Shown here: positions 1-64,000 of the stretch, in pieces | Layout: every line of letters begins with the position of its first letter | Numbering within the stretch: position 1 is the stretch's first letter | From: an uncultured virus (IMG/VR IMGVR_UViG_3300044295_000401) | Lineage: Duplodnaviria > Heunggongvirae > Uroviricota > Caudoviricetes | Virus record (IMG/VR): IMGVR_UViG_3300044295_000401 | Reading direction: 5' to 3' (one strand) | Length of the DNA stretch: 64,000 nt | Program-made: the position numbers and the translations under genes | Notes under the pieces: model-generated | The model's database searches: none | What the model was told of the DNA's origin: nothing | The model's input: only the letters and a program-made list of their open reading frames with translations

Positions 1-169
1 CGAAATAGAACTCTTCTTACACATCTCATAATGTGTAATAATCTTAGTTAGTAGAATTAGTACAGGATCATTAGTAAACTTACTCTTCATGTACTCTCCT
101 TATTAGAAATCAACGGCCCAAATCATACCGTGTATGAAATAGGCCGAGATTAAGATTGTTTGTATATAA

Positions 170-442
170 CTAGCTTACAATACGCTTACGTGCTTCTTCG
201 TAAAAGCTAACACCATATTCTTTAAGAAGCGATTTACCTAGTACTTTACCTTTGCTTACATTAGTACAAGGTTTACTTACTACAACAGTATCTCCAGTAT
301 CAGAAGAGGTTACAAGTGATACAGTAGGATTATCAGTAGTGACTTCTACCTTAAGTAGAGTACCATTATTACCAAGAAACGATTGAGTAGTGACGAACTT
401 ATTGTTAACCAGTTTATAACGTACACGAGTCATCTTATCCAT
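170..442 (-). CDS. hypothetical protein
   Basis: 90-aa ORF with AAAGGA SD upstream, co-directional with neighbours. Confidence 0.6.
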   Translation of the reverse strand: MDKMTRVRYKLVNNKFVTTQSFLGNNGTLLKVEVTTDNPTVSLVTSSDTGDTVVVSKPCTNVSKGKVLGKSLLKEYGVSFYEEARKRIVS

Positions 443-443
443 T

Positions 444-599
444 TTATTTTCCTTTGCTTATTACAGAACAAGTTATTAGAATAAAGAACAATACAAAAGG
501 ATTACATATTATACCAATAAAAAGATACATAAAAAGCTGTAATGTTTTATTTTGTAGAATAAGTAATCCAATAAACAAACTGATAATTAAAGTAAGGAT
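444..599 (-). CDS. small two-TM membrane protein, probable ATC start (not in ORF track)
   Basis: Open frame of 51 codons (ILTLIISLFIGLLILQ...LFFILITCSVISKGK*) filling the gap between two genes; AAGGGGG just upstream of ATC. Confidence 0.4.
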   Translation of the reverse strand: MLTLIISLFIGLLILQNKTLQLFMYLFIGIICNPFVLFFILITCSVISKGK

Positions 600-608
600 C
601 TAACCCCC

Positions 609-851
609 TTAAAACCATTTAGGTAAATGGTCTTCTTTTTGTTTTTGATTAATTAGTTCAAAATATTTAGAATTCCAACTATTATAATAACCATCATGTA
701 ATCTCTTTGTAGTGATTTTTCCTGTGCTATAAGAAAAATAAACATCAATTACCTGACATATATCGTTCTTAATGTATCCTCCTTCTGTATTATGTATATA
801 CTTTACTATGTCTCCAACTTTTAGTATGTTACCTTTTCTATCTTTAACCAA
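609..851 (-). CDS. small KOW/SH3-like protein with C-terminal HLPKWF tag
   Basis: LKVGDIVKY near the N-terminus; ends KEDHLPKWF*. Confidence 0.7.
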   Translation of the reverse strand: MVKDRKGNILKVGDIVKYIHNTEGGYIKNDICQVIDVYFSYSTGKITTKRLHDGYYNSWNSKYFELINQKQKEDHLPKWF

Positions 852-949
852 AGATATACCTTTCCTCTTTCAGAAGTGAAACTTATGACGCATACATGTG
901 ATGGTATCAATCAGCGCGTTTCACTCCTTAAGTTTATCATACTTTTTGT

Positions 950-1294
950 TCAAATGCAATAGTCACCATACATTTTCCAAGGAAGAGTTATCCAAAAGGT
1001 TTCTGTTTTAGTATAATAACCTCCTGCAAGTTGTACATACTTTATGTTGTTAGGTTTAAAATGAATTAAACCATATTGTTTCCAACGCATCTGTATATCA
1101 TATGAATATTCTAATTCACGGATAAGTTTAGGATTTACTTCATCACTTAAGATACCAACATAACCTTTTTTATCTTTCCAGGTATACTTATCACAGTTAA
1201 TTAAAATAACATCGTCGATGTTAGTAATCTTCTTTTTAGTTTTAAAGTTAATTACTGTGTAGTCTTTACCATTCCAATAAACAAAAGCTTTCAT
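950..1294 (-). CDS. hypothetical protein
   Basis: ORF whose ATG overlaps the upstream TGA (ATGA), suggesting translational coupling. Confidence 0.55.
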   Translation of the reverse strand: MKAFVYWNGKDYTVINFKTKKKITNIDDVILINCDKYTWKDKKGYVGILSDEVNPKLIRELEYSYDIQMRWKQYGLIHFKPNNIKYVQLAGGYYTKTETFWITLPWKMYGDYCI

Positions 1295-1545
1295 AGCCAT
1301 TCCGGTAAATGATCTTTTTTACGAGGTTCGAGAAACAAAAAACCTTCTTCAATATGAGTAATGATTTTACCTTTATGATGCCAAATATCATTACGACTTC
1401 TAAAAATATCTTGAAGACATTCAAGATCATAGGTTGGAAATGAACCATTTCCTTTTCTAACAACCTTAAACCTATGCTTTTCATTATACCAATTGTTATG
1501 CTTACACTTTTTATATCTTACAATATCACCCGGTTTAAACTTCAT
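1291..1545 (-). CDS. small KOW/SH3-like protein with C-terminal HLPEWL tag
   Basis: MKFKPGDIVRY start; ends RKKDHLPEWL*. Confidence 0.7.
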   Translation of the reverse strand: MKFKPGDIVRYKKCKHNNWYNEKHRFKVVRKGNGSFPTYDLECLQDIFRSRNDIWHHKGKIITHIEEGFLFLEPRKKDHLPEWL

Positions 1546-1547
1546 TA

Positions 1548-1838
1548 TTAACCTACACTTTCAACAGCTTTAATATCACTAAACATTATAGATGACACTT
1601 CTTCGATTTCTTTAAAGAGAGAAGGATTATAAGAAACGTTATCATAATTATAATCTTCTGCTGCAAGAAACTCAATAGAAAGATTTTGAGGTTCATCATT
1701 AATAATATCTGAACAACTAACATATGCATAGTGTTCTTTTTTATTTAATGCAATATACAAAAAACAATAATAACGTTTGGTTTCATTATCAATACCATAG
1801 TTATTAGTAGGTGCAACCGTTCCATTAAAGACATTCAT
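1548..1838 (-). CDS. hypothetical protein (likely start MNVFNGTV)
   Basis: The 3' part of track ORF 1548..1940; the upstream part overlaps ORF 1825..2088, and GGAG lies upstream of the internal ATG. Confidence 0.5.
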   Translation of the reverse strand: MNVFNGTVAPTNNYGIDNETKRYYCFLYIALNKKEHYAYVSCSDIINDEPQNLSIEFLAAEDYNYDNVSYNPSLFKEIEEVSSIMFSDIKAVESVG

Positions 1839-2088
1839 CTTCATCTCCTTCTTCATCCGTATGATAAAAGAAACCTTCAGCTTCATCGTAAATACTTCTA
1901 AGTTCTTCAGAATCTTTACCAAGAAGAATATCACCTTCATAAGTAGTCATAATACAACCATCAACGTCTTCAACTAAACCATTACGAAACATAGTAGTTT
2001 GCATATCTACTGAACAATGAGGCGAGAAATCAAAATTAGTTTCAATGTATTCAAGTTCTTTAACAATATCATCTTTAGAGTATCTCAT
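1825..2088 (-). CDS. acidic hypothetical protein
   Basis: 87-aa ORF with AAGGAG SD. Confidence 0.6.
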   Translation of the reverse strand: MRYSKDDIVKELEYIETNFDFSPHCSVDMQTTMFRNGLVEDVDGCIMTTYEGDILLGKDSEELRSIYDEAEGFFYHTDEEGDEDECL

Positions 2089-2181
2089 TATTAATCCACT
2101 CCTTTATTAAAAATATAAAATAACTAATAGCAATTAAACAAGCAATTGGAATTAAAACAATTCTAAGAATAACTTTCCATA

Positions 2182-2379
2182 TCATAGCCATTCCGGTAAA
2201 TGATCTTTTTTAATAACTATTTTACTTAGCTTACTTTCCATTGTCCACCATTCTTGTTCTGTACCCCAATCGGTATAAGGATTTAAACAACGAATCCAAT
2301 ATTTATAACCTTGAATTCTAGTGATAACCCGAATTTCGCCTTAATGAAGGACATGATCTCCTTTTTTAAACTTGCTCAT
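2182..2379 (-). pseudogene. HLPEWL-tag family gene with one in-frame TAA (2341-2343)
   Basis: Manual translation: MSKFKKGDHVLH*GEIRVITRIQGYKYWIRCLNPYTDWGTEQEWWTMESKLSKIVIKKDHLPEWL*; same N- and C-terminal motifs as its paralogues. Confidence 0.7.
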
Positions 2380-3133
2380 TGAACCATTCCTTTACCGCGT
2401 TTTTGTAAGATTGAAGCGTAGTTCCTTGTAGTCCGGGTGCAGTATTAACTTCTAATACTACAGGATTATTATCTTTATCAATAACAATATCTACCGCACC
2501 AAAGTCAAGACCCAAAGTTTGTACAGCATTAATAGCAGCGAGATTAAGATCTTCCGTAACCGTAATACCTTCTCGCACAAATACCCAACCTTGCTCATAA
2601 CTTCGGATATATTTATTATATACAGAACTCTCTTGATAACCTCTACGTCTACGTTTTTCAACTACATCTATTACAGTACCATTAAACACATGAACTCTAT
2701 ATTCTTTTTCTTTACGAATATATTTAACATACAAAGGAGCAGCAACCAAATCATCTACAGTCTTAGCAATAACAATACCTTTACCGCTATTAGAACGAAG
2801 TAGTTTACGACAAAGAACAATACGATTATTGTTAATCCATTCTTTAGCTTGCTCAATATCAGTAGTAAACTCAGGTATTTTAATTCCACCCTCTTTCATT
2901 TTAATAAAGGCTGTTAGTTTATTACTAGCAACCTTTACAGCGTCAGGTTTATTAAGAATAGTAACTCTATCCAAGCTAAACATAGGATTAGAGTTACCCC
3001 AATTGAGTACAATCTTTTTACGACCATAAACAGGAGTAGATTGTTTTTTCATTATAGCAATAGGCGACAATGAACGAACTAATTCTTTAGCAGAATTACT
3101 ATATGATTTATAAGGAAGTACTTTAAGTTTCAT
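2366..3133 (-). CDS. ATP-grasp (RimK/glutathione synthetase-like) ligase
   Basis: Motifs NWG, ASNK, SGKGI, EYRVHV, GLDFGAVD, VLEVNTAPG. Confidence 0.85.
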   Translation of the reverse strand: MKLKVLPYKSYSNSAKELVRSLSPIAIMKKQSTPVYGRKKIVLNWGNSNPMFSLDRVTILNKPDAVKVASNKLTAFIKMKEGGIKIPEFTTDIEQAKEWINNNRIVLCRKLLRSNSGKGIVIAKTVDDLVAAPLYVKYIRKEKEYRVHVFNGTVIDVVEKRRRRGYQESSVYNKYIRSYEQGWVFVREGITVTEDLNLAAINAVQTLGLDFGAVDIVIDKDNNPVVLEVNTAPGLQGTTLQSYKNAVKEWFNEQV

Positions 3134-3142
3134 AATAATCCT

Positions 3143-4396
3143 TTAGTGTTTGGTTCCAGTTTTCTTTACCCAAAGAGATCCATCTTCATCAAGAAACCAA
3201 TCATCCATTGCGGCTTCGTTTTCATTAAAAGGATCATTACTATTATTAGCAATGATCTCATTTACTTTATTGATCTCTTCAATTGCAACTTTGTTAATTT
3301 CAGCAACAGAAGGAAGAGATTCTTTATCAAGTTTAATTTGTTGACGCGCCCCTTCTAAAGTAAACCCTTTCTTCATCAAAGACTTTTCTTCTTCGGTTAC
3401 TTGTTGATGTTCTGCTTCTGATTTAAAGGGGAAAACATTATTACGTTTATATACTTCTTCTTCCCACTTCTTCATTTCATCTTGGTAAAGAGTATCACTA
3501 TGTCCTAAATAGCTACGTTTAGTATAGCTAGGAGGAGTATAAACATCGCGGTTGGTTGTGTCAGTGTACTTTACAGTAAGTATAGGTTTACCAGTAAAAG
3601 GATCAATACGAACTAATGTATCTTCATTAACAGACTCTGCTTTACTAATGATAGTCAGTCCAAGATAAGAACAAGCATTTTTAATATCATTAAGTTTAGT
3701 AGAAAATACAAGACAATCAAGCTCTTTGATATATGCCGCACTAAGCGAAGCTCTAGTACGAAATACATCGAGAATGCGTTTACCATTGTTATCTCTACTA
3801 AAGATACCGCAAGCAAAGTATCCTTTAAGATCATCAATTAGATTTTGAATATCAGAAGGAAGTTTCATTACCTCATGTTCAAGATATTTATTAAGGATAC
3901 GTTCACTATCACAAGTAGAACGAATCTGATCTTGTATAGTATGATTACGAATCACTCCATTATGAACAAGAGAAGTATCGGCAACCAAATCAATAAAAGG
4001 ATGAGTGTTTGCAAACTCTCGTCCACTAGTTGCCATTCGTGTATGAAGAGTAATAGCAGTAAAGGTATCAGTAAGAGTACCAAAGCTATTATACTTTTCA
4101 ATAGGTTCGACATTATTTTCATCTTCCAATTTAACAAAGTCTTTGTATGACTCCTTCACTTGTTTAGTTATATTAGTATCAATCTTCTTACCCTTAGTAT
4201 ATTGATTACGAGTAACAAATGCTTCATCATTATACCACCAACGTTCACCGAATAGATTACCTCGATGATCGAGAGCAGCATAACCTAGACCATCGCTATT
4301 ACCCTCACTCATAAGCTCAGCCATTTGATGAATAAACTTATTAGCAAGTTTAGCTTTATCTTTCTTAATACCTGACATGATAAGTAGTCTGCACAT
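3143..4396 (-). CDS. class II (Ntn) glutamine amidotransferase
   Basis: N-terminal MC nucleophile, DGLG, HTRMAT, NTHPF, HNGVI, CDSE motifs. Confidence 0.85.
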   Translation of the reverse strand: MCRLLIMSGIKKDKAKLANKFIHQMAELMSEGNSDGLGYAALDHRGNLFGERWWYNDEAFVTRNQYTKGKKIDTNITKQVKESYKDFVKLEDENNVEPIEKYNSFGTLTDTFTAITLHTRMATSGREFANTHPFIDLVADTSLVHNGVIRNHTIQDQIRSTCDSERILNKYLEHEVMKLPSDIQNLIDDLKGYFACGIFSRDNNGKRILDVFRTRASLSAAYIKELDCLVFSTKLNDIKNACSYLGLTIISKAESVNEDTLVRIDPFTGKPILTVKYTDTTNRDVYTPPSYTKRSYLGHSDTLYQDEMKKWEEEVYKRNNVFPFKSEAEHQQVTEEEKSLMKKGFTLEGARQQIKLDKESLPSVAEINKVAIEEINKVNEIIANNSNDPFNENEAAMDDWFLDEDGSLWVKKTGTKH

Positions 4397-4411
4397 ATAT
4401 AAACTCCTTAA

Positions 4412-5869
4412 TTAAGCCGCTTCTTCTACAGTGATATGTTTACCATTTTGATCTTTAAACTTAGTAATACGTTGCTTGATATACTCAAGCAATTCATTAT
4501 CCAAGCCATAGTATTGACAAAACGTTTCTGCTTTATGCGCTTCAGTATCTACTTTAACATTCATGTTAGCAATTGTAGTAAGAATCTTTACCCAATTACT
4601 AATCTTCTCAAAGTTAGTAGAACCACTGTGAATACGAATCTCAATAGTTTGATGTTTGTTTAATGCCAACAAGTTAATACCGTTGTATCTACTATTACTA
4701 GTACCACCATTCAACGCAGCCCAAGCAGTATCAAAGTCTTCCCATTCGACTTTCTTAGAATACACAGTATCTTTAATACCATTAGAATCAATACCATCAA
4801 GGCGACTGCGGGGGTTCATAGCGTACAAGATACGTTGTGCTTTAAACAAATTATGATACACAACACTACGATCACGATGCCGCATATCAAGATGAACATG
4901 CAAACCACAACGACCACCTACACGACTTGAACCATTCTTATTAATAGCTTTCAATGCACGTTGTAGTACAAGATGAATCATAGCTTCGGGTGCAATGATA
5001 GTAAGTTCATGAGCATATTCAAAGCCAGGTACTTTACGAATACTACCATCATCTACTAAGCAAACAAAGTCTTGGACATTCTCTGCTTGCAATTCTTTAG
5101 CAAGATCATACTTATCTAGCTTGCTAACAAATTCAATTTCAACACCTACATGTTTAGCATCAGTCAAAGGTACTTTACGTTCAAAGATTTTTCTAAGGTT
5201 CTTAGCTTGTTGAAGTTCCAAAAAGGTTCCTCCTTCCATATGAATGAAATGATTATCTGAAATTTCAGGGATATAATATTTATATTCAGTACCTCGTAAT
5301 ACATCTTTGTATATGGCATCTCTACCTTGACCGCCTTTACCACCACCAACATACACTTTATACTTAGGAGATACAGGTAAACCATCGACAGAAAAAGTAC
5401 GCTCTTGATATTGAATATCTTTTAGTTGTTTACGATGTTCTCTAAGTTCAGCAAGAGCTTCGTTTTGTTTTTCAACAACAAGATCTTTAATACCTTGTTG
5501 TTTATTACGATCGTATTCAAGTTCAACATCTACTTGATATGATTTAACTCCATTGTATTTAGTAAGGCCGGAACTATCATCAATGAATTGGTTAAACAAC
5601 TTCCATTCACGATCCGCAGTAATGTGAATTACCTTTTTGTTTTTGCTGATAGCAAGTTGAACATTCAATTTTTTACGTGCATTACGCAAACACTGTTGTA
5701 GTTTTTGTGCAGCAACAAGTAGATCAGTATCTTCTGTTTCAGAATCTTCTTGAATTTTAAGAAGATCGCCACAGCCTTTAATTTTATTAATAGTCAATAG
5801 CTTTTGGTTAATTTTATTTTGATTAAAGTTATAATTGGTAACAGTTTTAACTTTGTACTTCAACGTCAT
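4412..5869 (-). CDS. putative amidoligase (COOH-NH2 ligase family)
   Basis: GVEIEF, DGSI, CGLHVH, RYNGIN, TIEIRIH motifs. Confidence 0.8.
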   Translation of the reverse strand: MTLKYKVKTVTNYNFNQNKINQKLLTINKIKGCGDLLKIQEDSETEDTDLLVAAQKLQQCLRNARKKLNVQLAISKNKKVIHITADREWKLFNQFIDDSSGLTKYNGVKSYQVDVELEYDRNKQQGIKDLVVEKQNEALAELREHRKQLKDIQYQERTFSVDGLPVSPKYKVYVGGGKGGQGRDAIYKDVLRGTEYKYYIPEISDNHFIHMEGGTFLELQQAKNLRKIFERKVPLTDAKHVGVEIEFVSKLDKYDLAKELQAENVQDFVCLVDDGSIRKVPGFEYAHELTIIAPEAMIHLVLQRALKAINKNGSSRVGGRCGLHVHLDMRHRDRSVVYHNLFKAQRILYAMNPRSRLDGIDSNGIKDTVYSKKVEWEDFDTAWAALNGGTSNSRYNGINLLALNKHQTIEIRIHSGSTNFEKISNWVKILTTIANMNVKVDTEAHKAETFCQYYGLDNELLEYIKQRITKFKDQNGKHITVEEAA

Positions 5870-6057
5870 ACGTTATTCTCCTTTGCAAAAACAGTTTCAA
5901 CTTTCTTATTGTAAGAATCAATAGCCACTTGTTCTTTAACAAATAAAAGATTATTGAATTCAATATCTTTGTTGTCTTCTATCTTAAACATATTAGCTTT
6001 CTTTAATAGTTTAATTATACGTCCTTTATGTTCAATAGATAATATAATTTTGTACAT
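5866..6057 (-). CDS. hypothetical protein
   Basis: ATG overlapping the upstream TAA (TAATG); stop overlaps the amidoligase start. Confidence 0.5.
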   Translation of the reverse strand: MYKIILSIEHKGRIIKLLKKANMFKIEDNKDIEFNNLLFVKEQVAIDSYNKKVETVFAKENNV

Positions 6058-6320
6058 TACAACCACTCCGGCAAATGACTTTTTTCATTAAGATCATTCA
6101 ATACAATAAAACCATCAGAGTTTGCTAATCGGTATGAAGTATAAGATTTATGCCCAACAGGAAATCCGAGTTCTTTGTTATTATTTATTAAAACTTCATC
6201 TTCAAATCCTGCTATAGCATATGTTGCAATATTAATTTTAGTTACTTTACAAACCATATCTTTAAAACAACCTGACTTATATTTAATAATCATTCCCGGT
6301 TTTAAATCTTCTGCTCTCAT
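6057..6320 (-). CDS. small KOW/SH3-like protein with C-terminal HLPEWL tag
   Basis: LKPGMIIKY near the N-terminus; ends EKSHLPEWL*. Confidence 0.7.
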   Translation of the reverse strand: MRAEDLKPGMIIKYKSGCFKDMVCKVTKINIATYAIAGFEDEVLINNNKELGFPVGHKSYTSYRLANSDGFIVLNDLNEKSHLPEWL

Positions 6321-6323
6321 TTG

Positions 6324-6581
6324 TTATACCTCAAACTCAGTATCCCAATATGATACAGTAAACAACCCTCTTACACCAAACTCACAAGCATTATGATTAG
6401 CTTTGTTCATAAAGTGTACAGCTTCATAGATTTCATTATTAACAATTGCATCATTAAGAAATTTAGAATTATATGCAATGATTTCATCAACAGTATTGAA
6501 TACACCTAGAAGTTTATTATTTCCAGGGGTAAAACTAGATTGATACAGCTTATATTTGTTAGATACTACTAGCTTATACAT
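6324..6581 (-). CDS. hypothetical protein
   Basis: 85-aa ORF with AAGGAG SD. Confidence 0.6.
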   Translation of the reverse strand: MYKLVVSNKYKLYQSSFTPGNNKLLGVFNTVDEIIAYNSKFLNDAIVNNEIYEAVHFMNKANHNACEFGVRGLFTVSYWDTEFEV

Positions 6582-6590
6582 ATATACTCC

Positions 6591-6791
6591 TTAAAACCAT
6601 TCAGGTAAATGTTCTTTATTATCAGATTTATATTTTTTTATTGTTTCAAATGTCCAATAACCATTATGATGCGTACCAGTATCTATATGTTCAACACGAG
6701 TTACATATTTTATAGTCATTGATACAATTTTATACAAACAATTAGGATTGTTGTAAAAATAAACAACATCTCCCGCTTTAAAAGGTATCAT
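6591..6791 (-). CDS. small KOW/SH3-like protein with C-terminal HLPEWF tag
   Basis: MIPFKAGDVVYF start (ATGA overlap with upstream stop); ends NKEHLPEWF*. Confidence 0.7.
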   Translation of the reverse strand: MIPFKAGDVVYFYNNPNCLYKIVSMTIKYVTRVEHIDTGTHHNGYWTFETIKKYKSDNKEHLPEWF

Positions 6792-7093
6792 AGCCACTCC
6801 GGTAAATGCGATTGTTTTTTACATTCATCGTTTCCTTCGTCTTCTATTTCTTCATCAATAGAACTATCGCAATACTCGGTATTATAACTTTCACATTCTC
6901 TTGCTTCAATTAATTCTACGTCAGGGAATTTATCTTTAAAGCGGCTTGCTCTAATATATCCTCCCTCTTGTTGAAAATAGTCTTTCATTTCGTCTAATGT
7001 TACTTGTGATATATCATTAGGAACTCTTACTTCTAATCGTCCACAACGATAATCATAATATGTTTCATTAAACGTCCATTTATATACTTTCAT
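6788..7093 (-). CDS. acidic protein with C-terminal HLPEWL tag
   Basis: Body unrelated to the KxGD paralogues but ends KKQSHLPEWL*. Confidence 0.65.
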   Translation of the reverse strand: MKVYKWTFNETYYDYRCGRLEVRVPNDISQVTLDEMKDYFQQEGGYIRASRFKDKFPDVELIEARECESYNTEYCDSSIDEEIEDEGNDECKKQSHLPEWL

Positions 7094-7097
7094 ATTA

Positions 7098-7217
7098 TTA
7101 TTCTACCCACCAATAAGGTTTATCACGTTTAGTCCATTTAGCAAAATCTTTTTTAGCTCCCATATAATAATTGCGATACGATTGAACTACATCATCTACT
7201 TTTACTGCATTTGACAT
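7098..7217 (-). pseudogene. C-terminal fragment of a pyrimidine-dimer glycosylase (endonuclease V-like) family protein
   Basis: MSNAVKVDDVVQSYRNYYMGAKKDFAKWTKRDKPYWWVE* resembles the family's C-terminal YRxYY..K..FAKW..R..P.W segment; N-terminal domain absent. Confidence 0.5.
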
Positions 7218-7226
7218 AATATTAAA

Positions 7227-7302
7227 TGGTCGGGCAAACGGGAATTGCACCCGCGACCCCCCGCTTATAAGACGGATGCTCTAACTGCTGAGCTATTGCC
7301 CG
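7227..7302 (-). tRNA. tRNA-Ile (anticodon UAU), CCA encoded
   Basis: Reverse complement CGGGCAA TAGCTCAGCAGTTAGAGC A TCCGT CTTATAA GCGGG GGTC GCGGG TGCAATT CCCGT TTGCCCG A CCA folds as a 76-nt cloverleaf. Confidence 0.9.
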
Positions 7303-7333
7303 AAATTTATTATTTAATCCTTTCTTTTTAAAA

Positions 7334-7396
7334 AATTGAACCCACCTTTACAACGCTTATAAGACGCCGCCAAACTACCGGCCTGCCACCGAGGGA
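7334..7396 (-). pseudogene. truncated tRNA-like element with UAU anticodon
   Basis: TCCCTCGGTGGCAGGCCGGTAGTTTGGC GGCGT CTTATAA GCGTT GTAAAG GTGGG TTCAATT followed by an A/T tract; 3' strands of the T stem and acceptor stem are missing. Confidence 0.55.
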
Positions 7397-7444
7397 ATTG
7401 AAAACAAAAATTTATTTAATACGTGTAACCGACCGAGATTAAGT

Positions 7445-7789
7445 TTATTTCCACGTTTGTTTATAAGGCACAACAGCGCCGCATTTACAACCAACATTAA
7501 ACAAAGTTTTGCTATCACAAGTACAAGATTTTTCAATAATATCTTTTACATTTTCAAATCTTTTAATAACATTTAAACTGCTATTATTATCTAATACAAA
7601 ATCATTATCAATTGCTGCTGGATAAGTAAAGATATTTATATATCCAAGCAACCATTCTTTTCCTTTAGGTGTAGTTATATATGAAATAGTATACATAGGA
7701 GTATACAAAGTATTAACAATATCATCAATTCTTATTTTAAGATCAGGTTCTGCAATGCTTTTAATTATATCCCCTTTTTTAAATTTCAT
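7445..7789 (-). CDS. KxGD (KOW/SH3-like) protein with C-terminal CxC...CxC motif
   Basis: MKFKKGDIIKS start; CTCDSKTLFNVGCKCG near the C-terminus; no HLPEW tag. Confidence 0.6.
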   Translation of the reverse strand: MKFKKGDIIKSIAEPDLKIRIDDIVNTLYTPMYTISYITTPKGKEWLLGYINIFTYPAAIDNDFVLDNNSSLNVIKRFENVKDIIEKSCTCDSKTLFNVGCKCGAVVPYKQTWK

Positions 7790-8694
7790 TACTCCTCCAA
7801 CAATCCTAATTCTCTAGCTTGTTTTTTTGTAATAGTCTTTTTCTTATTATTAATAATAACTTCAACCATTTCTTCTTCAAGAAGACTAATACCAGTAATT
7901 TGTTTGAATACTTCATCATTATAATTAGGAAGCGATAGAATAAACTTTTTATTAGCATCAGTAAGTTTAGTCCAGTCGCGACGATTAGTTTTTCTAAGAA
8001 ACCCACCAGTTATTTTACTAGAAGGATTATCTTTCTTTTCTTGTTCAGTCATTTCATTTATACAAACCCATTGAAGAATAGGTTTAACGTTTAATGAACG
8101 AATTTGATTTTCAAATTCTTTTGTATATACAAGATTAGAGGGTTTGTTAAATAAGTAAATTGGAACTTTAGTACAGAAATAGCCGCTATTCCCGTCGCCG
8201 CTATTCCAGTCGCCGCTATTCCTGTTGCCGCTATTCCCGTAGCCGCTATTCCTGTTGCCGCTATTCCCGTCGCCGCTATTCCAGTCGCCGCTATTCCAGT
8301 CGCCGCTATTCCTGTTGCCGCTATTCCTGTTGCCGCTATTCCCGTAGCCGCTATTCCTGTTGCCGCTATTCCCGTAGCCGCTATTCCCGTAGCCGCTATT
8401 CCCGTAGCCGCTATTATTATCTAATTCATCTTTAAAAATTTCTCTTATAATAGTAATCTTATTAGTTACAGCTTTATCTCCTTCAATTATAATATCTTCT
8501 GCAAGAATTTCACATACTCTTGTTTCATCATTACGAGAATAATAATTAAATACATCAGATAATTTTTTACAAAAATGAAAACCGTTTTTACAAATAGTTA
8601 AAGTTCCATTAATTTCATATGTTTTTCCAATCTCAAATTGAAATCCACGACATTTAAGATCTTTATCAAATGCTTTATAACCAATATGTTTCAT
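7789..8694 (-). CDS. phage protein with YKAFD...GFHFC N-terminal domain and NSGxx pentapeptide repeats
   Basis: Likely start MKHIGYKAFDKDLKCRGFQFEIG with GGAG SD; 16 NSGxx units; typical LPNY..EVFKQITGI C-terminal segment. Confidence 0.75.
   Translation of the reverse strand: MKHIGYKAFDKDLKCRGFQFEIGKTYEINGTLTICKNGFHFCKKLSDVFNYYSRNDETRVCEILAEDIIIEGDKAVTNKITIIREIFKDELDNNSGYGNSGYGNSGYGNSGNRNSGYGNSGNRNSGNRNSGDWNSGDWNSGDGNSGNRNSGYGNSGNRNSGDWNSGDGNSGYFCTKVPIYLFNKPSNLVYTKEFENQIRSLNVKPILQWVCINEMTEQEKKDNPSSKITGGFLRKTNRRDWTKLTDANKKFILSLPNYNDEVFKQITGISLLEEEMVEVIINNKKKTITKKQARELGLLEE
8182..8415 (-). repeat. 15-bp coding tandem repeat, 16 units: AATAGCGGC plus a variable hexamer
   Basis: Invariant AATAGCGGC followed by TACGGG, AACAGG, GACTGG or GACGGG. 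Confidence 0.95.
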
Positions 8695-8860
8695 TACACT
8701 CTCCAAATAATGAGCCATCCCTCCTGCTATAAGCCGGGTGACTCGAATTGTTTTAAACCCATCATCAGACAAGGTAATACCTTGTGACCCGAATTCCGTT
8801 GTTAGTAATAATAAATACTTATAATAGACGGCGCTTCGGGTTTCGGGTTGTTATGTCCCT

Positions 8861-9043
8861 TTACGCATTGCCCTCCGGTTTATAATAATTAAACATTTTT
8901 CGCACAACTTCTTGACGTTTAGGCGTAATAATATAATCTTTTTCCATTTCTTTTTGGAGATGATCTTTAAACATTTCGCGTTCTACATCTCTTGCAAAAC
9001 ACGCACCTACAAACAAAACACAAGCCATTCCAAACATTACCAT
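8861..9043 (-). CDS. small protein with N-terminal hydrophobic segment
   Basis: GGAGTAGTGT-ATG leader, also found before the starts at 9480 and (as GGGGTAGTGT) 9632. Confidence 0.55.
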   Translation of the reverse strand: MVMFGMACVLFVGACFARDVEREMFKDHLQKEMEKDYIITPKRQEVVRKMFNYYKPEGNA

Positions 9044-9267
9044 ACACTACTCCTGTTTTAAATAATCATTTTTCAATACATATTCATGCTTATAAAATAA
9101 TTGCACATTGTCATATTCGGTTTCAATCATTTTTTTAAAGGTATCCCAAGGCACACGTCTACCTTTAAAAAGATACACCAATGCATCTAGCATTTGTTTA
9201 TCTAAGTATTGCATATACAATAAACACTCCCGTGATAAAGGGGAACCAATAATACTTTACAACATTT

Positions 9268-9480
9268 TTAAACTTTACCATATCTATTCCTTTTCATTGA
9301 ATGGATCTCTACAAGATCATTATAGATTTCCTCTGCTGATAACATTGCTTGCGCTATAGCGGGGAGAAGATAGTAGTTTTTCCGTAGGTATTCTACCATA
9401 TAAGCGAATTGAATACCTTTTCTTCCACCATGTTTCAACTCTTCTTTTAATAGTTCAATAGTTAAAATAGGTTTTTTCAT
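9268..9480 (-). CDS. hypothetical protein
   Basis: 70-aa ORF with GGAGTAGTGT-ATG leader. Confidence 0.55.
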   Translation of the reverse strand: MKKPILTIELLKEELKHGGRKGIQFAYMVEYLRKNYYLLPAIAQAMLSAEEIYNDLVEIHSMKRNRYGKV

Positions 9481-9677
9481 ACACTACTCCCTTAATATTT
9501 TTCTTCAATAAAAGCATCTAACCCTGCTTCTTTTAATGCTTTTACTAATGATGATGCTTCGCGAAATGTAAATACTGTAGTCAATAATACATCTTCATCC
9601 CATTTTATATAATAAACCTTAAAGCTAATCATACACTACCCCCTTTACAGTCTCATCAGGTGCAGCATAACTACACT

Positions 9678-9701
9678 ACGGGGTACTCAATTATACCCCG
9701 T
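9678..9701. terminator. GC-rich hairpin (terminator or processing site)
   Basis: ACGGGGTA / TACCCCGT perfect 8-bp inverted repeat just downstream of the minus-strand ORF ending at 9716. Confidence 0.45.
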
Positions 9702-9715
9702 TTCGACTTGTGGGA

Positions 9716-10024
9716 TTACTCCTTATCAGTCAATTCCGCATCATGCGATTCAATCCAAAGAAGGATTTGTTTACGCAATTCAACAGCTTCCGCGCTATCG
9801 TCAAGCAGCTTTTTCGCTTGCTGCTTATAAAAGAATTTAGGAATACCCAAGCCATTAATTTTAAAACCTACCGTACCTTTACTAGTAGGCGTCACTTGAC
9901 AAGTAACCCCTTTGTTTTGTTTCATCTTCTCACGATTAGCTTTAAGCATAGCTTGCAGCTTTTCATTCTCTTCCTTAAGTTTACGCACCTCTTCAGACTC
10001 AAATACATTTTGTACTGCGCTCAT
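9716..10024 (-). CDS. hypothetical coiled-coil protein (likely start MSAVQNV)
   Basis: AAGGAG SD before the internal ATG; first ORF of the leftward unit. Confidence 0.65.
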   Translation of the reverse strand: MSAVQNVFESEEVRKLKEENEKLQAMLKANREKMKQNKGVTCQVTPTSKGTVGFKINGLGIPKFFYKQQAKKLLDDSAEAVELRKQILLWIESHDAELTDKE

Positions 10025-10091
10025 AATATACTCCTTATTAAAGGCAAGTCTCTTCAGATACAGGATAGCCTTATACCTGTATAACAATTCC

Positions 10092-10675
10092 AGGGTATAT
10101 CATAAGCGACGGTGCAATGTATTAAACATTGTGTCCGTTACGATATACCCTTTCCTTGTTTCGACAGTGTTCGTTTCCTACCGATTAACCCTGTGAGCTT
10201 CACGGCCATGCGGAAACGATATAACGCGGGCCTGATTTTGGTTACCGCGTACTTAGGCGTAATGGGACACGGATTTTATCCGCTGCCTTGTTTAACTAGC
10301 TATCGTTGCGGTATCCTTAAGGCTTCGCTACCTATGCCTACGCTTTGTAGACACTATCCGACCTTTCCCCAAACAACTGTTGGGTTCTATCCATCGGATT
10401 CGCTTTAACTATGCGCCATTATAGCCACGCATAGCTTTACCTTCGATCTATTCCCGCACACTAGGCTAGTACCTAAGTTACCCTATAGCTTTGGTTATAT
10501 AAACCATGCCGGGATTTAGACTGCTTGACCGTCCTTCACGGATTGATACAGTCTGTTGCCTTTACTTGGACTATCCGCCAAGGTTTAGGCTTGTAGTTCT
10601 ATCCTAATCCCCTTCGCCATTCGCGTCAAGGTTAGTTTCAAACTTATGAGAAGCGCCACCTTGTGCCTCTCATAC
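10092..10675 (-). ncRNA. candidate long structured RNA or structured leader
   Basis: No credible ORF; GC-richer than flanks; multiple stems (10092-10151, 10409-10434, 10518-10554, 10645-10674); begins at the predicted +1 of the sigma54-type motif at 10686-10701. Confidence 0.45.
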
Positions 10676-10685
10676 AAACTAGTAA

Positions 10686-10701
10686 AGCATGAGCCATGCC
10701 A
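10686..10701 (-). promoter_or_regulatory. sigma54-type -24/-12 motif
   Basis: TGGCATGGCTCATGCT: GG-N10-GC spacing. Confidence 0.55.
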
Positions 10702-10940
10702 CGATGCAACTAATTGAAAAGATTAAGAACGATCAAACCTAGCTATGTTGAACTTATATACGGGATATTGAAATCATTGGAGAATCCAGATGACACCTAG
10801 ACAGTACGAGATAAGAGACATGTCTATAAGGATACAGCAGCACAATGCGATGCAACATATATAAGGAAGCAAAAGGGGAAAAGACATATACAAGAAAGGA
10901 AGAGAGGAGGAGGTAAGGGAGAGAAAGGGATACTCCCAAT

Positions 10941-10956
10941 AGCAAACATCATGCCA
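10941..10956 (-). promoter_or_regulatory. sigma54-type -24/-12 motif
   Basis: TGGCATGATGTTTGCT matches TGGYAY-N5-TTGCW. Confidence 0.6.
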
Positions 10957-11004
10957 CGATACGCTGGCATACCTTGCAATCGCAAATACCATGCTAGGGA
11001 ATGT

Positions 11005-11020
11005 TGGTATGGATATTGCT
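11005..11020 (+). promoter_or_regulatory. sigma54-type -24/-12 motif
   Basis: TGGTATGGATATTGCT matches TGGYAY-N5-TTGCW. Confidence 0.55.
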
Positions 11021-11258
11021 AAGGAGGGGGGTAGGGTGCTCCTTGGGTCATGTAGCATCAAGCTAATGCAATACATAGATTTTTTCCATTTTATACAATA
11101 GAAACTACTACCTTCATCCTCCATTTTTCTATTTATTTTCTATGAAAAAACATCATTTTTTATACCTTTGTATATATTTGATATTAAAGAAGAATTAGAA
11201 ACGCCATTAATTCGTTATAATTTTATTTTGTATATTGATGCATCTCCATACAGAAAAT

Positions 11259-11269
11259 TTAACAACTAT
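11259..11269 (+). promoter_or_regulatory. TTAACAACTAT motif (putative phage late promoter), copy 1
   Basis: Exact 11-mer seen 8 times, always oriented with the downstream gene. Confidence 0.65.
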
Positions 11270-11274
11270 ACCTG

Positions 11275-11660
11275 AAGCAAGTCTGTCTCAACCGGATACT
11301 TGTGGAATAAGACCTGTACGATGTATTAGCTTTGGCAACTTTAGCGAGGCATCTACAACCAGAATAGCTAGGATAACGAAGAATCCATAAAGGTTATACT
11401 ACCTAAACGCTTACTCTGGAGTTTACCGATCAGCTTTAAGATCGAGTTTAGTTGAGTAATAGCTTATTTTATGTCGTAGTTTTGTATTTTTCTAATACTA
11501 CGATATAAAGTTGCTTCGTTCTCTAAAGTATCATTCGTTAATGATTTATACTTTAACGGGATTAAACAACTAAAGCGTAAGTTAAATGAATTCGTAAAAT
11601 CTCTTAATTTTACTCATTTAAGCGCATGAACGAATATGTAGCGAAGGCTACAGGTATGCC
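11275..11660 (+). ncRNA. candidate structured RNA downstream of the TTAACAACTAT motif
   Basis: ORF-free run of hairpins: 11411-11459, 11468-11509 (13 bp), 11582-11621, 11637-11652. Confidence 0.4.
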
Positions 11661-11666
11661 TTCTGT

Positions 11667-12245
11667 ATGATTAATCAATTAAAATCCATTCCTCTCATTG
11701 GAATCTCTGCTTTTGTAGATGAATCCAATAAATCCATCTTTCTAATGTTCTCTAATTCTTTATTTACCCTTTTTTGTACACATATATACAAATTAAAGCT
11801 TAATATACACGATAATAAGTCTTTACAAGAGGCGTTTAACCGGGGATCTATAGAAGTTCTTAACTTAAAAGAATATAAAGAAGATCCAGGAACTGTTGTT
11901 TTACGTTCTGATTATCAGCGTATTTTAGATGATTACGTTTCTAATGGTTATACAGATATGAGAGCTGGATATAAGGCAATTAACTATCGCCTTAAAACGT
12001 ACGTATTGACCGATTACCGTGTTCCTTCTACTCATGCGCCCCTGGTATATGTTGTAGCTAGATCTCCTAATAGCGGGGAAATGCTGCTTGGTGTATTTAC
12101 TTCTATTCCCGAAGCAGATGAATGGATACAATCTGTATATGGTGATAAACGCTCTGACATTATCCCTGTATATTGTGAGAATGAGTTAACCCGTGATTAT
12201 ATTAGTAAGAATGGGTATGAGATACATAGAGGTAAGGGTAAATAG
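11667..12245 (+). CDS. hypothetical protein with degenerate GIY-YIG-like N-terminus
   Basis: GISAFVDESNKSIFLMFS...H..KLKLNIHDNKSLQEAFN parallels the GIY-YIG pattern but lacks the Tyr and Arg residues. Confidence 0.45.
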   Translation: MINQLKSIPLIGISAFVDESNKSIFLMFSNSLFTLFCTHIYKLKLNIHDNKSLQEAFNRGSIEVLNLKEYKEDPGTVVLRSDYQRILDDYVSNGYTDMRAGYKAINYRLKTYVLTDYRVPSTHAPLVYVVARSPNSGEMLLGVFTSIPEADEWIQSVYGDKRSDIIPVYCENELTRDYISKNGYEIHRGKGK

Positions 12246-12325
12246 AAACATCGTGCGTGATAATACGCTTTTTGTGTTTGCGTTAGCAAACCATATTTAG
12301 AGTATACTTTAGATGATGTTGAGTA

Positions 12326-12354
12326 TTGACTTTTTCTAGAAACTTTGCTATATT
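12326..12354 (+). promoter_or_regulatory. sigma70-type promoter
   Basis: TTGACT-17 nt-TATATT with extended TG; ATG follows 8 nt later (near-leaderless). Confidence 0.65.
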
Positions 12355-12362
12355 GAGTATAT

Positions 12363-12749
12363 ATGAAAAATCATAAAGAAATTAATCGTAAAATTGAATC
12401 TGTTTTAGGTGAATCTAAAGAATATGATGTTCGCTGTGATCTTAGAATTGTCGTGCCTAATGTTTCTTTTGATGAAGCTCAAGCTCATTTAACCTATCTT
12501 CCTGAAGAAGATCGTTATAGATATTCAATTACTTCTGCTCGTCCAGATGATTATTGTGAAGACATTAACTTAGCTTTATCTGCTGCTAAAAAAATAGCAG
12601 AAAAGAATAAACAAACCTTTGTATTATCTCTTGAAGATGGTGAATGGAAAGCTGCTTATGGAGATTGGGGTGATTGTGCTGAATATCGCGGCGCTAATCC
12701 AGCTTATGTTACTTGTATGAGTGTTCTTAAATTTATGGGTAAAATATGA
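12363..12749 (+). CDS. phage ABA-sandwich-like domain protein
   Basis: DYCEDINLA...KI and PAYVTCMSVLK pattern. Confidence 0.5.
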   Translation: MKNHKEINRKIESVLGESKEYDVRCDLRIVVPNVSFDEAQAHLTYLPEEDRYRYSITSARPDDYCEDINLALSAAKKIAEKNKQTFVLSLEDGEWKAAYGDWGDCAEYRGANPAYVTCMSVLKFMGKI

Positions 12750-12958
12750 ATAATATTGAAAAAAAACAATGTAAAGTTTGTGGTGAATTAAAGCAACGTA
12801 TTCAAATGGGAACTTTTCCTAATAAGTCCTGTAAACGTTGGGTAGATGAATCCGGTAAGCAATGGAGTGGTAGAGTTTGTCCACAGTGTCAAGCTAACCG
12901 CGCTAAAGTAAATATGCGTCGTCTACGTTCAGAGCGTAAAAATGAACCATCTACTTAG
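12746..12958 (+). CDS. small zinc-finger protein
   Basis: CKVC ... CPQC. Confidence 0.6.
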   Translation: MNNIEKKQCKVCGELKQRIQMGTFPNKSCKRWVDESGKQWSGRVCPQCQANRAKVNMRRLRSERKNEPST

Positions 12959-13400
12959 AATTTTTCTTTACGTTTCAGCTCTTTATTATGTTCTAGCTAT
13001 AAAGGTTTTGTTTGTAACTTCATATAAAAAAATAGACCCTGAGCTGGTTTCATTTGTTCAGGATTACCATAGTTTTTTGGATAAGTATTGTGACACTGGA
13101 AGATATAACAACACTAATTTCTATAGTATTACTTTCGTTGATGATATGCCTGATGAAGACATAGGGGTATGTTATCGTAAAATAAACGGATATGCCATTG
13201 AAGTTAATAAGCGTTGGTGGAAAGAAACAAATACTCAAGATCATAGACAATTAATGTATCATGAGTTAGCCCATTGTTTAATTGATAAAAACCACGTTGA
13301 AGATAAGTTTAATTATATGAACGCTTATTTTGTTCCTTTATTACATCAAGACCTAGATGACCAAGTAACATTAGATATTTACAATAGGTGTCATGAATGA
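12942..13400 (+). CDS. membrane-anchored zincin-like metallopeptidase
   Basis: N-terminal hydrophobic helix; IGVC and HELAHC..H motif. Confidence 0.7.
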   Translation: MNHLLRIFLYVSALYYVLAIKVLFVTSYKKIDPELVSFVQDYHSFLDKYCDTGRYNNTNFYSITFVDDMPDEDIGVCYRKINGYAIEVNKRWWKETNTQDHRQLMYHELAHCLIDKNHVEDKFNYMNAYFVPLLHQDLDDQVTLDIYNRCHE

Positions 13401-13681
13401 ACTTACCCGATGAGCTTTTAAACATAGCTATTGAAATTGCTGCTTATGAAGAAGAAAGAGCGGAATTAACTAAAACACTTCAAGCTTTAGATGCTGAAAT
13501 GATTAAGGGTAAAGACCAAGATACTCTTCTATATTTACAAGAATCTATTGATCGTTATAAAGAAGTTATTAAAAAGCTTAGAATTTTATTGGAATGTTAT
13601 TTTGATGAGGAAAGAATTCATAATATTCCAACAGATATAAACTATCGTAAATATTATAAATTAATTTGTAATGCCCTTTAA
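13397..13681 (+). CDS. coiled-coil hypothetical protein
   Basis: 94-aa ORF, ATGA overlap with upstream gene. Confidence 0.55.
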   Translation: MNLPDELLNIAIEIAAYEEERAELTKTLQALDAEMIKGKDQDTLLYLQESIDRYKEVIKKLRILLECYFDEERIHNIPTDINYRKYYKLICNAL

Positions 13682-14157
13682 GGCATAAAGACTCTATTGC
13701 CTGACTTTGTGGGGCGAATAGATAGATGAACCCATGTTTTTGTAACAGAAGGGTCTTCCATATACAAGTCACAACGTTCTAATACTTGTAAATCTTTAGC
13801 AATAAATTCTTTTATTTTCCCGTCATTATCTTTAAAGTCAATTGCTTGACATTGACAATGGGCTGAGTTTTTAGAACCGCCAATAGCTATGTTATGCTCT
13901 GGTGTTCTGTAACCACTAGTTACAATCATAGGTACACCATATTCAGCTCTAAATAAATTAACGCGCCTTAGGGTTTCTTCTGCGTTTTTCTTTAACTCAT
14001 CTGAAAGACTATCGTAATCGTTATTACCCATCATTTCTTGAAGCGTAATCATTGAATTTAATTCCTTTTTACAAAATCCACAAGATGGACAACGTAACCA
14101 TCCGTCTAACTTATCATTAATCATATAAGATAGACATGTTGAACAAATTCGTTCCAT
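13678..14157 (-). CDS. peptidase M15 family protein, probable endolysin
   Basis: VTSGYR, HN..GG..NSAH, AID, WVH motifs; N-terminal CxxC/CxxC segment may be a separate unit (alternative start MITLQE). Confidence 0.8.
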   Translation of the reverse strand: MERICSTCLSYMINDKLDGWLRCPSCGFCKKELNSMITLQEMMGNNDYDSLSDELKKNAEETLRRVNLFRAEYGVPMIVTSGYRTPEHNIAIGGSKNSAHCQCQAIDFKDNDGKIKEFIAKDLQVLERCDLYMEDPSVTKTWVHLSIRPTKSGNRVFMP

Positions 14158-14162
14158 GTATA

Positions 14163-15227
14163 TTATTTCTTTAGTAATTTAAGAAGACTAGGATAATTTT
14201 TTAAAATTTGCTGTTCTTCTGGAGTGAATGAACTTGAACCTTTAACAATAGGCATTAATGATTGTTCTAATTCAAAATTCTTAAATGCATTAAAATGCTT
14301 ACCTTTAAAAGCATCTGAAAGTTGTCTTGCTTGTTCAACTTTATTATCTGCCGATAGATCAGATACCGCACTCATACCTTTTGAAAAGGCATCGTTTTTA
14401 TAAGCATCGGTTATACTTTTAGGCGCTTCTAGTCCAGCTTCATTAAAAAGCTTTTTAATTTTATTAAGTTTTTCAGCATCATAATCATTATAGTTGAGAT
14501 ATTGATTTAAGTTTTTCTTTCTTACAATATCATCAATTGCGTGTTCAATTTCGTGACGTAATACGCCAGCATGACCATAGACGTTTTCATTAATAAAATC
14601 AGGATTTAATGCGATCATTTTTTTACCGGGTACATAAACACCACCAGCTCGTTTTAAAGTGTCAGCGCTTAACCCTTTAGCAAGCGGGGAGTTATAATCA
14701 ACCACATCTACTCCCATTTCATTTGCTACATTCCTAAGGTCCTTTAAAGCATCGGCTGCATTTTTACCGCTGCTATCAATAACCCCGGCTCCAGAAACAT
14801 GTAATCCAACGGGATCGTTATATAATACTTTTCTTAGGGTATGTCCTAGATCTTCACCTTCTTTTGATTCTAGGTAATGAGCTACGCGGCTTCTAGCACC
14901 TTTAGGACCGAGAATACCAGCTACTGCAGCTCCCATTCCGCCTTTACCTACAAGGGACTTAAGAGCTAAGTTTCCAGCAGCTTTAATTTCTCCTGGACCT
15001 AAATATTCATAAGGGGCGTCTGTGTCTTCTAATTTGTCATCTGAAGTAGATCCCATAGGATACATACCACTTCTTTGTTTTTGCTTAACTGCACGAAGCG
15101 TATCTTGTGCTTCTTTTTCTGGATCAGAGCTAGGAATATAACCAGGAATAGCCGCAACAGAAGCAGCATCTGGCGCTTCTGCTTTCTCTGGGCTGAGCAT
15201 ATCTTTTAAGAATTTAAATGATGACAT
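14163..15227 (-). CDS. protein with zincin HExxH motif, possibly virion-associated
   Basis: GGVY...IALN...VLRHEIEHAID; preceded by a TTAACAACTAT motif. Confidence 0.6.
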   Translation of the reverse strand: MSSFKFLKDMLSPEKAEAPDAASVAAIPGYIPSSDPEKEAQDTLRAVKQKQRSGMYPMGSTSDDKLEDTDAPYEYLGPGEIKAAGNLALKSLVGKGGMGAAVAGILGPKGARSRVAHYLESKEGEDLGHTLRKVLYNDPVGLHVSGAGVIDSSGKNAADALKDLRNVANEMGVDVVDYNSPLAKGLSADTLKRAGGVYVPGKKMIALNPDFINENVYGHAGVLRHEIEHAIDDIVRKKNLNQYLNYNDYDAEKLNKIKKLFNEAGLEAPKSITDAYKNDAFSKGMSAVSDLSADNKVEQARQLSDAFKGKHFNAFKNFELEQSLMPIVKGSSSFTPEEQQILKNYPSLLKLLKK

Positions 15228-15233
15228 GTACTT

Positions 15234-15244
15234 ATAGTTGTTAA
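15234..15244 (-). promoter_or_regulatory. TTAACAACTAT motif, copy 2
   Basis: Reverse-strand copy 6 nt before the ATG at 15227. Confidence 0.65.
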
Positions 15245-15284
15245 ATTAATTTTATTATATAATATATTTAGAAAAATCTTATTT

Positions 15285-15295
15285 TTAACAACTAT
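15285..15295 (+). promoter_or_regulatory. TTAACAACTAT motif, copy 3
   Basis: Back-to-back with copy 2; upstream of the terminase operon. Confidence 0.65.
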
Positions 15296-15399
15296 TAGCA
15301 GAAGATACAAATCAAAGGACACCGCCACATTAAGGCAATTACAAATAAGGTCATCACGATTTAATTTCTTCAATAATTTTAATCATTTAGAGGTTTATA

Positions 15400-15684
15400 A
15401 TGAAATTAGACCGCTACCTTCTTATTGCCTTATTTGCAGGTTATGTTGCAAAGGCTTTAATTATGAGCGCATCTTTTTCGGATGCTGCTATCGTTTTAGT
15501 GCTCGCTGCTGCACATTTTGCTTTTAATTCACAAATTCAAAATAAACAAATTACCGAATTAAAACAACAAGTTAATGATTTATCTAATTTAGTAAATCAA
15601 CTCAAAGACGAAACTAAAGAACTCAAAACGACCGTTGCTGGTGTTAAAATTGCCAGCGGATTACGTCCTGTTGCGCATAAATAA
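15400..15684 (+). CDS. two-TM plus coiled-coil protein (holin-like?)
   Basis: Two hydrophobic helices then heptad pattern; GAGG SD. Confidence 0.5.
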   Translation: MKLDRYLLIALFAGYVAKALIMSASFSDAAIVLVLAAAHFAFNSQIQNKQITELKQQVNDLSNLVNQLKDETKELKTTVAGVKIASGLRPVAHK

Positions 15685-15686
15685 TT

Positions 15687-16118
15687 ATGGATATCAATCA
15701 ACTTACAGAAAACTTTAAAAATTTTGATGAATTAAAAGTTTTTTGTGAATCTCAATTTCGTCAACTTCTTAATTTATCTAAGAAAAATAAAGAGTTAGAA
15801 GATAAAATTAGCGAGTTAAATAAAAAAATTAAAGAGCAAAATAAGCAAGAATTAATTCAAGCTTCTAATAACGCTCAAAATGTGTTAACACCCGATTTTA
15901 AAGTTTTAGATGATGCTAAAACTATTTCACAAGTTCAATTAAAATTACTTAAAGAAGCGTCTTTTGATAGAGAATTAACTTTAGAAGAAGCTAAACGAGT
16001 TGAAATCTTTAATCGTATTTTAAATGAAGAGAAAAAAGACGATAAAAAAACTTTAAAAGCCGATGCTAAAGTTTTAAAAGAAGAAGATTTATTAAAACTT
16101 ATTGAAAATGGAAACTAA
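15687..16118 (+). CDS. hypothetical protein, positional candidate for terminase small subunit
   Basis: Immediately upstream of and overlapping the terL gene. Confidence 0.4.
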   Translation: MDINQLTENFKNFDELKVFCESQFRQLLNLSKKNKELEDKISELNKKIKEQNKQELIQASNNAQNVLTPDFKVLDDAKTISQVQLKLLKEASFDRELTLEEAKRVEIFNRILNEEKKDDKKTLKADAKVLKEEDLLKLIENGN

Positions 16119-17574
16119 AGCTCAAATTTCAAAAAAAGAAGCGAAAGCTGAACTCTGGAGAAGGGGACAGCTTAGTTGGTTATTAGATACTAATCAAAAG
16201 GATCTTTATAATCTTTTTCATAAGTCGGATCATAAGATTCAAACTTGGTTGTTAGCGCGTCGTAGCGGAAAAACACATACACTACTTGTTCTAGCATTTG
16301 AAACTCTTCTTAGAAAACCACGTACCATTGTAAAATTCGTAGCTCCTACTAGATTACAAGTACAAACAATTGTGCGTCCTCTTATTGGTAAGATCACTGA
16401 AGATTGTCCTAAAGATTTAATTCCTGAGTTTAAAACACAAGATTTTATTTATTATTTTCCTAATGGTTCTGAATTACAGTTAGCGGGCTCTGAAAATAAA
16501 AACGCTGAAAAGCTTAGGGGTGGCGAGTGCGATATTGCTATTATTGATGAAACACAAGACGTTTCAGACTTAGATAATATTGTTCAATCAATCTTACTTC
16601 CTACAACCCTTACTACTAAAGGAAAAATTTTAATTGCAGGAACTCCTCCTAGAGAAACAGATCATCTATTTGTTAAATATATTGAAGAAGCTGATCAAAA
16701 AGGCGCATTAATTAAGCGTACTGTATATGATAATCCTCGTATTTCTAAAGATGACTTAGAAAAAGAAATTTTAAGTCAATATCCTCTTAGAGAAAAGTCA
16801 GAAGAATTTCGCAGAGAGTTTTTATGTGAAATTATTAAAGATCAATCTGTTTCAGTTATTCCTGAATTTACTGATGAATTAAAACAACAAATTATTAAAG
16901 AATGGCCTAAACCTCCTCATTTTGATGCATATGTATCAATGGATCTTGGTGCTATAGATTTAACTGCAGTTCTTTTTGGTTATTACGATTTTCGTGCTGC
17001 TAAAATTATTATTGAAGACGAATTAGTTGCAGATTTTTCTAAAAAAGATATGAACATTGAGCGTCTCACTCAATTAATTAAAGAAAAAGAAGAAGGTCTT
17101 TGGACTAACTTAATAACAAATGAATTTAAAAAACCGTATCTAAGGGTTAGCGATATTAATCCTATTGTAATGCAAGAAATTGCTGTAAAATCTTTTGGTC
17201 AAGTGTATTTCACTACAACAAAAAAAGATGAAAAAGAAGCAGCTATTAATAACATGCGTTCTTTATTGGGTGGGCATAAAATTATTATTCACCCAAGATG
17301 CGTTAATTTAATTAGACATTTAGATAACGTTAAATGGAAGTCAGTTAAAAACAAACAGACATTTGCACGTTCACCAGATAATGGTCATTATGATTGTGTA
17401 GATGCTTTAATTTATTTTTGTAGGAATGTTGTTTTTTCTAAAAATCCATATCCTGCAAATTTTGATTTAGGTCAAGGGGATATATTTATTCCTAACCAAG
17501 ATTTATATAATGTTCAAAAAAGATCTAAAGCTATGGCAACTTTCCATAAGATTTTTGGAGCGAAAAGGAAATAA
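16108..17574 (+). CDS. terL: terminase large subunit
   Basis: Walker A ARRSGKT, Walker B IIDE, AGTP coupling motif, RREFLC, nuclease MDLG and HYDCVDA. Confidence 0.9.
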   Translation: METKAQISKKEAKAELWRRGQLSWLLDTNQKDLYNLFHKSDHKIQTWLLARRSGKTHTLLVLAFETLLRKPRTIVKFVAPTRLQVQTIVRPLIGKITEDCPKDLIPEFKTQDFIYYFPNGSELQLAGSENKNAEKLRGGECDIAIIDETQDVSDLDNIVQSILLPTTLTTKGKILIAGTPPRETDHLFVKYIEEADQKGALIKRTVYDNPRISKDDLEKEILSQYPLREKSEEFRREFLCEIIKDQSVSVIPEFTDELKQQIIKEWPKPPHFDAYVSMDLGAIDLTAVLFGYYDFRAAKIIIEDELVADFSKKDMNIERLTQLIKEKEEGLWTNLITNEFKKPYLRVSDINPIVMQEIAVKSFGQVYFTTTKKDEKEAAINNMRSLLGGHKIIIHPRCVNLIRHLDNVKWKSVKNKQTFARSPDNGHYDCVDALIYFCRNVVFSKNPYPANFDLGQGDIFIPNQDLYNVQKRSKAMATFHKIFGAKRK

Positions 17575-17656
17575 TCAAATTTTTTAACAAAAATGGTAAT
17601 AAAAATAATAAGTTCGATGTAATATATTTCAATAATAGCTGGAAGAAAGGATAATT

Positions 17657-19929
17657 ATGCACGTAAACGGCATATATGCAGGACAGGGCGATGGCTCTAC
17701 ATATTTTGCCGCTAAAGAAGCCTCTGAAACATCTTCGATTTTGATGGCTAAATCAAAATCATTCTACAACGTATTAGAAGCTAATTTTTACTTAGAAAAA
17801 TTAGCACGTATGTGGAGAACGTAAACTTTATGCGTTCTATAAACCTGTTCTAATTGACTTGGAACTCCAGAAGTGGACAACAAGGCGGAAGCGAAAGCAC
17901 CGTGAACGACTAAATGAATGGGCGCTTTAAAATTAAAGCGATGCGATAGTCTGAACTATCCTATAACAAAAGAAGGGATAGAGAAAAATCCGAAGTGGTT
18001 TTTCCCCTCTATTAAGAGGAGTAACAAATTGATCATGGTTGTTTCGAGGTCTCTGTTGGCGGCGGTCATCAAATTAGTTTTACTGGTGAACAAGAAGAAC
18101 TAGTTAGTCTTCATATTAATCACTTTCGTAATCTTGGTGAACACATTTTTAACATGGTTACTTCTTCACGTCCATCAATGGATGCACGAGCTATTAATAG
18201 TGACTATAAATCTATCTCACAGACATATCTTGCTAATGGTATTTTAGATTACTATATGCGAGAAAAAAACCTTGAAGATGCATTAAAAACTGCAGTAAAG
18301 ATGGCAATTATTCTTGGTGCCGGTTTCATTAAAATGGAATGGAATGCTACTGCAGGCGATGTATACGATATTGATGAAAACGGTATTGAAATTAAAGAAG
18401 GTGAAATTGAATTCACTAATCTATCTCCATTCGATGTGGTGTTTGATGGTTCAAAAGAATCACATAAATTAGATTGGTATCTTGTTCGTACATTTAAAAA
18501 TCGTTTTGATTTAATTGCTAAATATCCTGAGCTTAAAGACCAACTTATGGCAATTCCTTCTAAATCCGATGCTGGTATTTACAGAATGGCTCTTCTTTCT
18601 AATGACGTAACAGATGATATCCCTGTTTACGAATTCTTCCACAAAAAAACAGAAAGCATGCCTCAAGGGCGTTATATGCTTTTTGCTGATACAAATGCTG
18701 TAATGATTGATACTCCTCTTCCTTACCGGATTATGCCTATTTTCCGCGTATCTGCTGGTGAAATCTTAGGTACCCCATATGGTTATTCGCCTATGTTTGA
18801 TGTATTCCCTATTCAACAAGGTATTGATGGTTTGTATTCTACGATTTTAACAAACCAATCCGCTCTTGGTGTACAAAACGTTTATGTTCCTCGTGGTGCG
18901 GATATTGCTGTAGATAGTTTACATGGTGGTATGAATATTATTGAAGGTAATGCTAAACCGGAACCTTTAAACCTAACAGCAACCCCTCCAGAGATCTTTA
19001 AATTCCTTGAGATGCTTATTGAAGCAGCTGAAACTATTTCTGGTGTAAACTCTGTTGCTCGCGGTCAACCACAAGCTTCACTTAAATCTGGTAATGCTCT
19101 TGCACTAGTACAATCAATGGCACTACAATTCGTATCTGGTCTTCAAAATTCTTATGTACGCTTAATTGAAGATAGCGGTACTGCTATTATTCAAATTCTT
19201 AAAGATTATGCTAATACTCCTAAAGTCGCTGCGCTTGTTGGTAAAAACAACAAAATGCTTCTAAAAGAATTTACTGGAGATGATTTAAATTCTATTAATC
19301 GCGTTGTTGTAGATGTTGGTAATCCCCTTTCTCGTACAATTGCAGGCCGTGTTCAAATGGCTGAGCAAATGATGCAAATGGGTATTATTAAAGACCCAAC
19401 ACAATATTTCCAAGTATTAAATACTGGACGTATTGATGTAATGTATGAGGGTGATATTAGTCAACAGCTTCTTGTTCGTCAAGAAAACGAATGGTTAGCT
19501 GAAGGTAAAAATCCTTTAGTTGCTCCTACCGACCTCCATGCTTTTCATATCCAGGAACATCGTTCTGTATTAGATGATACTGATATTCGTTTAAATCCTG
19601 ATATTACACAAATTGTAATGGATCATATTGAAGAACATTTAAATAAACTTGCAAATACTGATCCAAGATTATTAATGCTTACCGGTCAACAACCATTACC
19701 TCCACCACAAATGGGAGGAATACCTCCTGGTGGACCACAAGGCATGCCTCAAGGTGGTCCAGAAGCGCCTCCACAGGGAGGCCCAAGCCCGCTATCGCAA
19801 TCACCAGCTGGGGCTGAGGTAATTAATGGGCCACAAGGACCACAACATTTACCTAAGCTACCAAAAGTAAATCCTTCTCTTTTACCCAATCCTGAACTTC
19901 AAGAACAAAGTTTAGGTAATTTGAGATAA
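17657..19929 (+). CDS. portal protein, two exons (17657-17822 + 18032-19929; 687 aa spliced)
   Basis: Follows terL; exon join T|AT gives ...ARMWRTYHGCFE... in frame with track ORF 18154..19929; LSPFDV and ISGVNSVARG segments, P/G/Q-rich tail. Confidence 0.85.
17823..18031 (+). mobile_element. group I intron (209 nt, no ORF) in the portal gene
   Basis: P1 AGAACGU / GCGUUCU with U.G at the splice site; P7-type GACUA / UAGUC; terminal G; removal restores the frame. Confidence 0.88.
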
Positions 19930-19932
19930 TCT

Positions 19933-20391
19933 ATGGACCAAGATAATAAACCTATAATTCAATATAATGATCCTCGGGATTATAAAAACGAACAATTAAA
20001 GAAATTTCTTAAAAAAATTTCAATGATTGAGTCTTCTGGTGGAAAAAACTTAAACCACCCAGAAATCACTGACCCAGAAAGTATTCATTATGGTACTTCT
20101 GCAGTTGGCGAATATGGTTTAATGCCTTTAACTGCTAAAGACCTAGATCGTAAATACAGATTAAATGAACTTCAGGGATTAGATAAGTTTGAAGCTCAGG
20201 CTAGACTAGAAGATGATCCCGATCTTGCTCGTTTATTGGCTGAAACTATGGCAAGCGATCTATTAAGTAAAGCAAATAGTGAAAAAGCTGCTTATATGTG
20301 GGAAAAAGGTCAATACAGTAACCCATCTGAACAAACTTTAAAAGCTTCAGATCGAGTTAGAAAGTTTAAGGCATTATCAAATGTCAAATAA
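19933..20391 (+). CDS. lytic transglycosylase / lysozyme-like protein
   Basis: MIESSGG and AVGEYGLMPLTA motifs. Confidence 0.65.
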   Translation: MDQDNKPIIQYNDPRDYKNEQLKKFLKKISMIESSGGKNLNHPEITDPESIHYGTSAVGEYGLMPLTAKDLDRKYRLNELQGLDKFEAQARLEDDPDLARLLAETMASDLLSKANSEKAAYMWEKGQYSNPSEQTLKASDRVRKFKALSNVK

Positions 20392-20548
20392 TCATGGAAA
20401 AGTTATCTTTTTACAGCCTAAAAGTGATACTCTTTTTAGAATTAAAAGGAATAACTTCAATTATTTTAAAAGTTTGTTTTATGCTAGTTTAAGCTTCAAC
20501 ATTCTTTTAATTGCTATTATTATTGGTTTAAAGCTTTAAAGGTGTAAC

Positions 20549-21088
20549 GTGCCAGCTCCCGTTAACCCAAATCGTGGTCAATTAGATAGTACTCAAATAC
20601 TTCAAAGAGCATTTGATGAGACTACAGATCGCATTCGTGCGGATGCATCTGTAACCATTGACCATATTGACGGTGAAGTTTCTGTTGAAATTGACGCTGC
20701 TGATGGCGATAATATTGCATTATCTAATGCTGATGGTAGTAAAAAAGTCACAGTTACTACAGTAGGAGCTAAAAACGCCCTTGATGTTAACGTTACTAAC
20801 CCAGAAATAACGGTTTCCACTCCACTTGTTTCAAATATTAGCATGCCAACTGCTGGAACTGAATATACTTTTACTATACCAGCTGGAACTAAGCGCTTTT
20901 CTATAAAATTACGCGGTGTCGCTCAATTAAATGTTACATATACGTCTGGAGCGTCTGGAACAAATTATATATTAATTTCAGCAGGTTGTGAATATAATGA
21001 AGAAAATTTAGACCTTGGTTCGGGATTACCAATTTACTTCCAAGCTAATAAAAACACTCAGGTTTTGGAAATAATAACATGGAGTTAA
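20549..21088 (+). CDS. putative virion structural protein
   Basis: GTG start; beta-rich; C-terminal domain resembles those of the next structural genes. Confidence 0.55.
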   Translation: MPAPVNPNRGQLDSTQILQRAFDETTDRIRADASVTIDHIDGEVSVEIDAADGDNIALSNADGSKKVTVTTVGAKNALDVNVTNPEITVSTPLVSNISMPTAGTEYTFTIPAGTKRFSIKLRGVAQLNVTYTSGASGTNYILISAGCEYNEENLDLGSGLPIYFQANKNTQVLEIITWS

Positions 21089-21095
21089 CAACTAT
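21085..21095 (+). promoter_or_regulatory. TTAACAACTAT motif, copy 4
   Basis: Overlaps the stop codon of the upstream gene. Confidence 0.6.
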
Positions 21096-21132
21096 TATAT
21101 GAAGCAATGATGCTTCAGAAAGAGGAAAATAA

Positions 21133-22494
21133 ATGATTAACAAAAATAAACTAGTTTTTGATCCCGCAGATGCAGATAATTCTGACTTTGTTGGTTCATA
21201 TGTTCTAGCTAGCGACGGTACTAAGATTACACATACTACCGTTTCTGGTAAAGAAGGACTAGATGTAAATGTAATTAATGCTAGCCTTGACGTGACTGCT
21301 ACTGATCTCGATATTCGTGATCTTAGCCATGCGCAAGACTCAGTAAAAATTGGGGATGGTTCTGATTTCTTAGCTATTAATGCCGACGGTTCTATTAATA
21401 TTACCGATAATGGCGGTAGCTTAACAATTGATGCAATTGATTTAGATATTAGGGATTTAGCTTTTGCGACTGATAAAGTTGATGTAAGCGGATCTTCTGT
21501 GTCTATTAGCGGTGACGTTAACGTAACACAGGGAACTTCACCTTGGGTTATTGGTGATGGCGGCGGTTCAATTACTGTTGATGGTAGCGTATCTATTAGT
21601 TCAATGTCAGGTCAGTATGCAGAAGACTCTGTGCATGCTTCTGGTGACATTGGTAATTTTATGCTTGCTGTTCGCAATGATACTAACGCAGTTCTTACAT
21701 CAAATGATGGCGATTATTCACCTATTGCTGTAAGCTCAAGCGGTGCAGTAAGAACTACTGTAAACTTTAGTGCTGTTAACGGTGGTACATTACCTGGTCA
21801 ACAAGCTATTATTGGTGGTTATGACGGTGCTAACGTTCGTGCCATTAAAGTTGATTCTGCTGGCGAACTTCAAGTAGATGTTCTATCTCTACCTGGAAGC
21901 CTTCAGGGTTATGCTGATGGTTCCGTATGGTCTGCTGGTTCATTCGGTGCTGAGCTTTTAGCTGTTCGTAAAGATGCAGCTGGGCCTCTAACTGGTGTAG
22001 CCGATGGCGATATGTCGCCTCTACAAGTCAATGCTAACGGAGAACTAAAAGTATCTGCTGCAGTTGATTTTGCTGGTGATTATGCTGAAGATTCTGCTCA
22101 CTCTAGTGGTGATATCGGTCTTTACATGCTCTCAGTACGTCAAGATACGCTAAGTGCTTCTACTTCTGCCGATGGTGATTATCAATCATTTAAGACAGAT
22201 GCACTAGGTCGTCTATATGCTAATAACAGTCATCAATCAATGGCATACGGAGCTGTATCAGTAACAACCTCTGCTACAGATCTAGTTGCTTCTGATCTAG
22301 CTAACCGTAAACGTATTCTTATCCAGAATCTCGGTTCTAAGAAAGTGTACCTTGGAGATGCTTCAGTAACAGTTGGTTCTGGTATTGAACTATTTTCAGG
22401 GGCTAGCATGGAATTAGATGTAGGTCCTGGTATTAACCTCCACGCAATCGCTGCTTCCGGTACACAAGATATCCGTGTAATGGAGCTTGCTTAA
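21133..22494 (+). CDS. virion fibre/decoration protein with internal repeats
   Basis: LDIRDL twice; YAED/YAD...LAVR...DGD.S three times; C-terminal NRKRILIQN domain. Confidence 0.6.
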   Translation: MINKNKLVFDPADADNSDFVGSYVLASDGTKITHTTVSGKEGLDVNVINASLDVTATDLDIRDLSHAQDSVKIGDGSDFLAINADGSINITDNGGSLTIDAIDLDIRDLAFATDKVDVSGSSVSISGDVNVTQGTSPWVIGDGGGSITVDGSVSISSMSGQYAEDSVHASGDIGNFMLAVRNDTNAVLTSNDGDYSPIAVSSSGAVRTTVNFSAVNGGTLPGQQAIIGGYDGANVRAIKVDSAGELQVDVLSLPGSLQGYADGSVWSAGSFGAELLAVRKDAAGPLTGVADGDMSPLQVNANGELKVSAAVDFAGDYAEDSAHSSGDIGLYMLSVRQDTLSASTSADGDYQSFKTDALGRLYANNSHQSMAYGAVSVTTSATDLVASDLANRKRILIQNLGSKKVYLGDASVTVGSGIELFSGASMELDVGPGINLHAIAASGTQDIRVMELA

Positions 22495-22511
22495 TAATTA
22501 GGTAATTAAAA

Positions 22512-22763
22512 ATGGAAAAACCACAACATCCAGATATTGTCGCAATTGATAATACACTAAAACTTCTTAGGCGAGGAAAGTGGGAGATGGAAGGCGAGGA
22601 AGTTCTTGCCTTTTATCGCGTTTTTGAATATTGGGCTAAACGTTTAGCTGAATTAAAAAAACCACCAGTAGTAGCTAAACCCGTAGAGTCACCTATCGCT
22701 GCTCCTGTCCCTGCTCAATCTGAGCAAAATGAAAAGAAACCCCGTAAGAAAAAAGGTGAATAA
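22512..22763 (+). CDS. hypothetical protein
   Basis: 83-aa ORF in the structural operon. Confidence 0.55.
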   Translation: MEKPQHPDIVAIDNTLKLLRRGKWEMEGEEVLAFYRVFEYWAKRLAELKKPPVVAKPVESPIAAPVPAQSEQNEKKPRKKKGE

Positions 22764-24130
22764 TGCCTATTTCTAATAACCCTGAATATGATAAAATTAT
22801 TTCAGGGTCTTTTACAGCTAATGCTCAAACATTAGATATTACAAGTTCTAATATTGGAACTGTTAGTGTTCAAATAACAGGTACTTGGGTGGGTACTATT
22901 GTTCTTGAAGTATCTAATGATGGAACTAATTGGGTTCAAAAAACACTAACTAATTCAAATTCATTAGCCTCTGCTTCTAATATTACAGATAATGGTATTT
23001 ATATATGTGACACAAATGGGATTGCAAATGCCCGTTTACGAGTAACAGCATGGACTTCAGGAACCGCTTCTATTTCAAGCTATGGTTCAGATGCGGCTTC
23101 TATCCATATCCTAGAGAAGCAAGGTCAAAATACAATGGCACAATCTGTGCCTGTAGTTATCGCTTCTGATCAATCTACTTTAAACGTCGCGGTTACTTCT
23201 TCTGTTGAGGTTGAAGTAAAAAACGATAGCGGTAATCCTATTCCTGTTAATGGCACAGTTGCTGCTACTCAAAGTGGAACTTGGACGGTTCAACCTGGTA
23301 ATACTGCAAATACTACCCCTTGGCTTACGACTATCAATCAAGGCGGCAATAGCGCAACTGTAACCGCGGCTAATGCTTTAAAAGTTGATGGGTCTGCAGT
23401 TACTCAACCCATTTCAGCTGCTTCTTTACCTCTCCCAACAGGCGCAGCAACATCAGCTAACCAAACGACCGAAATTACATCTTTACAATTAATTGATGAT
23501 TTACCGCACGCACAAAACGCTACTTTAAATAAAGGCGTTCCTGTAATGGGTCAATTAGATGATACTAGTACAACGGCTGCTACTGAAGATGCAGTTGCTG
23601 TAGCTCGTATTACCGCTCAGCGTGCTATTCATACTAATTTAAGAAATAATAGCGGAACAGAAATAGCCACCGCTACAAATCCTTTACGAGTAGACCCTAC
23701 CGGAACTACAATTCAACCTGTAAGTGGAACTATTACTGCAAATCAAGGCGCCCCTAATACTCCTACAAATGCTTGGTTTGAAAAAATAACAGACGGTACA
23801 GATACTGTAAAAGTTACAACAAATAGTGACCTTTCTGTTTCCGATGGATTGAGAAATGGTGGCGTTTATGGTGCAGTAACGTTAACAACTGCTAATACTG
23901 CATATGAAGCAAAAGTTGGTGTAGCAAGACTCTCTAATAGGAAATCATTAACTATTACAGCATTAGATGATATGTTTTGGGGGTATGATAGTTCGGTAAC
24001 CACTTCTACTGGAACACCATTATATAAAAATCAACAAATTTTCTTTTCTATAGACCCCGATAGTACTTTTCAAGTTTGGTTAGTAGCTTCGGCTAATACT
24101 AAATCTGCTAGGATAACAGAGGCTCCATAA
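22763..24130 (+). CDS. virion fibre-like protein
   Basis: T/S/A/N-rich; QITGTWVGTIVLEVSNDG N-domain; C-terminal NRKSLTI domain. Confidence 0.6.
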   Translation: MPISNNPEYDKIISGSFTANAQTLDITSSNIGTVSVQITGTWVGTIVLEVSNDGTNWVQKTLTNSNSLASASNITDNGIYICDTNGIANARLRVTAWTSGTASISSYGSDAASIHILEKQGQNTMAQSVPVVIASDQSTLNVAVTSSVEVEVKNDSGNPIPVNGTVAATQSGTWTVQPGNTANTTPWLTTINQGGNSATVTAANALKVDGSAVTQPISAASLPLPTGAATSANQTTEITSLQLIDDLPHAQNATLNKGVPVMGQLDDTSTTAATEDAVAVARITAQRAIHTNLRNNSGTEIATATNPLRVDPTGTTIQPVSGTITANQGAPNTPTNAWFEKITDGTDTVKVTTNSDLSVSDGLRNGGVYGAVTLTTANTAYEAKVGVARLSNRKSLTITALDDMFWGYDSSVTTSTGTPLYKNQQIFFSIDPDSTFQVWLVASANTKSARITEAP

Positions 24131-25503
24131 TGCGTAGTGGAAAAGTATATAGTTCTTCAGTAGCTAAATCTACTCCATTTGATAACTCTACAAACGGGTT
24201 TACTTCTACTGAAGTACAAAGTGCAATTGAAGAAGTTAAGAATCTTGTTACAGAGGCTAGAAAAGTCAAACAAGCCTTTGAAGATTTCATGTTCGATGCT
24301 TATGCTGGTAATGGTGGTAACGATAACCAATATGCTTTTACTGCAATTGCTAATGGTGGTAGTTCAAACGTAGATGGTGCTGTTACTGCTGTTGGAAACG
24401 ATTATGAAGGAATTCATATATTAGATTCTTTAACATCAGCAACAGCTCGACCGTTAGTGGATGCATTTAATCAGGTTAATCGTATTAAATTAGGAGCTTT
24501 AACTGAAAATTTTGAATTTCGTGTTCGAGTTGAAACTTTAGCAACAACTGCACAAAAATTTACAACTAGATATGGATTAATGGATGTAAATACTGCCGGT
24601 CTAGCGCCTAATTTTATTGGATTTTCATATGATCCAGTTTATCCGGTATCTCCTGTTGCACAAGTAGTTACAGTAACACCTGTTACTACATCAAGAGAAC
24701 CAACTCAAGTATTTACTGAAACATTAAATGGGACGCCATATACATATACTTATACAACCCAGGAAATTATTCAATTAACTACTTGGACTAGAGCAAATAA
24801 TACACTTTATCGTGTTACAATTAATGGAATTAATTGTGATTATACTTCAGATGCTAATGCTACTGATGCAGAAATTGCTACTGGGTTAGCAAATGCAATT
24901 AATACTAATGTTGGTGGTACAGTTACTGCAACAACAACCGGTGGAACAAAGCCAGTTACTATCACAGGTAATGTGACTGGTGTAAGTTTTACCTGGTCCG
25001 TTAGTGCAAATATAACAGCCTCTGATATTACCGCTCAACCAAATGCAACAACTATTTGTAATTCATTAAGAGCTTCTATAAATGCTGATGGACCATTACC
25101 AATAACAGCTTCAGGAACCAGTACATTAATTTTAACTTCTGATACAGCAGGAACTCCGTTTACTTATTCTGGAACAGCTAATTTAACAAATGTTTTAACA
25201 ACAGCTAATGTTGTTGAAGTTTTATATTCCGGTAATTGGATTTGTACTGTGTCTAACAATTCTACTGTAACTTCGGTTGATTCTGGTGTTCCGGTTGTTG
25301 CTAATAAATGGGATCGTTTATCCGCTACTGTTAACGCTGCCGGAACTACAACGTATTTTTATATTAATGAAGTTTTAGTTGCAACAATTAATACACAAGT
25401 GCCATTAGTAGGGATGAGATTTATTTTTAAGTTAGAGAAAACATTAGGAACAGTTTCTAGAACTACATCTATTGATTATATTTATTGGAATAAGGAAAGA
25501 TAA
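24130..25503 (+). CDS. virion structural protein with lectin-like C-terminus
   Basis: STEVQSAIEEV motif; T-rich beta composition; VDSGV...FYINEVLV...SIDYIY. Confidence 0.55.
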   Translation: MRSGKVYSSSVAKSTPFDNSTNGFTSTEVQSAIEEVKNLVTEARKVKQAFEDFMFDAYAGNGGNDNQYAFTAIANGGSSNVDGAVTAVGNDYEGIHILDSLTSATARPLVDAFNQVNRIKLGALTENFEFRVRVETLATTAQKFTTRYGLMDVNTAGLAPNFIGFSYDPVYPVSPVAQVVTVTPVTTSREPTQVFTETLNGTPYTYTYTTQEIIQLTTWTRANNTLYRVTINGINCDYTSDANATDAEIATGLANAINTNVGGTVTATTTGGTKPVTITGNVTGVSFTWSVSANITASDITAQPNATTICNSLRASINADGPLPITASGTSTLILTSDTAGTPFTYSGTANLTNVLTTANVVEVLYSGNWICTVSNNSTVTSVDSGVPVVANKWDRLSATVNAAGTTTYFYINEVLVATINTQVPLVGMRFIFKLEKTLGTVSRTTSIDYIYWNKER

Positions 25504-25504
25504 T

Positions 25505-26203
25505 ATGGATTTTATTATCAAAAAAGCATTATCTCTTACTGAAGAAGAAAAAACACTTAGAGGTATTGTTGGTATTCCTGATAATTGGCCTATCGAAAAA
25601 TATCAATATGTTGACACCATACCAGAAAATTTTGAGTTAATTTCCGAAGAAAATTTAAATTTACTAATTGCAAATAATCAAACAGATTATGATGCGTGGT
25701 TACAAAGTTTAAGACCTATTATTCAATTACCCGCACCAGCCCCAATGGCGGTTCAAACTCAGTTTGAACGAACTGATATTGTTTTAAAGGTCGGATGCCA
25801 AGAAGCAACATTTGATGAAAATGGATTTGCTGAAGTATCTATTAAAGTACCTGGAACACCAGGCACTGAAGACGGGCGTTACGTAGCTGGCGGGTATGCT
25901 TTTACTGATTCTTACACTTTTGGTGATAGAATAACTAAAATTCAAGTAGTAGATATTGATAATATTTTAGGGTATGGCGCTGAAACTGTTGTAAAAACAT
26001 ATCATGATCAAGATCTTATTGAAGGAGAACAGGGATGGTTTATGTGGCCTGCTCCTCAAGTTGGTGGTGAAATTGAAATTGATCCTATGGGGTATTATGG
26101 TTTCATTCCAGCCGGATTATACTTAGAAATTTACTTCCAACGTGCTGCTAGTGGAACTGCGACAAAAGTATATATTGACTATTATTGGGGTAAATCAAAA
26201 TAA
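25505..26203 (+). CDS. hypothetical protein
   Basis: Likely start MDFIIKK directly after the upstream stop. Confidence 0.55.
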   Translation: MDFIIKKALSLTEEEKTLRGIVGIPDNWPIEKYQYVDTIPENFELISEENLNLLIANNQTDYDAWLQSLRPIIQLPAPAPMAVQTQFERTDIVLKVGCQEATFDENGFAEVSIKVPGTPGTEDGRYVAGGYAFTDSYTFGDRITKIQVVDIDNILGYGAETVVKTYHDQDLIEGEQGWFMWPAPQVGGEIEIDPMGYYGFIPAGLYLEIYFQRAASGTATKVYIDYYWGKSK

Positions 26204-26754
26204 TGGATATTCAAGTAGGTGATATTGTATTTTCTGGCAAAAGAAAAGCCGGGTTTTATTCTAAATCTGTTATGTTTTTTACAGAATCACGATGGTCACA
26301 TTGTTTTTTTATTATGACCGATGTTGCTAATGAAAAAGCAGTTTTAGAAGCAGATTTAAAATGTCAAGTTGTCCCTTGGCAAAGAGAATATGAAATAAAT
26401 GATAATGACTATTACGAAGTTTTTCGTCCAATTAAAGCTTCTGAAGAAGAAAAAATAAACTCCGCTAATAGAGTTTATCGTGAATATTCTGGTGAAGAAT
26501 ATGGGTTTCTTCAAATTCCTTGGTTTGTATGGGATTCTATTTGTAAGAAAATTGGATGGAGTTCAGGTAAAAATTGGTTTCCTAGCGGAGCTATTTGCTC
26601 AGAAGTTCAAGTCGATTATATTCAAGGATTAAATGTCGAATATGATGAAGCCTATAAAGACTACCAAGATTTAAACAGAGTAAGTCCAGAAGACAGTTAT
26701 CAAATTGTAATTAATCGACCTGACTTATTTAAATTTGTAGGAAAGCGCCTTTAA
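26203..26754 (+). CDS. permuted papain-like (NlpC/P60, YiiX-like) enzyme
   Basis: GDIVF, SRWSH, Y, ICSE, SP motifs in permuted His-before-Cys order. Confidence 0.7.
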   Translation: MDIQVGDIVFSGKRKAGFYSKSVMFFTESRWSHCFFIMTDVANEKAVLEADLKCQVVPWQREYEINDNDYYEVFRPIKASEEEKINSANRVYREYSGEEYGFLQIPWFVWDSICKKIGWSSGKNWFPSGAICSEVQVDYIQGLNVEYDEAYKDYQDLNRVSPEDSYQIVINRPDLFKFVGKRL

Positions 26755-26913
26755 ATGGCTAAAATAATTACAAAAGCTGTTAATAAAAATAATTCAAATA
26801 ATGGAACAATGTCCATTAAACACGTTAAATACGTGAAAAAACACAAGAATTTAAAAAAATATCTATTAGCTAGCATTTTAGTTAATATAATGAGTCTAAG
26901 TTATTTAATTTAT

Positions 26914-26924
26914 TTAACAACTAT
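26914..26924 (+). promoter_or_regulatory. TTAACAACTAT motif, copy 5
   Basis: 12 nt before the ATG at 26937. Confidence 0.6.
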
Positions 26925-26936
26925 AAAGTAGGAATT

Positions 26937-27272
26937 ATGGAACCAACCTTTTTAACAAACCAACAAGTTATTATCAACGGTGATATGGGCAGTAATTTAG
27001 ACTCTGGCACCATTGATATTGGCGAATATCCAGGATATTGTGTACATGCTATCTGGTCTGGCACCCCTGTGGGTAATATTACTATTGAAGGTTCTAATGT
27101 TGATAACTCTAATAGCTTTAAAGCGGTTGTAACTCAAGCTGCTGGCGGAGCTGCTGGTGTCCTACTTAGTAATCAAATCTCTCAACATTATAAATATTTA
27201 CGTATTAAATATACAAAAACATCATCTACTGGCGTTTTAAATGTATATGTTTCAGCTAAAAGGGCTCAATAA
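26937..27272 (+). CDS. small beta-sandwich virion protein
   Basis: WSGTPVGNITIEGSN...YLRIKY pattern, similar to the N-domain of 22763..24130. Confidence 0.55.
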   Translation: MEPTFLTNQQVIINGDMGSNLDSGTIDIGEYPGYCVHAIWSGTPVGNITIEGSNVDNSNSFKAVVTQAAGGAAGVLLSNQISQHYKYLRIKYTKTSSTGVLNVYVSAKRAQ

Positions 27273-27281
27273 ATAAGCTAT

Positions 27282-27530
27282 ATGGCAAAAAAGTTTATTT
27301 TTAAGTCAATTCATAAGTCTAAATCTGGTGGTTTAACTGAGGCTGGTAGAAAAGCTTATAATAAAGCAACTGGATCTAATCTAAAACCACCTCAACCCCA
27401 AGGTGGGGCTAGACAAAAATCATTCTGTGCTCGTTCTAAGGGTCAACAAGAGATGCACCACATTGATTGTAAGAAAGACCCTGATAAACGTATTTGTAAA
27501 GCACGTAGACGTTGGAAGTGTTTAAATTAA
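27282..27530 (+). CDS. conserved basic phage protein (GGLT..GRKAYN...SFCAR...RWKC type)
   Basis: Recognisable motif family of small phage proteins of unknown function. Confidence 0.65.
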   Translation: MAKKFIFKSIHKSKSGGLTEAGRKAYNKATGSNLKPPQPQGGARQKSFCARSKGQQEMHHIDCKKDPDKRICKARRRWKCLN

Positions 27531-27680
27531 TATGGCTGCATATAATACATTTTCTGTTCTTAAACCTATGTTAAAAGATACTTACTCTAAAAAGGGTAAA
27601 AAACTTAAAGGCTTAAAGGGTCCTCCTTCGATGCCTAAAGCTGCTTTACCTGAACTACCAAAAATGAAGGGGATGAAATA

Positions 27681-28112
27681 ATGGATCAGAGAGAATTTTT
27701 AAATAGAATGGCAGCAGCTGAGCGTGCTCGTCAAAGTGGCGGTCGTATAGAAGATGACCCAGAACTACGTAAATTCTATTTAGACCGTATTAGTCAAGAA
27801 GGTTGGAACCAACCAATTGAACCCCCTAAACCCGATCCTGAGCGTCAAGCTAATCAGCAAATTAAAAAAGCAGTTGAATCTAAAGATTTAACCGGTCTTG
27901 ATAATGATTTAAATGACCGTTTAGGCATTAAACCTAAAGCTCCTGTTCTTCCTCAAAATATGAGCCCTGATATGGCCCGTAAAACAATTAATCCTGCAAC
28001 TGGTCTCCCCTATTCGGTTGGCGCTTTTGATGATTCAGAGCAACAACGTCGAAATGAACAAGCCGAAATGCGTCTAAAGTACCTACAACGGCTATCCAAT
28101 CAAGGTAAATAA
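27681..28112 (+). CDS. hypothetical protein
   Basis: 143-aa ORF. Confidence 0.55.
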   Translation: MDQREFLNRMAAAERARQSGGRIEDDPELRKFYLDRISQEGWNQPIEPPKPDPERQANQQIKKAVESKDLTGLDNDLNDRLGIKPKAPVLPQNMSPDMARKTINPATGLPYSVGAFDDSEQQRRNEQAEMRLKYLQRLSNQGK

Positions 28113-28136
28113 CAGTTTCGTTCCAAAAATAACGAA

Positions 28137-28191
28137 AATTCTACCCAATAATGGGCGAATTAACTAATAACCTACCATTTATGGCGGTTAT
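28137..28191 (+). promoter_or_regulatory. tandem hairpins with identical internal loop directly before the scaffold SD
   Basis: AATTC-TA-CCCA(ATAA)TGGG-C-GAATT and ATAACC-TA-CCA(TTTA)TGG-C-GGTTAT, then AAGGAG. Confidence 0.55.
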
Positions 28192-28202
28192 AAGGAGTCA
28201 TT

Positions 28203-29204
28203 ATGAGTGAACAAGTAAACAGTGCTGCTCCAGTAGCAGCTGATGCCAACATGTCTTCAAGTGAAAACAATGAAATTTCACAAGAAAATCAAGAAGTTGA
28301 TGCTTCTGCTGAAGAAAGTGCAGAAGACGGTGAAGAAAGTAGCGAAGAGTCTTCTGAAGAAGGCGAAAAATCAGCTAAAGCTGGTGAAGGTAAAGAAAAA
28401 TCTAAGAAAAAAGCTGAAAAAGAGCTAGAACGTCGCATTAAGAAGCTAAAACTTAAGGTTGACGGTAAGGAAATTGAAGAAGAGCTTGATTTAGATGACG
28501 ATGAACGTCTAATTCGTGAGCTTCAGATGGCTAAAATGGGCCAAAAGCGTGCCCAAGAGAAAGCTGACCTAGAAAAACAAGTACGTGCCTTCTTTGACGC
28601 TTTCCAAAAGGACCCATTTGCTGCAATGACTGAGCTTGGATTTCAGCCCGAGCAAGTTATTGATGAATATATTAATAAACAGCTTGAGCAAGCTAAAAAA
28701 ACCCCAGAACAAATTGAAAAAGAGCGACTTGAAACTGAACTTCAGCGTCTAAAGTCTGAGCGTGAACGCGAAAAAGAAGAACTTCGTGCTAAAGAGCTAG
28801 AACGCCTTCAGCAACAAGAGTTTGAGCGTTATGATATGCTTATGGAACAGGCTTTAACTAAGAGCCAACTACCTAAAACCCCATATACCGTTAAAAAGAT
28901 TGCGGATTATATGCTTGTAGCTCTTGAAGCCGGTAAAGATGTAAGCCCAGAAGACGTTATTCCTCTTGTGCAGGAAGAAATGAACAGCGATCTAAAGGAA
29001 ATGTTTGCCTCCCTTCCTGAAGACACAATTGAAGCTCTACTTGGCGAACAAGTTCTTAATAAACTACGTAAGCGTCGCGTAGCTAAAGCTCAGGAAGCAC
29101 AAAAGAATCTTCCTAAATCACAAATTCAAGATACAGGTAAGTCCGTAAAAGGTGAAGCAAAAACGAAAGAAAAGCTTTCCTATAAAGATTTATTTGGATT
29201 TTAA
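28203..29204 (+). CDS. capsid scaffolding protein
   Basis: Acidic low-complexity N-terminus, LKVDGKEIE motif, coiled coil; upstream of the capsid gene. Confidence 0.7.
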   Translation: MSEQVNSAAPVAADANMSSSENNEISQENQEVDASAEESAEDGEESSEESSEEGEKSAKAGEGKEKSKKKAEKELERRIKKLKLKVDGKEIEEELDLDDDERLIRELQMAKMGQKRAQEKADLEKQVRAFFDAFQKDPFAAMTELGFQPEQVIDEYINKQLEQAKKTPEQIEKERLETELQRLKSEREREKEELRAKELERLQQQEFERYDMLMEQALTKSQLPKTPYTVKKIADYMLVALEAGKDVSPEDVIPLVQEEMNSDLKEMFASLPEDTIEALLGEQVLNKLRKRRVAKAQEAQKNLPKSQIQDTGKSVKGEAKTKEKLSYKDLFGF

Positions 29205-29211
29205 CAACTAT
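29201..29211 (+). promoter_or_regulatory. TTAACAACTAT motif, copy 6
   Basis: Overlaps the scaffold stop; upstream of the capsid operon. Confidence 0.65.
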
Positions 29212-29337
29212 TATTGCACAGCTCTGTCTATGATTTGACTTCTGCGTTACCGGTCCGGGCGAAGAATATCATACTTAGAGTTAAAGCTGGCGATATGAAG
29301 AAACAAACAAAAACAATAACTTAAGAAAGGGGCTAAA

Positions 29338-29790
29338 ATGCCTAATTTCTATGCTAAAAGTGAAGCGGTACAAAATGCACAATTAAAAGTGCAAGAACTT
29401 TGTCTCCGTCTTGCTATTACTGGTAATGCCACGCCAGCGAGTGTGGTTGTCTCTGTAGATGATCCTGCTGTTCTTTTTCTAAAGACACAAGGGGTTGATA
29501 AAATCAGTGCTGCACTTGATGCTGCTGATGGTTCACCTTCTTTTGTTGCACAAAATGACGGTAATGGTCTTTTTTCTGCAATGATCAAAGTAGGAGAGCC
29601 TATCGGCAAGGTTCTCTGTGCTCAACTTGTACGCCGTACTGCTCATGGTGTTGACACTGTAAAGCTAGCTGATAGTGATGGTATTACCGCTGCTGGTGAT
29701 AAAATCGTTCTCGACTGCGATACTGGTGTTGATCTATCTGCTGCTAACCTCGATGCTTGCCTTATGGTTAAGTACGTGGTAGCTGAATAA
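29338..29790 (+). CDS. putative capsid-associated (decoration) protein
   Basis: Between scaffold and major capsid genes. Confidence 0.45.
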   Translation: MPNFYAKSEAVQNAQLKVQELCLRLAITGNATPASVVVSVDDPAVLFLKTQGVDKISAALDAADGSPSFVAQNDGNGLFSAMIKVGEPIGKVLCAQLVRRTAHGVDTVKLADSDGITAAGDKIVLDCDTGVDLSAANLDACLMVKYVVAE

Positions 29791-29817
29791 TTAATTCTTT
29801 AGAAAGGAAAATATAAA

Positions 29818-32800
29818 ATGGCCGCTAATAATACATATGCTGGTTCTTTAAATGCGATGTTTAAATAAGTCTTGAACATCTGAGGTAAAGCCCTCCCTCT
29901 ACGCATAGAGAGGAAAAGAACGTGAATTGCTGGAAGCCCTTATAGGGTAATCAGCAGCCAAGCTAGATAAAATGATTATCTAGAAGGTTCAGAGACTAGA
30001 TTATACTTAGATTATCCTTATCGCTTAGCGAGTTGGAGATAAAAAAAATGATAAACAAGGACAAACGTAGCCTTATTTTATCTATGATTTTAGGTGATGG
30101 TTGCCTTCATTATGTTAAACGTAATGATAAATTATATGGTGCTATTACATTAGATCATGGAAATGAACAATCTGATTATATTGCATGGAAATGTAATATA
30201 GTTAAAAAGATTTTTGATAAAGAAATAAAATTACGTCCAGGTCATAATGGTAAATCAATACAATTTTCTGTTTGCTCTAAAAAATTAAGAGCTTGGAGAA
30301 AGTTTTGTTACCCAAATAACAAAAAATCAATTAAAAAGATTTTACCTTTTATACAACACCCCGAATTTGCATTAGCAGTTTGGTTAATGGACGATGGTTA
30401 TGTTCAGTCTAGTTTTAATAAATTAGCTTCTGGTGAAAAGAAAAATTATGGAGCTAGGTTTAGAATATATAGCTGTGATCAATCTTTAGATGATCACGAG
30501 TATATTAAAACTTGGTTTAAAAGTAATTTTAATTTAAAAGACGGAATAAAAATAAGCAAATTTTTTGATAAAAAACAACAAAAACACTACCCATTTATTA
30601 AGTTCACTCAAACTGATTCTTTAATAATATGGGAAAAAATTAGAGAAGTTGTTTTAAGTTTAAAAAGTATGCAACATAAATTCCGTTACATCGAAGAAAT
30701 TTATCAATCTAAGAAATCACAGCGCGTTCCTGAATAAATAATTCAGATGATATAGTCCGATACCCGGAGTAATCTGGGAAAACACTATGAAAGAAAACTA
30801 TGCCGACAAAATTGAGGATCTAATTCCAGATGGAGTGAAGCTTCTTAATCTTGTTAAGTTTATGCCAAAGGATAAACAACCTGGTAATCTTTACCATTAA
30901 TGTTGGTGGTAAGTAGGTAAAATCCTACTAATTGATAAAAAAAAATCAATTATAAATCAACTCTAATTGACTTGAACCTCCGAAAATCCCGGACAACAAG
31001 GCGGAAGCGAAAGCACCGTGAGAGACTAAACGAGTTGACAATAAGTTAAACTTATTGATGCGATAGTCCGAACTACTGAAATAGGAAAAGGTAAAACAGT
31101 AGAGCTAAACAGAAATGATTTAGCCAGAATAAAAATTCTGTAACAATTGCAACCTGTTATCCTTGGTTTAGAACATGGAGTTACCTTCGCCTCATCAGAC
31201 GAAGATGCGTTGACTTATAAGTTAAGCGCCTAATTGTAGGAATATAATTAGCAAATCGAGGAAAAAACCTGGAAAGCTAATTGAAAGTATGTTATAATAG
31301 AAGTTATGAAAAAGTACGGTACAATCTATATAATAAAAAATAAATTAAATGGTAAAGTCTATATTGGACAAACCACTCAATCTGTTTTTGTTAGATGGAA
31401 TGCCCATAAACGTTTAAATAACACTATTATTTCAAAAGCCTTAAAAAATAATATTAATAATTTTGAGTTTATTGAGTTTTTAACTTGCTTTTCTAAAGAA
31501 GAACTTAATTTTTGGGAAAAAGAATTTATTAAACAGTTTAATTCTATTGCTCCATTTGGTTATAATCAAACTACTGGTGGTAATGAATTTTCATTTAATA
31601 ACGAAATTAAAACAAAAATGAGTTTAATTAAAAAAGGTAAAGAAAGTAAAAATCATATTGTCGGTGTTATAGCTAAAAACATTGAAACTAACAATATTGA
31701 ATATTTTGATTCATTAAAATCCGCAACTAAAAAGTTAAATATTTCAAGAAGTAGTATTTTAAAAAGTTGTAAATATAATATTATTAGAAAAGGTTACTTA
31801 TTTTCATATGCCAATCAGAGCGGAAGTGATAAAAATAAAAGCTTGTCACACGCGCAGAGACTAGAGAGTGAACCTGTTAATACAGAATATAATCTCTCCA
31901 CGAGTCCTCGGTTCCCTAAAAAATATATGGATAACAAAGATTTAATACTTAATTTAAGTAGATCTTTAACACCATATAGTATATCTAAAAAATTAAATTT
32001 AGATAAATCTATGGTATGTTATTTTATCCATTGTTTTGGGAAGTAAGATAGTCCGATCCATTAGAAATAATGGGTTTACAGGATAAAGAGCCTGTAACAG
32101 CCTAATGCTGAAATTGTTAACTTAAACGCTCCAGTAGCTGGTGTAATCAAAGATGCTCAAGTAAAAGGTTATCCCCTTGTACTTCGTTCTGTCCTTGGTT
32201 ATACTGCTGCTAGCCGCGCTGCACAGGGCGGAAAGCAAGCTTTCATGGATGCTACCAAGTATCTAGTAAGCAACATGCTTCGTTCTGTAACCAAGAAGCT
32301 CGAAATCGAGATGTTCTATGGTCAAATGGGTTATGGTGCCGTAGCTTCTAACTCAAGCACTGTGGTAACCATTCAGACTGCTGAATGGGCTCCCGGTATT
32401 TGGGCTGGTGCCGAAGGCATGCCTGTTGAAATTCGTGATAGTTCAGGTGCTGTGTCTAAAGGTGAGTACAAAATTACCGCCGTTAACATGGACAGCCGTA
32501 CTATTACCCTAGACGCCGATCCAGGCACACTCTCCTCTGGCGATGTGATCTGGCACAAAGGCGCTTATGGTAACGAATTCCCTGGCGTTCACAAGATCCT
32601 TACCAACTCTTCAACCCTATTCAACATTAACGCTGCTCAGTTTAACCTCTTCAAGGGTAACCAATATCCTGCCGGTTCTGCTGCGCTAAGCTTCAACAAG
32701 CTAAACCTTGCTGCTGCTCGTGGTGTTGAAAAAGGTCAAGATGGTAAGCTCATCGCCTTTGTTAACCCCCGTGCATGGTCAAACATGATGAACGATCAAG

Positions 32801-33129
32801 CTGCTCTCCGCCGCTATGATGGTTCATACAGCAAAGAAAAGGCTGAAGTAGGCGCTAAGTCTATCCTCTTCCATAGCCAGAACGGTGAAATCGAAATTCA
32901 CCCTTCTATCTATATCAAAGAGGGTTATTCTTTCCTACTCAACCTTGAAGACTGGATGCGCGTTGGTTCACAAGACGTTTCCTTCAAGCGTCCTGGCCAA
33001 GGCGAAGAGTTCTTCCGTGATCTTGAGAACTCTGCTGGTTATGAGCTTCGTCTTTTTACTGACCAAGCTCTATTCTGCCTTGCTCCTGGTAAGTCTACAC
33101 TTATCACTGGCATCGTAAATGCTGCTTAA
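29818..33129 (+). CDS. major capsid protein, four exons (29818-29862, 30790-30897, 31150-31210, 32117-33129; 408 aa spliced)
   Basis: Exons join in frame: MAANNTYAGSLNAMF|KENYADKIEDLIP...GNLYH|QPVILGLEHGVTFASSDEDA(F)NLNAPVAG...AFMDATK...; AGAAAGGA SD; follows scaffold; strong terminator after. Confidence 0.85.
29863..30789 (+). mobile_element. group I intron 1 of the capsid gene (LAGLIDADG ORF)
   Basis: P1 GAUGUUU / GAACAUC with U.G; GAAUUGCUGGAA, AAUCAGCAG, UCAGAGACUA and GAUAUAGUCC core elements; terminal G. Confidence 0.9.
30048..30737 (+). CDS. intron-encoded LAGLIDADG homing endonuclease (two motifs)
   Basis: LSMILGDG and LAVWLMDDG motifs; GGAG SD before ATG at 30048. Confidence 0.85.
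   Translation: MINKDKRSLILSMILGDGCLHYVKRNDKLYGAITLDHGNEQSDYIAWKCNIVKKIFDKEIKLRPGHNGKSIQFSVCSKKLRAWRKFCYPNNKKSIKKILPFIQHPEFALAVWLMDDGYVQSSFNKLASGEKKNYGARFRIYSCDQSLDDHEYIKTWFKSNFNLKDGIKISKFFDKKQQKHYPFIKFTQTDSLIIWEKIREVVLSLKSMQHKFRYIEEIYQSKKSQRVPE
30898..31149 (+). mobile_element. group I intron 2 of the capsid gene (252 nt, no ORF)
   Basis: P1 UUACCAU / GUGGUAA; GUUG can pair with 3' exon CAAC (P10); GAGACUA / GAUAGUC; 31-nt identity with the portal intron. Confidence 0.88.
31211..32116 (+). mobile_element. group I intron 3 of the capsid gene (GIY-YIG ORF)
   Basis: P1 GCGU / GCGC with U.G; P10 UAAGUUAA pairs with 3' exon UUAACUUA; GCAGAGACUA / AAGAUAGUCC; terminal G. Confidence 0.88.
31306..32046 (+). 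CDS. intron-encoded GIY-YIG homing endonuclease
   Basis: TIYIIKN..NGKVYIGQT..RW..H, E..FI, GYNQT; NUMOD1-like FDSLKSATKKL; TGTTATAAT upstream. Confidence 0.85.
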   Translation: MKKYGTIYIIKNKLNGKVYIGQTTQSVFVRWNAHKRLNNTIISKALKNNINNFEFIEFLTCFSKEELNFWEKEFIKQFNSIAPFGYNQTTGGNEFSFNNEIKTKMSLIKKGKESKNHIVGVIAKNIETNNIEYFDSLKSATKKLNISRSSILKSCKYNIIRKGYLFSYANQSGSDKNKSLSHAQRLESEPVNTEYNLSTSPRFPKKYMDNKDLILNLSRSLTPYSISKKLNLDKSMVCYFIHCFGK

Positions 33130-33161
33130 TTATTATTTTTAATAATTAAATAGTTAATAAG

Positions 33162-33196
33162 AGGGGGGACTAGATTAATTTCTAGTCCCCTTTTTT
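33162..33196 (+). terminator. Rho-independent terminator after the capsid gene
   Basis: GGGGACTAGA / TCTAGTCCCC stem followed by a T-tract. Confidence 0.85.
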
Positions 33197-33233
33197 ACTT
33201 TTTTGCTCTTTTTTGTGTATTTTTATTTGATTT

Positions 33234-33244
33234 TTAACAACTAT
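33234..33244 (+). promoter_or_regulatory. TTAACAACTAT motif, copy 7
   Basis: Directly after the terminator, 4 nt before GTG at 33249. Confidence 0.65.
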
Positions 33245-33248
33245 AATA

Positions 33249-33881
33249 GTGAAGAATTGTAGTAAATGTAAAATTTTACAACATACTGATAATTTTTATC
33301 ACGATTCATCTAAAAAAGATGGTCTAAGCTCGTATTGTAAACCTTGTAGAATTAAAAATTCTAATAAAAATAGTAGTTTAAATAAAGACTATATTAAACA
33401 ATATAAAGCTAAATATTATCAACAAAATAAAAAATTAATAATTCCTAAAGTTAAAAAAACTAAAGAAGAAAAACGGCTTAAAAAGAAAGAAATTGCTAGA
33501 CGTTTTTATTTAAAGCATAAAGAAAAGATTAGTAAAAAGAATAAATTATATCGTATCCAACATCCTGGACCAAGAACACAATTAAAACAATGGAAAATAA
33601 ACAATCCAATTGAGGGACAAGAATACGAGGAAAAAATTAAAAATATCCGTTTAAAAAAGAAACTTGCTAAAAATGCAAAACGTAGAGCGGATAAATTAAA
33701 AAGAACTCCCAAATGGGCGAATTTAAAGGCAATTAAAGAATTTTATATGAATTGTCCAAACGGTTATCATGTTGATCATATCATCCCACTTAAAGGGAAA
33801 AATGTTAGTGGATTACATATTTTAGAAAATCTTCAATATCTGCCTGCTATTGAAAATTTAAAGAAAGGTAATCGGGTATAA
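33249..33881 (+). CDS. free-standing HNH endonuclease
   Basis: CSKC..F..D....DGL...CKPC; TPKWA; HVDHIIPL...GLH...NLQ...N..K. Confidence 0.85.
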   Translation: MKNCSKCKILQHTDNFYHDSSKKDGLSSYCKPCRIKNSNKNSSLNKDYIKQYKAKYYQQNKKLIIPKVKKTKEEKRLKKKEIARRFYLKHKEKISKKNKLYRIQHPGPRTQLKQWKINNPIEGQEYEEKIKNIRLKKKLAKNAKRRADKLKRTPKWANLKAIKEFYMNCPNGYHVDHIIPLKGKNVSGLHILENLQYLPAIENLKKGNRV

Positions 33882-33884
33882 CCT

Positions 33885-34370
33885 TTGCCTACAATCCAAA
33901 TCGGCTCCACCACCATTGACTTTCCAGATTCAGCTGCTTCACCTAATTGGTCAGAGGCAGTTATTCAATTTGCTCAAACTGTTGCAGAACAGCTTAATAT
34001 TACTACAGGAACTTACGATGTTCCCTCTCAATATTTTTCAATAGATGCTTATAACGGCGTATCAAACGTTGATATTCCAGCATTAAGTTTTCCGCCTAGT
34101 GCAGTAAGAGCTGTTTTTATTCGTTACAGCGTTTATAGACAAACTAGTTTAGCAAATGTTGATGAAGCTGGTGATATTATTGTAGTTTATAACCCAAATA
34201 ATAGCGTAGGTTATAAATGGACAATGACAACTGGTAATAAAACTGGTAAAGGTGGAGAAATTACATTTAATATTAATGATTTAGGTCAAATGCAGTTTTC
34301 AACAACAGCTTTATCCGGTTCAGGGCACACGGGTAAAATCGCATTTAATGCTAGAGCTTTAGAGCAATAA
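33885..34370 (+). CDS. putative tail/baseplate adaptor domain protein
   Basis: TTG start; resembles the C-terminal domains of 39613..40170 and 40174..42411. Confidence 0.5.
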   Translation: MPTIQIGSTTIDFPDSAASPNWSEAVIQFAQTVAEQLNITTGTYDVPSQYFSIDAYNGVSNVDIPALSFPPSAVRAVFIRYSVYRQTSLANVDEAGDIIVVYNPNNSVGYKWTMTTGNKTGKGGEITFNINDLGQMQFSTTALSGSGHTGKIAFNARALEQ

Positions 34371-34387
34371 GTTTAAGGAGAATCTAA

Positions 34388-37063
34388 ATGGCTGTAAATA
34401 TTAGGAAATTTCTTGAGGGTCTTGGTTTAGTTCCTAAATCTTCAACCTCAATAAATGCACAAGGTGAAATGGAAGTACTTTCCTCTGATGGAAAGCTTCG
34501 TTATCACAACGGTTCTTCAATTTCTCCTGTAGTTACTGAAGCTCATTCGGCTACTCTTACAAATAAGAGCATTGACGCTGATACTAATACAATTACTAAT
34601 ATTGATAATAACGAAATTAAAACCGCTGCAGCTATTGACTTATCCAAGTTAGCTGCAGTTTCTGCTTCTAAGGCTTTACAATCTGATGCTTCTGGCTTTG
34701 TTAGTGCATCTGCTGTTACTTCTACTGAATTAGGTTACGTTTCAGGTGTAACTTCAGCCATTCAAACACAAATAAACAATAAACAAGCTTCTGATGCAAC
34801 TCTTACTGCTCTTGCTGCTTTAGACGCTACTGCTGGTCTTGTCGTAGAAACTGCCGCTGATACTTTTACTAAACGTACTCTTACTGCCGGTTCATCTAAA
34901 GTAGCAGTTACTAATGGCGATGGTGCCGCTGGTAACCCAACAGTTGATGTTACTGAAGCTAACCTTACTCTTAATAACATCGGTGGAACTCTTGGTGTAT
35001 CTAAAGGTGGTACAGGTGCTACTACTCTCACTAGCAACGGCGTTCTTCTTGGTAATGGCACTTCCGCAGTAAGCGCTACTTCTGCTGGCACTACCGGTAC
35101 AGTTCTTAAGGGTGTAACTGGTTCAGCTCCTTCCTTCGGAGCTGTTTCTTTAACTGCTGATGTAAGCGGAACTCTCCCTGTTACTAATGGCGGTACTGGT
35201 CAAACTAGCTATACTGATGGTCAACTATTAATTGGTAATACTTCAACTGGTGGTCTTTCTAAAGCTACTCTTACTGCCGGTTCTAACGTAACTATTACCA
35301 ATGGTAACGGTTCAATTACTATTGCTGCTAGTGGTGGCGGTGGTTCAGGAACTGCTCTTTCTAAATCAATTACTCAATCTTCGCATGGTTTTTCAGTAGG
35401 TAACGTACTTTACTATACTGGTTCTCAGTATGCTAAAGCTCAAGCTAACAGTGATTCTACCGCTGAAGTTGTAGGTGTTGTTTCTGCTGTTGCTGATTCT
35501 AATAACTTTACTTTAACTATGAATGGTTATGTAAGTGGTCTTTCTGGTCTTACTGCTGGTACTACTTACTATCTTGATGCTTCAACAGCTGGTGCTCTTA
35601 CTTCTACTGAACCACTAACTACTGGTTATATTTCTAAGCCTGTTCTAATTGCTGATTCAACTACTTCCGGTTATGTAATTGAATCTCGTGGCATTCAAAA
35701 TGCTGCCGGTGTTTCATTACCTGTGAGCGATTGGACTGCATATACTCCTACTTTTACTGGATTTGGTACCGTTTCAACAAGCGCGTTTTATTGGCGCAGA
35801 AATGGCGATTCTATTGAAATTGAAGGTACTTTTACTTCAGGTTCTTCTACTGCCACAGAAGCAAGAGTTACTTTACCAAACGGATTAGTATCTGATTCAA
35901 CTAAAATACCCGCAATTAGAATGTGCGGTATTTACCTACGTGATGAAACTACAACATCTCACGGTGGTACTATTCTAATTGAACCAAACGTATCGTATTT
36001 TACTTTTGGTTCAGCAGATGGATTTAGTGGTAACTCTACTAATTCTATTTCTAAGGCTAATGGTCTTGGAATTGGTTCAGTATTTAAAATTACTGGTGTT
36101 AAGATCCCAATCTCCGGTTGGTCTTCTGGTGCAGGAACTTCTCCAACATTAGCTCTTAGTGACTGGCGTTCATATCCTGTAACAATTACAGCCAGCACAA
36201 CAAATCCTTCGCTTGGAACTACTACTCTAAATCAAGCGTTTTGGAGACGTGTAGGTGATAGTATGGAGATTGTATATGATCTTCAACAAACTAGCGCCGG
36301 TAGTGCAGGTTCGGGTACTTATTTAATTAACTTACCTAGTGGTTATACCATTGATTCTAGTAAAATAAATATTAATTCTTCTCATCATGGTTCTTATGTT
36401 GGTAATTTTAGTATTACTAACAATGCCGATGAATTATCCGCTTCTGCTATTATTGGTCGTGTAATGCCTTATAACACTACTAATTTAAGCGCAGTTATGA
36501 TTACATCTGGCTCTACAATGCAGCCTTGGAATAATAATAACTATCATTTAGGTAATACTGTTATACAAGCGCGTTTACATGCTTATGTTCCAATCTCAGG
36601 TTGGACTTCTACAAGCGCTGGTACATTAACAGCTCCTCGTAGTGAAGTTATTGTTGATACTGGAAATGGACTAGGTTCAACTAATACCCGTGTTGTTAGA
36701 TTTACTAATACTCAAAAAAATATTGGGCCTGCTATTACTTATGCTGATAGCGCTGCTAATGGAGGGTCATTTACAATTAATGAAACAGGTGTTTATGCTA
36801 TTGCTTTCCACTCAGGTAGTGCAGGGGCTTCTACTGCTTTGGGTATTACAGTAAATGGAAGTGCCTTAACTACCGATCCCGGTAGTTTAACTTATGCTCA
36901 AGGATTACGCGCATTATCTTGGGCTGCTGTAACTTCTCAATCGGGTCAATGTCATTACACCGGTAATTTAAACTCTGGAGATGTTGTAAGATTTCATACA
37001 GAAAATATTACACCATTTACTAGCGCCAAAACTATGGCTTCAATTACTAAAGTAAGTAACTAA
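34388..37063 (+). CDS. tail fibre protein
   Basis: G/S/T/A-rich shaft with GGTG repeats; two WRRxGDS modules; C-terminal domain shared with the next gene. Confidence 0.75.
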
Positions 37064-37073
37064 AGAGGTTTAA

Positions 37074-38522
37074 ATGTCTTCAGCAATTCGTTATGGTTCA
37101 CAACTTTTAGCTACTACAGTCACTACTGACTGGACTCCGTTCTCTATGACAATTACTGCAACAACTAGTAATCCTTCTAGAGGAACGGTTGTTAATGAAG
37201 CGGCTTATTGGCGTCGAGTTGGCGATACAATGGAAATTGCTTATGATTATCGTCAACAAGGAGCAGGCTCAGCGGGCTCGGGTACATATCTTTTTACAAT
37301 TCCAGGTGGTTATAGCGCTGACACATCAAAATTAGGAACAATACCTAATGCTGCTAATGCATATTTACATCTTGGTACAGGCAGAGTACAATTAAGCGGA
37401 ACAGATGGATTATCATCCCCAAGCACTAGCGCTCATGCATATTTATATGATGCCACCCGTTTCTTTTTAGCAGTAGATAACGTAACAACAAATAACATTC
37501 AAGATAGCATCGCTCCTGTAAGTAGTTCATTTAGAGGATTTGGTAATTCTAACGTTTTGTATTCTTTTAGAAAAATTTGTATACCAATCTCAGGATGGTC
37601 TTCTGGTAGCGGAAGTTCTGCAATTTATTCATTAAGCGATTGGACAGCTTATACTCCAACTGTTTCAGGATTAGGTTCAACTTCAAATTTAAGTGCTTTT
37701 TATAGAAGAGTTGGAGATTCATTAGAAGTTCAAGGTTATGTGACTATTGGAAGTCCTGCTGCATCTTTAGTTTCTTTTACACTTCCTTCTGGTTTATTAA
37801 TTGATTCTTCTAAAGTCCCAGTATCAAATACCACATCAGCACAAGGTCATTCTGTTGGTTATATTTGGGGGAATGACGGAAGTTCAGGTGGTGTTAGTGA
37901 GCCTATTGTTCTAGTAACAGCTACTGGAACGTCAACCTCTTTAGTTTATGCCGGTAAAAGTGGTGCAACTGCTAACCAATTAATTCCTGCTAATGGTAAT
38001 GCTATATATACAAATAGCAATGATCCGATTAGTTTTAATTTTAGAGTACCAATTGCAGGTTGGACAGCTACTGCTTCTGGTACATTAACTGCTCCTCGTA
38101 GTGAAATTACTGTTGATAGCGGTAACGGTTTTGGTTCTACTAATACTACTGTTCGTCGTTTTACAAACACTCGTAAAAGTGTCGGTTCAGCAGTAACATA
38201 TGCTGATAGCGCTTCTAACGGTGCTAGTTTTACAATCAACGAAACTGGCGTATATGCTATTGAATATCACGATCAATCATCTAGTGGCGCTGCAACTATT
38301 GGTATTTCTGTAAATAGTACAGCATTAACTACTTCTCCCGGTAATATGACATATGCGCAAGGAATTAGAACTTTTATGGATTCTTCTGCGGCAAGCTTTG
38401 GTGCTCATGTTCATTGGACTGGTAATTTAAACGCAGGTGATATTGTTCGTGCTCAAGCTGGTACTGCAGCAAACTCAACCAACGAACGTTGTATGTTTAC
38501 AATTACTAAAGTAAGTAACTAA
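37074..38522 (+). CDS. tail fibre / receptor-binding paralogue
   Basis: Two [W/Y]RRVGD modules plus TLTAPRSE...ITKVSN domain matching the distal half of 34388..37063. Confidence 0.7.
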   Translation: MSSAIRYGSQLLATTVTTDWTPFSMTITATTSNPSRGTVVNEAAYWRRVGDTMEIAYDYRQQGAGSAGSGTYLFTIPGGYSADTSKLGTIPNAANAYLHLGTGRVQLSGTDGLSSPSTSAHAYLYDATRFFLAVDNVTTNNIQDSIAPVSSSFRGFGNSNVLYSFRKICIPISGWSSGSGSSAIYSLSDWTAYTPTVSGLGSTSNLSAFYRRVGDSLEVQGYVTIGSPAASLVSFTLPSGLLIDSSKVPVSNTTSAQGHSVGYIWGNDGSSGGVSEPIVLVTATGTSTSLVYAGKSGATANQLIPANGNAIYTNSNDPISFNFRVPIAGWTATASGTLTAPRSEITVDSGNGFGSTNTTVRRFTNTRKSVGSAVTYADSASNGASFTINETGVYAIEYHDQSSSGAATIGISVNSTALTTSPGNMTYAQGIRTFMDSSAASFGAHVHWTGNLNAGDIVRAQAGTAANSTNERCMFTITKVSN

Positions 38523-38529
38523 TAATTTT

Positions 38530-38748
38530 ATGTGGATTATTGACCCAAAAACAAAGGAAGCTTCAGTTAGTTTAACTATTTTGATGGTTTCTTTTGTTGT
38601 TTGTGTTGTTTCTTCTGGTTTAGAAATGGCTGGAGTAATTAAATCAACCAGTATGTCTTTTGAAATGTTTGGTGCGGCTAGTGGTTTATATTTTGGTCGT
38701 CGTTGGGGAAGCGCTAAAGGTCAATCTATTGACGGTGAATCTAAATAA
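38530..38748 (+). CDS. small two-TM protein (holin-like)
   Basis: Two hydrophobic helices, YFGRR, charged tail. Confidence 0.5.
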   Translation: MWIIDPKTKEASVSLTILMVSFVVCVVSSGLEMAGVIKSTSMSFEMFGAASGLYFGRRWGSAKGQSIDGESK

Positions 38749-38771
38749 ATAAGAAAGTATAGGGTATCTAT

Positions 38772-38930
38772 ATTCCCGCAGTTTCACAAAAACAATTTAA
38801 ATTCATGGCCATGCTGGCTAATAACCCTAAAAAAGCTAAGAAAAAAGGTATGTCTTCAGCTAAAGCAAAAGAGTATATTTCACATAATAAAGGAGCGATG
38901 GCATATAAAAACTTACCATCGAAAAAGTAA
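38772..38930 (+). CDS. small basic protein, probable ATT start (not in ORF track)
   Basis: (I/M)PAVSQKQFKFMAMLANNPKKAKKKGMSSAKAKEY...KNLPSKK*; stop overlaps the next ATG (TAATG). Confidence 0.5.
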   Translation: MPAVSQKQFKFMAMLANNPKKAKKKGMSSAKAKEYISHNKGAMAYKNLPSKK

Positions 38931-39352
38931 TGTTAAAACCTCTTTTAGTTCAATTACGTGCAATGCAATTATTCGCTCATTCAGCTCATAATCTAGTGGC
39001 TCATGTTCCTTTTTTTCAAGATCACGAGTTTTTTGGTGATGCTTATAGCGCTCATGAAAAAGATTATGATGATGTAGCCGAACGTAATATTGGTTTATAT
39101 GGTGAAATGGATTTAGCTCTTGCTCCATTACTTGCTGCTGTTTCAGCTAAACTTCAATCTGCTCCGTCTGTTGGAGTTAAAGAAAATAGTGTGTTTTTTC
39201 AATATCAGCTTCAACTAGAGATGGAATTATGTAAGCTTGTTGCTCAAATTATTGCTTCTGGTTGTTCTGAAGGCACTAAACAACTACTAGGTGATATCTG
39301 TAATGCTTCAGAATCACGCCAATACAAAATTAAACAACGTATTAAGAGGTAA
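38930..39352 (+). CDS. Dps/ferritin-like protein
   Basis: AHSAHNLV...DHEFFGDAY...DDVAER pattern of the Dps ferroxidase signature. Confidence 0.7.
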   Translation: MLKPLLVQLRAMQLFAHSAHNLVAHVPFFQDHEFFGDAYSAHEKDYDDVAERNIGLYGEMDLALAPLLAAVSAKLQSAPSVGVKENSVFFQYQLQLEMELCKLVAQIIASGCSEGTKQLLGDICNASESRQYKIKQRIKR

Positions 39353-39355
39353 TAT

Positions 39356-39613
39356 ATGTCTGATAGCACTAAAAGACCATCAGAATTCGACCAAACACAG
39401 ATTATTCAGCGAGTTTATAATTCTGAAGAAAAAACTCTTGCTGTCGGTTCATTCGTTGCTGGTAAACTCGGTCATAAAATTCAACGCAATGCTATCTCTT
39501 CGACCGTAGAAGATTATGAATATTATGATGATACTACCCTTCTTTATACAATCCGTGTGACTTATGACAATGCGGCACACGATAATGTGAATAGCGTAGA
39601 AAGAATTGTTTAA
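39356..39613 (+). CDS. hypothetical structural protein
   Basis: DQTQIIQRVY resembles DSTQILQRAF of 20549..21088. Confidence 0.5.
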   Translation: MSDSTKRPSEFDQTQIIQRVYNSEEKTLAVGSFVAGKLGHKIQRNAISSTVEDYEYYDDTTLLYTIRVTYDNAAHDNVNSVERIV

Positions 39614-40170
39614 TGGGCATAAAATTTAATCCCATAACTTCACAACTTGACCTTACTGGTTCAACCAGCGGGGGTACACTTACTGGTGTAGTTGATAGTA
39701 ATTCTATTGACTTTTCAGTTAGTGGTGGAGTTAATGTTACTGGTAGTGTTAAACTTTCTGCCGCAGCTGCTTCTGCTAATAATAAAATTATTGCTCTTGA
39801 TATACAATCGGATGGCGTTCGTGCTCAAATAGCTAACTCTAATATTCAAGATGCTGCTTTAAATTTACAAGGTCCCGTTACTTTAACAAATAATTCAAGT
39901 GGTACTATTTTTTCATATGTTGCTGCTTCTAATAAAGCAACGTTTATTGATTATAGCATAGTACGCGGTTCTAACGTTAAATGCGGTAGATTACTTATTG
40001 TAACAGATGGTTCAACGGTTTCAATTGCTGATAATGGTGGCGTTGAGCTATCTCCTATCGGTATAACTTTTGGTGTGACTATTGGGGGAGGTAATGTTGA
40101 TGTTCTTTATATTGCCTCTAATACTGGTACAAACGCCTCTTTCAAATATTCACTAAAACAATGGAGTTAA
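39613..40170 (+). CDS. short fibre/adaptor protein
   Basis: FNPITSQLDL N-terminus; ATFIDYSIVRG C-terminal domain. Confidence 0.55.
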   Translation: MGIKFNPITSQLDLTGSTSGGTLTGVVDSNSIDFSVSGGVNVTGSVKLSAAAASANNKIIALDIQSDGVRAQIANSNIQDAALNLQGPVTLTNNSSGTIFSYVAASNKATFIDYSIVRGSNVKCGRLLIVTDGSTVSIADNGGVELSPIGITFGVTIGGGNVDVLYIASNTGTNASFKYSLKQWS

Positions 40171-40173
40171 ACA

Positions 40174-42411
40174 ATGGCTGATATTCTTAAATTTGGTAGT
40201 GCAATTCGTCTCGCTCAACTTTCTTCCGACCCCGTTGGTGTTGAAGATGGTGTTCTTTACTATAATACGTCTAGTAATGTTGTACGTCAGTATATTAATG
40301 GTGGTTGGCAAGATGTTCCTGCATCAGCTTTAACTCTTCTAGGCCTAGCATTAAATGACGGTGAAATCATCGTTGGTAATGCTTCTAACGTATCAGCTGC
40401 AGTTGATACTGATACTGTAGGCGATGTACAAGCAGACCATTCTGCCGGTTTAACTATTAAAACCGGTGTAATTGTCAATAGTCAAGTTTCAGCTTCTGCT
40501 GCAATTTCTCTATCTAAGCTTGCTGCTCTTACTGCTAGCCGTGCTCTACAATCAGATGGTTCTGGTGTAATTAGTGCTTCTTCTGTAACTTCTACAGAAC
40601 TCGGATACCTCTCTGGTGTAACATCGGCTATTCAAACCCAGCTAAACAATAAGCAGTCTACCTCTGAAAAGGGTCAAGCTAATGGTTATGCTTCTCTCGA
40701 TGGTAGCGGTAAAGTTCCAGTAGCTCAGCTTCCTAACTCTATTATGGAGTACCAAGGTACTTGGAATGCTTCTACTAACTCACCTACTCTAGCAGACGGA
40801 GCGGGTTCTATTGGTGATGTATACCGAGTAAGTGTTGCTGGTACACAAAACCTTGGCTCAGGTAACATTACTTTTGATGTTGGCGATTATGCTATTCTTA
40901 ATTCTTCCCTTGTATGGGAAAAAGCAGACACCACAGATGCTGTTTCTTCTGTAAACGGTGCTACTGGTGCAGTAACAGTTAATGCTATTAATCAACTAAC
41001 TGGCGAAGTAACAGCTGGCCCTGCTTCAGGTTCACAGTCTGTATCTGCCACTCTTTCAAACGCTGCTGTAATTGCTAAAGTACTTACTGGTTATTCAGCT
41101 GCTGCTGGAACGGTGTCTTCATCTGATTCAATTCTTTCTGCTCTCCAAAAGATCGATGCTAACGATCAAAATAAAGCAACTAAAGCACTTGATAACCTAG
41201 CTTCTGTTGCTATTAATACTTCACTCCTCCCTGCTTCTAATAACTCAATTGATGCTGGTTCTGCTTCTCTAATGCTTCGTGGGGTTTACACTGGGTTCCT
41301 TCGTTCAAGTGAAGACGCTAACGTATCTTTTACTGGTGATACAACTAGCGGTAGTGCTGTAATTGCTGTTGCAAATACCAGTGGTCTTTCTGTTTCAATG
41401 CAAGTAGCAGGGTCTGGTATTCCAGACGGTGCTAGTATTTCTAGTATTGTTACCAATACTTCTATTACTATCTCTGCAAATGCTACAGCTACTGCTACCG
41501 GCGTATCACTACTAGCTCAATCTAGCGGTATCTATAGAACTGGCGATAAGACTGGATCTTCTCTATCAGGTCCAATGATTCTTCGTAGCGGCAACACTGT
41601 AGATAATATCTCCGGTGCTCTAACACTAAAGACAGGTAATGCTACTGGCACCGGTAAATCGGGTAGTTTAAGCATTTCAACTGGTTCTACTAACTCTGGT
41701 AACTCAGGTTCTGTTACTATTTCAGCTGGTACTTCCACTTCTGGCACCCGTGGTAACGTAAGCCTATTTGGTTCTAGCATTATTATGGGTGGTGGCCAAG
41801 GCGGCGGTACAATCCAGCCTCAGATTAGCATTGTGCCCTCTACAAACAATACACTTAACCTCGGTTCTAGCGCTAACAAGTTTGCTAACGCTTACCTTGG
41901 TAACTCCCTTGTCCTTGAAGATCCAGGAGCTGGTACAAACAGCGTAACTGTTCAAGCTGCTTCTGGTTCAAGCGCTTATACCCTTACCCTTCCTTCTTCA
42001 GCTCCAGGTTCAACCCAAGCTGTTTTCATGGATTCTAGCGGTAATCTAAGTACTTCTGCTGTAGCTACGGCTTCTGCTGGTGATATTAATGAAACAAGCT
42101 ATACCGGTCTAGCTAACAATACTGCAAATCAAACTATTACTGGTCTAGCTTTTGCTAATGGTACAGTTCGTTCTGCTCGTATTCAACTTTCAATTGCTGT
42201 ATCCGCTACTTCTAGCCAATATGCTATATATGATCTAATGGCAATTCAGCGCGGTTCTGATTGGCAGATGAGCAGCGTTTATACTGGCGATACAATTAGC
42301 GGTCTAAGCTTTGATATTACTTCAGCGGGTCAAGTGCGCGCTTCAATTGGTAACATCAGTGGCTTTAGCTCAGCTACAATTAAATTCCGCGCTCAAACCA
42401 CTTCAGTATAA
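40174..42411 (+). CDS. tail fibre protein
   Basis: Shares the [18 protein letters not shown] segment with 34388..37063; YQGTWNASTN module; G/S-rich repeats. Confidence 0.7.
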   Translation: MADILKFGSAIRLAQLSSDPVGVEDGVLYYNTSSNVVRQYINGGWQDVPASALTLLGLALNDGEIIVGNASNVSAAVDTDTVGDVQADHSAGLTIKTGVIVNSQVSASAAISLSKLAALTASRALQSDGSGVISASSVTSTELGYLSGVTSAIQTQLNNKQSTSEKGQANGYASLDGSGKVPVAQLPNSIMEYQGTWNASTNSPTLADGAGSIGDVYRVSVAGTQNLGSGNITFDVGDYAILNSSLVWEKADTTDAVSSVNGATGAVTVNAINQLTGEVTAGPASGSQSVSATLSNAAVIAKVLTGYSAAAGTVSSSDSILSALQKIDANDQNKATKALDNLASVAINTSLLPASNNSIDAGSASLMLRGVYTGFLRSSEDANVSFTGDTTSGSAVIAVANTSGLSVSMQVAGSGIPDGASISSIVTNTSITISANATATATGVSLLAQSSGIYRTGDKTGSSLSGPMILRSGNTVDNISGALTLKTGNATGTGKSGSLSISTGSTNSGNSGSVTISAGTSTSGTRGNVSLFGSSIIMGGGQGGGTIQPQISIVPSTNNTLNLGSSANKFANAYLGNSLVLEDPGAGTNSVTVQAASGSSAYTLTLPSSAPGSTQAVFMDSSGNLSTSAVATASAGDINETSYTGLANNTANQTITGLAFANGTVRSARIQLSIAVSATSSQYAIYDLMAIQRGSDWQMSSVYTGDTISGLSFDITSAGQVRASIGNISGFSSATIKFRAQTTSV

Positions 42412-42417
42412 TAATTT

Positions 42418-42873
42418 ATGGATAACGTACGTAGGATGATACCATCTAATTTAGACCAATATCAAATGGATAATATGACATTTGATGTTGAAAAACAAGC
42501 ATGGAGAGTTTCCGTGGTAGATGGTGTCACCCTAAACGTTGATAAAATCAATTTACCTGAACAAAAAGTTACAAATATTCCTGTTATTATTAAAGAAACA
42601 GATGTAAAACAAGTTAATGTTCCTGTTGTTATTAAAGAAGTTGAAAAAATTGAAGTTCCAGTTATTGTAAAAGAATATGTAACTATTGAAAAACCAGTAA
42701 TTGTAACAGAAGTTAAAGTAATTGAAATTGAAAAGCCGGTAATAATTAAAGAAACAGAAATTAAAACTGTTGAAAAGTTAGTTCCCGTTACTCCAACATT
42801 AGTTAAAGTTTGTATTGCTTTACAAACAATAGCTTGTATTGGAATTTTACTAAATAATATATTGAAAGGATAA
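42418..42873 (+). CDS. membrane-anchored protein with V/I-E-K-P-V repeats
   Basis: About six PV(I/V)(I/V)KE-type units and a C-terminal TM helix. Confidence 0.6.
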   Translation: MDNVRRMIPSNLDQYQMDNMTFDVEKQAWRVSVVDGVTLNVDKINLPEQKVTNIPVIIKETDVKQVNVPVVIKEVEKIEVPVIVKEYVTIEKPVIVTEVKVIEIEKPVIIKETEIKTVEKLVPVTPTLVKVCIALQTIACIGILLNNILKG

Positions 42874-42885
42874 TAAGGAAGTAAT

Positions 42886-43317
42886 ATGTTAAAAGAAAAA
42901 CTAATGAAAAAATTAGCTAGTAAGGGTAAAGATCTCGATCCTCTTGAAAAAGAAGCTAAGATGGGTGTTATTAAAGAGCTTAGCCGTCAAGCCGGTAGCA
43001 TGATGGGCGATAAAGTTCACCCTCTTAAGAAGGTATCCGTAGCTTCTGACAGCAAAGAAGGTCTAAAAGAAGGTCTTGAAAAGGCTGCTGGTCTTGTTGA
43101 ACACGCTGATATGCATGAACATGATCCCGAAAAGCTTGTAGAGCAAGCTGAAGAAGAACTTGGCGCAGACCTTGATAAGGACAACGAAGAAGGTGAGTCT
43201 TCTGAACACGCTGAAAAAGTGGGCGAAAAAGATATGGAAGACTGTTCACCAGAAGAACTAGATGCTAAGATTGCCGAACTACAGGCTCTAAAAGCTAAAA
43301 AACAAGCAAAAGTTTAA
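42886..43317 (+). CDS. acidic hypothetical protein
   Basis: 143-aa ORF with AAGGA SD. Confidence 0.6.
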   Translation: MLKEKLMKKLASKGKDLDPLEKEAKMGVIKELSRQAGSMMGDKVHPLKKVSVASDSKEGLKEGLEKAAGLVEHADMHEHDPEKLVEQAEEELGADLDKDNEEGESSEHAEKVGEKDMEDCSPEELDAKIAELQALKAKKQAKV

Positions 43318-43325
43318 TAATTTAA

Positions 43326-43458
43326 ATGAATAAAATTTGTTCTAAATGTAAACTTGTTAAAGATATAACTCTTTTTACTAAAGTAAAGAAAATTATCTCA
43401 TTATACAAATTTACAACCATTATGGTTAGTAGATAATATTAAAAAAGGAGATAAATAA
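43326..43458 (+). pseudogene. internally deleted HNH endonuclease remnant
   Basis: MNKICSKCKLVK..LF N-terminus joined out of frame to an HYTNLQPLWLVDNIKKGDK* C-terminus within 133 nt. Confidence 0.7.
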
Positions 43459-44720
43459 TGTCAGCCCGCCCTTGGATGACGTCTTTAGACTTAATTGAAT
43501 CAGTAAAGCGTAAAATTGCTGTTCCAATTAATCAAAGAACGTTTTCAGAAGAAGATATTTTAGCATTTGCTAATGAAGAAATGTTAATTTCACAGGTACC
43601 TGATATTCTCATGTATCATGAAGAGTATTTTGTATTTTCTCAAGATAACATTTTAACAGCAAATGTTCAAAAGTATTCTCTTCCTGAGAGAGCTATGGGC
43701 ATGAAACTCCGTGATGTATTCTACGTCGATACAAATGATAACTTATTTGAAATGACTAGAATTAATCCTGATGATAAGGCGTATTGGCAACGCGAATCTG
43801 CTGTTATTAACTTAATGCAGAAGTACTACCTAGAAGGAAACGATGTTGTTTTAGCTCCACAAAACGTGTCTTCTCCTACCGGTAAACTTCGTTTTAGTTA
43901 CTTTCTACGTCCAAATCAATTAGTACTTAATGATAGAGCTGCTATTTGTCAATCTTTCTTTAAATCTATAACAATAACTAATTCTAGTATTATTGCTGGC
44001 GATAAATTAACTGTTGGTGATGTTGTTTTAACCGCCGTTTTGGGCTCTCCTTCTTCCTTAGAGTTCCAAATAGGCGCTTCTTCATCTGATACTGCGGCTA
44101 ATCTTGCTTCGGCTTTAAATTTAGATGCTACATATAGTGCAACTAGCAGTACAAATTCTGTTGTTATCTATTTTTCTAAGCTAAGTACTTCTGTTTCCAG
44201 CTCAAATACTGCTGGTATGTCTGTTAGTTCAAGAATTGGTGTAAAATTTACCAGTTCTTTACCTACACACATCACTCATGATTCAAAAGTAGATTTTTTA
44301 CAAACAAAAGCTGGTCATAAAACATTTGCTATTAGTGTTCCTTTAAAATCAGACGCAGTTTCTGCTGATTCTATTCTATTCGATGGTATTAATACAGATA
44401 AATATACAATTATTAATGATACACGTTCATTAATTCCTGCTGATTTTCAAGTGGGTGACTATGTTTGTGAAGAATATGAATGTATTATCCCTCAAATTCC
44501 ATCTGATTTACACAATGGTCTAGCAGAAAGAACCGCAGCTAGACTTCTTGCTGCTCAAGGCGATGCAATGGGTCTTCAAATGTCTGCTGCTAAAATTGCT
44601 GACATTAAACATTCTGAAGGTGCTCTTCTAGATGATCGTGTGGATGGTAGCACTCAAAAAATTAATCAGCGTAAATCTCCGCTATCCTTCCTAAGAATGG
44701 GAATTCGTAGGAGAATCTAA
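43458..44720 (+). CDS. putative head-tail adaptor (tail tubular A-like)
   Basis: LIESVKR...EDILAFANEE, YSLPE, IPSDLH pattern; position before the large tail gene. Confidence 0.55.
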   Translation: MSARPWMTSLDLIESVKRKIAVPINQRTFSEEDILAFANEEMLISQVPDILMYHEEYFVFSQDNILTANVQKYSLPERAMGMKLRDVFYVDTNDNLFEMTRINPDDKAYWQRESAVINLMQKYYLEGNDVVLAPQNVSSPTGKLRFSYFLRPNQLVLNDRAAICQSFFKSITITNSSIIAGDKLTVGDVVLTAVLGSPSSLEFQIGASSSDTAANLASALNLDATYSATSSTNSVVIYFSKLSTSVSSSNTAGMSVSSRIGVKFTSSLPTHITHDSKVDFLQTKAGHKTFAISVPLKSDAVSADSILFDGINTDKYTIINDTRSLIPADFQVGDYVCEEYECIIPQIPSDLHNGLAERTAARLLAAQGDAMGLQMSAAKIADIKHSEGALLDDRVDGSTQKINQRKSPLSFLRMGIRRRI

Positions 44721-44736
44721 TTTTTAGAGGATTATA

Positions 44737-47700
44737 ATGCCTTCTATTTTTACTTTAAAAGCTTTAGGCTTAAACCGACAGCCAAACCAGTTGGAAGTGC
44801 CTGAAGGTTCACTCAGTTTAGCAAAGAACGTAACAATTCAACGCGATGGTGTGCTTGAATCCCGTCGCGGATTTAAGCTCTATGGTAATGAATTCGGAAC
44901 ATCTTCTGATAGAGCTAAACAATTAATCAGCTACAAACAAAGAATCCTTCGTCATTATTCATCTACTCTTCAATATGATAATGGTGCCGGTGTGTTTTCT
45001 TCTTTAGCTGGTTCTGTATTAGAACCTGAAACAGGTTTAAGAATTAAATCCATTGAAGCTAATGGTAACTTGTATTTTACCTCTTCTGATGGTATTAAAA
45101 AAATCTCAGCAAAGACAGCCGCTGATTTAACTACTGCATCTGGTGTTATTACTAATGCAGGCGCGGTTAAAGCTATTGATATTACCGGTTCTGTAAACTA
45201 TAATTACGCCGATCAAACCTCCTTTTTAACTCAAGATTCTGCTGTTGCTTATAGGGTTGTATGGGGTTATAAAGATAATAACACAAATCTTCTTTTAGGT
45301 ACTCCTTCACAAAGAATTGAAGTATATAACTCTCTATTAACGCTTCTCTTACAAGACTACATGCATCTTTTAGGTGCTCTTGATGATATCGGTGCATTGG
45401 GTGCATTAATTAATGATAAAAATTACGTTAATACTCTAAAGCTCAATATTAGCGCATCCGCTTCTGACCTATTAACAAATCTAATTGCATTAGCCACAAA
45501 AATAGATAATGACATTCTTTACGCTGATGATGTTGCTGTTGCTCCACTTCAAATAGCTTCTGCTACTATTTCAAGCGGGATTTGTACTGTAACTTTTTCT
45601 TCTGGAGATCCATCACAATATGTCTCTGCTGGCTCTAAAATTTATCTTGCCGGTTTCACTCCTGGAACTTCTGGTGTACTTAATGGTGCTCAGACTGTTG
45701 CTTCGGTAACAACTACAACGCTAACATTCAATACAAGTGCAACTGGTATTGTAACTACTTCAACTCCTACAATTGTTTCAAATAATTATAGAAGTATTAC
45801 TCAACCCGCTGTTCCTTCTATTCCTCCTACTAATAATGATCTTGTAAATCTTCAAAATTACATATTAGATATCATTACTCAATTAATTGCTGAACCCACT
45901 ACAGTAATTGATAATACTGTATCGTCAAATTATATTGATAACTTAGATGTAACTAAAGCATCTAGTGTTAATCTTCGTATAACTATTCCACAAGATGTAA
46001 ACTCTAACTACTTTTTTCAAATTTATCGTTCTGCGATCTTTGAAGCAACCGGTACACAAGTTCTTTCTATTGATGTTTTTCCTAATGATGAACTTCAATT
46101 AGTTTATGAAGCTTTTCCTACATCTGCTGAATTATCTGCTGGGTTTATTGAAGTTGAAGATATTGTACCCGATGACTTTAGAGGAGCAAATCTTTACACA
46201 AACGCTTCAACCGGTGAAGGAATTCTTCAAGCTAATGATGTTCCTCCATTTGCTAAAGACATAAACGTATTTAAAAACAGTGTTTGGTATGCTAATACTC
46301 ATACTCGCCATCGTTTAGCTGTATCGCTTCTTGGTGTTCAAAGTATGATTACAGACTATAATAATGGAATTACACCTTCTATTACTATAGCTACTACATC
46401 TTCTTATAATACTTATAAATTTATTGTGGGTAAAGTTGAAATCTACGATATTACTTGCGTAGCTGGTGCTTCATTAGCTGCATCGGGAACTGGCAGTTAT
46501 TTTGACGTATATAGCGGAGAAGATGAACGTTCATATCGACTATGGTACAAAATTGGAACAGCCGTAGCTCCTTCTTCTGGTGGCCATACTCTTGTTGAAG
46601 TTTTAGCTTCAGCCGGTGATAGTTCAACTGATATTGCAAATAAAACAAGAGATGCATTAAATCGTCTTTCAAAAGACTTTTCTGCAACCGCTTCAACAAA
46701 CGTTGTAACTGTTAACCTAACAAAACAAGGTTATACAACTAATGCTAGTGCCGGTACTTCTGGTCATACTATAAATATAACTCAACAAGGACAAGGAGAA
46801 AACGTATCAAATAAAGAAATTCTTCTTTCTGATAACGTTTCACCTGCAATTGCTGTACAAGATACTGCACAATCGCTTACAAGAGTATTAAACTCTAATC
46901 CTTCTGAAAATATTTACGTTTATTATACTTCTGGTGCTCAAGAAGTTCCTGGACAAATGGTATTTGAGGCCAGAAGTTTAACTAATTCTCAGTTTGGTAT
47001 TGTTACAAATAATGCTAATAGTGGAACAGCTTTTAATCCTCCATTCTCTCCTACACTAGAAATTAGTTCTATTACTACTGGCTCACCTACCTCAATGACT
47101 GTAGTAACGTCTTCTGCTCACGGTTTAACTAACTTAGACTATGTATATATTAGTGGTAGCGATTGTACTCCTTCTATTGATGGGTATCATCAAATTACTT
47201 ATGTTGACTCTACTACTTTTAGAGTAAATGTTACTGTAACTGTTGGTGGGTCTAAAGGCGGGGTAATTAAACCTTCTGAGATTGAAACTTCTTCTAATGA
47301 AGATTTCTCTAATAGAATTTATTATTCAAAATATCAACAACCTGAAGCTGTTCCTATTTTAAACTACTTTGATGTTGGTGCTAAAGATAAAGCTATTTTA
47401 CGTATTTTTCCTCTTAGAGATAGTTTATTCGTTTTTAAAGAAGACGGATTATATCGTATTTCGGGCGAATCTATTCCCTTTAACTTAGCATTATTTGATA
47501 CAAGCTGTATTCTTGTTGCTCCTGATAGCGTTTCTTCTGTTGATAACGTTATTTATGGTTGGACTCGTCAAGGTGTAGCTTCTGTTACTGAATCAGGTAC
47601 AAGAAACGTATCTCGTCCAATTGATATTGATTTACTACCATTAGCTTCTACTGTATATCCTTCATTTAAAACTGCTACCTGGGGATTGGGCTATGAGTCT

Positions 47701-49029
47701 GATAAATCTTATACAGTATTTACTGTAAAAAAATCGTCAGATACATATGCTCATCAAGGGTTTAAATTTAATACCCTTACTAATACTTGGACTAACGTAG
47801 ATAAAGATTATGTTTGTGGCGTTATTAACTTTGCCGATGACAAAATGTATGTTGGTGTAGGAGATACAAACTACATTGAACAAGAACGTAAATCTTTTAC
47901 TAGAGAAGATTACGCTGATCGTGAGTATGTTCTTAGTGTATTACCTAATTCAACCGGTACATCAATTTTTGTTGACTCAGTTAATGATATTGATGTAGAC
48001 GATGTTATTGTTCAAAATCAAACTCTTACCGTTTACTTCTATAATATGCTTTTAAAGAAGTTAGATAATGATCCAGGAATACCTAGTTCAAATTATTTTA
48101 GTTTATTAGAAGCGGCTACTGGTAATAATTTACGTTCAAAATTAGTGTCTTTAGCTCAGAAATTAGATAGTGATTCTTTACAGTTTACTAATTATGAGAC
48201 CTCTATTGACACATTATCTGGTAGTATTAGCGCTATCTCTACTGGATCTACGGTAACAATTACAGCTAATAATCACGGGTTAATTACTGGTAGACAAGTA
48301 AATATATCTGCTACAAATAGTGTACCTACTATTAATGCACAATATGAAGTGACTGTTATAAATGCTAATACATTTACTATTCAACCGGGTGTTACTGTAA
48401 CAACGGCTGGTACTAGCGGATTATATTCCACTGTAACTAGTGATTTTGATGATTTAAAGGTTTGCTATAATCAAATTATTACTAAATTAAACTTAGATAA
48501 TATTGTTGCTTTTGCTAATTATCAGCAAGTAACACACTCAACCGCTCAAGAAGTATTAATTGTTGATATTAACAAAATTACAAAAGAATTGATTTTAAGC
48601 CAAGAAGTTCCTTTTATTCAAGGTGAATTTACTGTTTATAAGTCTATTCCTTGTGAAGTTATTTATAGTCCAAATACATTTGGCGGCGATCCTTCTTCTC
48701 TAAAACATATGAGAGAAGCACAGTTAATGTTTGATAGTTTAGCATTTACTGGCGGAACAGTTAGTTTTGCTACAGATTTATTACCTATGTTTGAGTCTAT
48801 TGACTTTGTTGCTGATGGTAATGGTATTTTTGGGTTTACTGCATTTGGTGAGGGATTCTTCGGGGGTGGAAGTCATGGGGCTCCTATAAGAACATATATA
48901 CCCCGTAATTGTCAACGTTGTCGTTACATGTTAGTTAAGTTTAATCATCAAGTTGCTCGTGAAAAATGGGCATTATTTGGTATTGTACTAACTGGAGAAA
49001 CGCAGCTTAGCAGCCGCGCTTACAAGTAA
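44737..49029 (+). CDS. large tail nozzle / stabilisation protein (tubular B-like) with inserted domains
   Basis: 1430 aa; RRGF, RIYYSK, LFVFKEDG, RCRY motifs; inserted HGL..G..V.I.G beta modules. Confidence 0.6.
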   Translation: MPSIFTLKALGLNRQPNQLEVPEGSLSLAKNVTIQRDGVLESRRGFKLYGNEFGTSSDRAKQLISYKQRILRHYSSTLQYDNGAGVFSSLAGSVLEPETGLRIKSIEANGNLYFTSSDGIKKISAKTAADLTTASGVITNAGAVKAIDITGSVNYNYADQTSFLTQDSAVAYRVVWGYKDNNTNLLLGTPSQRIEVYNSLLTLLLQDYMHLLGALDDIGALGALINDKNYVNTLKLNISASASDLLTNLIALATKIDNDILYADDVAVAPLQIASATISSGICTVTFSSGDPSQYVSAGSKIYLAGFTPGTSGVLNGAQTVASVTTTTLTFNTSATGIVTTSTPTIVSNNYRSITQPAVPSIPPTNNDLVNLQNYILDIITQLIAEPTTVIDNTVSSNYIDNLDVTKASSVNLRITIPQDVNSNYFFQIYRSAIFEATGTQVLSIDVFPNDELQLVYEAFPTSAELSAGFIEVEDIVPDDFRGANLYTNASTGEGILQANDVPPFAKDINVFKNSVWYANTHTRHRLAVSLLGVQSMITDYNNGITPSITIATTSSYNTYKFIVGKVEIYDITCVAGASLAASGTGSYFDVYSGEDERSYRLWYKIGTAVAPSSGGHTLVEVLASAGDSSTDIANKTRDALNRLSKDFSATASTNVVTVNLTKQGYTTNASAGTSGHTINITQQGQGENVSNKEILLSDNVSPAIAVQDTAQSLTRVLNSNPSENIYVYYTSGAQEVPGQMVFEARSLTNSQFGIVTNNANSGTAFNPPFSPTLEISSITTGSPTSMTVVTSSAHGLTNLDYVYISGSDCTPSIDGYHQITYVDSTTFRVNVTVTVGGSKGGVIKPSEIETSSNEDFSNRIYYSKYQQPEAVPILNYFDVGAKDKAILRIFPLRDSLFVFKEDGLYRISGESIPFNLALFDTSCILVAPDSVSSVDNVIYGWTRQGVASVTESGTRNVSRPIDIDLLPLASTVYPSFKTATWGLGYESDKSYTVFTVKKSSDTYAHQGFKFNTLTNTWTNVDKDYVCGVINFADDKMYVGVGDTNYIEQERKSFTREDYADREYVLSVLPNSTGTSIFVDSVNDIDVDDVIVQNQTLTVYFYNMLLKKLDNDPGIPSSNYFSLLEAATGNNLRSKLVSLAQKLDSDSLQFTNYETSIDTLSGSISAISTGSTVTITANNHGLITGRQVNISATNSVPTINAQYEVTVINANTFTIQPGVTVTTAGTSGLYSTVTSDFDDLKVCYNQIITKLNLDNIVAFANYQQVTHSTAQEVLIVDINKITKELILSQEVPFIQGEFTVYKSIPCEVIYSPNTFGGDPSSLKHMREAQLMFDSLAFTGGTVSFATDLLPMFESIDFVADGNGIFGFTAFGEGFFGGGSHGAPIRTYIPRNCQRCRYMLVKFNHQVAREKWALFGIVLTGETQLSSRAYK

Positions 49030-49030
49030 T

Positions 49031-49444
49031 ATGGCTAAATTACCCTCTTGGCGTAGAATTCTTGAACAAGATTATCCTCAAAAATATCAAGATCTTATTC
49101 AACAAATGTCTATTCCATTAAACTACGGGATTGAAGTATTATATAATCTTTTAAATGGTAAGTTAACGTTTAAAGATAATATTGCTTCTACTATTAAAGA
49201 ATTTGATGTTCAAGTTGATGCTAATGGTAAACCACAAAATAAAATAACAATTAAAAAAGCATCTGACGATAGGATTGAAGGATTAATTGTTGTAAGGGCA
49301 CAAAATCTTACAAATTCAACAACTTATCCATCAACTGGTATATTTATTACTTATACTGAAACAACAAATACTATAATAATAGACCATATTACTGGGTTAC
49401 AAACAGGAAATTTGTATAGAATTAACATTATAACCTTAAGATAA
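49031..49444 (+). CDS. hypothetical virion protein
   Basis: LNGKLTFKDNI segment; follows the tail gene. Confidence 0.55.
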   Translation: MAKLPSWRRILEQDYPQKYQDLIQQMSIPLNYGIEVLYNLLNGKLTFKDNIASTIKEFDVQVDANGKPQNKITIKKASDDRIEGLIVVRAQNLTNSTTYPSTGIFITYTETTNTIIIDHITGLQTGNLYRINIITLR

Positions 49445-49454
49445 AAGGATATTT

Positions 49455-49465
49455 TTAACAACTAT
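49455..49465 (+). promoter_or_regulatory. TTAACAACTAT motif, copy 8
   Basis: 10 nt before the ATG at 49476; no SD in between. Confidence 0.65.
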
Positions 49466-49475
49466 ATAATATAAT

Positions 49476-51014
49476 ATGCCTATTCTACCTTCTTTTAAAC
49501 CTACAAACCAAGCTGGAAGCGGATTTACAAACCTTCAGCAGTACCTACAAGCCAATAAAACAAATAGGCTAGGGCAGACTGTTGCCGGTGGTGTACAACA
49601 AGCTGGTGAAGCTGCTAGAGGAGCTATAACTCAAGCTGGACAGCAGTTCCAAGCTGGTGCTCAAGCTGAAAAACAGCGTTTAGGGCAAGCAGGTCAACAG
49701 GCGGGTCAATTACTTCAAGATCCAACTCAAGCAAATGATGAACAAGTTAAACAATTTCAAGGGGTTTTAGCTGGAGAAGCTAGAGGTCCTACTGGAATTG
49801 CTAATGCTGAAGAGCTTAAGTCTAAGACTGAAGAAGCTCAAAAGCTAGGTAGAGCGGGCGGTTCAGAACAGGGTCGTTTTGGTCTATTACAGCGTTATGT
49901 TGGTCGCGGAAATCAATATGGGCTAGGTCAACAGCGTCTTGATCAAATGCTATTAGGTCAGACTGGACAGCAGCAATTACGTACTGCTAGAGCTGGTACA
50001 GCGGGTTTAAATCAGCAATTAGCGCAGCAAGTGTCTGGTGCTGAAGCTCAGGGTGCAGAATTACAGGGTCAAGCCCGTCAATTAGCTGAATCTACAATGA
50101 GTAAACTAGGTCAAGAAGCTACTTCTTATGATACAGCAATGCAACAAAAACTAGCTCAACAAGAAGCAGATGTTAATGCTGCGCTTAATAAGTTTAAGTC
50201 AATGGATAATACCGGCATCTCTTTTACCCCCGAACAATTAAAACAGCTTGCTGATGTATCAGGTGGAATTCTCAAAGAAGGCGCTACTTTATATGGAGCT
50301 AATGTTGCTCCATATGTTCAAATGAATAAGCTTTACGATGTTAAACAAGCTGCGCAATCTGCTGAGGATTTAAAGAGAGCACAAGCCCTTGCTAAATTAG
50401 GTGGTCAGAGTTTTGCTGCAACAGATCAATATAAAGCTCTTTCTCCTTACTTACAGAATCCCGAGTTAGCCGGTAAATTCCTAGCTAATCAATTTGATAT
50501 TACCTCAAGAGGCGATTTAGCTAATGCTATTCAGCAACAACGCCAAGCTTACGAAGGTTCGTTAGCTAATGAACAGAATGTACTTGCTAATACAGCAGCA
50601 CGTCTTGGAAGAGAGCAAGAAGCATTACGTGAAATGTATGCAGCCTCACAAGGAATTACTGGAGCAGGTTCTACTGTTGCTGGTCAAAGAGTAGAATTAC
50701 CAGATGCTCTAAATTGGGCAAAGAGCCAAGCTCCTACTTCTGTATCTTATGATCCCACTCTTTCAAACCTAAATGCAAGTCAATTACGCTCAATTGCTGC
50801 TGAAAGAGGTATAGATGAAAACGGTAATTCTGTGCCTACAGCTAGAGCTTCTCAAGCTAATGCAATTTTAAATAGTCAGTTTGCAACTCAGGGTCAAAGC
50901 CAATATAATTTAATTAAAGGGTTACAAGATACACAAGCTGAACATCAGCGTGTTCTTGCTGGATTACCTGATGAGTATAAAATATTTAGAGCTTTAAAAG
51001 CTTTACAGAGTTAA
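49476..51014 (+). CDS. putative internal virion (ejection) protein
   Basis: Q/A/G-rich helical composition; position after tail genes. Confidence 0.55.
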   Translation: MPILPSFKPTNQAGSGFTNLQQYLQANKTNRLGQTVAGGVQQAGEAARGAITQAGQQFQAGAQAEKQRLGQAGQQAGQLLQDPTQANDEQVKQFQGVLAGEARGPTGIANAEELKSKTEEAQKLGRAGGSEQGRFGLLQRYVGRGNQYGLGQQRLDQMLLGQTGQQQLRTARAGTAGLNQQLAQQVSGAEAQGAELQGQARQLAESTMSKLGQEATSYDTAMQQKLAQQEADVNAALNKFKSMDNTGISFTPEQLKQLADVSGGILKEGATLYGANVAPYVQMNKLYDVKQAAQSAEDLKRAQALAKLGGQSFAATDQYKALSPYLQNPELAGKFLANQFDITSRGDLANAIQQQRQAYEGSLANEQNVLANTAARLGREQEALREMYAASQGITGAGSTVAGQRVELPDALNWAKSQAPTSVSYDPTLSNLNASQLRSIAAERGIDENGNSVPTARASQANAILNSQFATQGQSQYNLIKGLQDTQAEHQRVLAGLPDEYKIFRALKALQS

Positions 51015-51037
51015 ATAATTAATAAGGAGAGTAAATA

Positions 51038-52075
51038 ATGTCGCTTTTAGCTGCTGGAATGGTTGGTTCTGGCCTTGTAAGTGGTTTACTGGGAGCAAGT
51101 GCTCAAAGAGACGCAGCTAATGCTGCTGCTGATGCACAAAAGGCAGCTCTTGCTGGTTATTTTTATAAACTTGATCAAGTAGGAATGCCCCCTGATCAAT
51201 CTGCTGCTGTTATTTTAGAGCAATATAAACAAGCTGGTATTTTAACTCCTGAACTTGAACAACAGATTAAAAGTGCTGCTTCTGAATTTAGTAACATTAA
51301 ACAAAATAAACAAGCCGTTGAATTTCAATCACAAGCATTACGAAGAATGTCTGACCTTGGCCGCGCAGGTTTAACCGAAGATGAACGCGCTCAATATCGT
51401 CAACTTCAAGCTGATGCTGCTCGTCAAGCTGAAGCACAACAACAATCTATTATTCAAAATTTAGCAGCAAGAGGTCAAGGTGGCGGTGGAGCAGAAATTG
51501 CTGCTCGTTTAGGCGCAGCCCAAGCTGCGGCTCAACGTTCTTCTGAATCAGCGGATCGTATTAGTTCTATAGCTGCTCAACGCGCTTTACAGGCTATTGC
51601 ATCTGGTGGTAGTTTAGCTGGTCAAATGGAAGCTCAAGATTTTGGTGAACAAGCTCAACGTGCTTCAGCTGCAGACGTAATGAATAGATTTAATATTCAA
51701 AATCAAATGGGTGTAGAACAACGTAATGTTGCTTCTAAAAATGCAGCCCAAGCTTCTAACTTACAGAATCTTCAAAATATTCAAAACATGAACGTATCAC
51801 AAACTAATCAAGAAAAATATAATCAATTACAGCGCCAACGTCAAAATTGGCTCGATAAATTAAATTATGCGCAAGCTTATAGTCAACCTATGCAAGCATA
51901 TGGTCAAGTTGGAGCTAATCAAGCGCAACAAATTGGTCAATCTCAAGCTAATATGTGGCAAGGTCTTGGTCAAGCTTTTACGGGTGGTATGGGTTATATG
52001 GGACAACAACAAAATTTTGATAAGTTATTAGCCGCTAAAACACCCAAAAGCAATGAAATTAATTACGAGAACTAA
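51038..52075 (+). CDS. putative DNA ejection / pilot protein
   Basis: Gly/Ala hydrophobic N-terminus, Q/A-rich coiled coil. Confidence 0.6.
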   Translation: MSLLAAGMVGSGLVSGLLGASAQRDAANAAADAQKAALAGYFYKLDQVGMPPDQSAAVILEQYKQAGILTPELEQQIKSAASEFSNIKQNKQAVEFQSQALRRMSDLGRAGLTEDERAQYRQLQADAARQAEAQQQSIIQNLAARGQGGGGAEIAARLGAAQAAAQRSSESADRISSIAAQRALQAIASGGSLAGQMEAQDFGEQAQRASAADVMNRFNIQNQMGVEQRNVASKNAAQASNLQNLQNIQNMNVSQTNQEKYNQLQRQRQNWLDKLNYAQAYSQPMQAYGQVGANQAQQIGQSQANMWQGLGQAFTGGMGYMGQQQNFDKLLAAKTPKSNEINYEN

Positions 52076-52079
52076 TTTT

Positions 52080-53648
52080 ATGCCTAATTTTAATGATGAA
52101 AACAATTTATTAGATACCAACACTTTATCTATAAATCCTGATAGTGATTCTGATGAAGTAAAATTAGCTAAATTAATTAAACAAAAGCAAATGCTGGATT
52201 TAATTAATCCATCTGTTAATATGCCTAAAATTAACCCAGATGCGGTTAATTCTCCTTCTATATCATCCGGCGCATTTCCTTTAGTTAAATCCGATCTAAA
52301 ACTTACAGATGAATCCGTTTTTAATAAACAACATGATGAATTTGTAAATGGTCAGAGTGTTCCTCAAGTTGGTTTAAATGAACAGCAATTAAAAGATTTA
52401 CAATCATCATACGTTGATCCTAGAGAACATAAAGCATTAGATAACCAAAAAGATATTTCACCATTATTAAATCAAATGAAACAATTAATGAGCGATGCAA
52501 ATGCACCTAGCGGTGGCTCAGTTTCATTACAGGATCAAAAAATAAATAAACTTGTCTCTAATCAACCATCTTCTGTTGCTATTATTCCGCAACAATCCTA
52601 TATGGATAAACTAACCGAATTACAAGATCGAGCTAATAGGATGGGAAGTTTGATGGATTTGGGTAGAGCAATGACCGCTGCTAGCGGTACTATGGTTGGT
52701 AGTAAAGAAAATCCATTAGATAAAGTTTTAGCTGGTATGAAAGAAGACGTTCTTTCTACTCCTAAACAGTTTATTGGATTAAAAGAACAAGAAAAAAACG
52801 ATCCTAATAGCGATATTTCAAAACAATATAGAGCAATTGCTGCCCGAATGGGATTTGGTGCTGAAACAAAAAATTCTTCTGCTGCAGACATTGAAAAACT
52901 TACTCCACAGCTTGCTAATATTTATAATCAATTAGAAGCTAGAAAAGCTAGACATGAAGATTTAGTTCTTAAATTACAAGAACTTGGATTAAAAAAACAA
53001 GAATTACAACAAGAAAAACAAGCAAGAGAAACAACCAAAAGATTTGATGAACTAAATAAAAAACTAGTTTCAGAAATCGCTAGCTCTCGTACAACTTTTG
53101 GAACTGACGCTAAAACTCTTCAGGGTGTTCAAAATGTAAAAGCTTTAATAGAAGGCAAAGATCCCAATGAGTTAGATAATAGAGAAGTATATGAAGTTGC
53201 TAAAGTGTTAGATCGTATTCTTTCTCAAGGAAATCCTACTATTTCAGGTTCTGCCAAGCTAACACCTGATACTGCTCGTGGTCTAGTTTCTAAGTATTTA
53301 GAGTACTTTACAAATAAAAGAACCGGTGCAGGAGCGGGTAGTTTTATTGAAAGATTTAGTAAAACATTAGATCGAGAAGAAAAACAAGCTATAAATCGTA
53401 TTATGCAAACGCAAGGTAAATTATTATCTTCCTATTCGGATTTAGAGCAAAAAGATCCAGGAAAATGGGATTTAATAATGCAACAACATAATCTTCCTTC
53501 TGACATTTTAACTAAAAAGAATGTAACAAAAGAAGAAAAAGATACAGTTAAACAAGATCCAAAAGTTGTTCAATATTCAAAACAATATAATTTAAACTAC
53601 GATGACGCATTAAAGCTGCTTAAAAAGAGAGGGTATAATGCCGAATAA
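52080..53648 (+). CDS. putative internal virion protein
   Basis: Likely start MPNFNDE; helical; within the ejection-protein cluster. Confidence 0.5.
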   Translation: MPNFNDENNLLDTNTLSINPDSDSDEVKLAKLIKQKQMLDLINPSVNMPKINPDAVNSPSISSGAFPLVKSDLKLTDESVFNKQHDEFVNGQSVPQVGLNEQQLKDLQSSYVDPREHKALDNQKDISPLLNQMKQLMSDANAPSGGSVSLQDQKINKLVSNQPSSVAIIPQQSYMDKLTELQDRANRMGSLMDLGRAMTAASGTMVGSKENPLDKVLAGMKEDVLSTPKQFIGLKEQEKNDPNSDISKQYRAIAARMGFGAETKNSSAADIEKLTPQLANIYNQLEARKARHEDLVLKLQELGLKKQELQQEKQARETTKRFDELNKKLVSEIASSRTTFGTDAKTLQGVQNVKALIEGKDPNELDNREVYEVAKVLDRILSQGNPTISGSAKLTPDTARGLVSKYLEYFTNKRTGAGAGSFIERFSKTLDREEKQAINRIMQTQGKLLSSYSDLEQKDPGKWDLIMQQHNLPSDILTKKNVTKEEKDTVKQDPKVVQYSKQYNLNYDDALKLLKKRGYNAE

Positions 53649-55407
53649 AAACGATTTATTTGCTCCTCCTTCAAAAGAAGAATTAAATAGTTTATTCGCT
53701 GCTCCATCTGAAAGCGAATTAAAAGATTTATCCGGTCATCCAGAAGAATCTTCCGCGATTGAAGCCGCTTTAAGTGGAGCTGCACAAGGTGCTACTTTTG
53801 GTTTTTCTGATGAATTAGGTGCCGCTGCAGACGTTGCTGGTGATGTTTTAACCGGAAAGACACCATCTGATTTAACCTCTAAATGGCGTGAATATCAAAA
53901 ACAACGCGAAGCTGTAAATTTAAAACAACAAGAAGAACATCCTTGGGCTTACACAGGCGGAGATATTGCTGGTAGTATTTTACCAGGTTTAGTTCCTGGT
54001 TTAGGAATAGCAGGTGAAGCCATGACTTTAGGTAAAGCAGCTAAAGCTGGTGCAGCTTATGGTGCTTTAACTGGTCTTGGAACATCTAAAGCTGATGTAT
54101 CTAAATTACCAGAATTAGCTAAAGACGTAGGAACTGGTGCAGTTGCTGGCGGCGTTTTAGGTGGAGCATTGCACGGTATTGTTAATAAAATACCCAGCAC
54201 CACAAAAGATTTAAGTGAACAGTTTACAAAAGATAGTGATTTTTTAAGTAAATTAGAGCTAGGTTACCGCATGGGCCAACGTGGTATTACACCTACTACA
54301 AGTCGTGGTAAAAATGTAACTGCCTTTATGGGCCAAACACATGAACCTAATAAAATTGCCAATAAATTATTAGAAGTAGATCAAAAAATTGCTGAACCTA
54401 TTAAAGGTATGTTAGCTATACATGAAGGTTCTATTGATTTAGACCCACAAGCAACAACTCAATTAATTAATTCAATTAAAGAAACTCCAACTCTTAAAAA
54501 ATATTTTGCTAAAAATGCTCCAGAATTATTAGAACAAATTAATGAAACCGGTAAAATTAATCCTATGGATGCGTGGGAGCTTAAAAAAGCCTTGTTTAAT
54601 TTTAGCGATGAATTGAGTACAAAAGCTACTCATGATTTAGCAGCCGGTGCTGCTGCTAGAGAAGCAAGAGATTTTGCTAAAAACTTAAATAATGCTTTAA
54701 AAGAACAAGTAATTGGTTATGCTGATGAAGCTAATAAATTTCAAGCTTGGCGTGAAAATATTATTGATGTTCTTTTAAATCCAGGCAAAAAACCCGAAGC
54801 TAGAGAAACGTTTTTAGGTGATTTGAATAATAAAATTGGCGGTTTAACTGACTCTGTAGAAAATGTATTTGGTACAGCGCATTTACCAGGAGCAAGTGCT
54901 GCTTCTTCAGAAAGAGCAGCTATGTATCAATTACAAAGTGGTTTATCTAAACTTGAAAAAGAAGTACCAGAAGCTCTTCAACATATGGGGTTTGAGAATG
55001 CTGAGCAAGGTGCTCAAAAATTTAACGACTTAGCCAATAAACTTTCACTATTAAAACAATTCCAAGGTCATGAACCACATGAAGGAATGAAAAAAACTGC
55101 ATTAGGTCAAATTGTAGGTTCTGGAGAAGGTTATGTATATAACATGGCTAATAGATTAGGTCAGCTTCAAAAGGCTACTGTATCCGCTCCTGCAAAATTA
55201 TCTAAATCTGTGTATAATATGACACCCGACCGAATGAAAATTATGGCGGATAGTTTAATGCAGAATCCTTCATTACAGCGTTATGGGGCTAAATTAGGTC
55301 AGGCCATAGATTCTAATCAACCTTACCTTAAAAATGCTGTATTATTTCAGATTTTACAAGATCCAAATGCAAGGGATTATTTAAAAGACATGCTAGTGGA
55401 GAAATAA
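53638..55407 (+). CDS. putative large internal virion protein
   Basis: QGATFGFSDE motif and Gly/Ala-rich membrane-like segment. Confidence 0.55.
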   Translation: MPNKNDLFAPPSKEELNSLFAAPSESELKDLSGHPEESSAIEAALSGAAQGATFGFSDELGAAADVAGDVLTGKTPSDLTSKWREYQKQREAVNLKQQEEHPWAYTGGDIAGSILPGLVPGLGIAGEAMTLGKAAKAGAAYGALTGLGTSKADVSKLPELAKDVGTGAVAGGVLGGALHGIVNKIPSTTKDLSEQFTKDSDFLSKLELGYRMGQRGITPTTSRGKNVTAFMGQTHEPNKIANKLLEVDQKIAEPIKGMLAIHEGSIDLDPQATTQLINSIKETPTLKKYFAKNAPELLEQINETGKINPMDAWELKKALFNFSDELSTKATHDLAAGAAAREARDFAKNLNNALKEQVIGYADEANKFQAWRENIIDVLLNPGKKPEARETFLGDLNNKIGGLTDSVENVFGTAHLPGASAASSERAAMYQLQSGLSKLEKEVPEALQHMGFENAEQGAQKFNDLANKLSLLKQFQGHEPHEGMKKTALGQIVGSGEGYVYNMANRLGQLQKATVSAPAKLSKSVYNMTPDRMKIMADSLMQNPSLQRYGAKLGQAIDSNQPYLKNAVLFQILQDPNARDYLKDMLVEK

Positions 55408-55411
55408 TGTT

Positions 55412-55720
55412 ATGAGTAGAGAAGAGTTGATTTTAGAGATTATTGAAAAAGTTTACGAGAATGTTCAAAGGTTGGAAGGTAAGATAGACGCCTTAACTGA
55501 AGAACAGGTACGTCAAAATGTAGTGGTAACAGAACACGAAAGACGTTCAACTGCTGCTGAAAAACGTTTAGAGCTTTTACAACAAGACTTTAATTCTCGG
55601 CTTCAAAGCGTTGAAAAAGACGCAAACTTTGCTCACATCCTTATAAAAATTTGTACTTATGGTGGAGCTATTGTTCTTTTCCTTGTAAAGGTTTTGCCCT
55701 TTATTTCTTCTCGCCTTTAG
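55412..55720 (+). CDS. coiled-coil protein with C-terminal TM
   Basis: EHERRS motif; hydrophobic C-terminus; last rightward gene. Confidence 0.55.
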   Translation: MSREELILEIIEKVYENVQRLEGKIDALTEEQVRQNVVVTEHERRSTAAEKRLELLQQDFNSRLQSVEKDANFAHILIKICTYGGAIVLFLVKVLPFISSRL

Positions 55721-56183
55721 TTTCATTAATTAATTGATTCTCTAATACAGTTTCGTCTTTATCTAACTGCTCAGCTAACCAATCTATAGCTTCTCTAGTT
55801 TGTTTTTTATCTAATTCATTTATTAGTTTTTCTTCATAATCATTATAATCTGACTCTTCTATAAGAGTTTCATAATCAATTAATAATTTAGCTGCTTTTG
55901 CTCTAGTTAACACATCTCTATTACGAGAATTGTTTTGGTCGTAGCAGCTTTTACGAAGTTTTTTATTACGATGTAGGTTTTTACGTGGATTTTCAGAATC
56001 TAATGAAGCACTTACATATTCTCTATTAAACTGATTTAACCATTTTAATTCTTCTGGACTTAGTTTATCTAAATAATCTTGGTCTATCAATTCTAGCCTG
56101 CTTCTTAAGTTAAACTTTGGATCTAGGTCTGGGTGTTCTTGCTGACTTCTTCGACTTTTTGGCTTTCTTTTTTTCTTCGCCAT
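55701..56183 (-). CDS. hypothetical protein
   Basis: 160-aa ORF, basic N-terminus. Confidence 0.6.
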   Translation of the reverse strand: MAKKKRKPKSRRSQQEHPDLDPKFNLRSRLELIDQDYLDKLSPEELKWLNQFNREYVSASLDSENPRKNLHRNKKLRKSCYDQNNSRNRDVLTRAKAAKLLIDYETLIEESDYNDYEEKLINELDKKQTREAIDWLAEQLDKDETVLENQLINETKGEKK

Positions 56184-56820
56184 ATGATTCTTTCATTCTT
56201 TGTAACTGACCGGGTTGAAAGAAGTTTTTAATGTTTTCAGTTACAGAATATACTTTTCCTTTTTTAGTTGTTTTATACTTTAAAAATACATCTGAGTAAG
56301 TAAAAAATACATCCTTACTCATATGTGTTGCTGAATTTTTGTCTAATCCACGCTCATGGGTATACTTATCATATAAAAAATATAATATATCAGCTTCTAA
56401 CCAAAACGTACCGTTTTTTAATGAATGATATAATAAAAAGTCTTCGTAGTGGTTAGCCCAGAATTTACTCTTTAGTTTTCTTTTCTTTTGATCAAACTTT
56501 AAATAAGCTTCATGAGTTAACTGGATGGCATTTCTATTGATTAAATAACCATTACCTTTATTATCAAAATACTTATTTATTTCAATGTGAAATTGAGTTT
56601 TAGTAATTGGCTCTTTACTCCAAACTTTATAAATAGAATAAAGAGTAAACGGTTTAATAGTTTCTTCACCCTGTTGTATATTAAATACGCTAATAAAGTT
56701 TAATATATCATTCTTATATTCGAGGTTATTAGATTCTTGTACATTATCCGTTTGATTTAAAAGATCTAATAGCTCTTCTGTTTCAACTTGTGACGGTGTT
56801 TTTTTAATAGAACGTGTCAT
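56110..56820 (-). CDS. hypothetical protein, possibly two winged-helix-like repeats
   Basis: Two LY..Y..(W/Y)...F segments. Confidence 0.45.
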   Translation of the reverse strand: MTRSIKKTPSQVETEELLDLLNQTDNVQESNNLEYKNDILNFISVFNIQQGEETIKPFTLYSIYKVWSKEPITKTQFHIEINKYFDNKGNGYLINRNAIQLTHEAYLKFDQKKRKLKSKFWANHYEDFLLYHSLKNGTFWLEADILYFLYDKYTHERGLDKNSATHMSKDVFFTYSDVFLKYKTTKKGKVYSVTENIKNFFQPGQLQRMKESYGEEKKKAKKSKKSARTPRPRSKV

Positions 56821-57209
56821 TTAGTTAGTCTTGATGCGCCCCATACAGCAGCGCCTGTTACAGCTACTCCTAGTACAAAGTAGCCTATTTTTAATAAGTC
56901 AGATGTTTCCCTAGAATCATTGACAGCTTTAGTAAGCTCAATATTACGATTAAGAAGAAGAGAATTTTGATCTTGATAAAGCTTCTCATTTTTCTTGTAT
57001 AATTCAATTGACTTCTCATACGAATCATTTTGTTTTTCAAACGCATCTCGCTCGATAAGTTGATCTTTAATTCTTTCAGCTTGTTCTTTGTCTAGTAGCG
57101 TACCGTCATTAAATTCGGGTTTAACTACATCACCAGTATGTACTTTAATAGCGTTACCGGCGTAAGCTGAATTAGAAAAAATTAATAGCAAAGCAATAAG
57201 TTTATTCAT
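56817..57209 (-). CDS. exported coiled-coil protein with C-terminal TM (spanin-like?)
   Basis: Signal peptide ending AYA, coiled coil, C-terminal hydrophobic helix. Confidence 0.5.
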   Translation of the reverse strand: MNKLIALLLIFSNSAYAGNAIKVHTGDVVKPEFNDGTLLDKEQAERIKDQLIERDAFEKQNDSYEKSIELYKKNEKLYQDQNSLLLNRNIELTKAVNDSRETSDLLKIGYFVLGVAVTGAAVWGASRLTK

Positions 57210-57368
57210 GTTAGTTTTTGAATGGCAGTAGTTAAATCTTGAATGTATTTACGGCATTCACCGGCTTTATATTCTAAGTTCTCTAGATCAATTTTAGATA
57301 ATTCAAGTAAATATTCAAAGTGTTTAAGCCGAGCTTCTTGATATTCTAGTTGTTCTTGTAAATTTTGT

Positions 57369-57656
57369 TTAACGTATTCCACCGTTTGCCTTTACAATCT
57401 TATAATATTCATAAACTGGATCTAAAGTAATTGTATCTGTTTCTGGTTGTACACATTTCATGTGACGATTAATACGACACTTTAGTATTCTTTTATAGTC
57501 TTTTTCTGGGAGTTTCTTAATGTCTTGTCCGTCTTTATCACAAGGATACTGCTCAATACAACGACCATATTGGTCAGTATCCCTTTTTGGATCTGTTTCT
57601 CTATCTGCGCTTGAGAAAGTCGGTAGCATCAGAATTATCATCAGACTTAGCATCAT
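57369..57656 (-). CDS. small exported Cys-containing protein
   Basis: Hydrophobic N-terminus and four Cys; overlaps the upstream ORF. Confidence 0.4.
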   Translation of the reverse strand: MMLSLMIILMLPTFSSADRETDPKRDTDQYGRCIEQYPCDKDGQDIKKLPEKDYKRILKCRINRHMKCVQPETDTITLDPVYEYYKIVKANGGIR

Positions 57657-57882
57657 TCATTTCCTTTTTAATATCTGCTCTTTTAGCTTCTTCAGCTTCA
57701 ATTTGACCAGAATTAGAAGAAATCTGTTTGTTCATTTCGTTGATTTTATCTAAGTCTTCTTTATTATCAGCTATAGCATCTGTTGTTTTACGCCTGGAGC
57801 GCTCATAAATAAACGCTCCAGACATAATAAATAGAAGTATTGCTAATAGTGCTTGGAAATTATTTTTTAGTTTTTCCAGCAT
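57601..57882 (-). CDS. N-terminal TM plus coiled-coil protein (i-spanin-like?)
   Basis: Likely start MLEKLK; TM helix then coiled coil. Confidence 0.45.
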   Translation of the reverse strand: MLEKLKNNFQALLAILLFIMSGAFIYERSRRKTTDAIADNKEDLDKINEMNKQISSNSGQIEAEEAKRADIKKEMNDAKSDDNSDATDFLKRR

Positions 57883-58711
57883 TGTGTTCCCATAGATATA
57901 CATTAGGGGAAATCATCTGTACATCAAAAGTCTTGCGGTTACGATTACCACGATCTTCATTTGGTTGTGGAAGAGCAGGGCTTAGCTTAAGAGCGGGTTC
58001 AGGATAGTTTGCCACATTAAGGTTAACAATACCGTCTACTAGACCTTTAGCGCTAGCATCTTCAGCATCAATCCAGAGTTCATAAGCTACAAGTTTATTG
58101 TATTCGTCAAGTGTTACTTTAGAGCGCTTTACCACGTTAGCTACAATTTTATCAACGTAACGGGTAATAGTAGTTAGCTGACTAAGCATATTAGGAACTT
58201 GACCTTGAGCACCAGCTGACGCTGGGTGGTACATTAGAATAGCACGGTCAGTGGCATAACGCTTAACACCATAAGAATGGATCATTGCTGCCATAGAGGC
58301 GCATAGGCGAGTACATACGGTATATACAGGAGCTTTAGATGCTTCCATCTCTGAAATAAGAGTAGCGCCATCAAGAATAGAACCACCAGGACTATCAATT
58401 AAAAGCCAAATAGGTTCTGATGAATTAGCTTGAAGCTTTTTAATTTGATCGGTTAGTTCTTGAGCAGAATCATAATCTACTACACGATTAAGATAAAGTA
58501 CGCGATTTTTATTAACAGCGGTTTTAAGTACATTTTTAGCGGCTACAACAAGTTCGCCATCTGCACTTAGACGTTTATCTGTAATATTGCCCGAAACGGT
58601 TGCTGATTGAACTGTGATGTTTTCGGGGGTTGATGATTGGTTAAATGATGCATTGGTGTAAGCTAATAGACCTACAGCAACAAGCAAACTACCTGCTACA
58701 TAATATTTCAT
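57860..58711 (-). CDS. ClpP-like (S14) serine protease with N-terminal signal peptide
   Basis: IDSPGGS, CASMAAMI (catalytic Ser), LMYHP (His), GLVDGI; MKYYVAGSLLVAVGLLAY leader. Confidence 0.8.
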   Translation of the reverse strand: MKYYVAGSLLVAVGLLAYTNASFNQSSTPENITVQSATVSGNITDKRLSADGELVVAAKNVLKTAVNKNRVLYLNRVVDYDSAQELTDQIKKLQANSSEPIWLLIDSPGGSILDGATLISEMEASKAPVYTVCTRLCASMAAMIHSYGVKRYATDRAILMYHPASAGAQGQVPNMLSQLTTITRYVDKIVANVVKRSKVTLDEYNKLVAYELWIDAEDASAKGLVDGIVNLNVANYPEPALKLSPALPQPNEDRGNRNRKTFDVQMISPNVYLWEHNAGKTKK

Positions 58712-58735
58712 TTTTATCCTTATTATTAGTTAGAA

Positions 58736-58751
58736 GGCACGATCTGTGCCA
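58736..58751 (-). promoter_or_regulatory. sigma54-type motif / palindrome upstream of the ClpP-like gene
   Basis: TGGCACAGATCGTGCC has GG-N10-GC; also an inverted repeat GGCAC / GTGCC. Confidence 0.4.
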
Positions 58752-58777
58752 TTTTTAGTAGATTAACACAAATAGTA

Positions 58778-59272
58778 TTATTTGTCAACTAATTTCTTTT
58801 TGGCTTCTCTACGAATTTTTCTGAGTTGTACTTCTGTGTCTGTTTTTACTGTGTGACATGGATCACATAGAATTTGAAACCCCTCGGTATTACAGAACAT
58901 TCGGGTAATATACATAGACCAGTCTTTACCATCCCATCCATCAAGAGGAACTACAGGATCTTTATGGTCTACAAAGTATTCACCGTTTTTAAATAAGCCG
59001 TGACACATAGCACATTTATATAAACCGCGTTCAACACGAGCTGCTTTAATAGCTTCGCTGCGGTAATGCCATCTGTAACTAGCTGTTCTTAATTTAGGAA
59101 TTAGAAAACGTCGAAGTTCTTTTTGAAGCTCATCATCCAATACGCTTTGATCTGTAATCGCAGATGCTGCATTTTTGGAATCTTCTGCCTGCAATAATAA
59201 TTTCTGTGAGTCCTTTTCGTCCGCATTCGGGACACTCTGCTCGTCGATCTTCTGCTTCTTTTTTCGGCCCAT
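58778..59272 (-). CDS. HNH endonuclease-like protein
   Basis: CAMC, VDHKDPV, LCDPCH..KT. Confidence 0.75.
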   Translation of the reverse strand: MGRKKKQKIDEQSVPNADEKDSQKLLLQAEDSKNAASAITDQSVLDDELQKELRRFLIPKLRTASYRWHYRSEAIKAARVERGLYKCAMCHGLFKNGEYFVDHKDPVVPLDGWDGKDWSMYITRMFCNTEGFQILCDPCHTVKTDTEVQLRKIRREAKKKLVDK

Positions 59273-59471
59273 TTTCTACCTCATCAAGGGCCTCCTCGTA
59301 TTTATCTTTATTAATCCCTTTAGATATCTTTTTTAACTGTTTTAATAATGACCTATTAATTGACTTTAGTTCACGTACTTCTTTTTCCAGTTTTTCAACA
59401 TAATCATCTTCTTTTTTAATCTTTTTACTTTTTTTATTTACCCTGGTCTTTTTATTTACCGGTACTGCCAT
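59133..59471 (-). CDS. coiled-coil plus Zn-ribbon protein
   Basis: CPECG ... CSICD; overlaps the HNH ORF, whose true start may be further downstream. Confidence 0.5.
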   Translation of the reverse strand: MAVPVNKKTRVNKKSKKIKKEDDYVEKLEKEVRELKSINRSLLKQLKKISKGINKDKYEEALDEVENGPKKEAEDRRAECPECGRKGLTEIIIAGRRFQKCSICDYRSKRIG

Positions 59472-59877
59472 ATCCGCCTGTTCCTCGTTGTGAACTGCTT
59501 AGGTCTTTGACTTCGATAAGTTGAATTTTAGGATAAGGGATAATTAATAACTGGCCTACTCTATCTCCAACTTCATATGTTTGACAGAACTTTTGTATAT
59601 CTGTTAGCTTAAACTTAAATAGAATCTCTCCGCGATAACCACTGTCAATTACGCCTACATGATTACCTAAAGTTAAATCGTATTTAGTAAGACTTGAACG
59701 AGGGAATAATAATCCTACATAACCCTCAGGAATTTCAATAGCTAGTCCAGTACCGTAAACAATGTTCTTACCTTCTTGTGTTTTAGATGTAGCAGTTAAA
59801 TCTAATGCAGCATCGCCTGGATTGCTATAGGTAGGAATTACAGCGGTTTCATTTAGCTTTTTAACTTTAACCTGCAT
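59452..59877 (-). CDS. dut: trimeric dUTPase
   Basis: AALDL, PRSS, GVIDSGYRGE, GDRVGQ, RGTGGYGSTG motifs. Confidence 0.95.
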   Translation of the reverse strand: MQVKVKKLNETAVIPTYSNPGDAALDLTATSKTQEGKNIVYGTGLAIEIPEGYVGLLFPRSSLTKYDLTLGNHVGVIDSGYRGEILFKFKLTDIQKFCQTYEVGDRVGQLLIIPYPKIQLIEVKDLSSSQRGTGGYGSTGK

Positions 59878-60043
59878 TAGTTCTTCCTTTCATAATCTTT
59901 AATTAGATCTTTATGGATCTTTTTAGCTCGTTCAAGTAGATCTTTATGTTGTTTAATCATATCGTTATGATATTCGATGTTTTTTTCGTGGTAATTAATT
60001 ACATCTTTAAGATGATCTAATTGTTCTTCAAGTTCTTCTTTAC

Positions 60044-60826
60044 TCATCGAGAGATACCTTTTTTCATGTTCTTACGTGCTTCTGGGCTTAACTCATTTGT
60101 TTTCTCTTGAAATGACTTACCGCAAGATTTACACTTATAGCGTTTAAAAATACCGCTATTATTAATAGCATGACCTTTACTAATAAGTTCTTTTGAACCG
60201 CAAGAACAAACGTGTTCACCATTATTAAATACAGCAAAATTAATAGTATTATCCCAAGGAGCAAGTTTACGATAAACTTCTTCTAAAACTAATACGTCTT
60301 GTTTGTTATATTGTTGCATTTCTTTCCAAGCATCTTTATTATTAGCTAGACATTCTTTCCAAAGCTCAAACCCTGGGTATTTACGTTTTGTTAGTTTCTT
60401 AAGCTTACAACCTAAAAACTTAGCAAGATATTCTAGTTTATTGCTTGTAAAAGCAAAATGTTTTTTAGCAACACTTAGTGTATCAACTTGACGAAAAGGT
60501 GAAGGAGGTTGCATACCGTGCTTAATAAAACGAGCATTAATTCGTTTAACGTCAAAGCGTTTACTATTATGACCAATCACTACATCAGCTTCATCCATTA
60601 AATGCCAAAGTTTTTCGAGGATCTTTTTTTCATCTTCAATGTTTTTAGCATTGCGTTGATCGGAGTACATTATCTCAGATTTATCTAACCACTTTGCGCT
60701 CCAAGATAAGATACACCAGTCTGTTTTTAACATAGATGTACCCATTTGTTCTTCGTGAAGCTGCCAAATATAACTCATCATTGGCATGGTTTCTATGTCT
60801 AATAGAAGTACTTTTGCTTTATTCAT
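60044..60826 (-). CDS. DEDD / RNase H-fold exonuclease with C-terminal Zn ribbon
   Basis: LDIET, GHN..RFD, YNKQDV; CSCG ... CKSCG. Confidence 0.8.
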   Translation of the reverse strand: MNKAKVLLLDIETMPMMSYIWQLHEEQMGTSMLKTDWCILSWSAKWLDKSEIMYSDQRNAKNIEDEKKILEKLWHLMDEADVVIGHNSKRFDVKRINARFIKHGMQPPSPFRQVDTLSVAKKHFAFTSNKLEYLAKFLGCKLKKLTKRKYPGFELWKECLANNKDAWKEMQQYNKQDVLVLEEVYRKLAPWDNTINFAVFNNGEHVCSCGSKELISKGHAINNSGIFKRYKCKSCGKSFQEKTNELSPEARKNMKKGISR

Positions 60827-61137
60827 TTTTTAAATAGTCCGTCCAAATAGGGTAAAATATATTCTAGTCCAAGCACTTGAGGTTCAGTTAATCCAATTTT
60901 AAATTCCTCACTCCAAGCATGTAAACACTCATGAAAAAACGTTTCACAAGTTAGTTTAGGAGACATGCCCATTTTAATAGTGATTATTTTATTATCTAGG
61001 TCGGTAATACCAAATAAAGAATTACCTTTTGTATCTAGTATCTTTTTTTGCCAGGTAACTTGATATACTACTTTAGGCGCAATGTGAATTTGCGCAGGAA
61101 TATTACTTACTTTTTCTTTCCAGTTTATGCGTGCCAT
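60823..61137 (-). CDS. small HExxH metallopeptidase-like protein
   Basis: TFFHECLHA...E. Confidence 0.65.
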   Translation of the reverse strand: MARINWKEKVSNIPAQIHIAPKVVYQVTWQKKILDTKGNSLFGITDLDNKIITIKMGMSPKLTCETFFHECLHAWSEEFKIGLTEPQVLGLEYILPYLDGLFKK

Positions 61138-61361
61138 TATTTAGTACGCCCCTTAGTCTCTACCATAATTTTACGTTGCTCTAAAGCGATTTCTAAGAAC
61201 GGTTTAAACTCTGAAATAGTTGTTAAAATGTGTTGTACAGGTAGATAACGGCGATAATTAGCTAGACTAGATTGGGTAGCATTAACGATTTTTAGAATCT
61301 TTTCTAATTCTTTAACCATTAACATAGATTTTTTATATTCAGTAATATTGTGTATCGACAT
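61137..61361 (-). CDS. hypothetical protein
   Basis: 74-aa ORF with TAATG overlaps. Confidence 0.5.
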   Translation of the reverse strand: MSIHNITEYKKSMLMVKELEKILKIVNATQSSLANYRRYLPVQHILTTISEFKPFLEIALEQRKIMVETKGRTK

Positions 61362-61621
61362 TATTCTTCGCCATCTAGCATTTCAAAAACTTCTTCAATG
61401 ATATTATCTGCTGTAGGTGAGATATCCATATGTTCTAAAAACATCCTAGCTTGCTTACGGTGTTTTCTTGGTGAAATTTTTGATGTTCTTTTGTTTAATT
61501 TAACCGCATTTTGCATTAAAGCTAATTCAAACCAATCTGTATTATCACTCCAATGAATATGGTATTCGTTTTGAAAAAGTCGATTATGGTGTTTATTTTG
61601 TTTATTTAACCAATTAATCAT
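61361..61621 (-). CDS. hypothetical protein
   Basis: 86-aa ORF with ATGA overlap. Confidence 0.5.
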   Translation of the reverse strand: MINWLNKQNKHHNRLFQNEYHIHWSDNTDWFELALMQNAVKLNKRTSKISPRKHRKQARMFLEHMDISPTADNIIEEVFEMLDGEE

Positions 61622-62586
61622 GCAAACCCGAGAGATTTACCTTGTTCTTTAAAAGCTTTGTTGTATTCTTCTACTTCTTTAAGAACTTCTTTAAGACTAG
61701 CTTCTAATGACTTTTCATGAATAACAGAGCGGATAATTGCTTCTTTAATGTGTGCAGGTGAAAGATGGTCTGCTGGGCGTCCTTCTAAGACTTTCTTTTC
61801 TGATTCATCTAATTCCCTTTTAAGGAAGAATTGAGCTAGTTTAACACGTGCATCTGCTTTAGGATATCCGGCCTTAATCTTGTCATCAAAACGTCCTGGA
61901 CGGTTGGTAAGGCTTCCCATAAGCACTTCTGGAAAGTTTGTGGTGGCAATAATTAATGTTGGGATCTTAAGAGTTTTTTCGTTGTTATCTAACAAAGAGA
62001 GTAGACCAGAATCAGCTCCGCGTCTAACTTCTTCCATTTCAATTCCGCCAACGTCTTCCATAATAAGAATTAACTGTTCTACATTATCATAAGAAAACGT
62101 TTTAATAAAGTCTTTAACTTGATATGCTTCAAACTTTTCTGTTTGAAATACCACTACAGCAGTTTTACCTAATTCTACGTATTTGTTACAAATTTTAGCA
62201 ATAGAAGTTGACTTGCCAGTACCAGGAGGACCAAAGAGAAGAATGTTGCGTTTAGCAATTTCAAATCCTAGCTCTTTGTATTTATGAATATTACGAAAAA
62301 AACAATCAGCTTTATCTTCAATTTCTTTAGTGTTTACAAAGTCTTCTAGAATGTTGTCTTTAATAAAACTTGTTCGTTCTAGGTAAAACCCAGAAAGATT
62401 TTGCATGATTGTGTAAATACCAGGTTCTACTTTATATGGTTCAGGATTCTTTTCGACTTCAATATATTTTAATTGAACAAACTTACCTTCTGGGGTAAGG
62501 GTAGAATAATCGCTTTCTGGGATAAAATCTCCAACAGCGGCTTTATTAAGATCTGTAACTTTTTCTACTCGGAAATGACCTGCCAT
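61618..62586 (-). CDS. classical-clade AAA+ ATPase
   Basis: GPPGTGKS, ILIMED, IATTN, RPGRFD. Confidence 0.9.
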   Translation of the reverse strand: MAGHFRVEKVTDLNKAAVGDFIPESDYSTLTPEGKFVQLKYIEVEKNPEPYKVEPGIYTIMQNLSGFYLERTSFIKDNILEDFVNTKEIEDKADCFFRNIHKYKELGFEIAKRNILLFGPPGTGKSTSIAKICNKYVELGKTAVVVFQTEKFEAYQVKDFIKTFSYDNVEQLILIMEDVGGIEMEEVRRGADSGLLSLLDNNEKTLKIPTLIIATTNFPEVLMGSLTNRPGRFDDKIKAGYPKADARVKLAQFFLKRELDESEKKVLEGRPADHLSPAHIKEAIIRSVIHEKSLEASLKEVLKEVEEYNKAFKEQGKSLGFA

Positions 62587-62615
62587 TCAAACCTCTTAAT
62601 TAAAAGATAACTACA

Positions 62616-62644
62616 ACTATAACACTATCTGATGTGTTTGTCAA
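62616..62644 (-). promoter_or_regulatory. sigma70-type promoter
   Basis: TTGACA-17 nt-TATAGT with extended TG, upstream of the AAA+ gene. Confidence 0.65.
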
Positions 62645-62955
62645 CTTTTCTTTGGCCGTGTATCGTGTTCTGGTTTATTTAACAACATCCAATGCGCAAA
62701 AAATAGATTAGCACAAGCATTTATTAAATGATTTGTTTTAGTTTCTTCGTCCATGTCTTGACCGTCATTAAATTGTGTAATATGACGCATTGCTGCTGCT
62801 GTTAAACGGTGAATGTCTAACCCATTTTGCCAATTCCAGCGACCGTATTTCTTTTCACCCGCCATTAATACGCGAGCCAGTTCCCATAATGGTTCGCGAG
62901 GCAGCAAAGATAAGTCCGGTTTCTCTTGATCGTATTTTTTACCTTTTTCTGACAT
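62641..62955 (-). CDS. dATP/dGTP diphosphohydrolase-like domain protein
   Basis: GKKYD..KP..SLLP, G.KKYG.WNW, A.RH, D.E...HL..A..N pattern. Confidence 0.75.
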   Translation of the reverse strand: MSEKGKKYDQEKPDLSLLPREPLWELARVLMAGEKKYGRWNWQNGLDIHRLTAAAMRHITQFNDGQDMDEETKTNHLINACANLFFAHWMLLNKPEHDTRPKKS

Positions 62956-62956
62956 A

Positions 62957-63247
62957 TTAAATAAATAGAGTTTTAAGGTTGTTTAATTTTTCGCGTAGTT
63001 CTTTATTTTCTTGTTCAAGTTTTTGTATATATTCTTTGTCTTTTAATGCAAAATTAACTTTTTGTTGTAGTTTTACAATGTACTTATCTTGATCATAAGA
63101 CCAATGCCCTATAATGACCGGCTGTGTTTCTTCTATTACAAGAAGTCCTTTTGTAACAAGGTCGCCTAAAGATTCTAAAATAAGGTTTTCTTTTTGTTTA
63201 GCAAGCTCTTGTGCCATGTCACTAAAGGTTTTATCTGTGCTGATCAT
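62957..63247 (-). CDS. hypothetical protein
   Basis: 96-aa ORF with ATGA overlap. Confidence 0.55.
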   Translation of the reverse strand: MISTDKTFSDMAQELAKQKENLILESLGDLVTKGLLVIEETQPVIIGHWSYDQDKYIVKLQQKVNFALKDKEYIQKLEQENKELREKLNNLKTLFI

Positions 63248-63597
63248 AGAAGCTCTAGTTCTCCTGTAATACGGTCAATTTTGTAATCTTCATCAGGACC
63301 AAATGCACAACAAGTAATTGTTCCGGGGTCAACTTCAGTATTACCTGCGTCTTTAATAACAGTAAATCGAACACCGGTTTCTTCTGCTTTACTTACTAGT
63401 TGAAACAGTTCATCTTGAGTATTACAGCCTACTACAATTTTAGGCATACCTGTTTCAAGCCAAAGATTTACGCGGCTGTCAGGATAAATATTACATCCGG
63501 TAGTAACTACTGACCTAACTGATGCATGCGCTACTTGAGCTGCAATTTTCCCTTTCCTTAAGTGAAGATCTTTCCTCACGACAATAACTTGTTTCAT
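63244..63597 (-). CDS. pth2: peptidyl-tRNA hydrolase, Pth2 type
   Basis: KQVIVVRKDL..GKIAAQVAHA, KIVV, DAG.TE..PGT.T, ITG.L.LL. Confidence 0.9.
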   Translation of the reverse strand: MKQVIVVRKDLHLRKGKIAAQVAHASVRSVVTTGCNIYPDSRVNLWLETGMPKIVVGCNTQDELFQLVSKAEETGVRFTVIKDAGNTEVDPGTITCCAFGPDEDYKIDRITGELELL

Positions 63598-64000
63598 TTA
63601 ATAACTCCTTTAGGGCTTCTTTATTCTTTTTTAGTTTATAGTTTTTAAACAAAGCATCGCAGTCAAGAACAGTTTCAAATACGTAAATAGTATCATACAC
63701 CATTCCAAGCAGTCTGTCAACATCATATTGGCCGTTAAACTTTTCAGCAAGCTCTAATGTATTTTTATCTTTGTAATATACCCAGATTCTATCGCCTTCT
63801 ACATATTCAGAACCATCGAGTGTGTCTCTTATTCGAGCTTCGTTGGTGCGTTCACTATTTAATGTTTTTTCACTAATAGTTTTACGAGAAGACCAGCGTT
63901 TAATATCTTGTACATCGCATGCTTCTTTAATGTATTTGTTATATATTTCTACGTAGTTTTGTTTGTGGTTAAGAATTGAGTCAATTACTTCCTTAATCAT
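63515..64000 (-). CDS. partial ORF, probable C-terminus of a family B DNA polymerase
   Basis: Runs off the window edge; GDRIWVYY...YD..RL segment resembles PolB C-termini; catalytic motifs are not in the window. Confidence 0.4.
   Translation of the reverse strand: MIKEVIDSILNHKQNYVEIYNKYIKEACDVQDIKRWSSRKTISEKTLNSERTNEARIRDTLDGSEYVEGDRIWVYYKDKNTLELAEKFNGQYDVDRLLGMVYDTIYVFETVLDCDALFKNYKLKKNKEALKELLNETSYCREERSSLKERENCSSSSACIS

Follow-up and report, generated by a model that had tools for sequence, protein, structure and literature searches.

The question raised by this viral locus is why a number of small and divergent genes should all stop directly after the same short peptide, and what such a peptide might be for. 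In the window, by which we mean the full 64,000-nt (64 kb) stretch analysed here, HLP[E/K]W[L/F]-stop ends six genes of the minus strand, of which one is interrupted by an in-frame stop codon, as a preliminary description made from the open reading frames had reported (Table 1). A six-frame search of the whole 64 kb found no HLP.W outside these genes, and the back-translated tail pattern CAYYTNCCNRARTGGYTNTRR was matched six times compared with zero times in each of 100 dinucleotide-preserving shuffles; the tail array is real and non-random. The earlier observations on the ends of these proteins are also confirmed, as five of the six tail genes begin with [F/L]KxG[D/M], which is absent from 6788–7093, while 7445–7789 has a start of this type without the tail, at least one Lys is found two to four residues ahead of the His in every copy, and the tail codons include the synonymous variants TTA/TTG, CCT/CCG, GAA/GAG and CTA/TTG. 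The middles had been described as showing no evident similarity, and they are indeed divergent, but these are not six unrelated genes: five are paralogues of one SH3/KOW-like family, and the sixth (6788–7093) has a different body.

Table 1. Coordinates of the tail genes and of other features of the window discussed in the text.
Feature	Position (nt)	Strand	Tail codons and stop (nt)	Remarks
SH3/KOW-like small gene, 80 aa	609..851	-	609-629	Ends KEDHLPKWF; N-terminal ILKVGDIV hairpin motif
SH3/KOW-like small gene, 84 aa	1291..1545	-	1291-1311	Ends KKDHLPEWL
SH3/KOW-like gene, broken	2182..2379	-	2182-2202	Tail KKDHLPEWL; in-frame TAA at codon 13
RimK-like ATP-grasp ligase, 255 aa	2366..3133	-		Pfam RimK PF08443 (E 9.7e-10); phrog_2599 (E 4.2e-81)
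Class-II (Ntn) glutamine amidotransferase-domain protein, 417 aa	3143..4396	-		Pfam GATase_6 (E 1e-7)
Amidoligase_2 (glutamine-synthetase-like carboxylate-amine ligase), 485 aa	4412..5869	-		PF12224 (E 5.7e-11); phrog_2443 (E 2.3e-16)
SH3/KOW-like small gene, 87 aa	6057..6320	-	6057-6077	Ends EKSHLPEWL
SH3/KOW-like small gene (P0004), 66 aa from ATG at 6791	6591..6797	-	6591-6611	Ends NKEHLPEWF
Acidic protein, 101 aa, different alpha/beta body	6788..7093	-	6788-6808	Ends KKQSHLPEWL
FKKGD-start protein, 114 aa, without tail	7445..7789	-		Cys-rich end
Clp protease homologue	57860..58711	-		PF00574 (E 2.3e-28)
AAA ATPase	61618..62586	-		PF00004 (E 6.8e-12)

Purifying selection acts on the tail as a peptide and not as DNA. 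Over the last five codons of the six window copies pS is 0.76 and pN is 0.07 (a ratio of 0.09), compared with a pN/pS of about 1.9 for the six codons upstream of the tail, and when the four tails of two further loci (L288 and L319, described below) are included to give ten copies, the ratio is 0.18 in the tail versus 1.07 upstream. Four codons for Leu (TTA, TTG, CTT and CTC) and three for Pro (CCT, CCG and CCA) are in use across these ten copies. Neutral evolution of the tail codons, which the preliminary description had named as an outcome that would count against its proposal of a modular docking or targeting peptide, is not what was found.

Database searches identified 17 further proteins from approximately 13 other metagenomic contigs which end in [K/Y][K/Q]-x-[H/N]-L-P-x-W-[F/L], and we compared a set of 22 tail proteins from the window and these contigs. 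The L, P and W of the tail are invariant in all 22; the last residue is F in 15, L in six and W in one, while position -3 (E in 10, D in seven, K in three, and N and S in one each) is not fixed as acidic, and the linker ahead of the tail is basic with K at -8 in 16/22. An SH3/KOW-like FKxGD hairpin start is found in 19 of the proteins. When the last nine residues were removed, the only pair still significantly alike (E 2e-31) was 6788–7093 and its orthologue P0007, which share 53% identity overall and the same last seven residues. The tail is found on at least three body types, namely the SH3-like barrel, the alpha/beta body of 6788–7093 and P0007, and a third body in L288, where a tail protein of 70 aa lacks the hairpin. 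The suggestion of a modular C-terminal peptide is supported by this distribution and by selection at the protein level. However, tag and body do not assort as independently as had been proposed: with 19/22 in one family having a constant N-terminal hairpin, tail and body have mostly been inherited together, and to speak of diverse effectors overstates the case. The tail is not described in Pfam, the PHROG families or the literature we searched, in agreement with the earlier failure to recognise it from described systems. What we have is an undescribed phage multigene family of small (approximately 66–108 aa) non-structural proteins in which both ends are constant and the part between them varies. 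The majority are putative SH3/KOW-like beta-barrels: the M-F-K-x-G-D hairpin is retained at the N-terminus, the middle diverges rapidly, and the free C-terminus keeps the consensus [K/Y]-[K/Q]-x-[H/N]-L-P-x-W-[F/L]-COOH, a tail which has been acquired by at least two unrelated bodies.

Three peptide-ligase genes, overlooked in the preliminary description, are located between the tail genes (2366–5869). Homologues of the window ATP-grasp are present in 314 phage records, every one less than 60% identical, and homologues of the ATP-grasp / amidoligase / amidotransferase module are found in Zobellviridae and in many Pseudomonas, Escherichia and Vibrio phage records. The RimK-like ATP-grasp ligase is a candidate partner of the tail proteins. 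In the window, tail genes stand on both sides of the three enzyme genes and the broken copy begins before the ATP-grasp gene has ended; at the corresponding place in L287 (ATP-grasp 65% identical) there is an SH3-like ORF which also overlaps the stop of the enzyme gene and is open over its readable part; in L319 (42% identical) two tandem NLPxWF genes follow the ATP-grasp; and in L288 (44% identical) the ATP-grasp is flanked by two tail genes. Tail genes adjoin the ATP-grasp in three divergent lineages, and no ORF other than this enzyme is shared at E 1e-3 between the window (64 kb) and the L288 locus (13 kb). Over 131 distinct loci, 99 small ORFs start where the ATP-grasp stops, and 10 of these have the hairpin motif (one of them spurious), compared with 63/3243 of all small plus-strand ORFs in the same loci (Fisher p 1e-4, computed on nine). 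ORFs ending in LP.W[FLIMVY] amount to 4/4855 in metagenomic ATP-grasp loci, compared with 0/10530 in T7-like loci and 1/8029 in random loci.

Other comparisons loosen this association. In 80 IMG/VR ATP-grasp loci the LP.W pattern matched none of the ORFs (0/9418). By our own criterion there is no shared-tail family in 71/80 IMG/VR and 34/36 metagenome ATP-grasp loci of at least 7 kb, nor in PA11 and an Alcaligenes phage in which the enzymes are present, and the enzymes therefore do not need tail proteins. Tail families were found in 9/78 ATP-grasp compared with 3/68 random phage contigs (p 0.10), a weak excess involving about three lineages, and shared tails also occur in phage loci without the enzymes (e.g. 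the HFGVE family of L248). The ATP-grasps of the three LPxW lineages do not form one clade in a quick tree (two changes needed), and in a search for co-adapted residues they had one unusual column in common, as did 29% of random triplets. It should be noted that LPxW tails with DNA context were sought in ATP-grasp-selected loci and two control sets only, and as 13 database proteins come without context, the adjacency of tail and ATP-grasp may be overestimated.

On balance, we think that the tail is probably a shared docking or recognition handle for one reader, carried by a family of small barrels. Together, the basic linker, the L-P-x-W-[F/L] after it and the free carboxylate would form a short linear handle bringing all family members within reach of that reader, with the variable barrels perhaps providing different specificities. 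The tail genes are grouped about the RimK-like ATP-grasp ligase, the amidoligase and the glutamine amidotransferase, and we tentatively suggest the ligase, together with the other two enzymes, as the leading candidate for the reader or pathway, with the tail proteins acting either as substrates whose C-terminal carboxylate might be extended or modified, or as adaptors which might carry bound targets to the ligase. A still more specific reading, which we regard as unlikely, is of a phage-encoded protein-tagging system in which the tail is the handle and the three enzymes act on the barrel C-termini; here the free carboxylate would be activated or extended by the ATP-grasp with its helper enzymes, and the barrel proteins, or targets held by them, perhaps ligated to other proteins. 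If this were true, the expanded and fast-evolving barrel family would supply a range of modifiers or of adaptors for substrates, in loose analogy to Pup/PafA or F-box adaptors.

The reader may instead be an AAA+ protease, either the phage ClpP-family and AAA ATPase proteins or host ClpXP/ClpAP, with the tail as a degron or adaptor tether that would allow the timed removal of early proteins or the delivery of barrel-bound host targets for degradation. A hydrophobic free C-terminus after basic residues resembles ClpX C-terminal signals, the SspB tether and the HbYX tails of proteasome activators with their penultimate aromatic, and the window has both a Clp protease homologue and an AAA ATPase, which share the strand of the tail genes and are not part of the structural block. 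An HslV-like peptidase is also found in the Asterion-type phages, whose small proteins share a different tail, LENK (tblastn matches at five loci including its own genome). However, the window Clp homologue could be a prohead protease, the PHROG names being mostly 'head maturation protease', and there is no HslV/ClpP match at E 1e-4 in phages CVT22 and CW02, which have large tail families of their own, or within 13 kb of L288, and we consider a protease reader rather improbable.

If the tail docks onto a conserved hub of the host, such as RNA polymerase, the ribosome, the sliding clamp or SSB partners, many proteins would be gathered on one surface, as they are by the SSB tip or phage clamp-binding tails. 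A free hydrophobic or aromatic C-terminal motif on many small non-structural proteins is what might be expected of this, C-terminal clamp-binding (PIP-like) tails may be similar to the L-x-x-W-[F/L] spacing after basic residues, and near-identical LENE, LENK and LEENV tails occur in related cultured phages of enterobacteria and Salinivibrio. Against this, the replication genes are of the T7-like split PolA type (phrog_403) with no hint of clamp use, and the locus itself gives no indication of a host hub, making this an unlikely alternative to a phage-encoded reader.

It is more doubtful that there is no external reader at all and that the N-terminal hairpin and C-terminus pack together in the barrel or self-assemble, with conservation being structural. 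The two end motifs occur together in 19/22 proteins, and conserved-end paralogue families are known from other phages such as L248. The ESM Atlas model of 1291..1545 (pTM 0.62) has viral hypothetical proteins, DUF4926 and KOW proteins as structural neighbours (TM 0.57–0.65), and some of these alignments cover residues 1–84 of the 84-aa protein, but others end at residues 75–78. The AlphaFold2 model of 6057..6320, of low confidence (mean pLDDT 59), has four strands (11–14, 23–30, 33–38 and 71–74), where the SH3/KOW-like barrel fold has five. No window tail protein has a Pfam match at E 0.01, and the Zobellviridae family profile matches the MIB1 SH3-like repeat (E 5.6e-4). The objections to a purely structural role are that the tail is found on two bodies without the hairpin (6788–7093 with P0007, and the 70-aa L288 protein), that 7445–7789 has the hairpin without the tail, and that the tail and linker of the alpha/beta body are predicted to be disordered: 6788..7093 is modelled by AlphaFold2 as strand-strand-helix-helix-strand-strand (low confidence, mean pLDDT 66), and residues 87–101, which comprise an acidic linker and the tail, have pLDDT <50. 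We also considered a ubiquitin-like beta-grasp for this body and rejected it: the Pfam ubiquitin match of P0007 is below threshold (E 0.0027, 17.9 bits compared with a cut-off of 25.4), and a Foldseek search of the model against the PDB gave no matches at E 0.001, with no ubiquitin in the top rows.

A constraint on the nucleic acid, as a translational-coupling element or a recombination or gene-conversion tract with the peptide as a by-product, is very improbable. The preliminary description missed that four of the six window tails include the ribosome-binding site or start codon of the following gene; these four use CCGGA[A/G], and their stops overlap the following start or lie directly against it. 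The stop of 1291..1545 overlaps the next start (CTATGA), as does that of 6788..7093 with the next tail gene, and in 6057..6320 the next ATG (TAATG) has its ribosome-binding site 8 nt ahead of it, in the CCGGAG of the tail, while 6591..6797 has a separate GGAG 3' of the stop. In addition, copies 1291 and 2182 have 30 identical bases in common, and a GGAG precedes the next start in most tails of CVT22, Asterion and CW02. The tail Pro-Glu codons do double as the next gene's ribosome-binding site in the four window copies, but this is a secondary use. The low pN/pS comes with synonymous sites near saturation and with four Leu and three Pro codons in use; none of the four L288 and L319 tails contains a ribosome-binding site, which is located after the stop; in the two window copies without an overlapping downstream start CCT replaces CCG and GGA[G/A] is lost but the peptide is kept, as it is in uncoupled copies lacking GGAG in Asterion and CW02; and the distance from peptide to stop is constant whereas that from GGAG to ATG varies. 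A coupling element acting as nucleic acid only is largely refuted by the selection ratios and by the tails which lack a ribosome-binding site. Scarcely more credible is that the tail acts as a nascent peptide in the ribosome, pausing termination at the stop and tuning re-initiation on the next gene, which would suit selection at the peptide level, an invariant distance to the stop, the overlap of several stops with the next start and the ability of C-terminal peptides with Trp and Pro to stall termination, but not copy 609, which has no coupled downstream gene and none at all for approximately 160 nt, or L288 and L319, where the next genes have ribosome-binding sites of their own.

C-terminal tails of this kind, specific to a lineage and common to many of its small proteins, seem to be a recurrent and so far undescribed means by which phages organise their non-structural proteins, and such tails are short enough for domain databases to miss. 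Known hub-docking tails include the SSB tip (D-D-D-I-P-F), those of the clamp-binding T4 gp43, gp33 and gp55, the SspB–ClpX tether and HbYX, and each brings its proteins to one partner. The window tail is similar in being a short, free, hydrophobic or aromatic end common to otherwise different proteins, but its sequence is found in none of them and its linker is basic rather than acidic as in SSB; the SSB-tip type (an acidic run followed by I-P-F) is ruled out by this linker and by L-P-x-W-[F/L]. We note that a true DDIPF end is present on the probable SSB of the Alcaligenes phage. Graspetide precursors are short and consist of a leader and a core rich in Thr/Ser and Asp/Glu, which a microviridin-type ATP-grasp cross-links, and a RiPP precursor of this type was rejected for proteins of 66–108 aa with predicted folded bodies and no core repeat seen, and with RimK as the best Pfam match of the ATP-grasp.

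A closer comparison is with LysW/LysX and S6/RimK, in which a RimK-family ATP-grasp ligase recognises the free C-terminal tail of a small protein and extends it; the substrates end in Glu (...EE in S6 and ...EDWGE in LysW), whose carboxylate is ligated. What the window family has in common with these systems is a small protein having a conserved free C-terminal tail with Trp near the end, and an adjoining RimK-like ATP-grasp (in the window and in L287, L288 and L319), and the window tail is likewise predicted to be on a flexible linker in 6788–7093. The differences are that the window-type tail ends in Phe or Leu (once in Trp, n = 22) after a basic linker and not in Glu, and that, where LysW is a single carrier with a zinc-ribbon body, the window family has an SH3-like body and comprises many divergent copies.

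The ATP-grasp/amidoligase/amidotransferase module of Iyer, Abhiman, Burroughs and Aravind (2009) combines the three enzyme families of the window, also in a non-structural region of phage DNA, and for this module the portions of PMC10580990 and PMC4431377 drawn on here give only proposed roles, either in cell-wall modification and superinfection exclusion or in host protein modification, and as cited in those portions the module comes with no mention of an associated small-protein family or shared tail. The tail family, found repeatedly at the end of the ATP-grasp gene, provides the first concrete candidate substrates or adaptors of the module.

Analogous arrays are found in Citrobacter phage CVT22, Klebsiella phage Asterion and Salinivibrio phage CW02, with 19, 14 and 10 small genes, respectively, sharing the tails LENE, LENK and LEENV and interleaved with the same enzyme genes, an arrangement in favour of a link to the ligase, and as these phages are cultured, the question is accessible at the bench now. 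Many of these proteins start with [FIV]KxGD, their tail codons vary synonymously, and a second body type (PxWATH start) bears the same tail as its array; in contrast, the tails are unrelated in sequence to that of the window, acidic or polar, and nearly all hold a GGAG for the next gene. In a profile comparison between the two families only 15 N-terminal columns align (probability 70%, E 4e-5), and, judged at the level of sequence, it is likely that the window family and the CVT22, Asterion and CW02 arrays share a common descent.

The window derives from an uncultured tailed phage. Its plus strand carries the genes for terminase, portal, major head protein, tail proteins and endolysin, and its minus strand those for replication together with small non-structural genes; database entries place its proteins on contigs as long as 85,910 bp, and a near-DNA search of positions 1–9000 against 50,697 phage records gave no match. 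Six small ORFs stop straight after HLP[E/K]W[L/F], as had been claimed in the preliminary description, and the back-translated tail pattern has six matches in the window compared with none in 100 shuffles, with HLP.W found nowhere else in all six frames of the 64 kb. Two further points from that description were borne out, namely the interruption of the gene ending at 2182 (see the table) and the distribution of the SH3/KOW-like hairpin start ([F/L]KxG[D/M]), which is present in five of the six tail genes, absent from 6788–7093, and found without the tail in 7445–7789. At E 0.01, Pfam gave no family for any of the window tail proteins; the PHROG matches were weak and limited to one of them.

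Between the tail genes lie three enzyme genes, which the preliminary description does not mention and which encode a RimK-like ATP-grasp protein, a glutamine amidotransferase-domain protein and an amidoligase. Homologues of the ATP-grasp occur in 314 phage records, each less than 60% identical to the window enzyme; a related-locus search using the window ATP-grasp as sole query found nothing. In the portions of the literature covered here, the roles of such phage enzymes are proposed only, as cell-wall modification and superinfection exclusion or as host-protein modification (PMC10580990, PMC4431377), and in the sections covered of two other papers the enzymes are merely listed (PMC6209634, PMC3890496). 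We note that a gene encoding a DUF7666 protein lies just upstream of the tail genes, that a homing-endonuclease-like gene sits in the structural block, immediately ahead of the gene for the major head protein, and that the genes for a Clp protease homologue and an AAA ATPase, which may be a phage-encoded AAA+ protease pair, are placed among the replication genes and away from the head genes.

Coordinates of the tail genes, enzyme genes and other features in the window and in two compared loci
Feature	Coordinates	Strand	Remarks
Ends of ORFs with HLP[E/K]W[L/F]-stop	609, 1291, 2182, 6057, 6591, 6788	(-)	Tail directly before stop
Interrupted SH3-like tail gene right after ATP-grasp	2182-2379	(-)	In-frame TAA at codon 13; internal ATG would still yield a 19-aa peptide bearing the tail
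RimK-like ATP-grasp	2366-3133	(-)	PF08443 E 9.7e-10; phrog_2599 E 4.2e-81
Class-II glutamine amidotransferase-domain protein	3143-4396	(-)	GATase_6 E 1e-7
Amidoligase_2 protein	4412-5869	(-)	E 5.7e-11
Hairpin start without tail	7445-7789		
DUF7666 protein	7789-8772	(-)	327 aa; domain E 2.5e-28, then an extended tract of pentapeptide-type repeats (G-N-S-G-[YND])
Homing-endonuclease-like gene	31306-32046	(+)	phrog_314 E 6.4e-23
Clp protease homologue	57860-58711	(-)	PF00574 E 2.3e-28
Second HNH endonuclease of window	58778-59272		
AAA ATPase	61618-62586	(-)	PF00004 E 6.8e-12
ATP-grasp of locus L288	2517-3323	(+)	Extra strongly basic C-terminal extension of ~20 residues, absent from window enzyme
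Paralogue family of random phage locus L248	6398-7934	(-)	MNERI.ELA...HFGVE; locus without the enzymes

Four of the six window tails run into or directly adjoin the start codon of the following gene (CTATGA in three, TAATG in one). Exactly these four coupled tails encode Pro-Glu as CCGGA[A/G], which is a ribosome-binding site; the two that are not coupled use CCT for Pro and keep the peptide. Codons of the tail do not evolve neutrally, as over their final five codons the six window copies have a pS of 0.76 and a pN of 0.07 (ratio 0.09), compared with a pN/pS of 1.9 for the six codons just upstream. Four ORFs in two metagenomic loci end in [K/R][K/R]NLP[D/N/A]WF, with Leu encoded by TTA, CTT, TTG and CTC and Pro by CCA or CCT; in these ORFs the ribosome-binding site comes after the stop. 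Over all ten DNA copies, pN/pS is 0.18 in the tail and 1.07 upstream. Given these ratios, the codon variety of the metagenomic relatives and the position of their ribosome-binding site beyond the stop, we reject a purely nucleic-acid explanation of the tail.

Searching with a profile of the window copies brought in P0006, P0007 and P0008, foreign proteins that share the tail, of which P0007 is the orthologue of the 6788–7093 body, being 53% identical overall with the last seven residues identical. A profile search of 1.84 billion representatives returned only P0006, P0008 and P0009 and nothing further related, and we judged P0009, a 297-aa repeat protein, to be unrelated; in it the hexapeptide is internal rather than terminal (its repeats are of the form QNHLPEWLG, with four copies of QNH[LF]PEWL). 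When the NLPxWF proteins were included in the profile, ten more proteins were found (P0012 and P0014–P0022). This gives a list of 22 proteins, six of them window copies and 16 foreign; counting the second protein of locus L319, which is not in the list, the foreign total is 17, drawn from about 13 contigs. Within the list the tail residues L, P and W never vary, position -6 is H in 13 and N in nine, position -8 is K in 16 and Q in four, and the last residue is F in 15, L in six and W in one. The FKxGD start is found in 19 of the 22, and after removal of the last nine residues from ten members the sole significant match between bodies was that of P0007 with 6788–7093 (E 2e-31). On the grounds of these shared ends and of bodies that are unlike once the tail is removed, the tail proteins form a single family in which the ends are constant and the middle diverges rapidly, joined by at least two foreign tail-bearing bodies (6788–7093 with P0007, and a 70-aa protein of L288). 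The earlier statement that the middles show no evident similarity needs one qualification: five of the window proteins are divergent paralogues within a single SH3/KOW-like family, and the sixth has a different body.

Other searches did not extend the family. The 6057–6320 protein matched only itself in a single-protein search, and tblastn of the 1291–1545 protein against phages returned only two records at E 0.4. Scanning IMG/VR for the tail DNA gave seven loci with one match each, none accepted as a relative: three matches were in frames of no more than 19 codons, two continued into TGG instead of a stop, and the remaining two were identical and ended a 130-codon frame unlike the tail family. 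The equivalent scan for K-K-N-L-P-x-W-F-stop found one locus, where the match was not at an ORF end. When genomes were scanned for K-x-H-L-P-E-W-[LF]-stop, with each species represented once, 54 single matches came up, of which 44 have a true stop; only four were in open frames of at least 50 codons and none was multi-copy. By our estimate chance would yield about 35, so the scan provides no lead to a prophage or a host. Neither the family nor its tail is described in the literature or in the domain and family databases searched, including Pfam and PHROG.

The assignment of the hairpin-bearing proteins to an SH3/KOW-like barrel is only moderately supported by models and profiles. The AlphaFold2 model of 6057–6320 has four strands (mean pLDDT 59), and the ESM Atlas model of 1291–1545 (pTM 0.62) has viral hypothetical proteins, DUF4926 and KOW proteins as structural neighbours (TM 0.57–0.65). 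The profile of an analogous family from the Zobellviridae matched the MIB1 SH3-like repeat (E 5.6e-4), and the window family, run as a profile against the PDB, found nothing below E 0.76. The 6788–7093 body is predicted to be strand-strand-helix-helix-strand-strand (mean pLDDT 66), with the acidic linker and tail (87–101) below pLDDT 50. A hint of ubiquitin for P0007 was rejected, as Foldseek comparison of the 6788–7093 model with the PDB gave no fold match at E 0.001.

The preliminary description proposed that diverse early effectors are addressed by the tail to one common partner, and this is supported in part, in that the peptide is under selection; the mechanism is one that we only infer. 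Our best lead for a candidate reader is the ATP-grasp ligase, which we put forward tentatively and as nothing more than a lead, with adjacency at several loci in its favour and weak enrichment and tails not ending in Glu against it. In L287, whose ATP-grasp is 65% identical, the stop of this enzyme gene lies within an SH3-like ORF in the same place as the broken window copy, and that ORF is open as far as can be read, i.e. to the contig end. In L319 (42% identical) the ATP-grasp is followed by two tandem NLPxWF genes, and in L288 (44% identical) it is flanked by two tail genes and is the sole ORF which the 13-kb locus has in common with the window at E 1e-3, with no amidoligase or amidotransferase found within the 13 kb. 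ORFs ending in LP.W[FLIMVY] number 4/4855 in metagenomic and 0/9418 in IMG/VR ATP-grasp loci, compared with 0/10530 in T7-like and 1/8029 in random control loci. A small ORF starts at the ATP-grasp stop in 99 of 131 distinct loci, ten of these having the hairpin motif (one spuriously), against a baseline of 63/3243 for all small plus-strand ORFs of the same loci, non-coding frames included (Fisher p 1e-4, computed on nine). In another lineage (L296, L024, L030, L072 and L079) a single SH3-like gene (MF[NK][IV]GD...F[KQ]F[QK]GV) starts there, which suggests that one partner gene is the simpler state and the arrays are expansions.

Tail families of at least three members are found in 9/80 IMG/VR ATP-grasp loci and 2/36 metagenome loci of at least 7 kb, and in 0/77 T7-like and 4/69 random control loci; no such family is present in the enzyme-bearing phage PA11 or an Alcaligenes phage. 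The four random loci represent three contigs, with one chance match, one repeat that our own search pattern had selected and one true HFGVE paralogue family (L248), showing that constant-end small-gene families occur elsewhere too. The difference between ATP-grasp and random loci (9/78 vs 3/68 contigs) has a p of 0.10, and that for loci with at least three hairpin-motif ORFs (5/78 vs 0/144 controls) a p of 0.005 from about three lineages. In a quick tree the ATP-grasps of the LPxW lineages do not form one clade and need two changes, which is still compatible with a single origin, and they share one signature-residue column, a result reached by 29% of null triplets. Known RimK and LysX substrates have Glu ends, whereas the tail here ends in Phe or Leu.

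The main rival to the ligase is that the tail is a degron or protease-adaptor signal, for which the window offers the Clp homologue and AAA ATPase and Asterion-type phages an HslV-like peptidase; the latter had no match at E 1e-4 in CVT22 and CW02, which have tail families, and we consider this reading rather unlikely. Docking of the tail on a host hub is unlikely, and a purely structural tail with no external reader is the least probable of these alternatives.

The ligase and its neighbours also accompany tail arrays in cultured Zobellviridae-type phages, where small genes are interleaved with the same ATP-grasp, amidoligase and amidotransferase genes: 19 ending LENE in CVT22 (Citrobacter), 14 ending LENK in Asterion (Klebsiella) and ten ending LEENV in CW02 (Salinivibrio). 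The CVT22 array goes unmentioned in the genome announcement. Further ATP-grasp loci have small-gene families sharing the tails RKAQEK or RKASEK (L016, L018, L023, L038, L294, L300 and L312) or FKGNK (L045 and L046), which, judged from the peptides, would on back-translation again contain a ribosome-binding site. Each of the CVT22, Asterion and CW02 tails is carried on two body types, starting with FKxGD or PxWATH, and these arrays are like that of the window in their enzymes and, for many genes, the hairpin start, but differ from it in the sequence of the tail.

Follow-up and report, generated by a model that had tools for sequence, protein, structure and literature searches.

The window, the 64,000-nucleotide stretch of DNA analysed here, comes from an uncultured freshwater tailed phage and carries a major capsid gene that is split into four exons by three inserts of 927, 252 and 906 nt, two of which contain genes for putative homing endonucleases. 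The following features lie at the capsid locus:

29818..29862, + strand, capsid exon 1, codons 1-15 (45 nt), located by tblastn with 6 of 9 uninterrupted homologues and by the junction search
29863..30789, + strand, group I intron 1 (927 nt) with terminal G at 30789, recognised by a partial Rfam match and covariation with locus L030
30048..30737, + strand, putative LAGLIDADG homing endonuclease gene in intron 1, 229 aa from the ATG, with two motifs (Pfam)
30790..30897, + strand, capsid exon 2, codons 16-51 (108 nt), 100% identical to residues 16-51 of homologues P0001-P0004 and P0010
30898..31149, + strand, group I intron 2, ORF-less (252 nt), with P1, P2, P2.1 and P3-P9.2
31150..31210, + strand, capsid exon 3, codons 52-71 and the first base of codon 72 (61 nt), located by tblastn and the junction search
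31211..32116, + strand, group I intron 3 (906 nt) with terminal G at 32116, recognised by covariation with three same-site relatives
31306..32046, + strand, putative GIY-YIG (plus NUMOD1) homing endonuclease gene in intron 3, 246 aa (Pfam, PHROG)
32117..33129, + strand, capsid exon 4, the rest of codon 72 to the stop (1013 nt), with 2495 homologues and a match to phrog_14242 'major head protein' at 6.3e-11
33158..33197, + strand, terminator-like hairpin with a 17-pair stem and a T run after the capsid gene, a consensus match only

When joined, the four exons give 1227 nt, that is, 408 codons and a TAA that is the only stop, with the introns placed between codons 15 and 16 (phase 0), between codons 51 and 52 (phase 0) and inside codon 72 (phase 1). 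Uninterrupted 408-aa homologues with 92-70% identity are collinear with these exons: all nine used as queries against the window gave separate tblastn matches to exons 2, 3 and 4, covering residues 16-51, 52-71 and 73-407, respectively, while the three that missed exon 1 are more distant and have longer N-termini. The exon coordinates, exon lengths and 408-aa frame given in the initial annotation thus proved correct to the base by the joined frame, tblastn and the junction search. Its assignment of the gene to the major capsid protein also holds, given the collinear homologues and the HK97-type fold predicted for the spliced product when the structure prediction that it had proposed as a check was run; in this model, the N-terminal 107 residues, where the introns fall, have pLDDT values below 50. 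Searches of the product against Pfam returned nothing above the cut-off (best, SU10_MCP at 13.4 bits versus 24.1), and a PDB sequence search with the capsid profile returned nothing relevant. Among cultured relatives, the nearest phage record is Silvanigrella phage CP017838, with 30% identity in the capsid protein and 27% in the terminase. A free-standing HNH-like endonuclease gene, at 33249-33881, lies directly 3' of the capsid gene.

The junction search left equal-score shifts of up to 3 nt at capsid introns 1 and 3, of which exactly one in each case places a T before the 5' splice site and a G at the last intron base, so that each of the three capsid introns has a single U|...G solution. 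Across the window and 14 related loci, 30 junctions were resolved cleanly, and such a solution exists for 29 of them, the exception being the first intron of L028; neighbouring introns were merged by the search in L009, L020, L034, L043 and the first gap of L051/L052, with mini-exons detected in L009, L020 and L051, whose borders are not exact, and no clear picture for L034 and L043. All three capsid introns have a P1 U.G pair at the 5' splice site formed with an internal guide sequence, a terminal G (omega G; 30789, 31149 and 32116), and a conserved group I core comprising P3, P4-P6, a bulged P7 pseudoknot, P8 and the P/Q/R/S elements, with R and S motifs present in each. Moreover, each brings an early in-frame stop, at codon 2 in intron 1 (AAA TAA), codon 1 in intron 2 (TAA) and codon 8 in intron 3 (counting the split codon). 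The three cores belong to three different families.

In Rfam searches of the whole window, and of 29700-32300 at E values up to 10, no group I match appeared, while small sub-regions searched alone did give matches; none of the three capsid introns reached the gathering score of RF00028 (50 bits), which is a curated score and not a defining property of the RNA. Introns 1 and 3 fall below this threshold because their large ORF inserts break the model, an explanation that does not fully account for intron 2. Consistently, ORF-less members of the intron families do pass Rfam, as detailed below. We conclude from sequence and structure that all three capsid inserts are group I introns, which would be removed from the transcript by splicing.

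For intron 1, we propose the following helices:

29856-62/29874-80, P1, with the U.G pair at 29862/29874
29918-24/30723-29, P3
29928-32/29952-56, P4
29937-40/29944-47, P5
29963-70/29976-83, P6
29992,29994-98/30753-58, P7
30730-35/30741-46, P8

A partial match to Rfam Intron_gpI covers P4-P6 and the R element (29925-30000; 40.2 bits, E 2.6e-9), and the P/Q pattern is common to 20 viral loci, 12 of which hold Rfam group I matches of 67-102 bits. The P1 guide co-varies with synonymous exon changes. Candidates for P3' directly after the R element showed no pairing and were rejected; the P3' backed by covariation follows the ORF, and the LAGLIDADG gene accordingly sits between the 5' strand of P7 and P3'. 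Its product, a putative endonuclease, matches Pfam LAGLIDADG_2 (PF03161) at 5.9e-16 and 59.3 bits against a cut-off of 25.

For intron 3, the proposed helices are:

31207-15/31220-29, P1
31230-35/31246-51, P2
31257-61/31906-10, P3
31269-72/31815-18, P4
31826-29/31846-49, P6
31857,31859-63/32049-54, P7
31864-68/31894-98, P7.1
31912-21/32034-42, P8
32058-63/32068-73, P9

The Rfam search of the whole region gave no match for this intron; a 256-nt ORF-less member of its family (L029:3215-3470) scores 52.8 bits, above the gathering score. The P1 guide follows synonymous exon changes, with GCG/CGC against GCC/GGC. Intron 1, compared with its same-site counterpart in L030, has 91.9% of cells paired and compensatory changes in 18 of 64 pairs (slid controls, 35-48%), and intron 3, compared with three same-site relatives, has 96.4% of cells paired and compensatory changes in 17 of 69 pairs (slid controls, 32-51%); as both structures were drawn from the window's own sequence and checked on two and four sequences, respectively, the contrast with the slid controls is partly built in. 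Subgroup IA is defined by the extra helices P7.1 and P7.2 between P7 and P3'. In intron 3, P7.1 is 100% paired with compensatory changes in two of five pairs, while a candidate P7.2 was rejected at 43.8% paired; the same interval is taken up by the ORF in intron 1 and holds nothing in intron 2.

The GIY-YIG gene of intron 3 begins within the P5 loop and runs across P4', P6, P7, P7.1, P3' and the P8 loop to a stop immediately ahead of the S element. Its product, likewise a putative endonuclease, matches Pfam GIY-YIG (PF01541) at 3.5e-11 (43.7 bits, cut-off 22.6) and a PHROG homing endonuclease family at 6.4e-23; the NUMOD1 match (1.7e-4, 22.1 bits) is narrowly below its cut-off of 22.8. By Pfam, both intron endonuclease domains are intact. 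A TG-extended -10-like site lies upstream of the GIY-YIG gene, in a region where promoter-like sites are fewer than in shuffled sequences.

Intron 2 contains no ORF of 70 aa or more. The whole Rfam Intron_gpI model matches it weakly (20.7 bits, E 0.0028), and only if the intron is searched alone. Its minimum free energy fold reproduces the canonical helices, P1 being seen both in this fold and in the Rfam alignment. In an alignment of 43 family members, 96.6% of cells are paired (36-42% in slid controls) and 26 of 38 pairs show compensatory changes, a level of covariation matched by none of 500 shuffles. The initial annotation had described three group I introns with P1 U.G pairs and terminal G residues, with in-frame stops within 1-8 codons of their 5' ends, and with a LAGLIDADG ORF in the first, none in the second and a GIY-YIG ORF in the third; the junction search, the core structures with their compensatory changes, Pfam and the ORF scan bear out each of these points.

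A fourth group I intron interrupts the portal gene:

17657-17822, portal exon 1
17823..18031, + strand, portal-gene group I intron, ORF-less (209 nt), included in alignment A5
18032-19929, portal exon 2

Its identification is based on alignment A5, where its core falls into one family with that of capsid intron 2, and on the comparison of related portal loci, in which the two portal parts are contiguous in 72 of 76 cases and separated by an insert of about 205-210 nt in the other four; against Rfam, the intron gave no group I match, just a weak chance-level hit to manA. With three introns in the capsid gene and one in the portal gene, synthesis of the two main head proteins would depend on four splicing events, as proposed in the initial annotation.

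The interrupted arrangement recurs outside the window. Exon-intron junctions are found with 0 differences in contigs of four more freshwater metagenome runs from four studies, the listed contig pieces spanning five of the six junctions, and the split of the capsid gene is thus not a product of chance. The search for sequencing runs that contain the region listed no RNA run. Contigs of these four DNA runs contained no intronless joined form; their sole joint skipped 102 nt within intron 2 and was seen in a single contig, where the shorter side had 22 letters, fewer than the trust limit of the tool. Among 71 assessable relatives, the capsid gene is interrupted in 24 and intronless in 47. Intron content ranges from 0 to 3 at differing sites across lineages, with three introns in at least five independent ones, and in close relatives such as L002 (94% aa identity) the window's intron sites are empty. 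The required T of the intron-bearing allele is a C in intronless alleles at both site A and site B.

In all the interrupted relatives, the introns lie within about the first 85 codons, at no fewer than 12 distinct sites between codons 15 and 81 and in differing combinations, and the other ~320 codons contained none. Conservation as the sole cause of this hot spot was rejected because codons 1-86 are just slightly more conserved than the rest (0.70 versus 0.65 for nucleotides, 0.74 versus 0.65 for protein) and the equally conserved blocks 133-144, 157-168 and 217-228 are intron-free. We tentatively suggest, at well under even probability, that the first ~85 capsid codons are a clade-wide landing zone for group I introns whose clustering may reflect constraint or selection and not chance. 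A late mRNA that is translated very heavily may tolerate introns only close to its 5' end; alternatively, the clustering may stem from an endonuclease arms race of co-infecting freshwater phages over this segment.

Altogether, the architecture of the gene, its junctions, the covarying ribozyme cores, the endonuclease domains, the capsid fold and the presence/absence polymorphism among relatives lead us to a model, which we consider very probably correct, whereby the HK97-fold capsid gene of an uncultured freshwater tailed phage has been colonised by three mobile group I introns that are spliced out and constitute a selfish load. That splicing and homing take place we infer from sequence. In this model, all three introns would have to be excised from the late transcript in the standard group I manner, in which guanosine would attack after the U of the P1 U.G pair and the exons would then be ligated after the terminal G, restoring a 408-codon mRNA with a layout identical to that of the intronless alleles of related phages. 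The LAGLIDADG and GIY-YIG enzymes would presumably cleave capsid alleles without introns in co-infecting relatives, and repair would spread introns 1 and 3. Because its neighbours are just 108 and 61 nt away, the ORF-less intron 2 could move by co-conversion or with help in trans.

A related reading, compatible with that of selfish elements, is that the introns are kept as weapons, their endonucleases cutting the intronless capsid genes of co-infecting phages. An intron endonuclease of phage PhiPA3 has been reported to aid competition between co-infecting phages (PMC11620839), potential targets exist in the 47 intronless capsid genes noted above, the relatives are found in the same kind of habitat as the window's phage, and the HNH-like gene adds a third endonuclease right after the capsid gene; sequence, however, does not separate a benefit to the phage from pure selfish spread, and we consider this reading possible but rather unlikely. 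The initial annotation had also raised the idea of a timing or condition gate, in which capsid and portal synthesis would be delayed until four ribozymes have folded and reacted. Both genes do require splicing, and a review gives a case of a group I intron that was tamed into a metabolite sensor (PMC3984707). However, we found no evidence at all for a gate and no element that binds a ligand or acts as a switch, close relatives produce these proteins from intronless genes, and an intron content that varies in number and site among lineages is the pattern of mobile parasites and not that of a conserved regulator. Moreover, group I introns in protein genes usually have early in-frame stops, which are read as a means of stalling the ribosome that lets the ribozyme fold (PMC3984707). 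We therefore regard a gate as improbable, and the best reading of the arrangement is a load of selfish elements that the phage tolerates, not a regulatory device.

Two further readings concern the protein. Occasional skipping of exon 2 would yield a 372-residue capsid isoform that lacks residues 16-51, and the arithmetic behind this earlier suggestion stands, as an exon of 108 nt flanked by phase-0 introns on both sides can be left out with the frame kept. The functional isoform does not fare as well, because 13 columns within residues 16-51 do not vary among 43 homologues, and because, read by eye, no pairing is seen between the intron 2 guide sequence and the end of exon 1 or between the P10 partner of intron 1 and the start of exon 3. 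In addition, intron-bounded exons in relatives differ in length and phase and thus do not form a conserved skippable unit. We give this reading very little weight: skipped products may arise as a by-product, by analogy with the title of the report on phage Twort cited below, but a functional isoform is unlikely. Less probable still, and in our view close to negligible, is that the interrupted gene is a decaying pseudogene or an assembly chimera. Assemblies of the other runs do break inside the introns, but these breaks coincide with the intron core that the portal intron also has, and one loose end continues into portal-intron sequence. Furthermore, the frame is perfect, the residues encoded by exons 2 and 3 match intact homologues at 100% identity, the junctions recur without differences in the four other studies, and no second capsid gene is seen among the window's ORFs.

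Several known systems resemble the capsid locus. In Staphylococcus phage Twort, orf142 is described as carrying three self-splicing group I introns, with exon skipping (Landthaler & Shub 1999, PNAS 96:7005; cited in PMC11878797). As at our locus, three group I introns lie close together in one phage protein gene, a short internal exon is present, and endonuclease-bearing and ORF-less introns are mixed; unlike in Twort, it is the major capsid gene that is interrupted, in an uncultured freshwater phage, the introns represent three core families, and splicing is deduced. A capsid-gene intron of lactococcal phage Tuc2009 is cited in a study of mycobacteriophage LittleE (Pope et al. 2013, PMC3706429), in which splicing of a major capsid gene intron was demonstrated by RT-PCR. 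That intron is likewise of group I type, with a U at the exon end, a G at the intron end and a LAGLIDADG-like gene, and in related phages a further structural gene holds a related copy that lacks the ORF, like the portal copy here (PMC3706429). LittleE differs in having one intron with the endonuclease gene on the opposite strand, whereas the window's phage has three introns that are predicted to splice, with the endonuclease genes on the sense strand.

Two or three group I introns interrupt the DNA polymerase and large terminase genes of Bastillevirinae phages (PMC11878797), so that there too conserved phage genes carry up to three introns each with presence/absence variation among relatives; in contrast to our case, these are replication and packaging genes of Bacillus phages, and the word 'capsid' has no occurrences in that paper. 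Several introns also break up the major capsid gene of Faustovirus E12, for which complex splicing and group I-type introns are reported (PMC6247863); this giant virus, however, infects amoebae, and its capsid has another fold. Thus capsid introns and three-intron phage genes have both been published, and what is unusual here is their density: a literature search that covered few subscription journals turned up no bacteriophage capsid gene reported to contain three group I introns.

While the understanding of how group I introns work is unchanged, the locus demonstrates that a phage's most highly expressed virion gene can carry three ribozymes and two nucleases. Because gene callers see nothing of the capsid locus but a 294-aa fragment (32245-33129) and two 'endonuclease genes', unmodelled introns lead to wrong capsid-based classification and counts for this abundant freshwater phage group. 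Finally, we note that, with 0 to 3 introns from three families at 12 or more sites, the relatives form a natural study series that bears on how homing endonucleases and introns choose and share their targets.

The major capsid gene of this virus is interrupted by three mobile group I introns, all of which would have to be removed by splicing for capsid synthesis, and the first ~85 codons (15–85) of its capsid relatives form an intron hot spot. On reading the sequence, the ORF start at 29818 is preceded by a ribosome-binding-like GGAA and followed by three AT-rich inserts and then a long open frame up to 33129. The features discussed here are:

17823–18031, +, ORF-less group I intron of 209 nt in the portal gene (17657–19929), intron-2 family
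29818–29862, 30790–30897, 31150–31210 and 32117–33129, +, capsid exons 1–4
29863–30789, +, intron 1 (site A, codons 15/16), encoding a LAGLIDADG protein with two motifs between the P7 5' strand and P3' (Pfam and helix mapping)
30898–31149, +, intron 2 (site B, codons 51/52), ORF-less
31211–32116, +, intron 3 (site C, inside codon 72)
31306–32046, GIY-YIG frame of intron 3, starting in the P5 loop, running through P4', P6, P7, P7.1 and P3', and ending in the P8 3' strand
33249–33881, +, free-standing HNH-like endonuclease gene (phrog_1035 endonuclease VII, 1.7e-17)

When translated exon 4 was used as a protein query, 2495 relatives were recovered, the closest of which are 408–409 aa long with 92–80% identity. 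By tblastn against the window, nine of nine uninterrupted capsid homologues match exons 2–4 at 30790–30897 (residues 16–51), 31150–31209 (52–71) and 32119 onwards (73–407), and six also match exon 1 (29818–29865); the remaining three are more distantly related, with longer N-termini. When all donor/acceptor pairs were scored against the nearest intact homologue, the exon coordinates first proposed were among the top-scoring solutions. Shifts of 1–3 nt score equally because bases are repeated at the borders, and the solution becomes unique once a T before the intron and a G at its end are required. The joined exons comprise 1227 nt, or 408 codons plus a single terminal stop, and the proposed intron lengths, intron ORF content and early in-frame stops were also borne out.

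The PHROG match of exon 4 is phrog_14242 'major head protein' (6.3e-11); for the capsid product, Pfam gave no family above its cut-off and a PDB sequence search no related sequence. An AlphaFold model of the uninterrupted homologue P0001 (43 aligned sequences) has a mean pLDDT of 61, with a confident core and poor first 107 residues. The terminase and portal genes are situated upstream. A 333-aa protein, highly charged and from its composition a putative scaffold, precedes the capsid gene, and a terminator-like hairpin lies 3' of it. The portal gene is itself split at 17822/18032 (phase 1, T/AT); its parts are contiguous in 72 of 76 related loci, and the core of its intron is closely paralogous to capsid intron 2. 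Elsewhere, the minus strand carries a gene cluster (2366–5869) matching an ATP-grasp 'ribosomal protein S6 glutaminyl transferase' family (4.2e-81) and amidoligase families, and a tRNA gene (7230–7302, 63.9 bits).

Rfam gave no group I match at gathering score on the window, and when intron 2 was searched alone, a weak match over its full length resulted (20.7 bits, E 0.0028). At least 97 IMG/VR stretches contain the core motif of intron 2; 43 of these were aligned, with capsid intron 2 and the portal intron among them. The RNAalifold consensus comprises P3 enclosing P4-P5-P6, then P8 and P9.1; once the P7 pseudoknot is included, 96.6% of cells are paired and compensatory changes are seen in 26 of 38 pairs, values reached in 0 of 500 shuffles, and slid controls are 36–42% paired. 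One unrelated viral contig, collected for its intron motif, also has a Glutamine-II riboswitch match (L296:356–412, 58.1 bits vs a gathering score of 33). In intron 1, the P4-P6 domain and R element have a local Rfam match (40.2 bits, E 2.6e-9), and 12 of 20 viral loci with its P/Q pattern give full matches of 67–102 bits. Its structure was drawn by hand and checked on the same-site intron of locus L030: 91.9% is paired, 18 of 64 pairs are compensatory (4 of 7 in P3, 5 of 6 in P8), and the guide sequence tracks the exon change. Intron 3 is 96.4% paired against three same-site relatives, with 17 of 69 pairs compensatory, and an ORF-less 256-nt member of its family passes Rfam (52.8 bits); a proposed P7.2 failed against the same relatives. 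Because the structures of introns 1 and 3 were derived on the window itself and tested on small alignments, weight is placed on compensatory changes and not on control contrast.

The GIY-YIG frame crosses the ribozyme core and two peripheral loops, and therefore ~35 codons also serve as catalytic RNA; where related introns occupy other sites (L018, L028, L031, L050), the frame ends soon after the R element. The HNH-like gene lies in a 21.5% GC patch directly 3' of the capsid terminator and could, by analogy with collaborative homing, serve the ORF-less intron 2 in trans.

Eight freshwater metagenome studies contribute ten DNA runs with all or part of the region, three rows perhaps being the source sample, and five of six exon–intron junctions are found without differences in contigs from four other runs. 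Loose contig ends lie at the intron 2 core, one of them continuing into portal-intron sequence, and this explains why assemblies break at that point. In run X7, one contig passes over 102 nt within intron 2 (30911–31014, roughly the P2/P2.1 hairpins), with support below the tool's trust limit; the same-site intron of L030, 204 nt long, also lacks these hairpins.

Among 75 IMG/VR loci with capsid relatives, the gene is uninterrupted in 47 and interrupted in 24, the latter including L001 (identical to the window) and several near-duplicates; the other four lack the N-terminal part. In these 24 of 71 assessable loci, all interruptions lie before ~codon 85, at no fewer than 12 distinct sites (P0001 numbering: 15/16, inside 19, 28/29, 43/44, 47/48, 51/52, 53/54, 57/58, 61/62, inside 62, inside 72 and 80/81). 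A solution with U at the 5' exon end and a terminal intron G exists at 29 of 30 cleanly resolved junctions, the exception being the first intron of L028, a 284-nt insert after 'QPG' (L028:4779–5065) that may be misplaced by the aligner or be another kind of insert. A gene with three introns is found in the window, L013/L015/L016, L029, L050 and L020, each with a different site combination, and may also occur in L009 and L051/L052. L030 and L020 also have introns at sites A and B, as do L013, L015, L016 and L023 at site C. At sites A and B (29862, 30897) the closest intronless allele (L002:2358–3584) has C at a synonymous third position whereas the intron-bearing allele has T, as the P1 U.G pair needs; at site C both have T. 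The clustering is not fully explained by sequence conservation.

The introns form a variable, lineage-specific load. The initial annotation had suggested that splicing could act as a timing or condition gate; given this variation between lineages the idea finds no support, and in-frame stops are a usual trait of group I introns (PMC3984707). An exon-2-skipped capsid isoform likewise finds no support, exon 2 encoding strongly conserved residues. The introns might possibly be beneficial through phage–phage competition (PMC11620839).

Like LittleE (PMC3706429, which also cites a Tuc2009 capsid-gene intron), the window has an interrupted capsid gene, and like Twort orf142 (a title cited in PMC11878797) a gene with three introns; the three-intron genes described for Bastillevirinae (PMC11878797) are those for polymerase and terminase. 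A literature search of incomplete coverage turned up neither a case of three group I introns in one bacteriophage capsid gene nor a comparable multi-site capsid intron hot spot. Capsid introns and three-intron phage genes are already known, and the hot spot is what merits following up.
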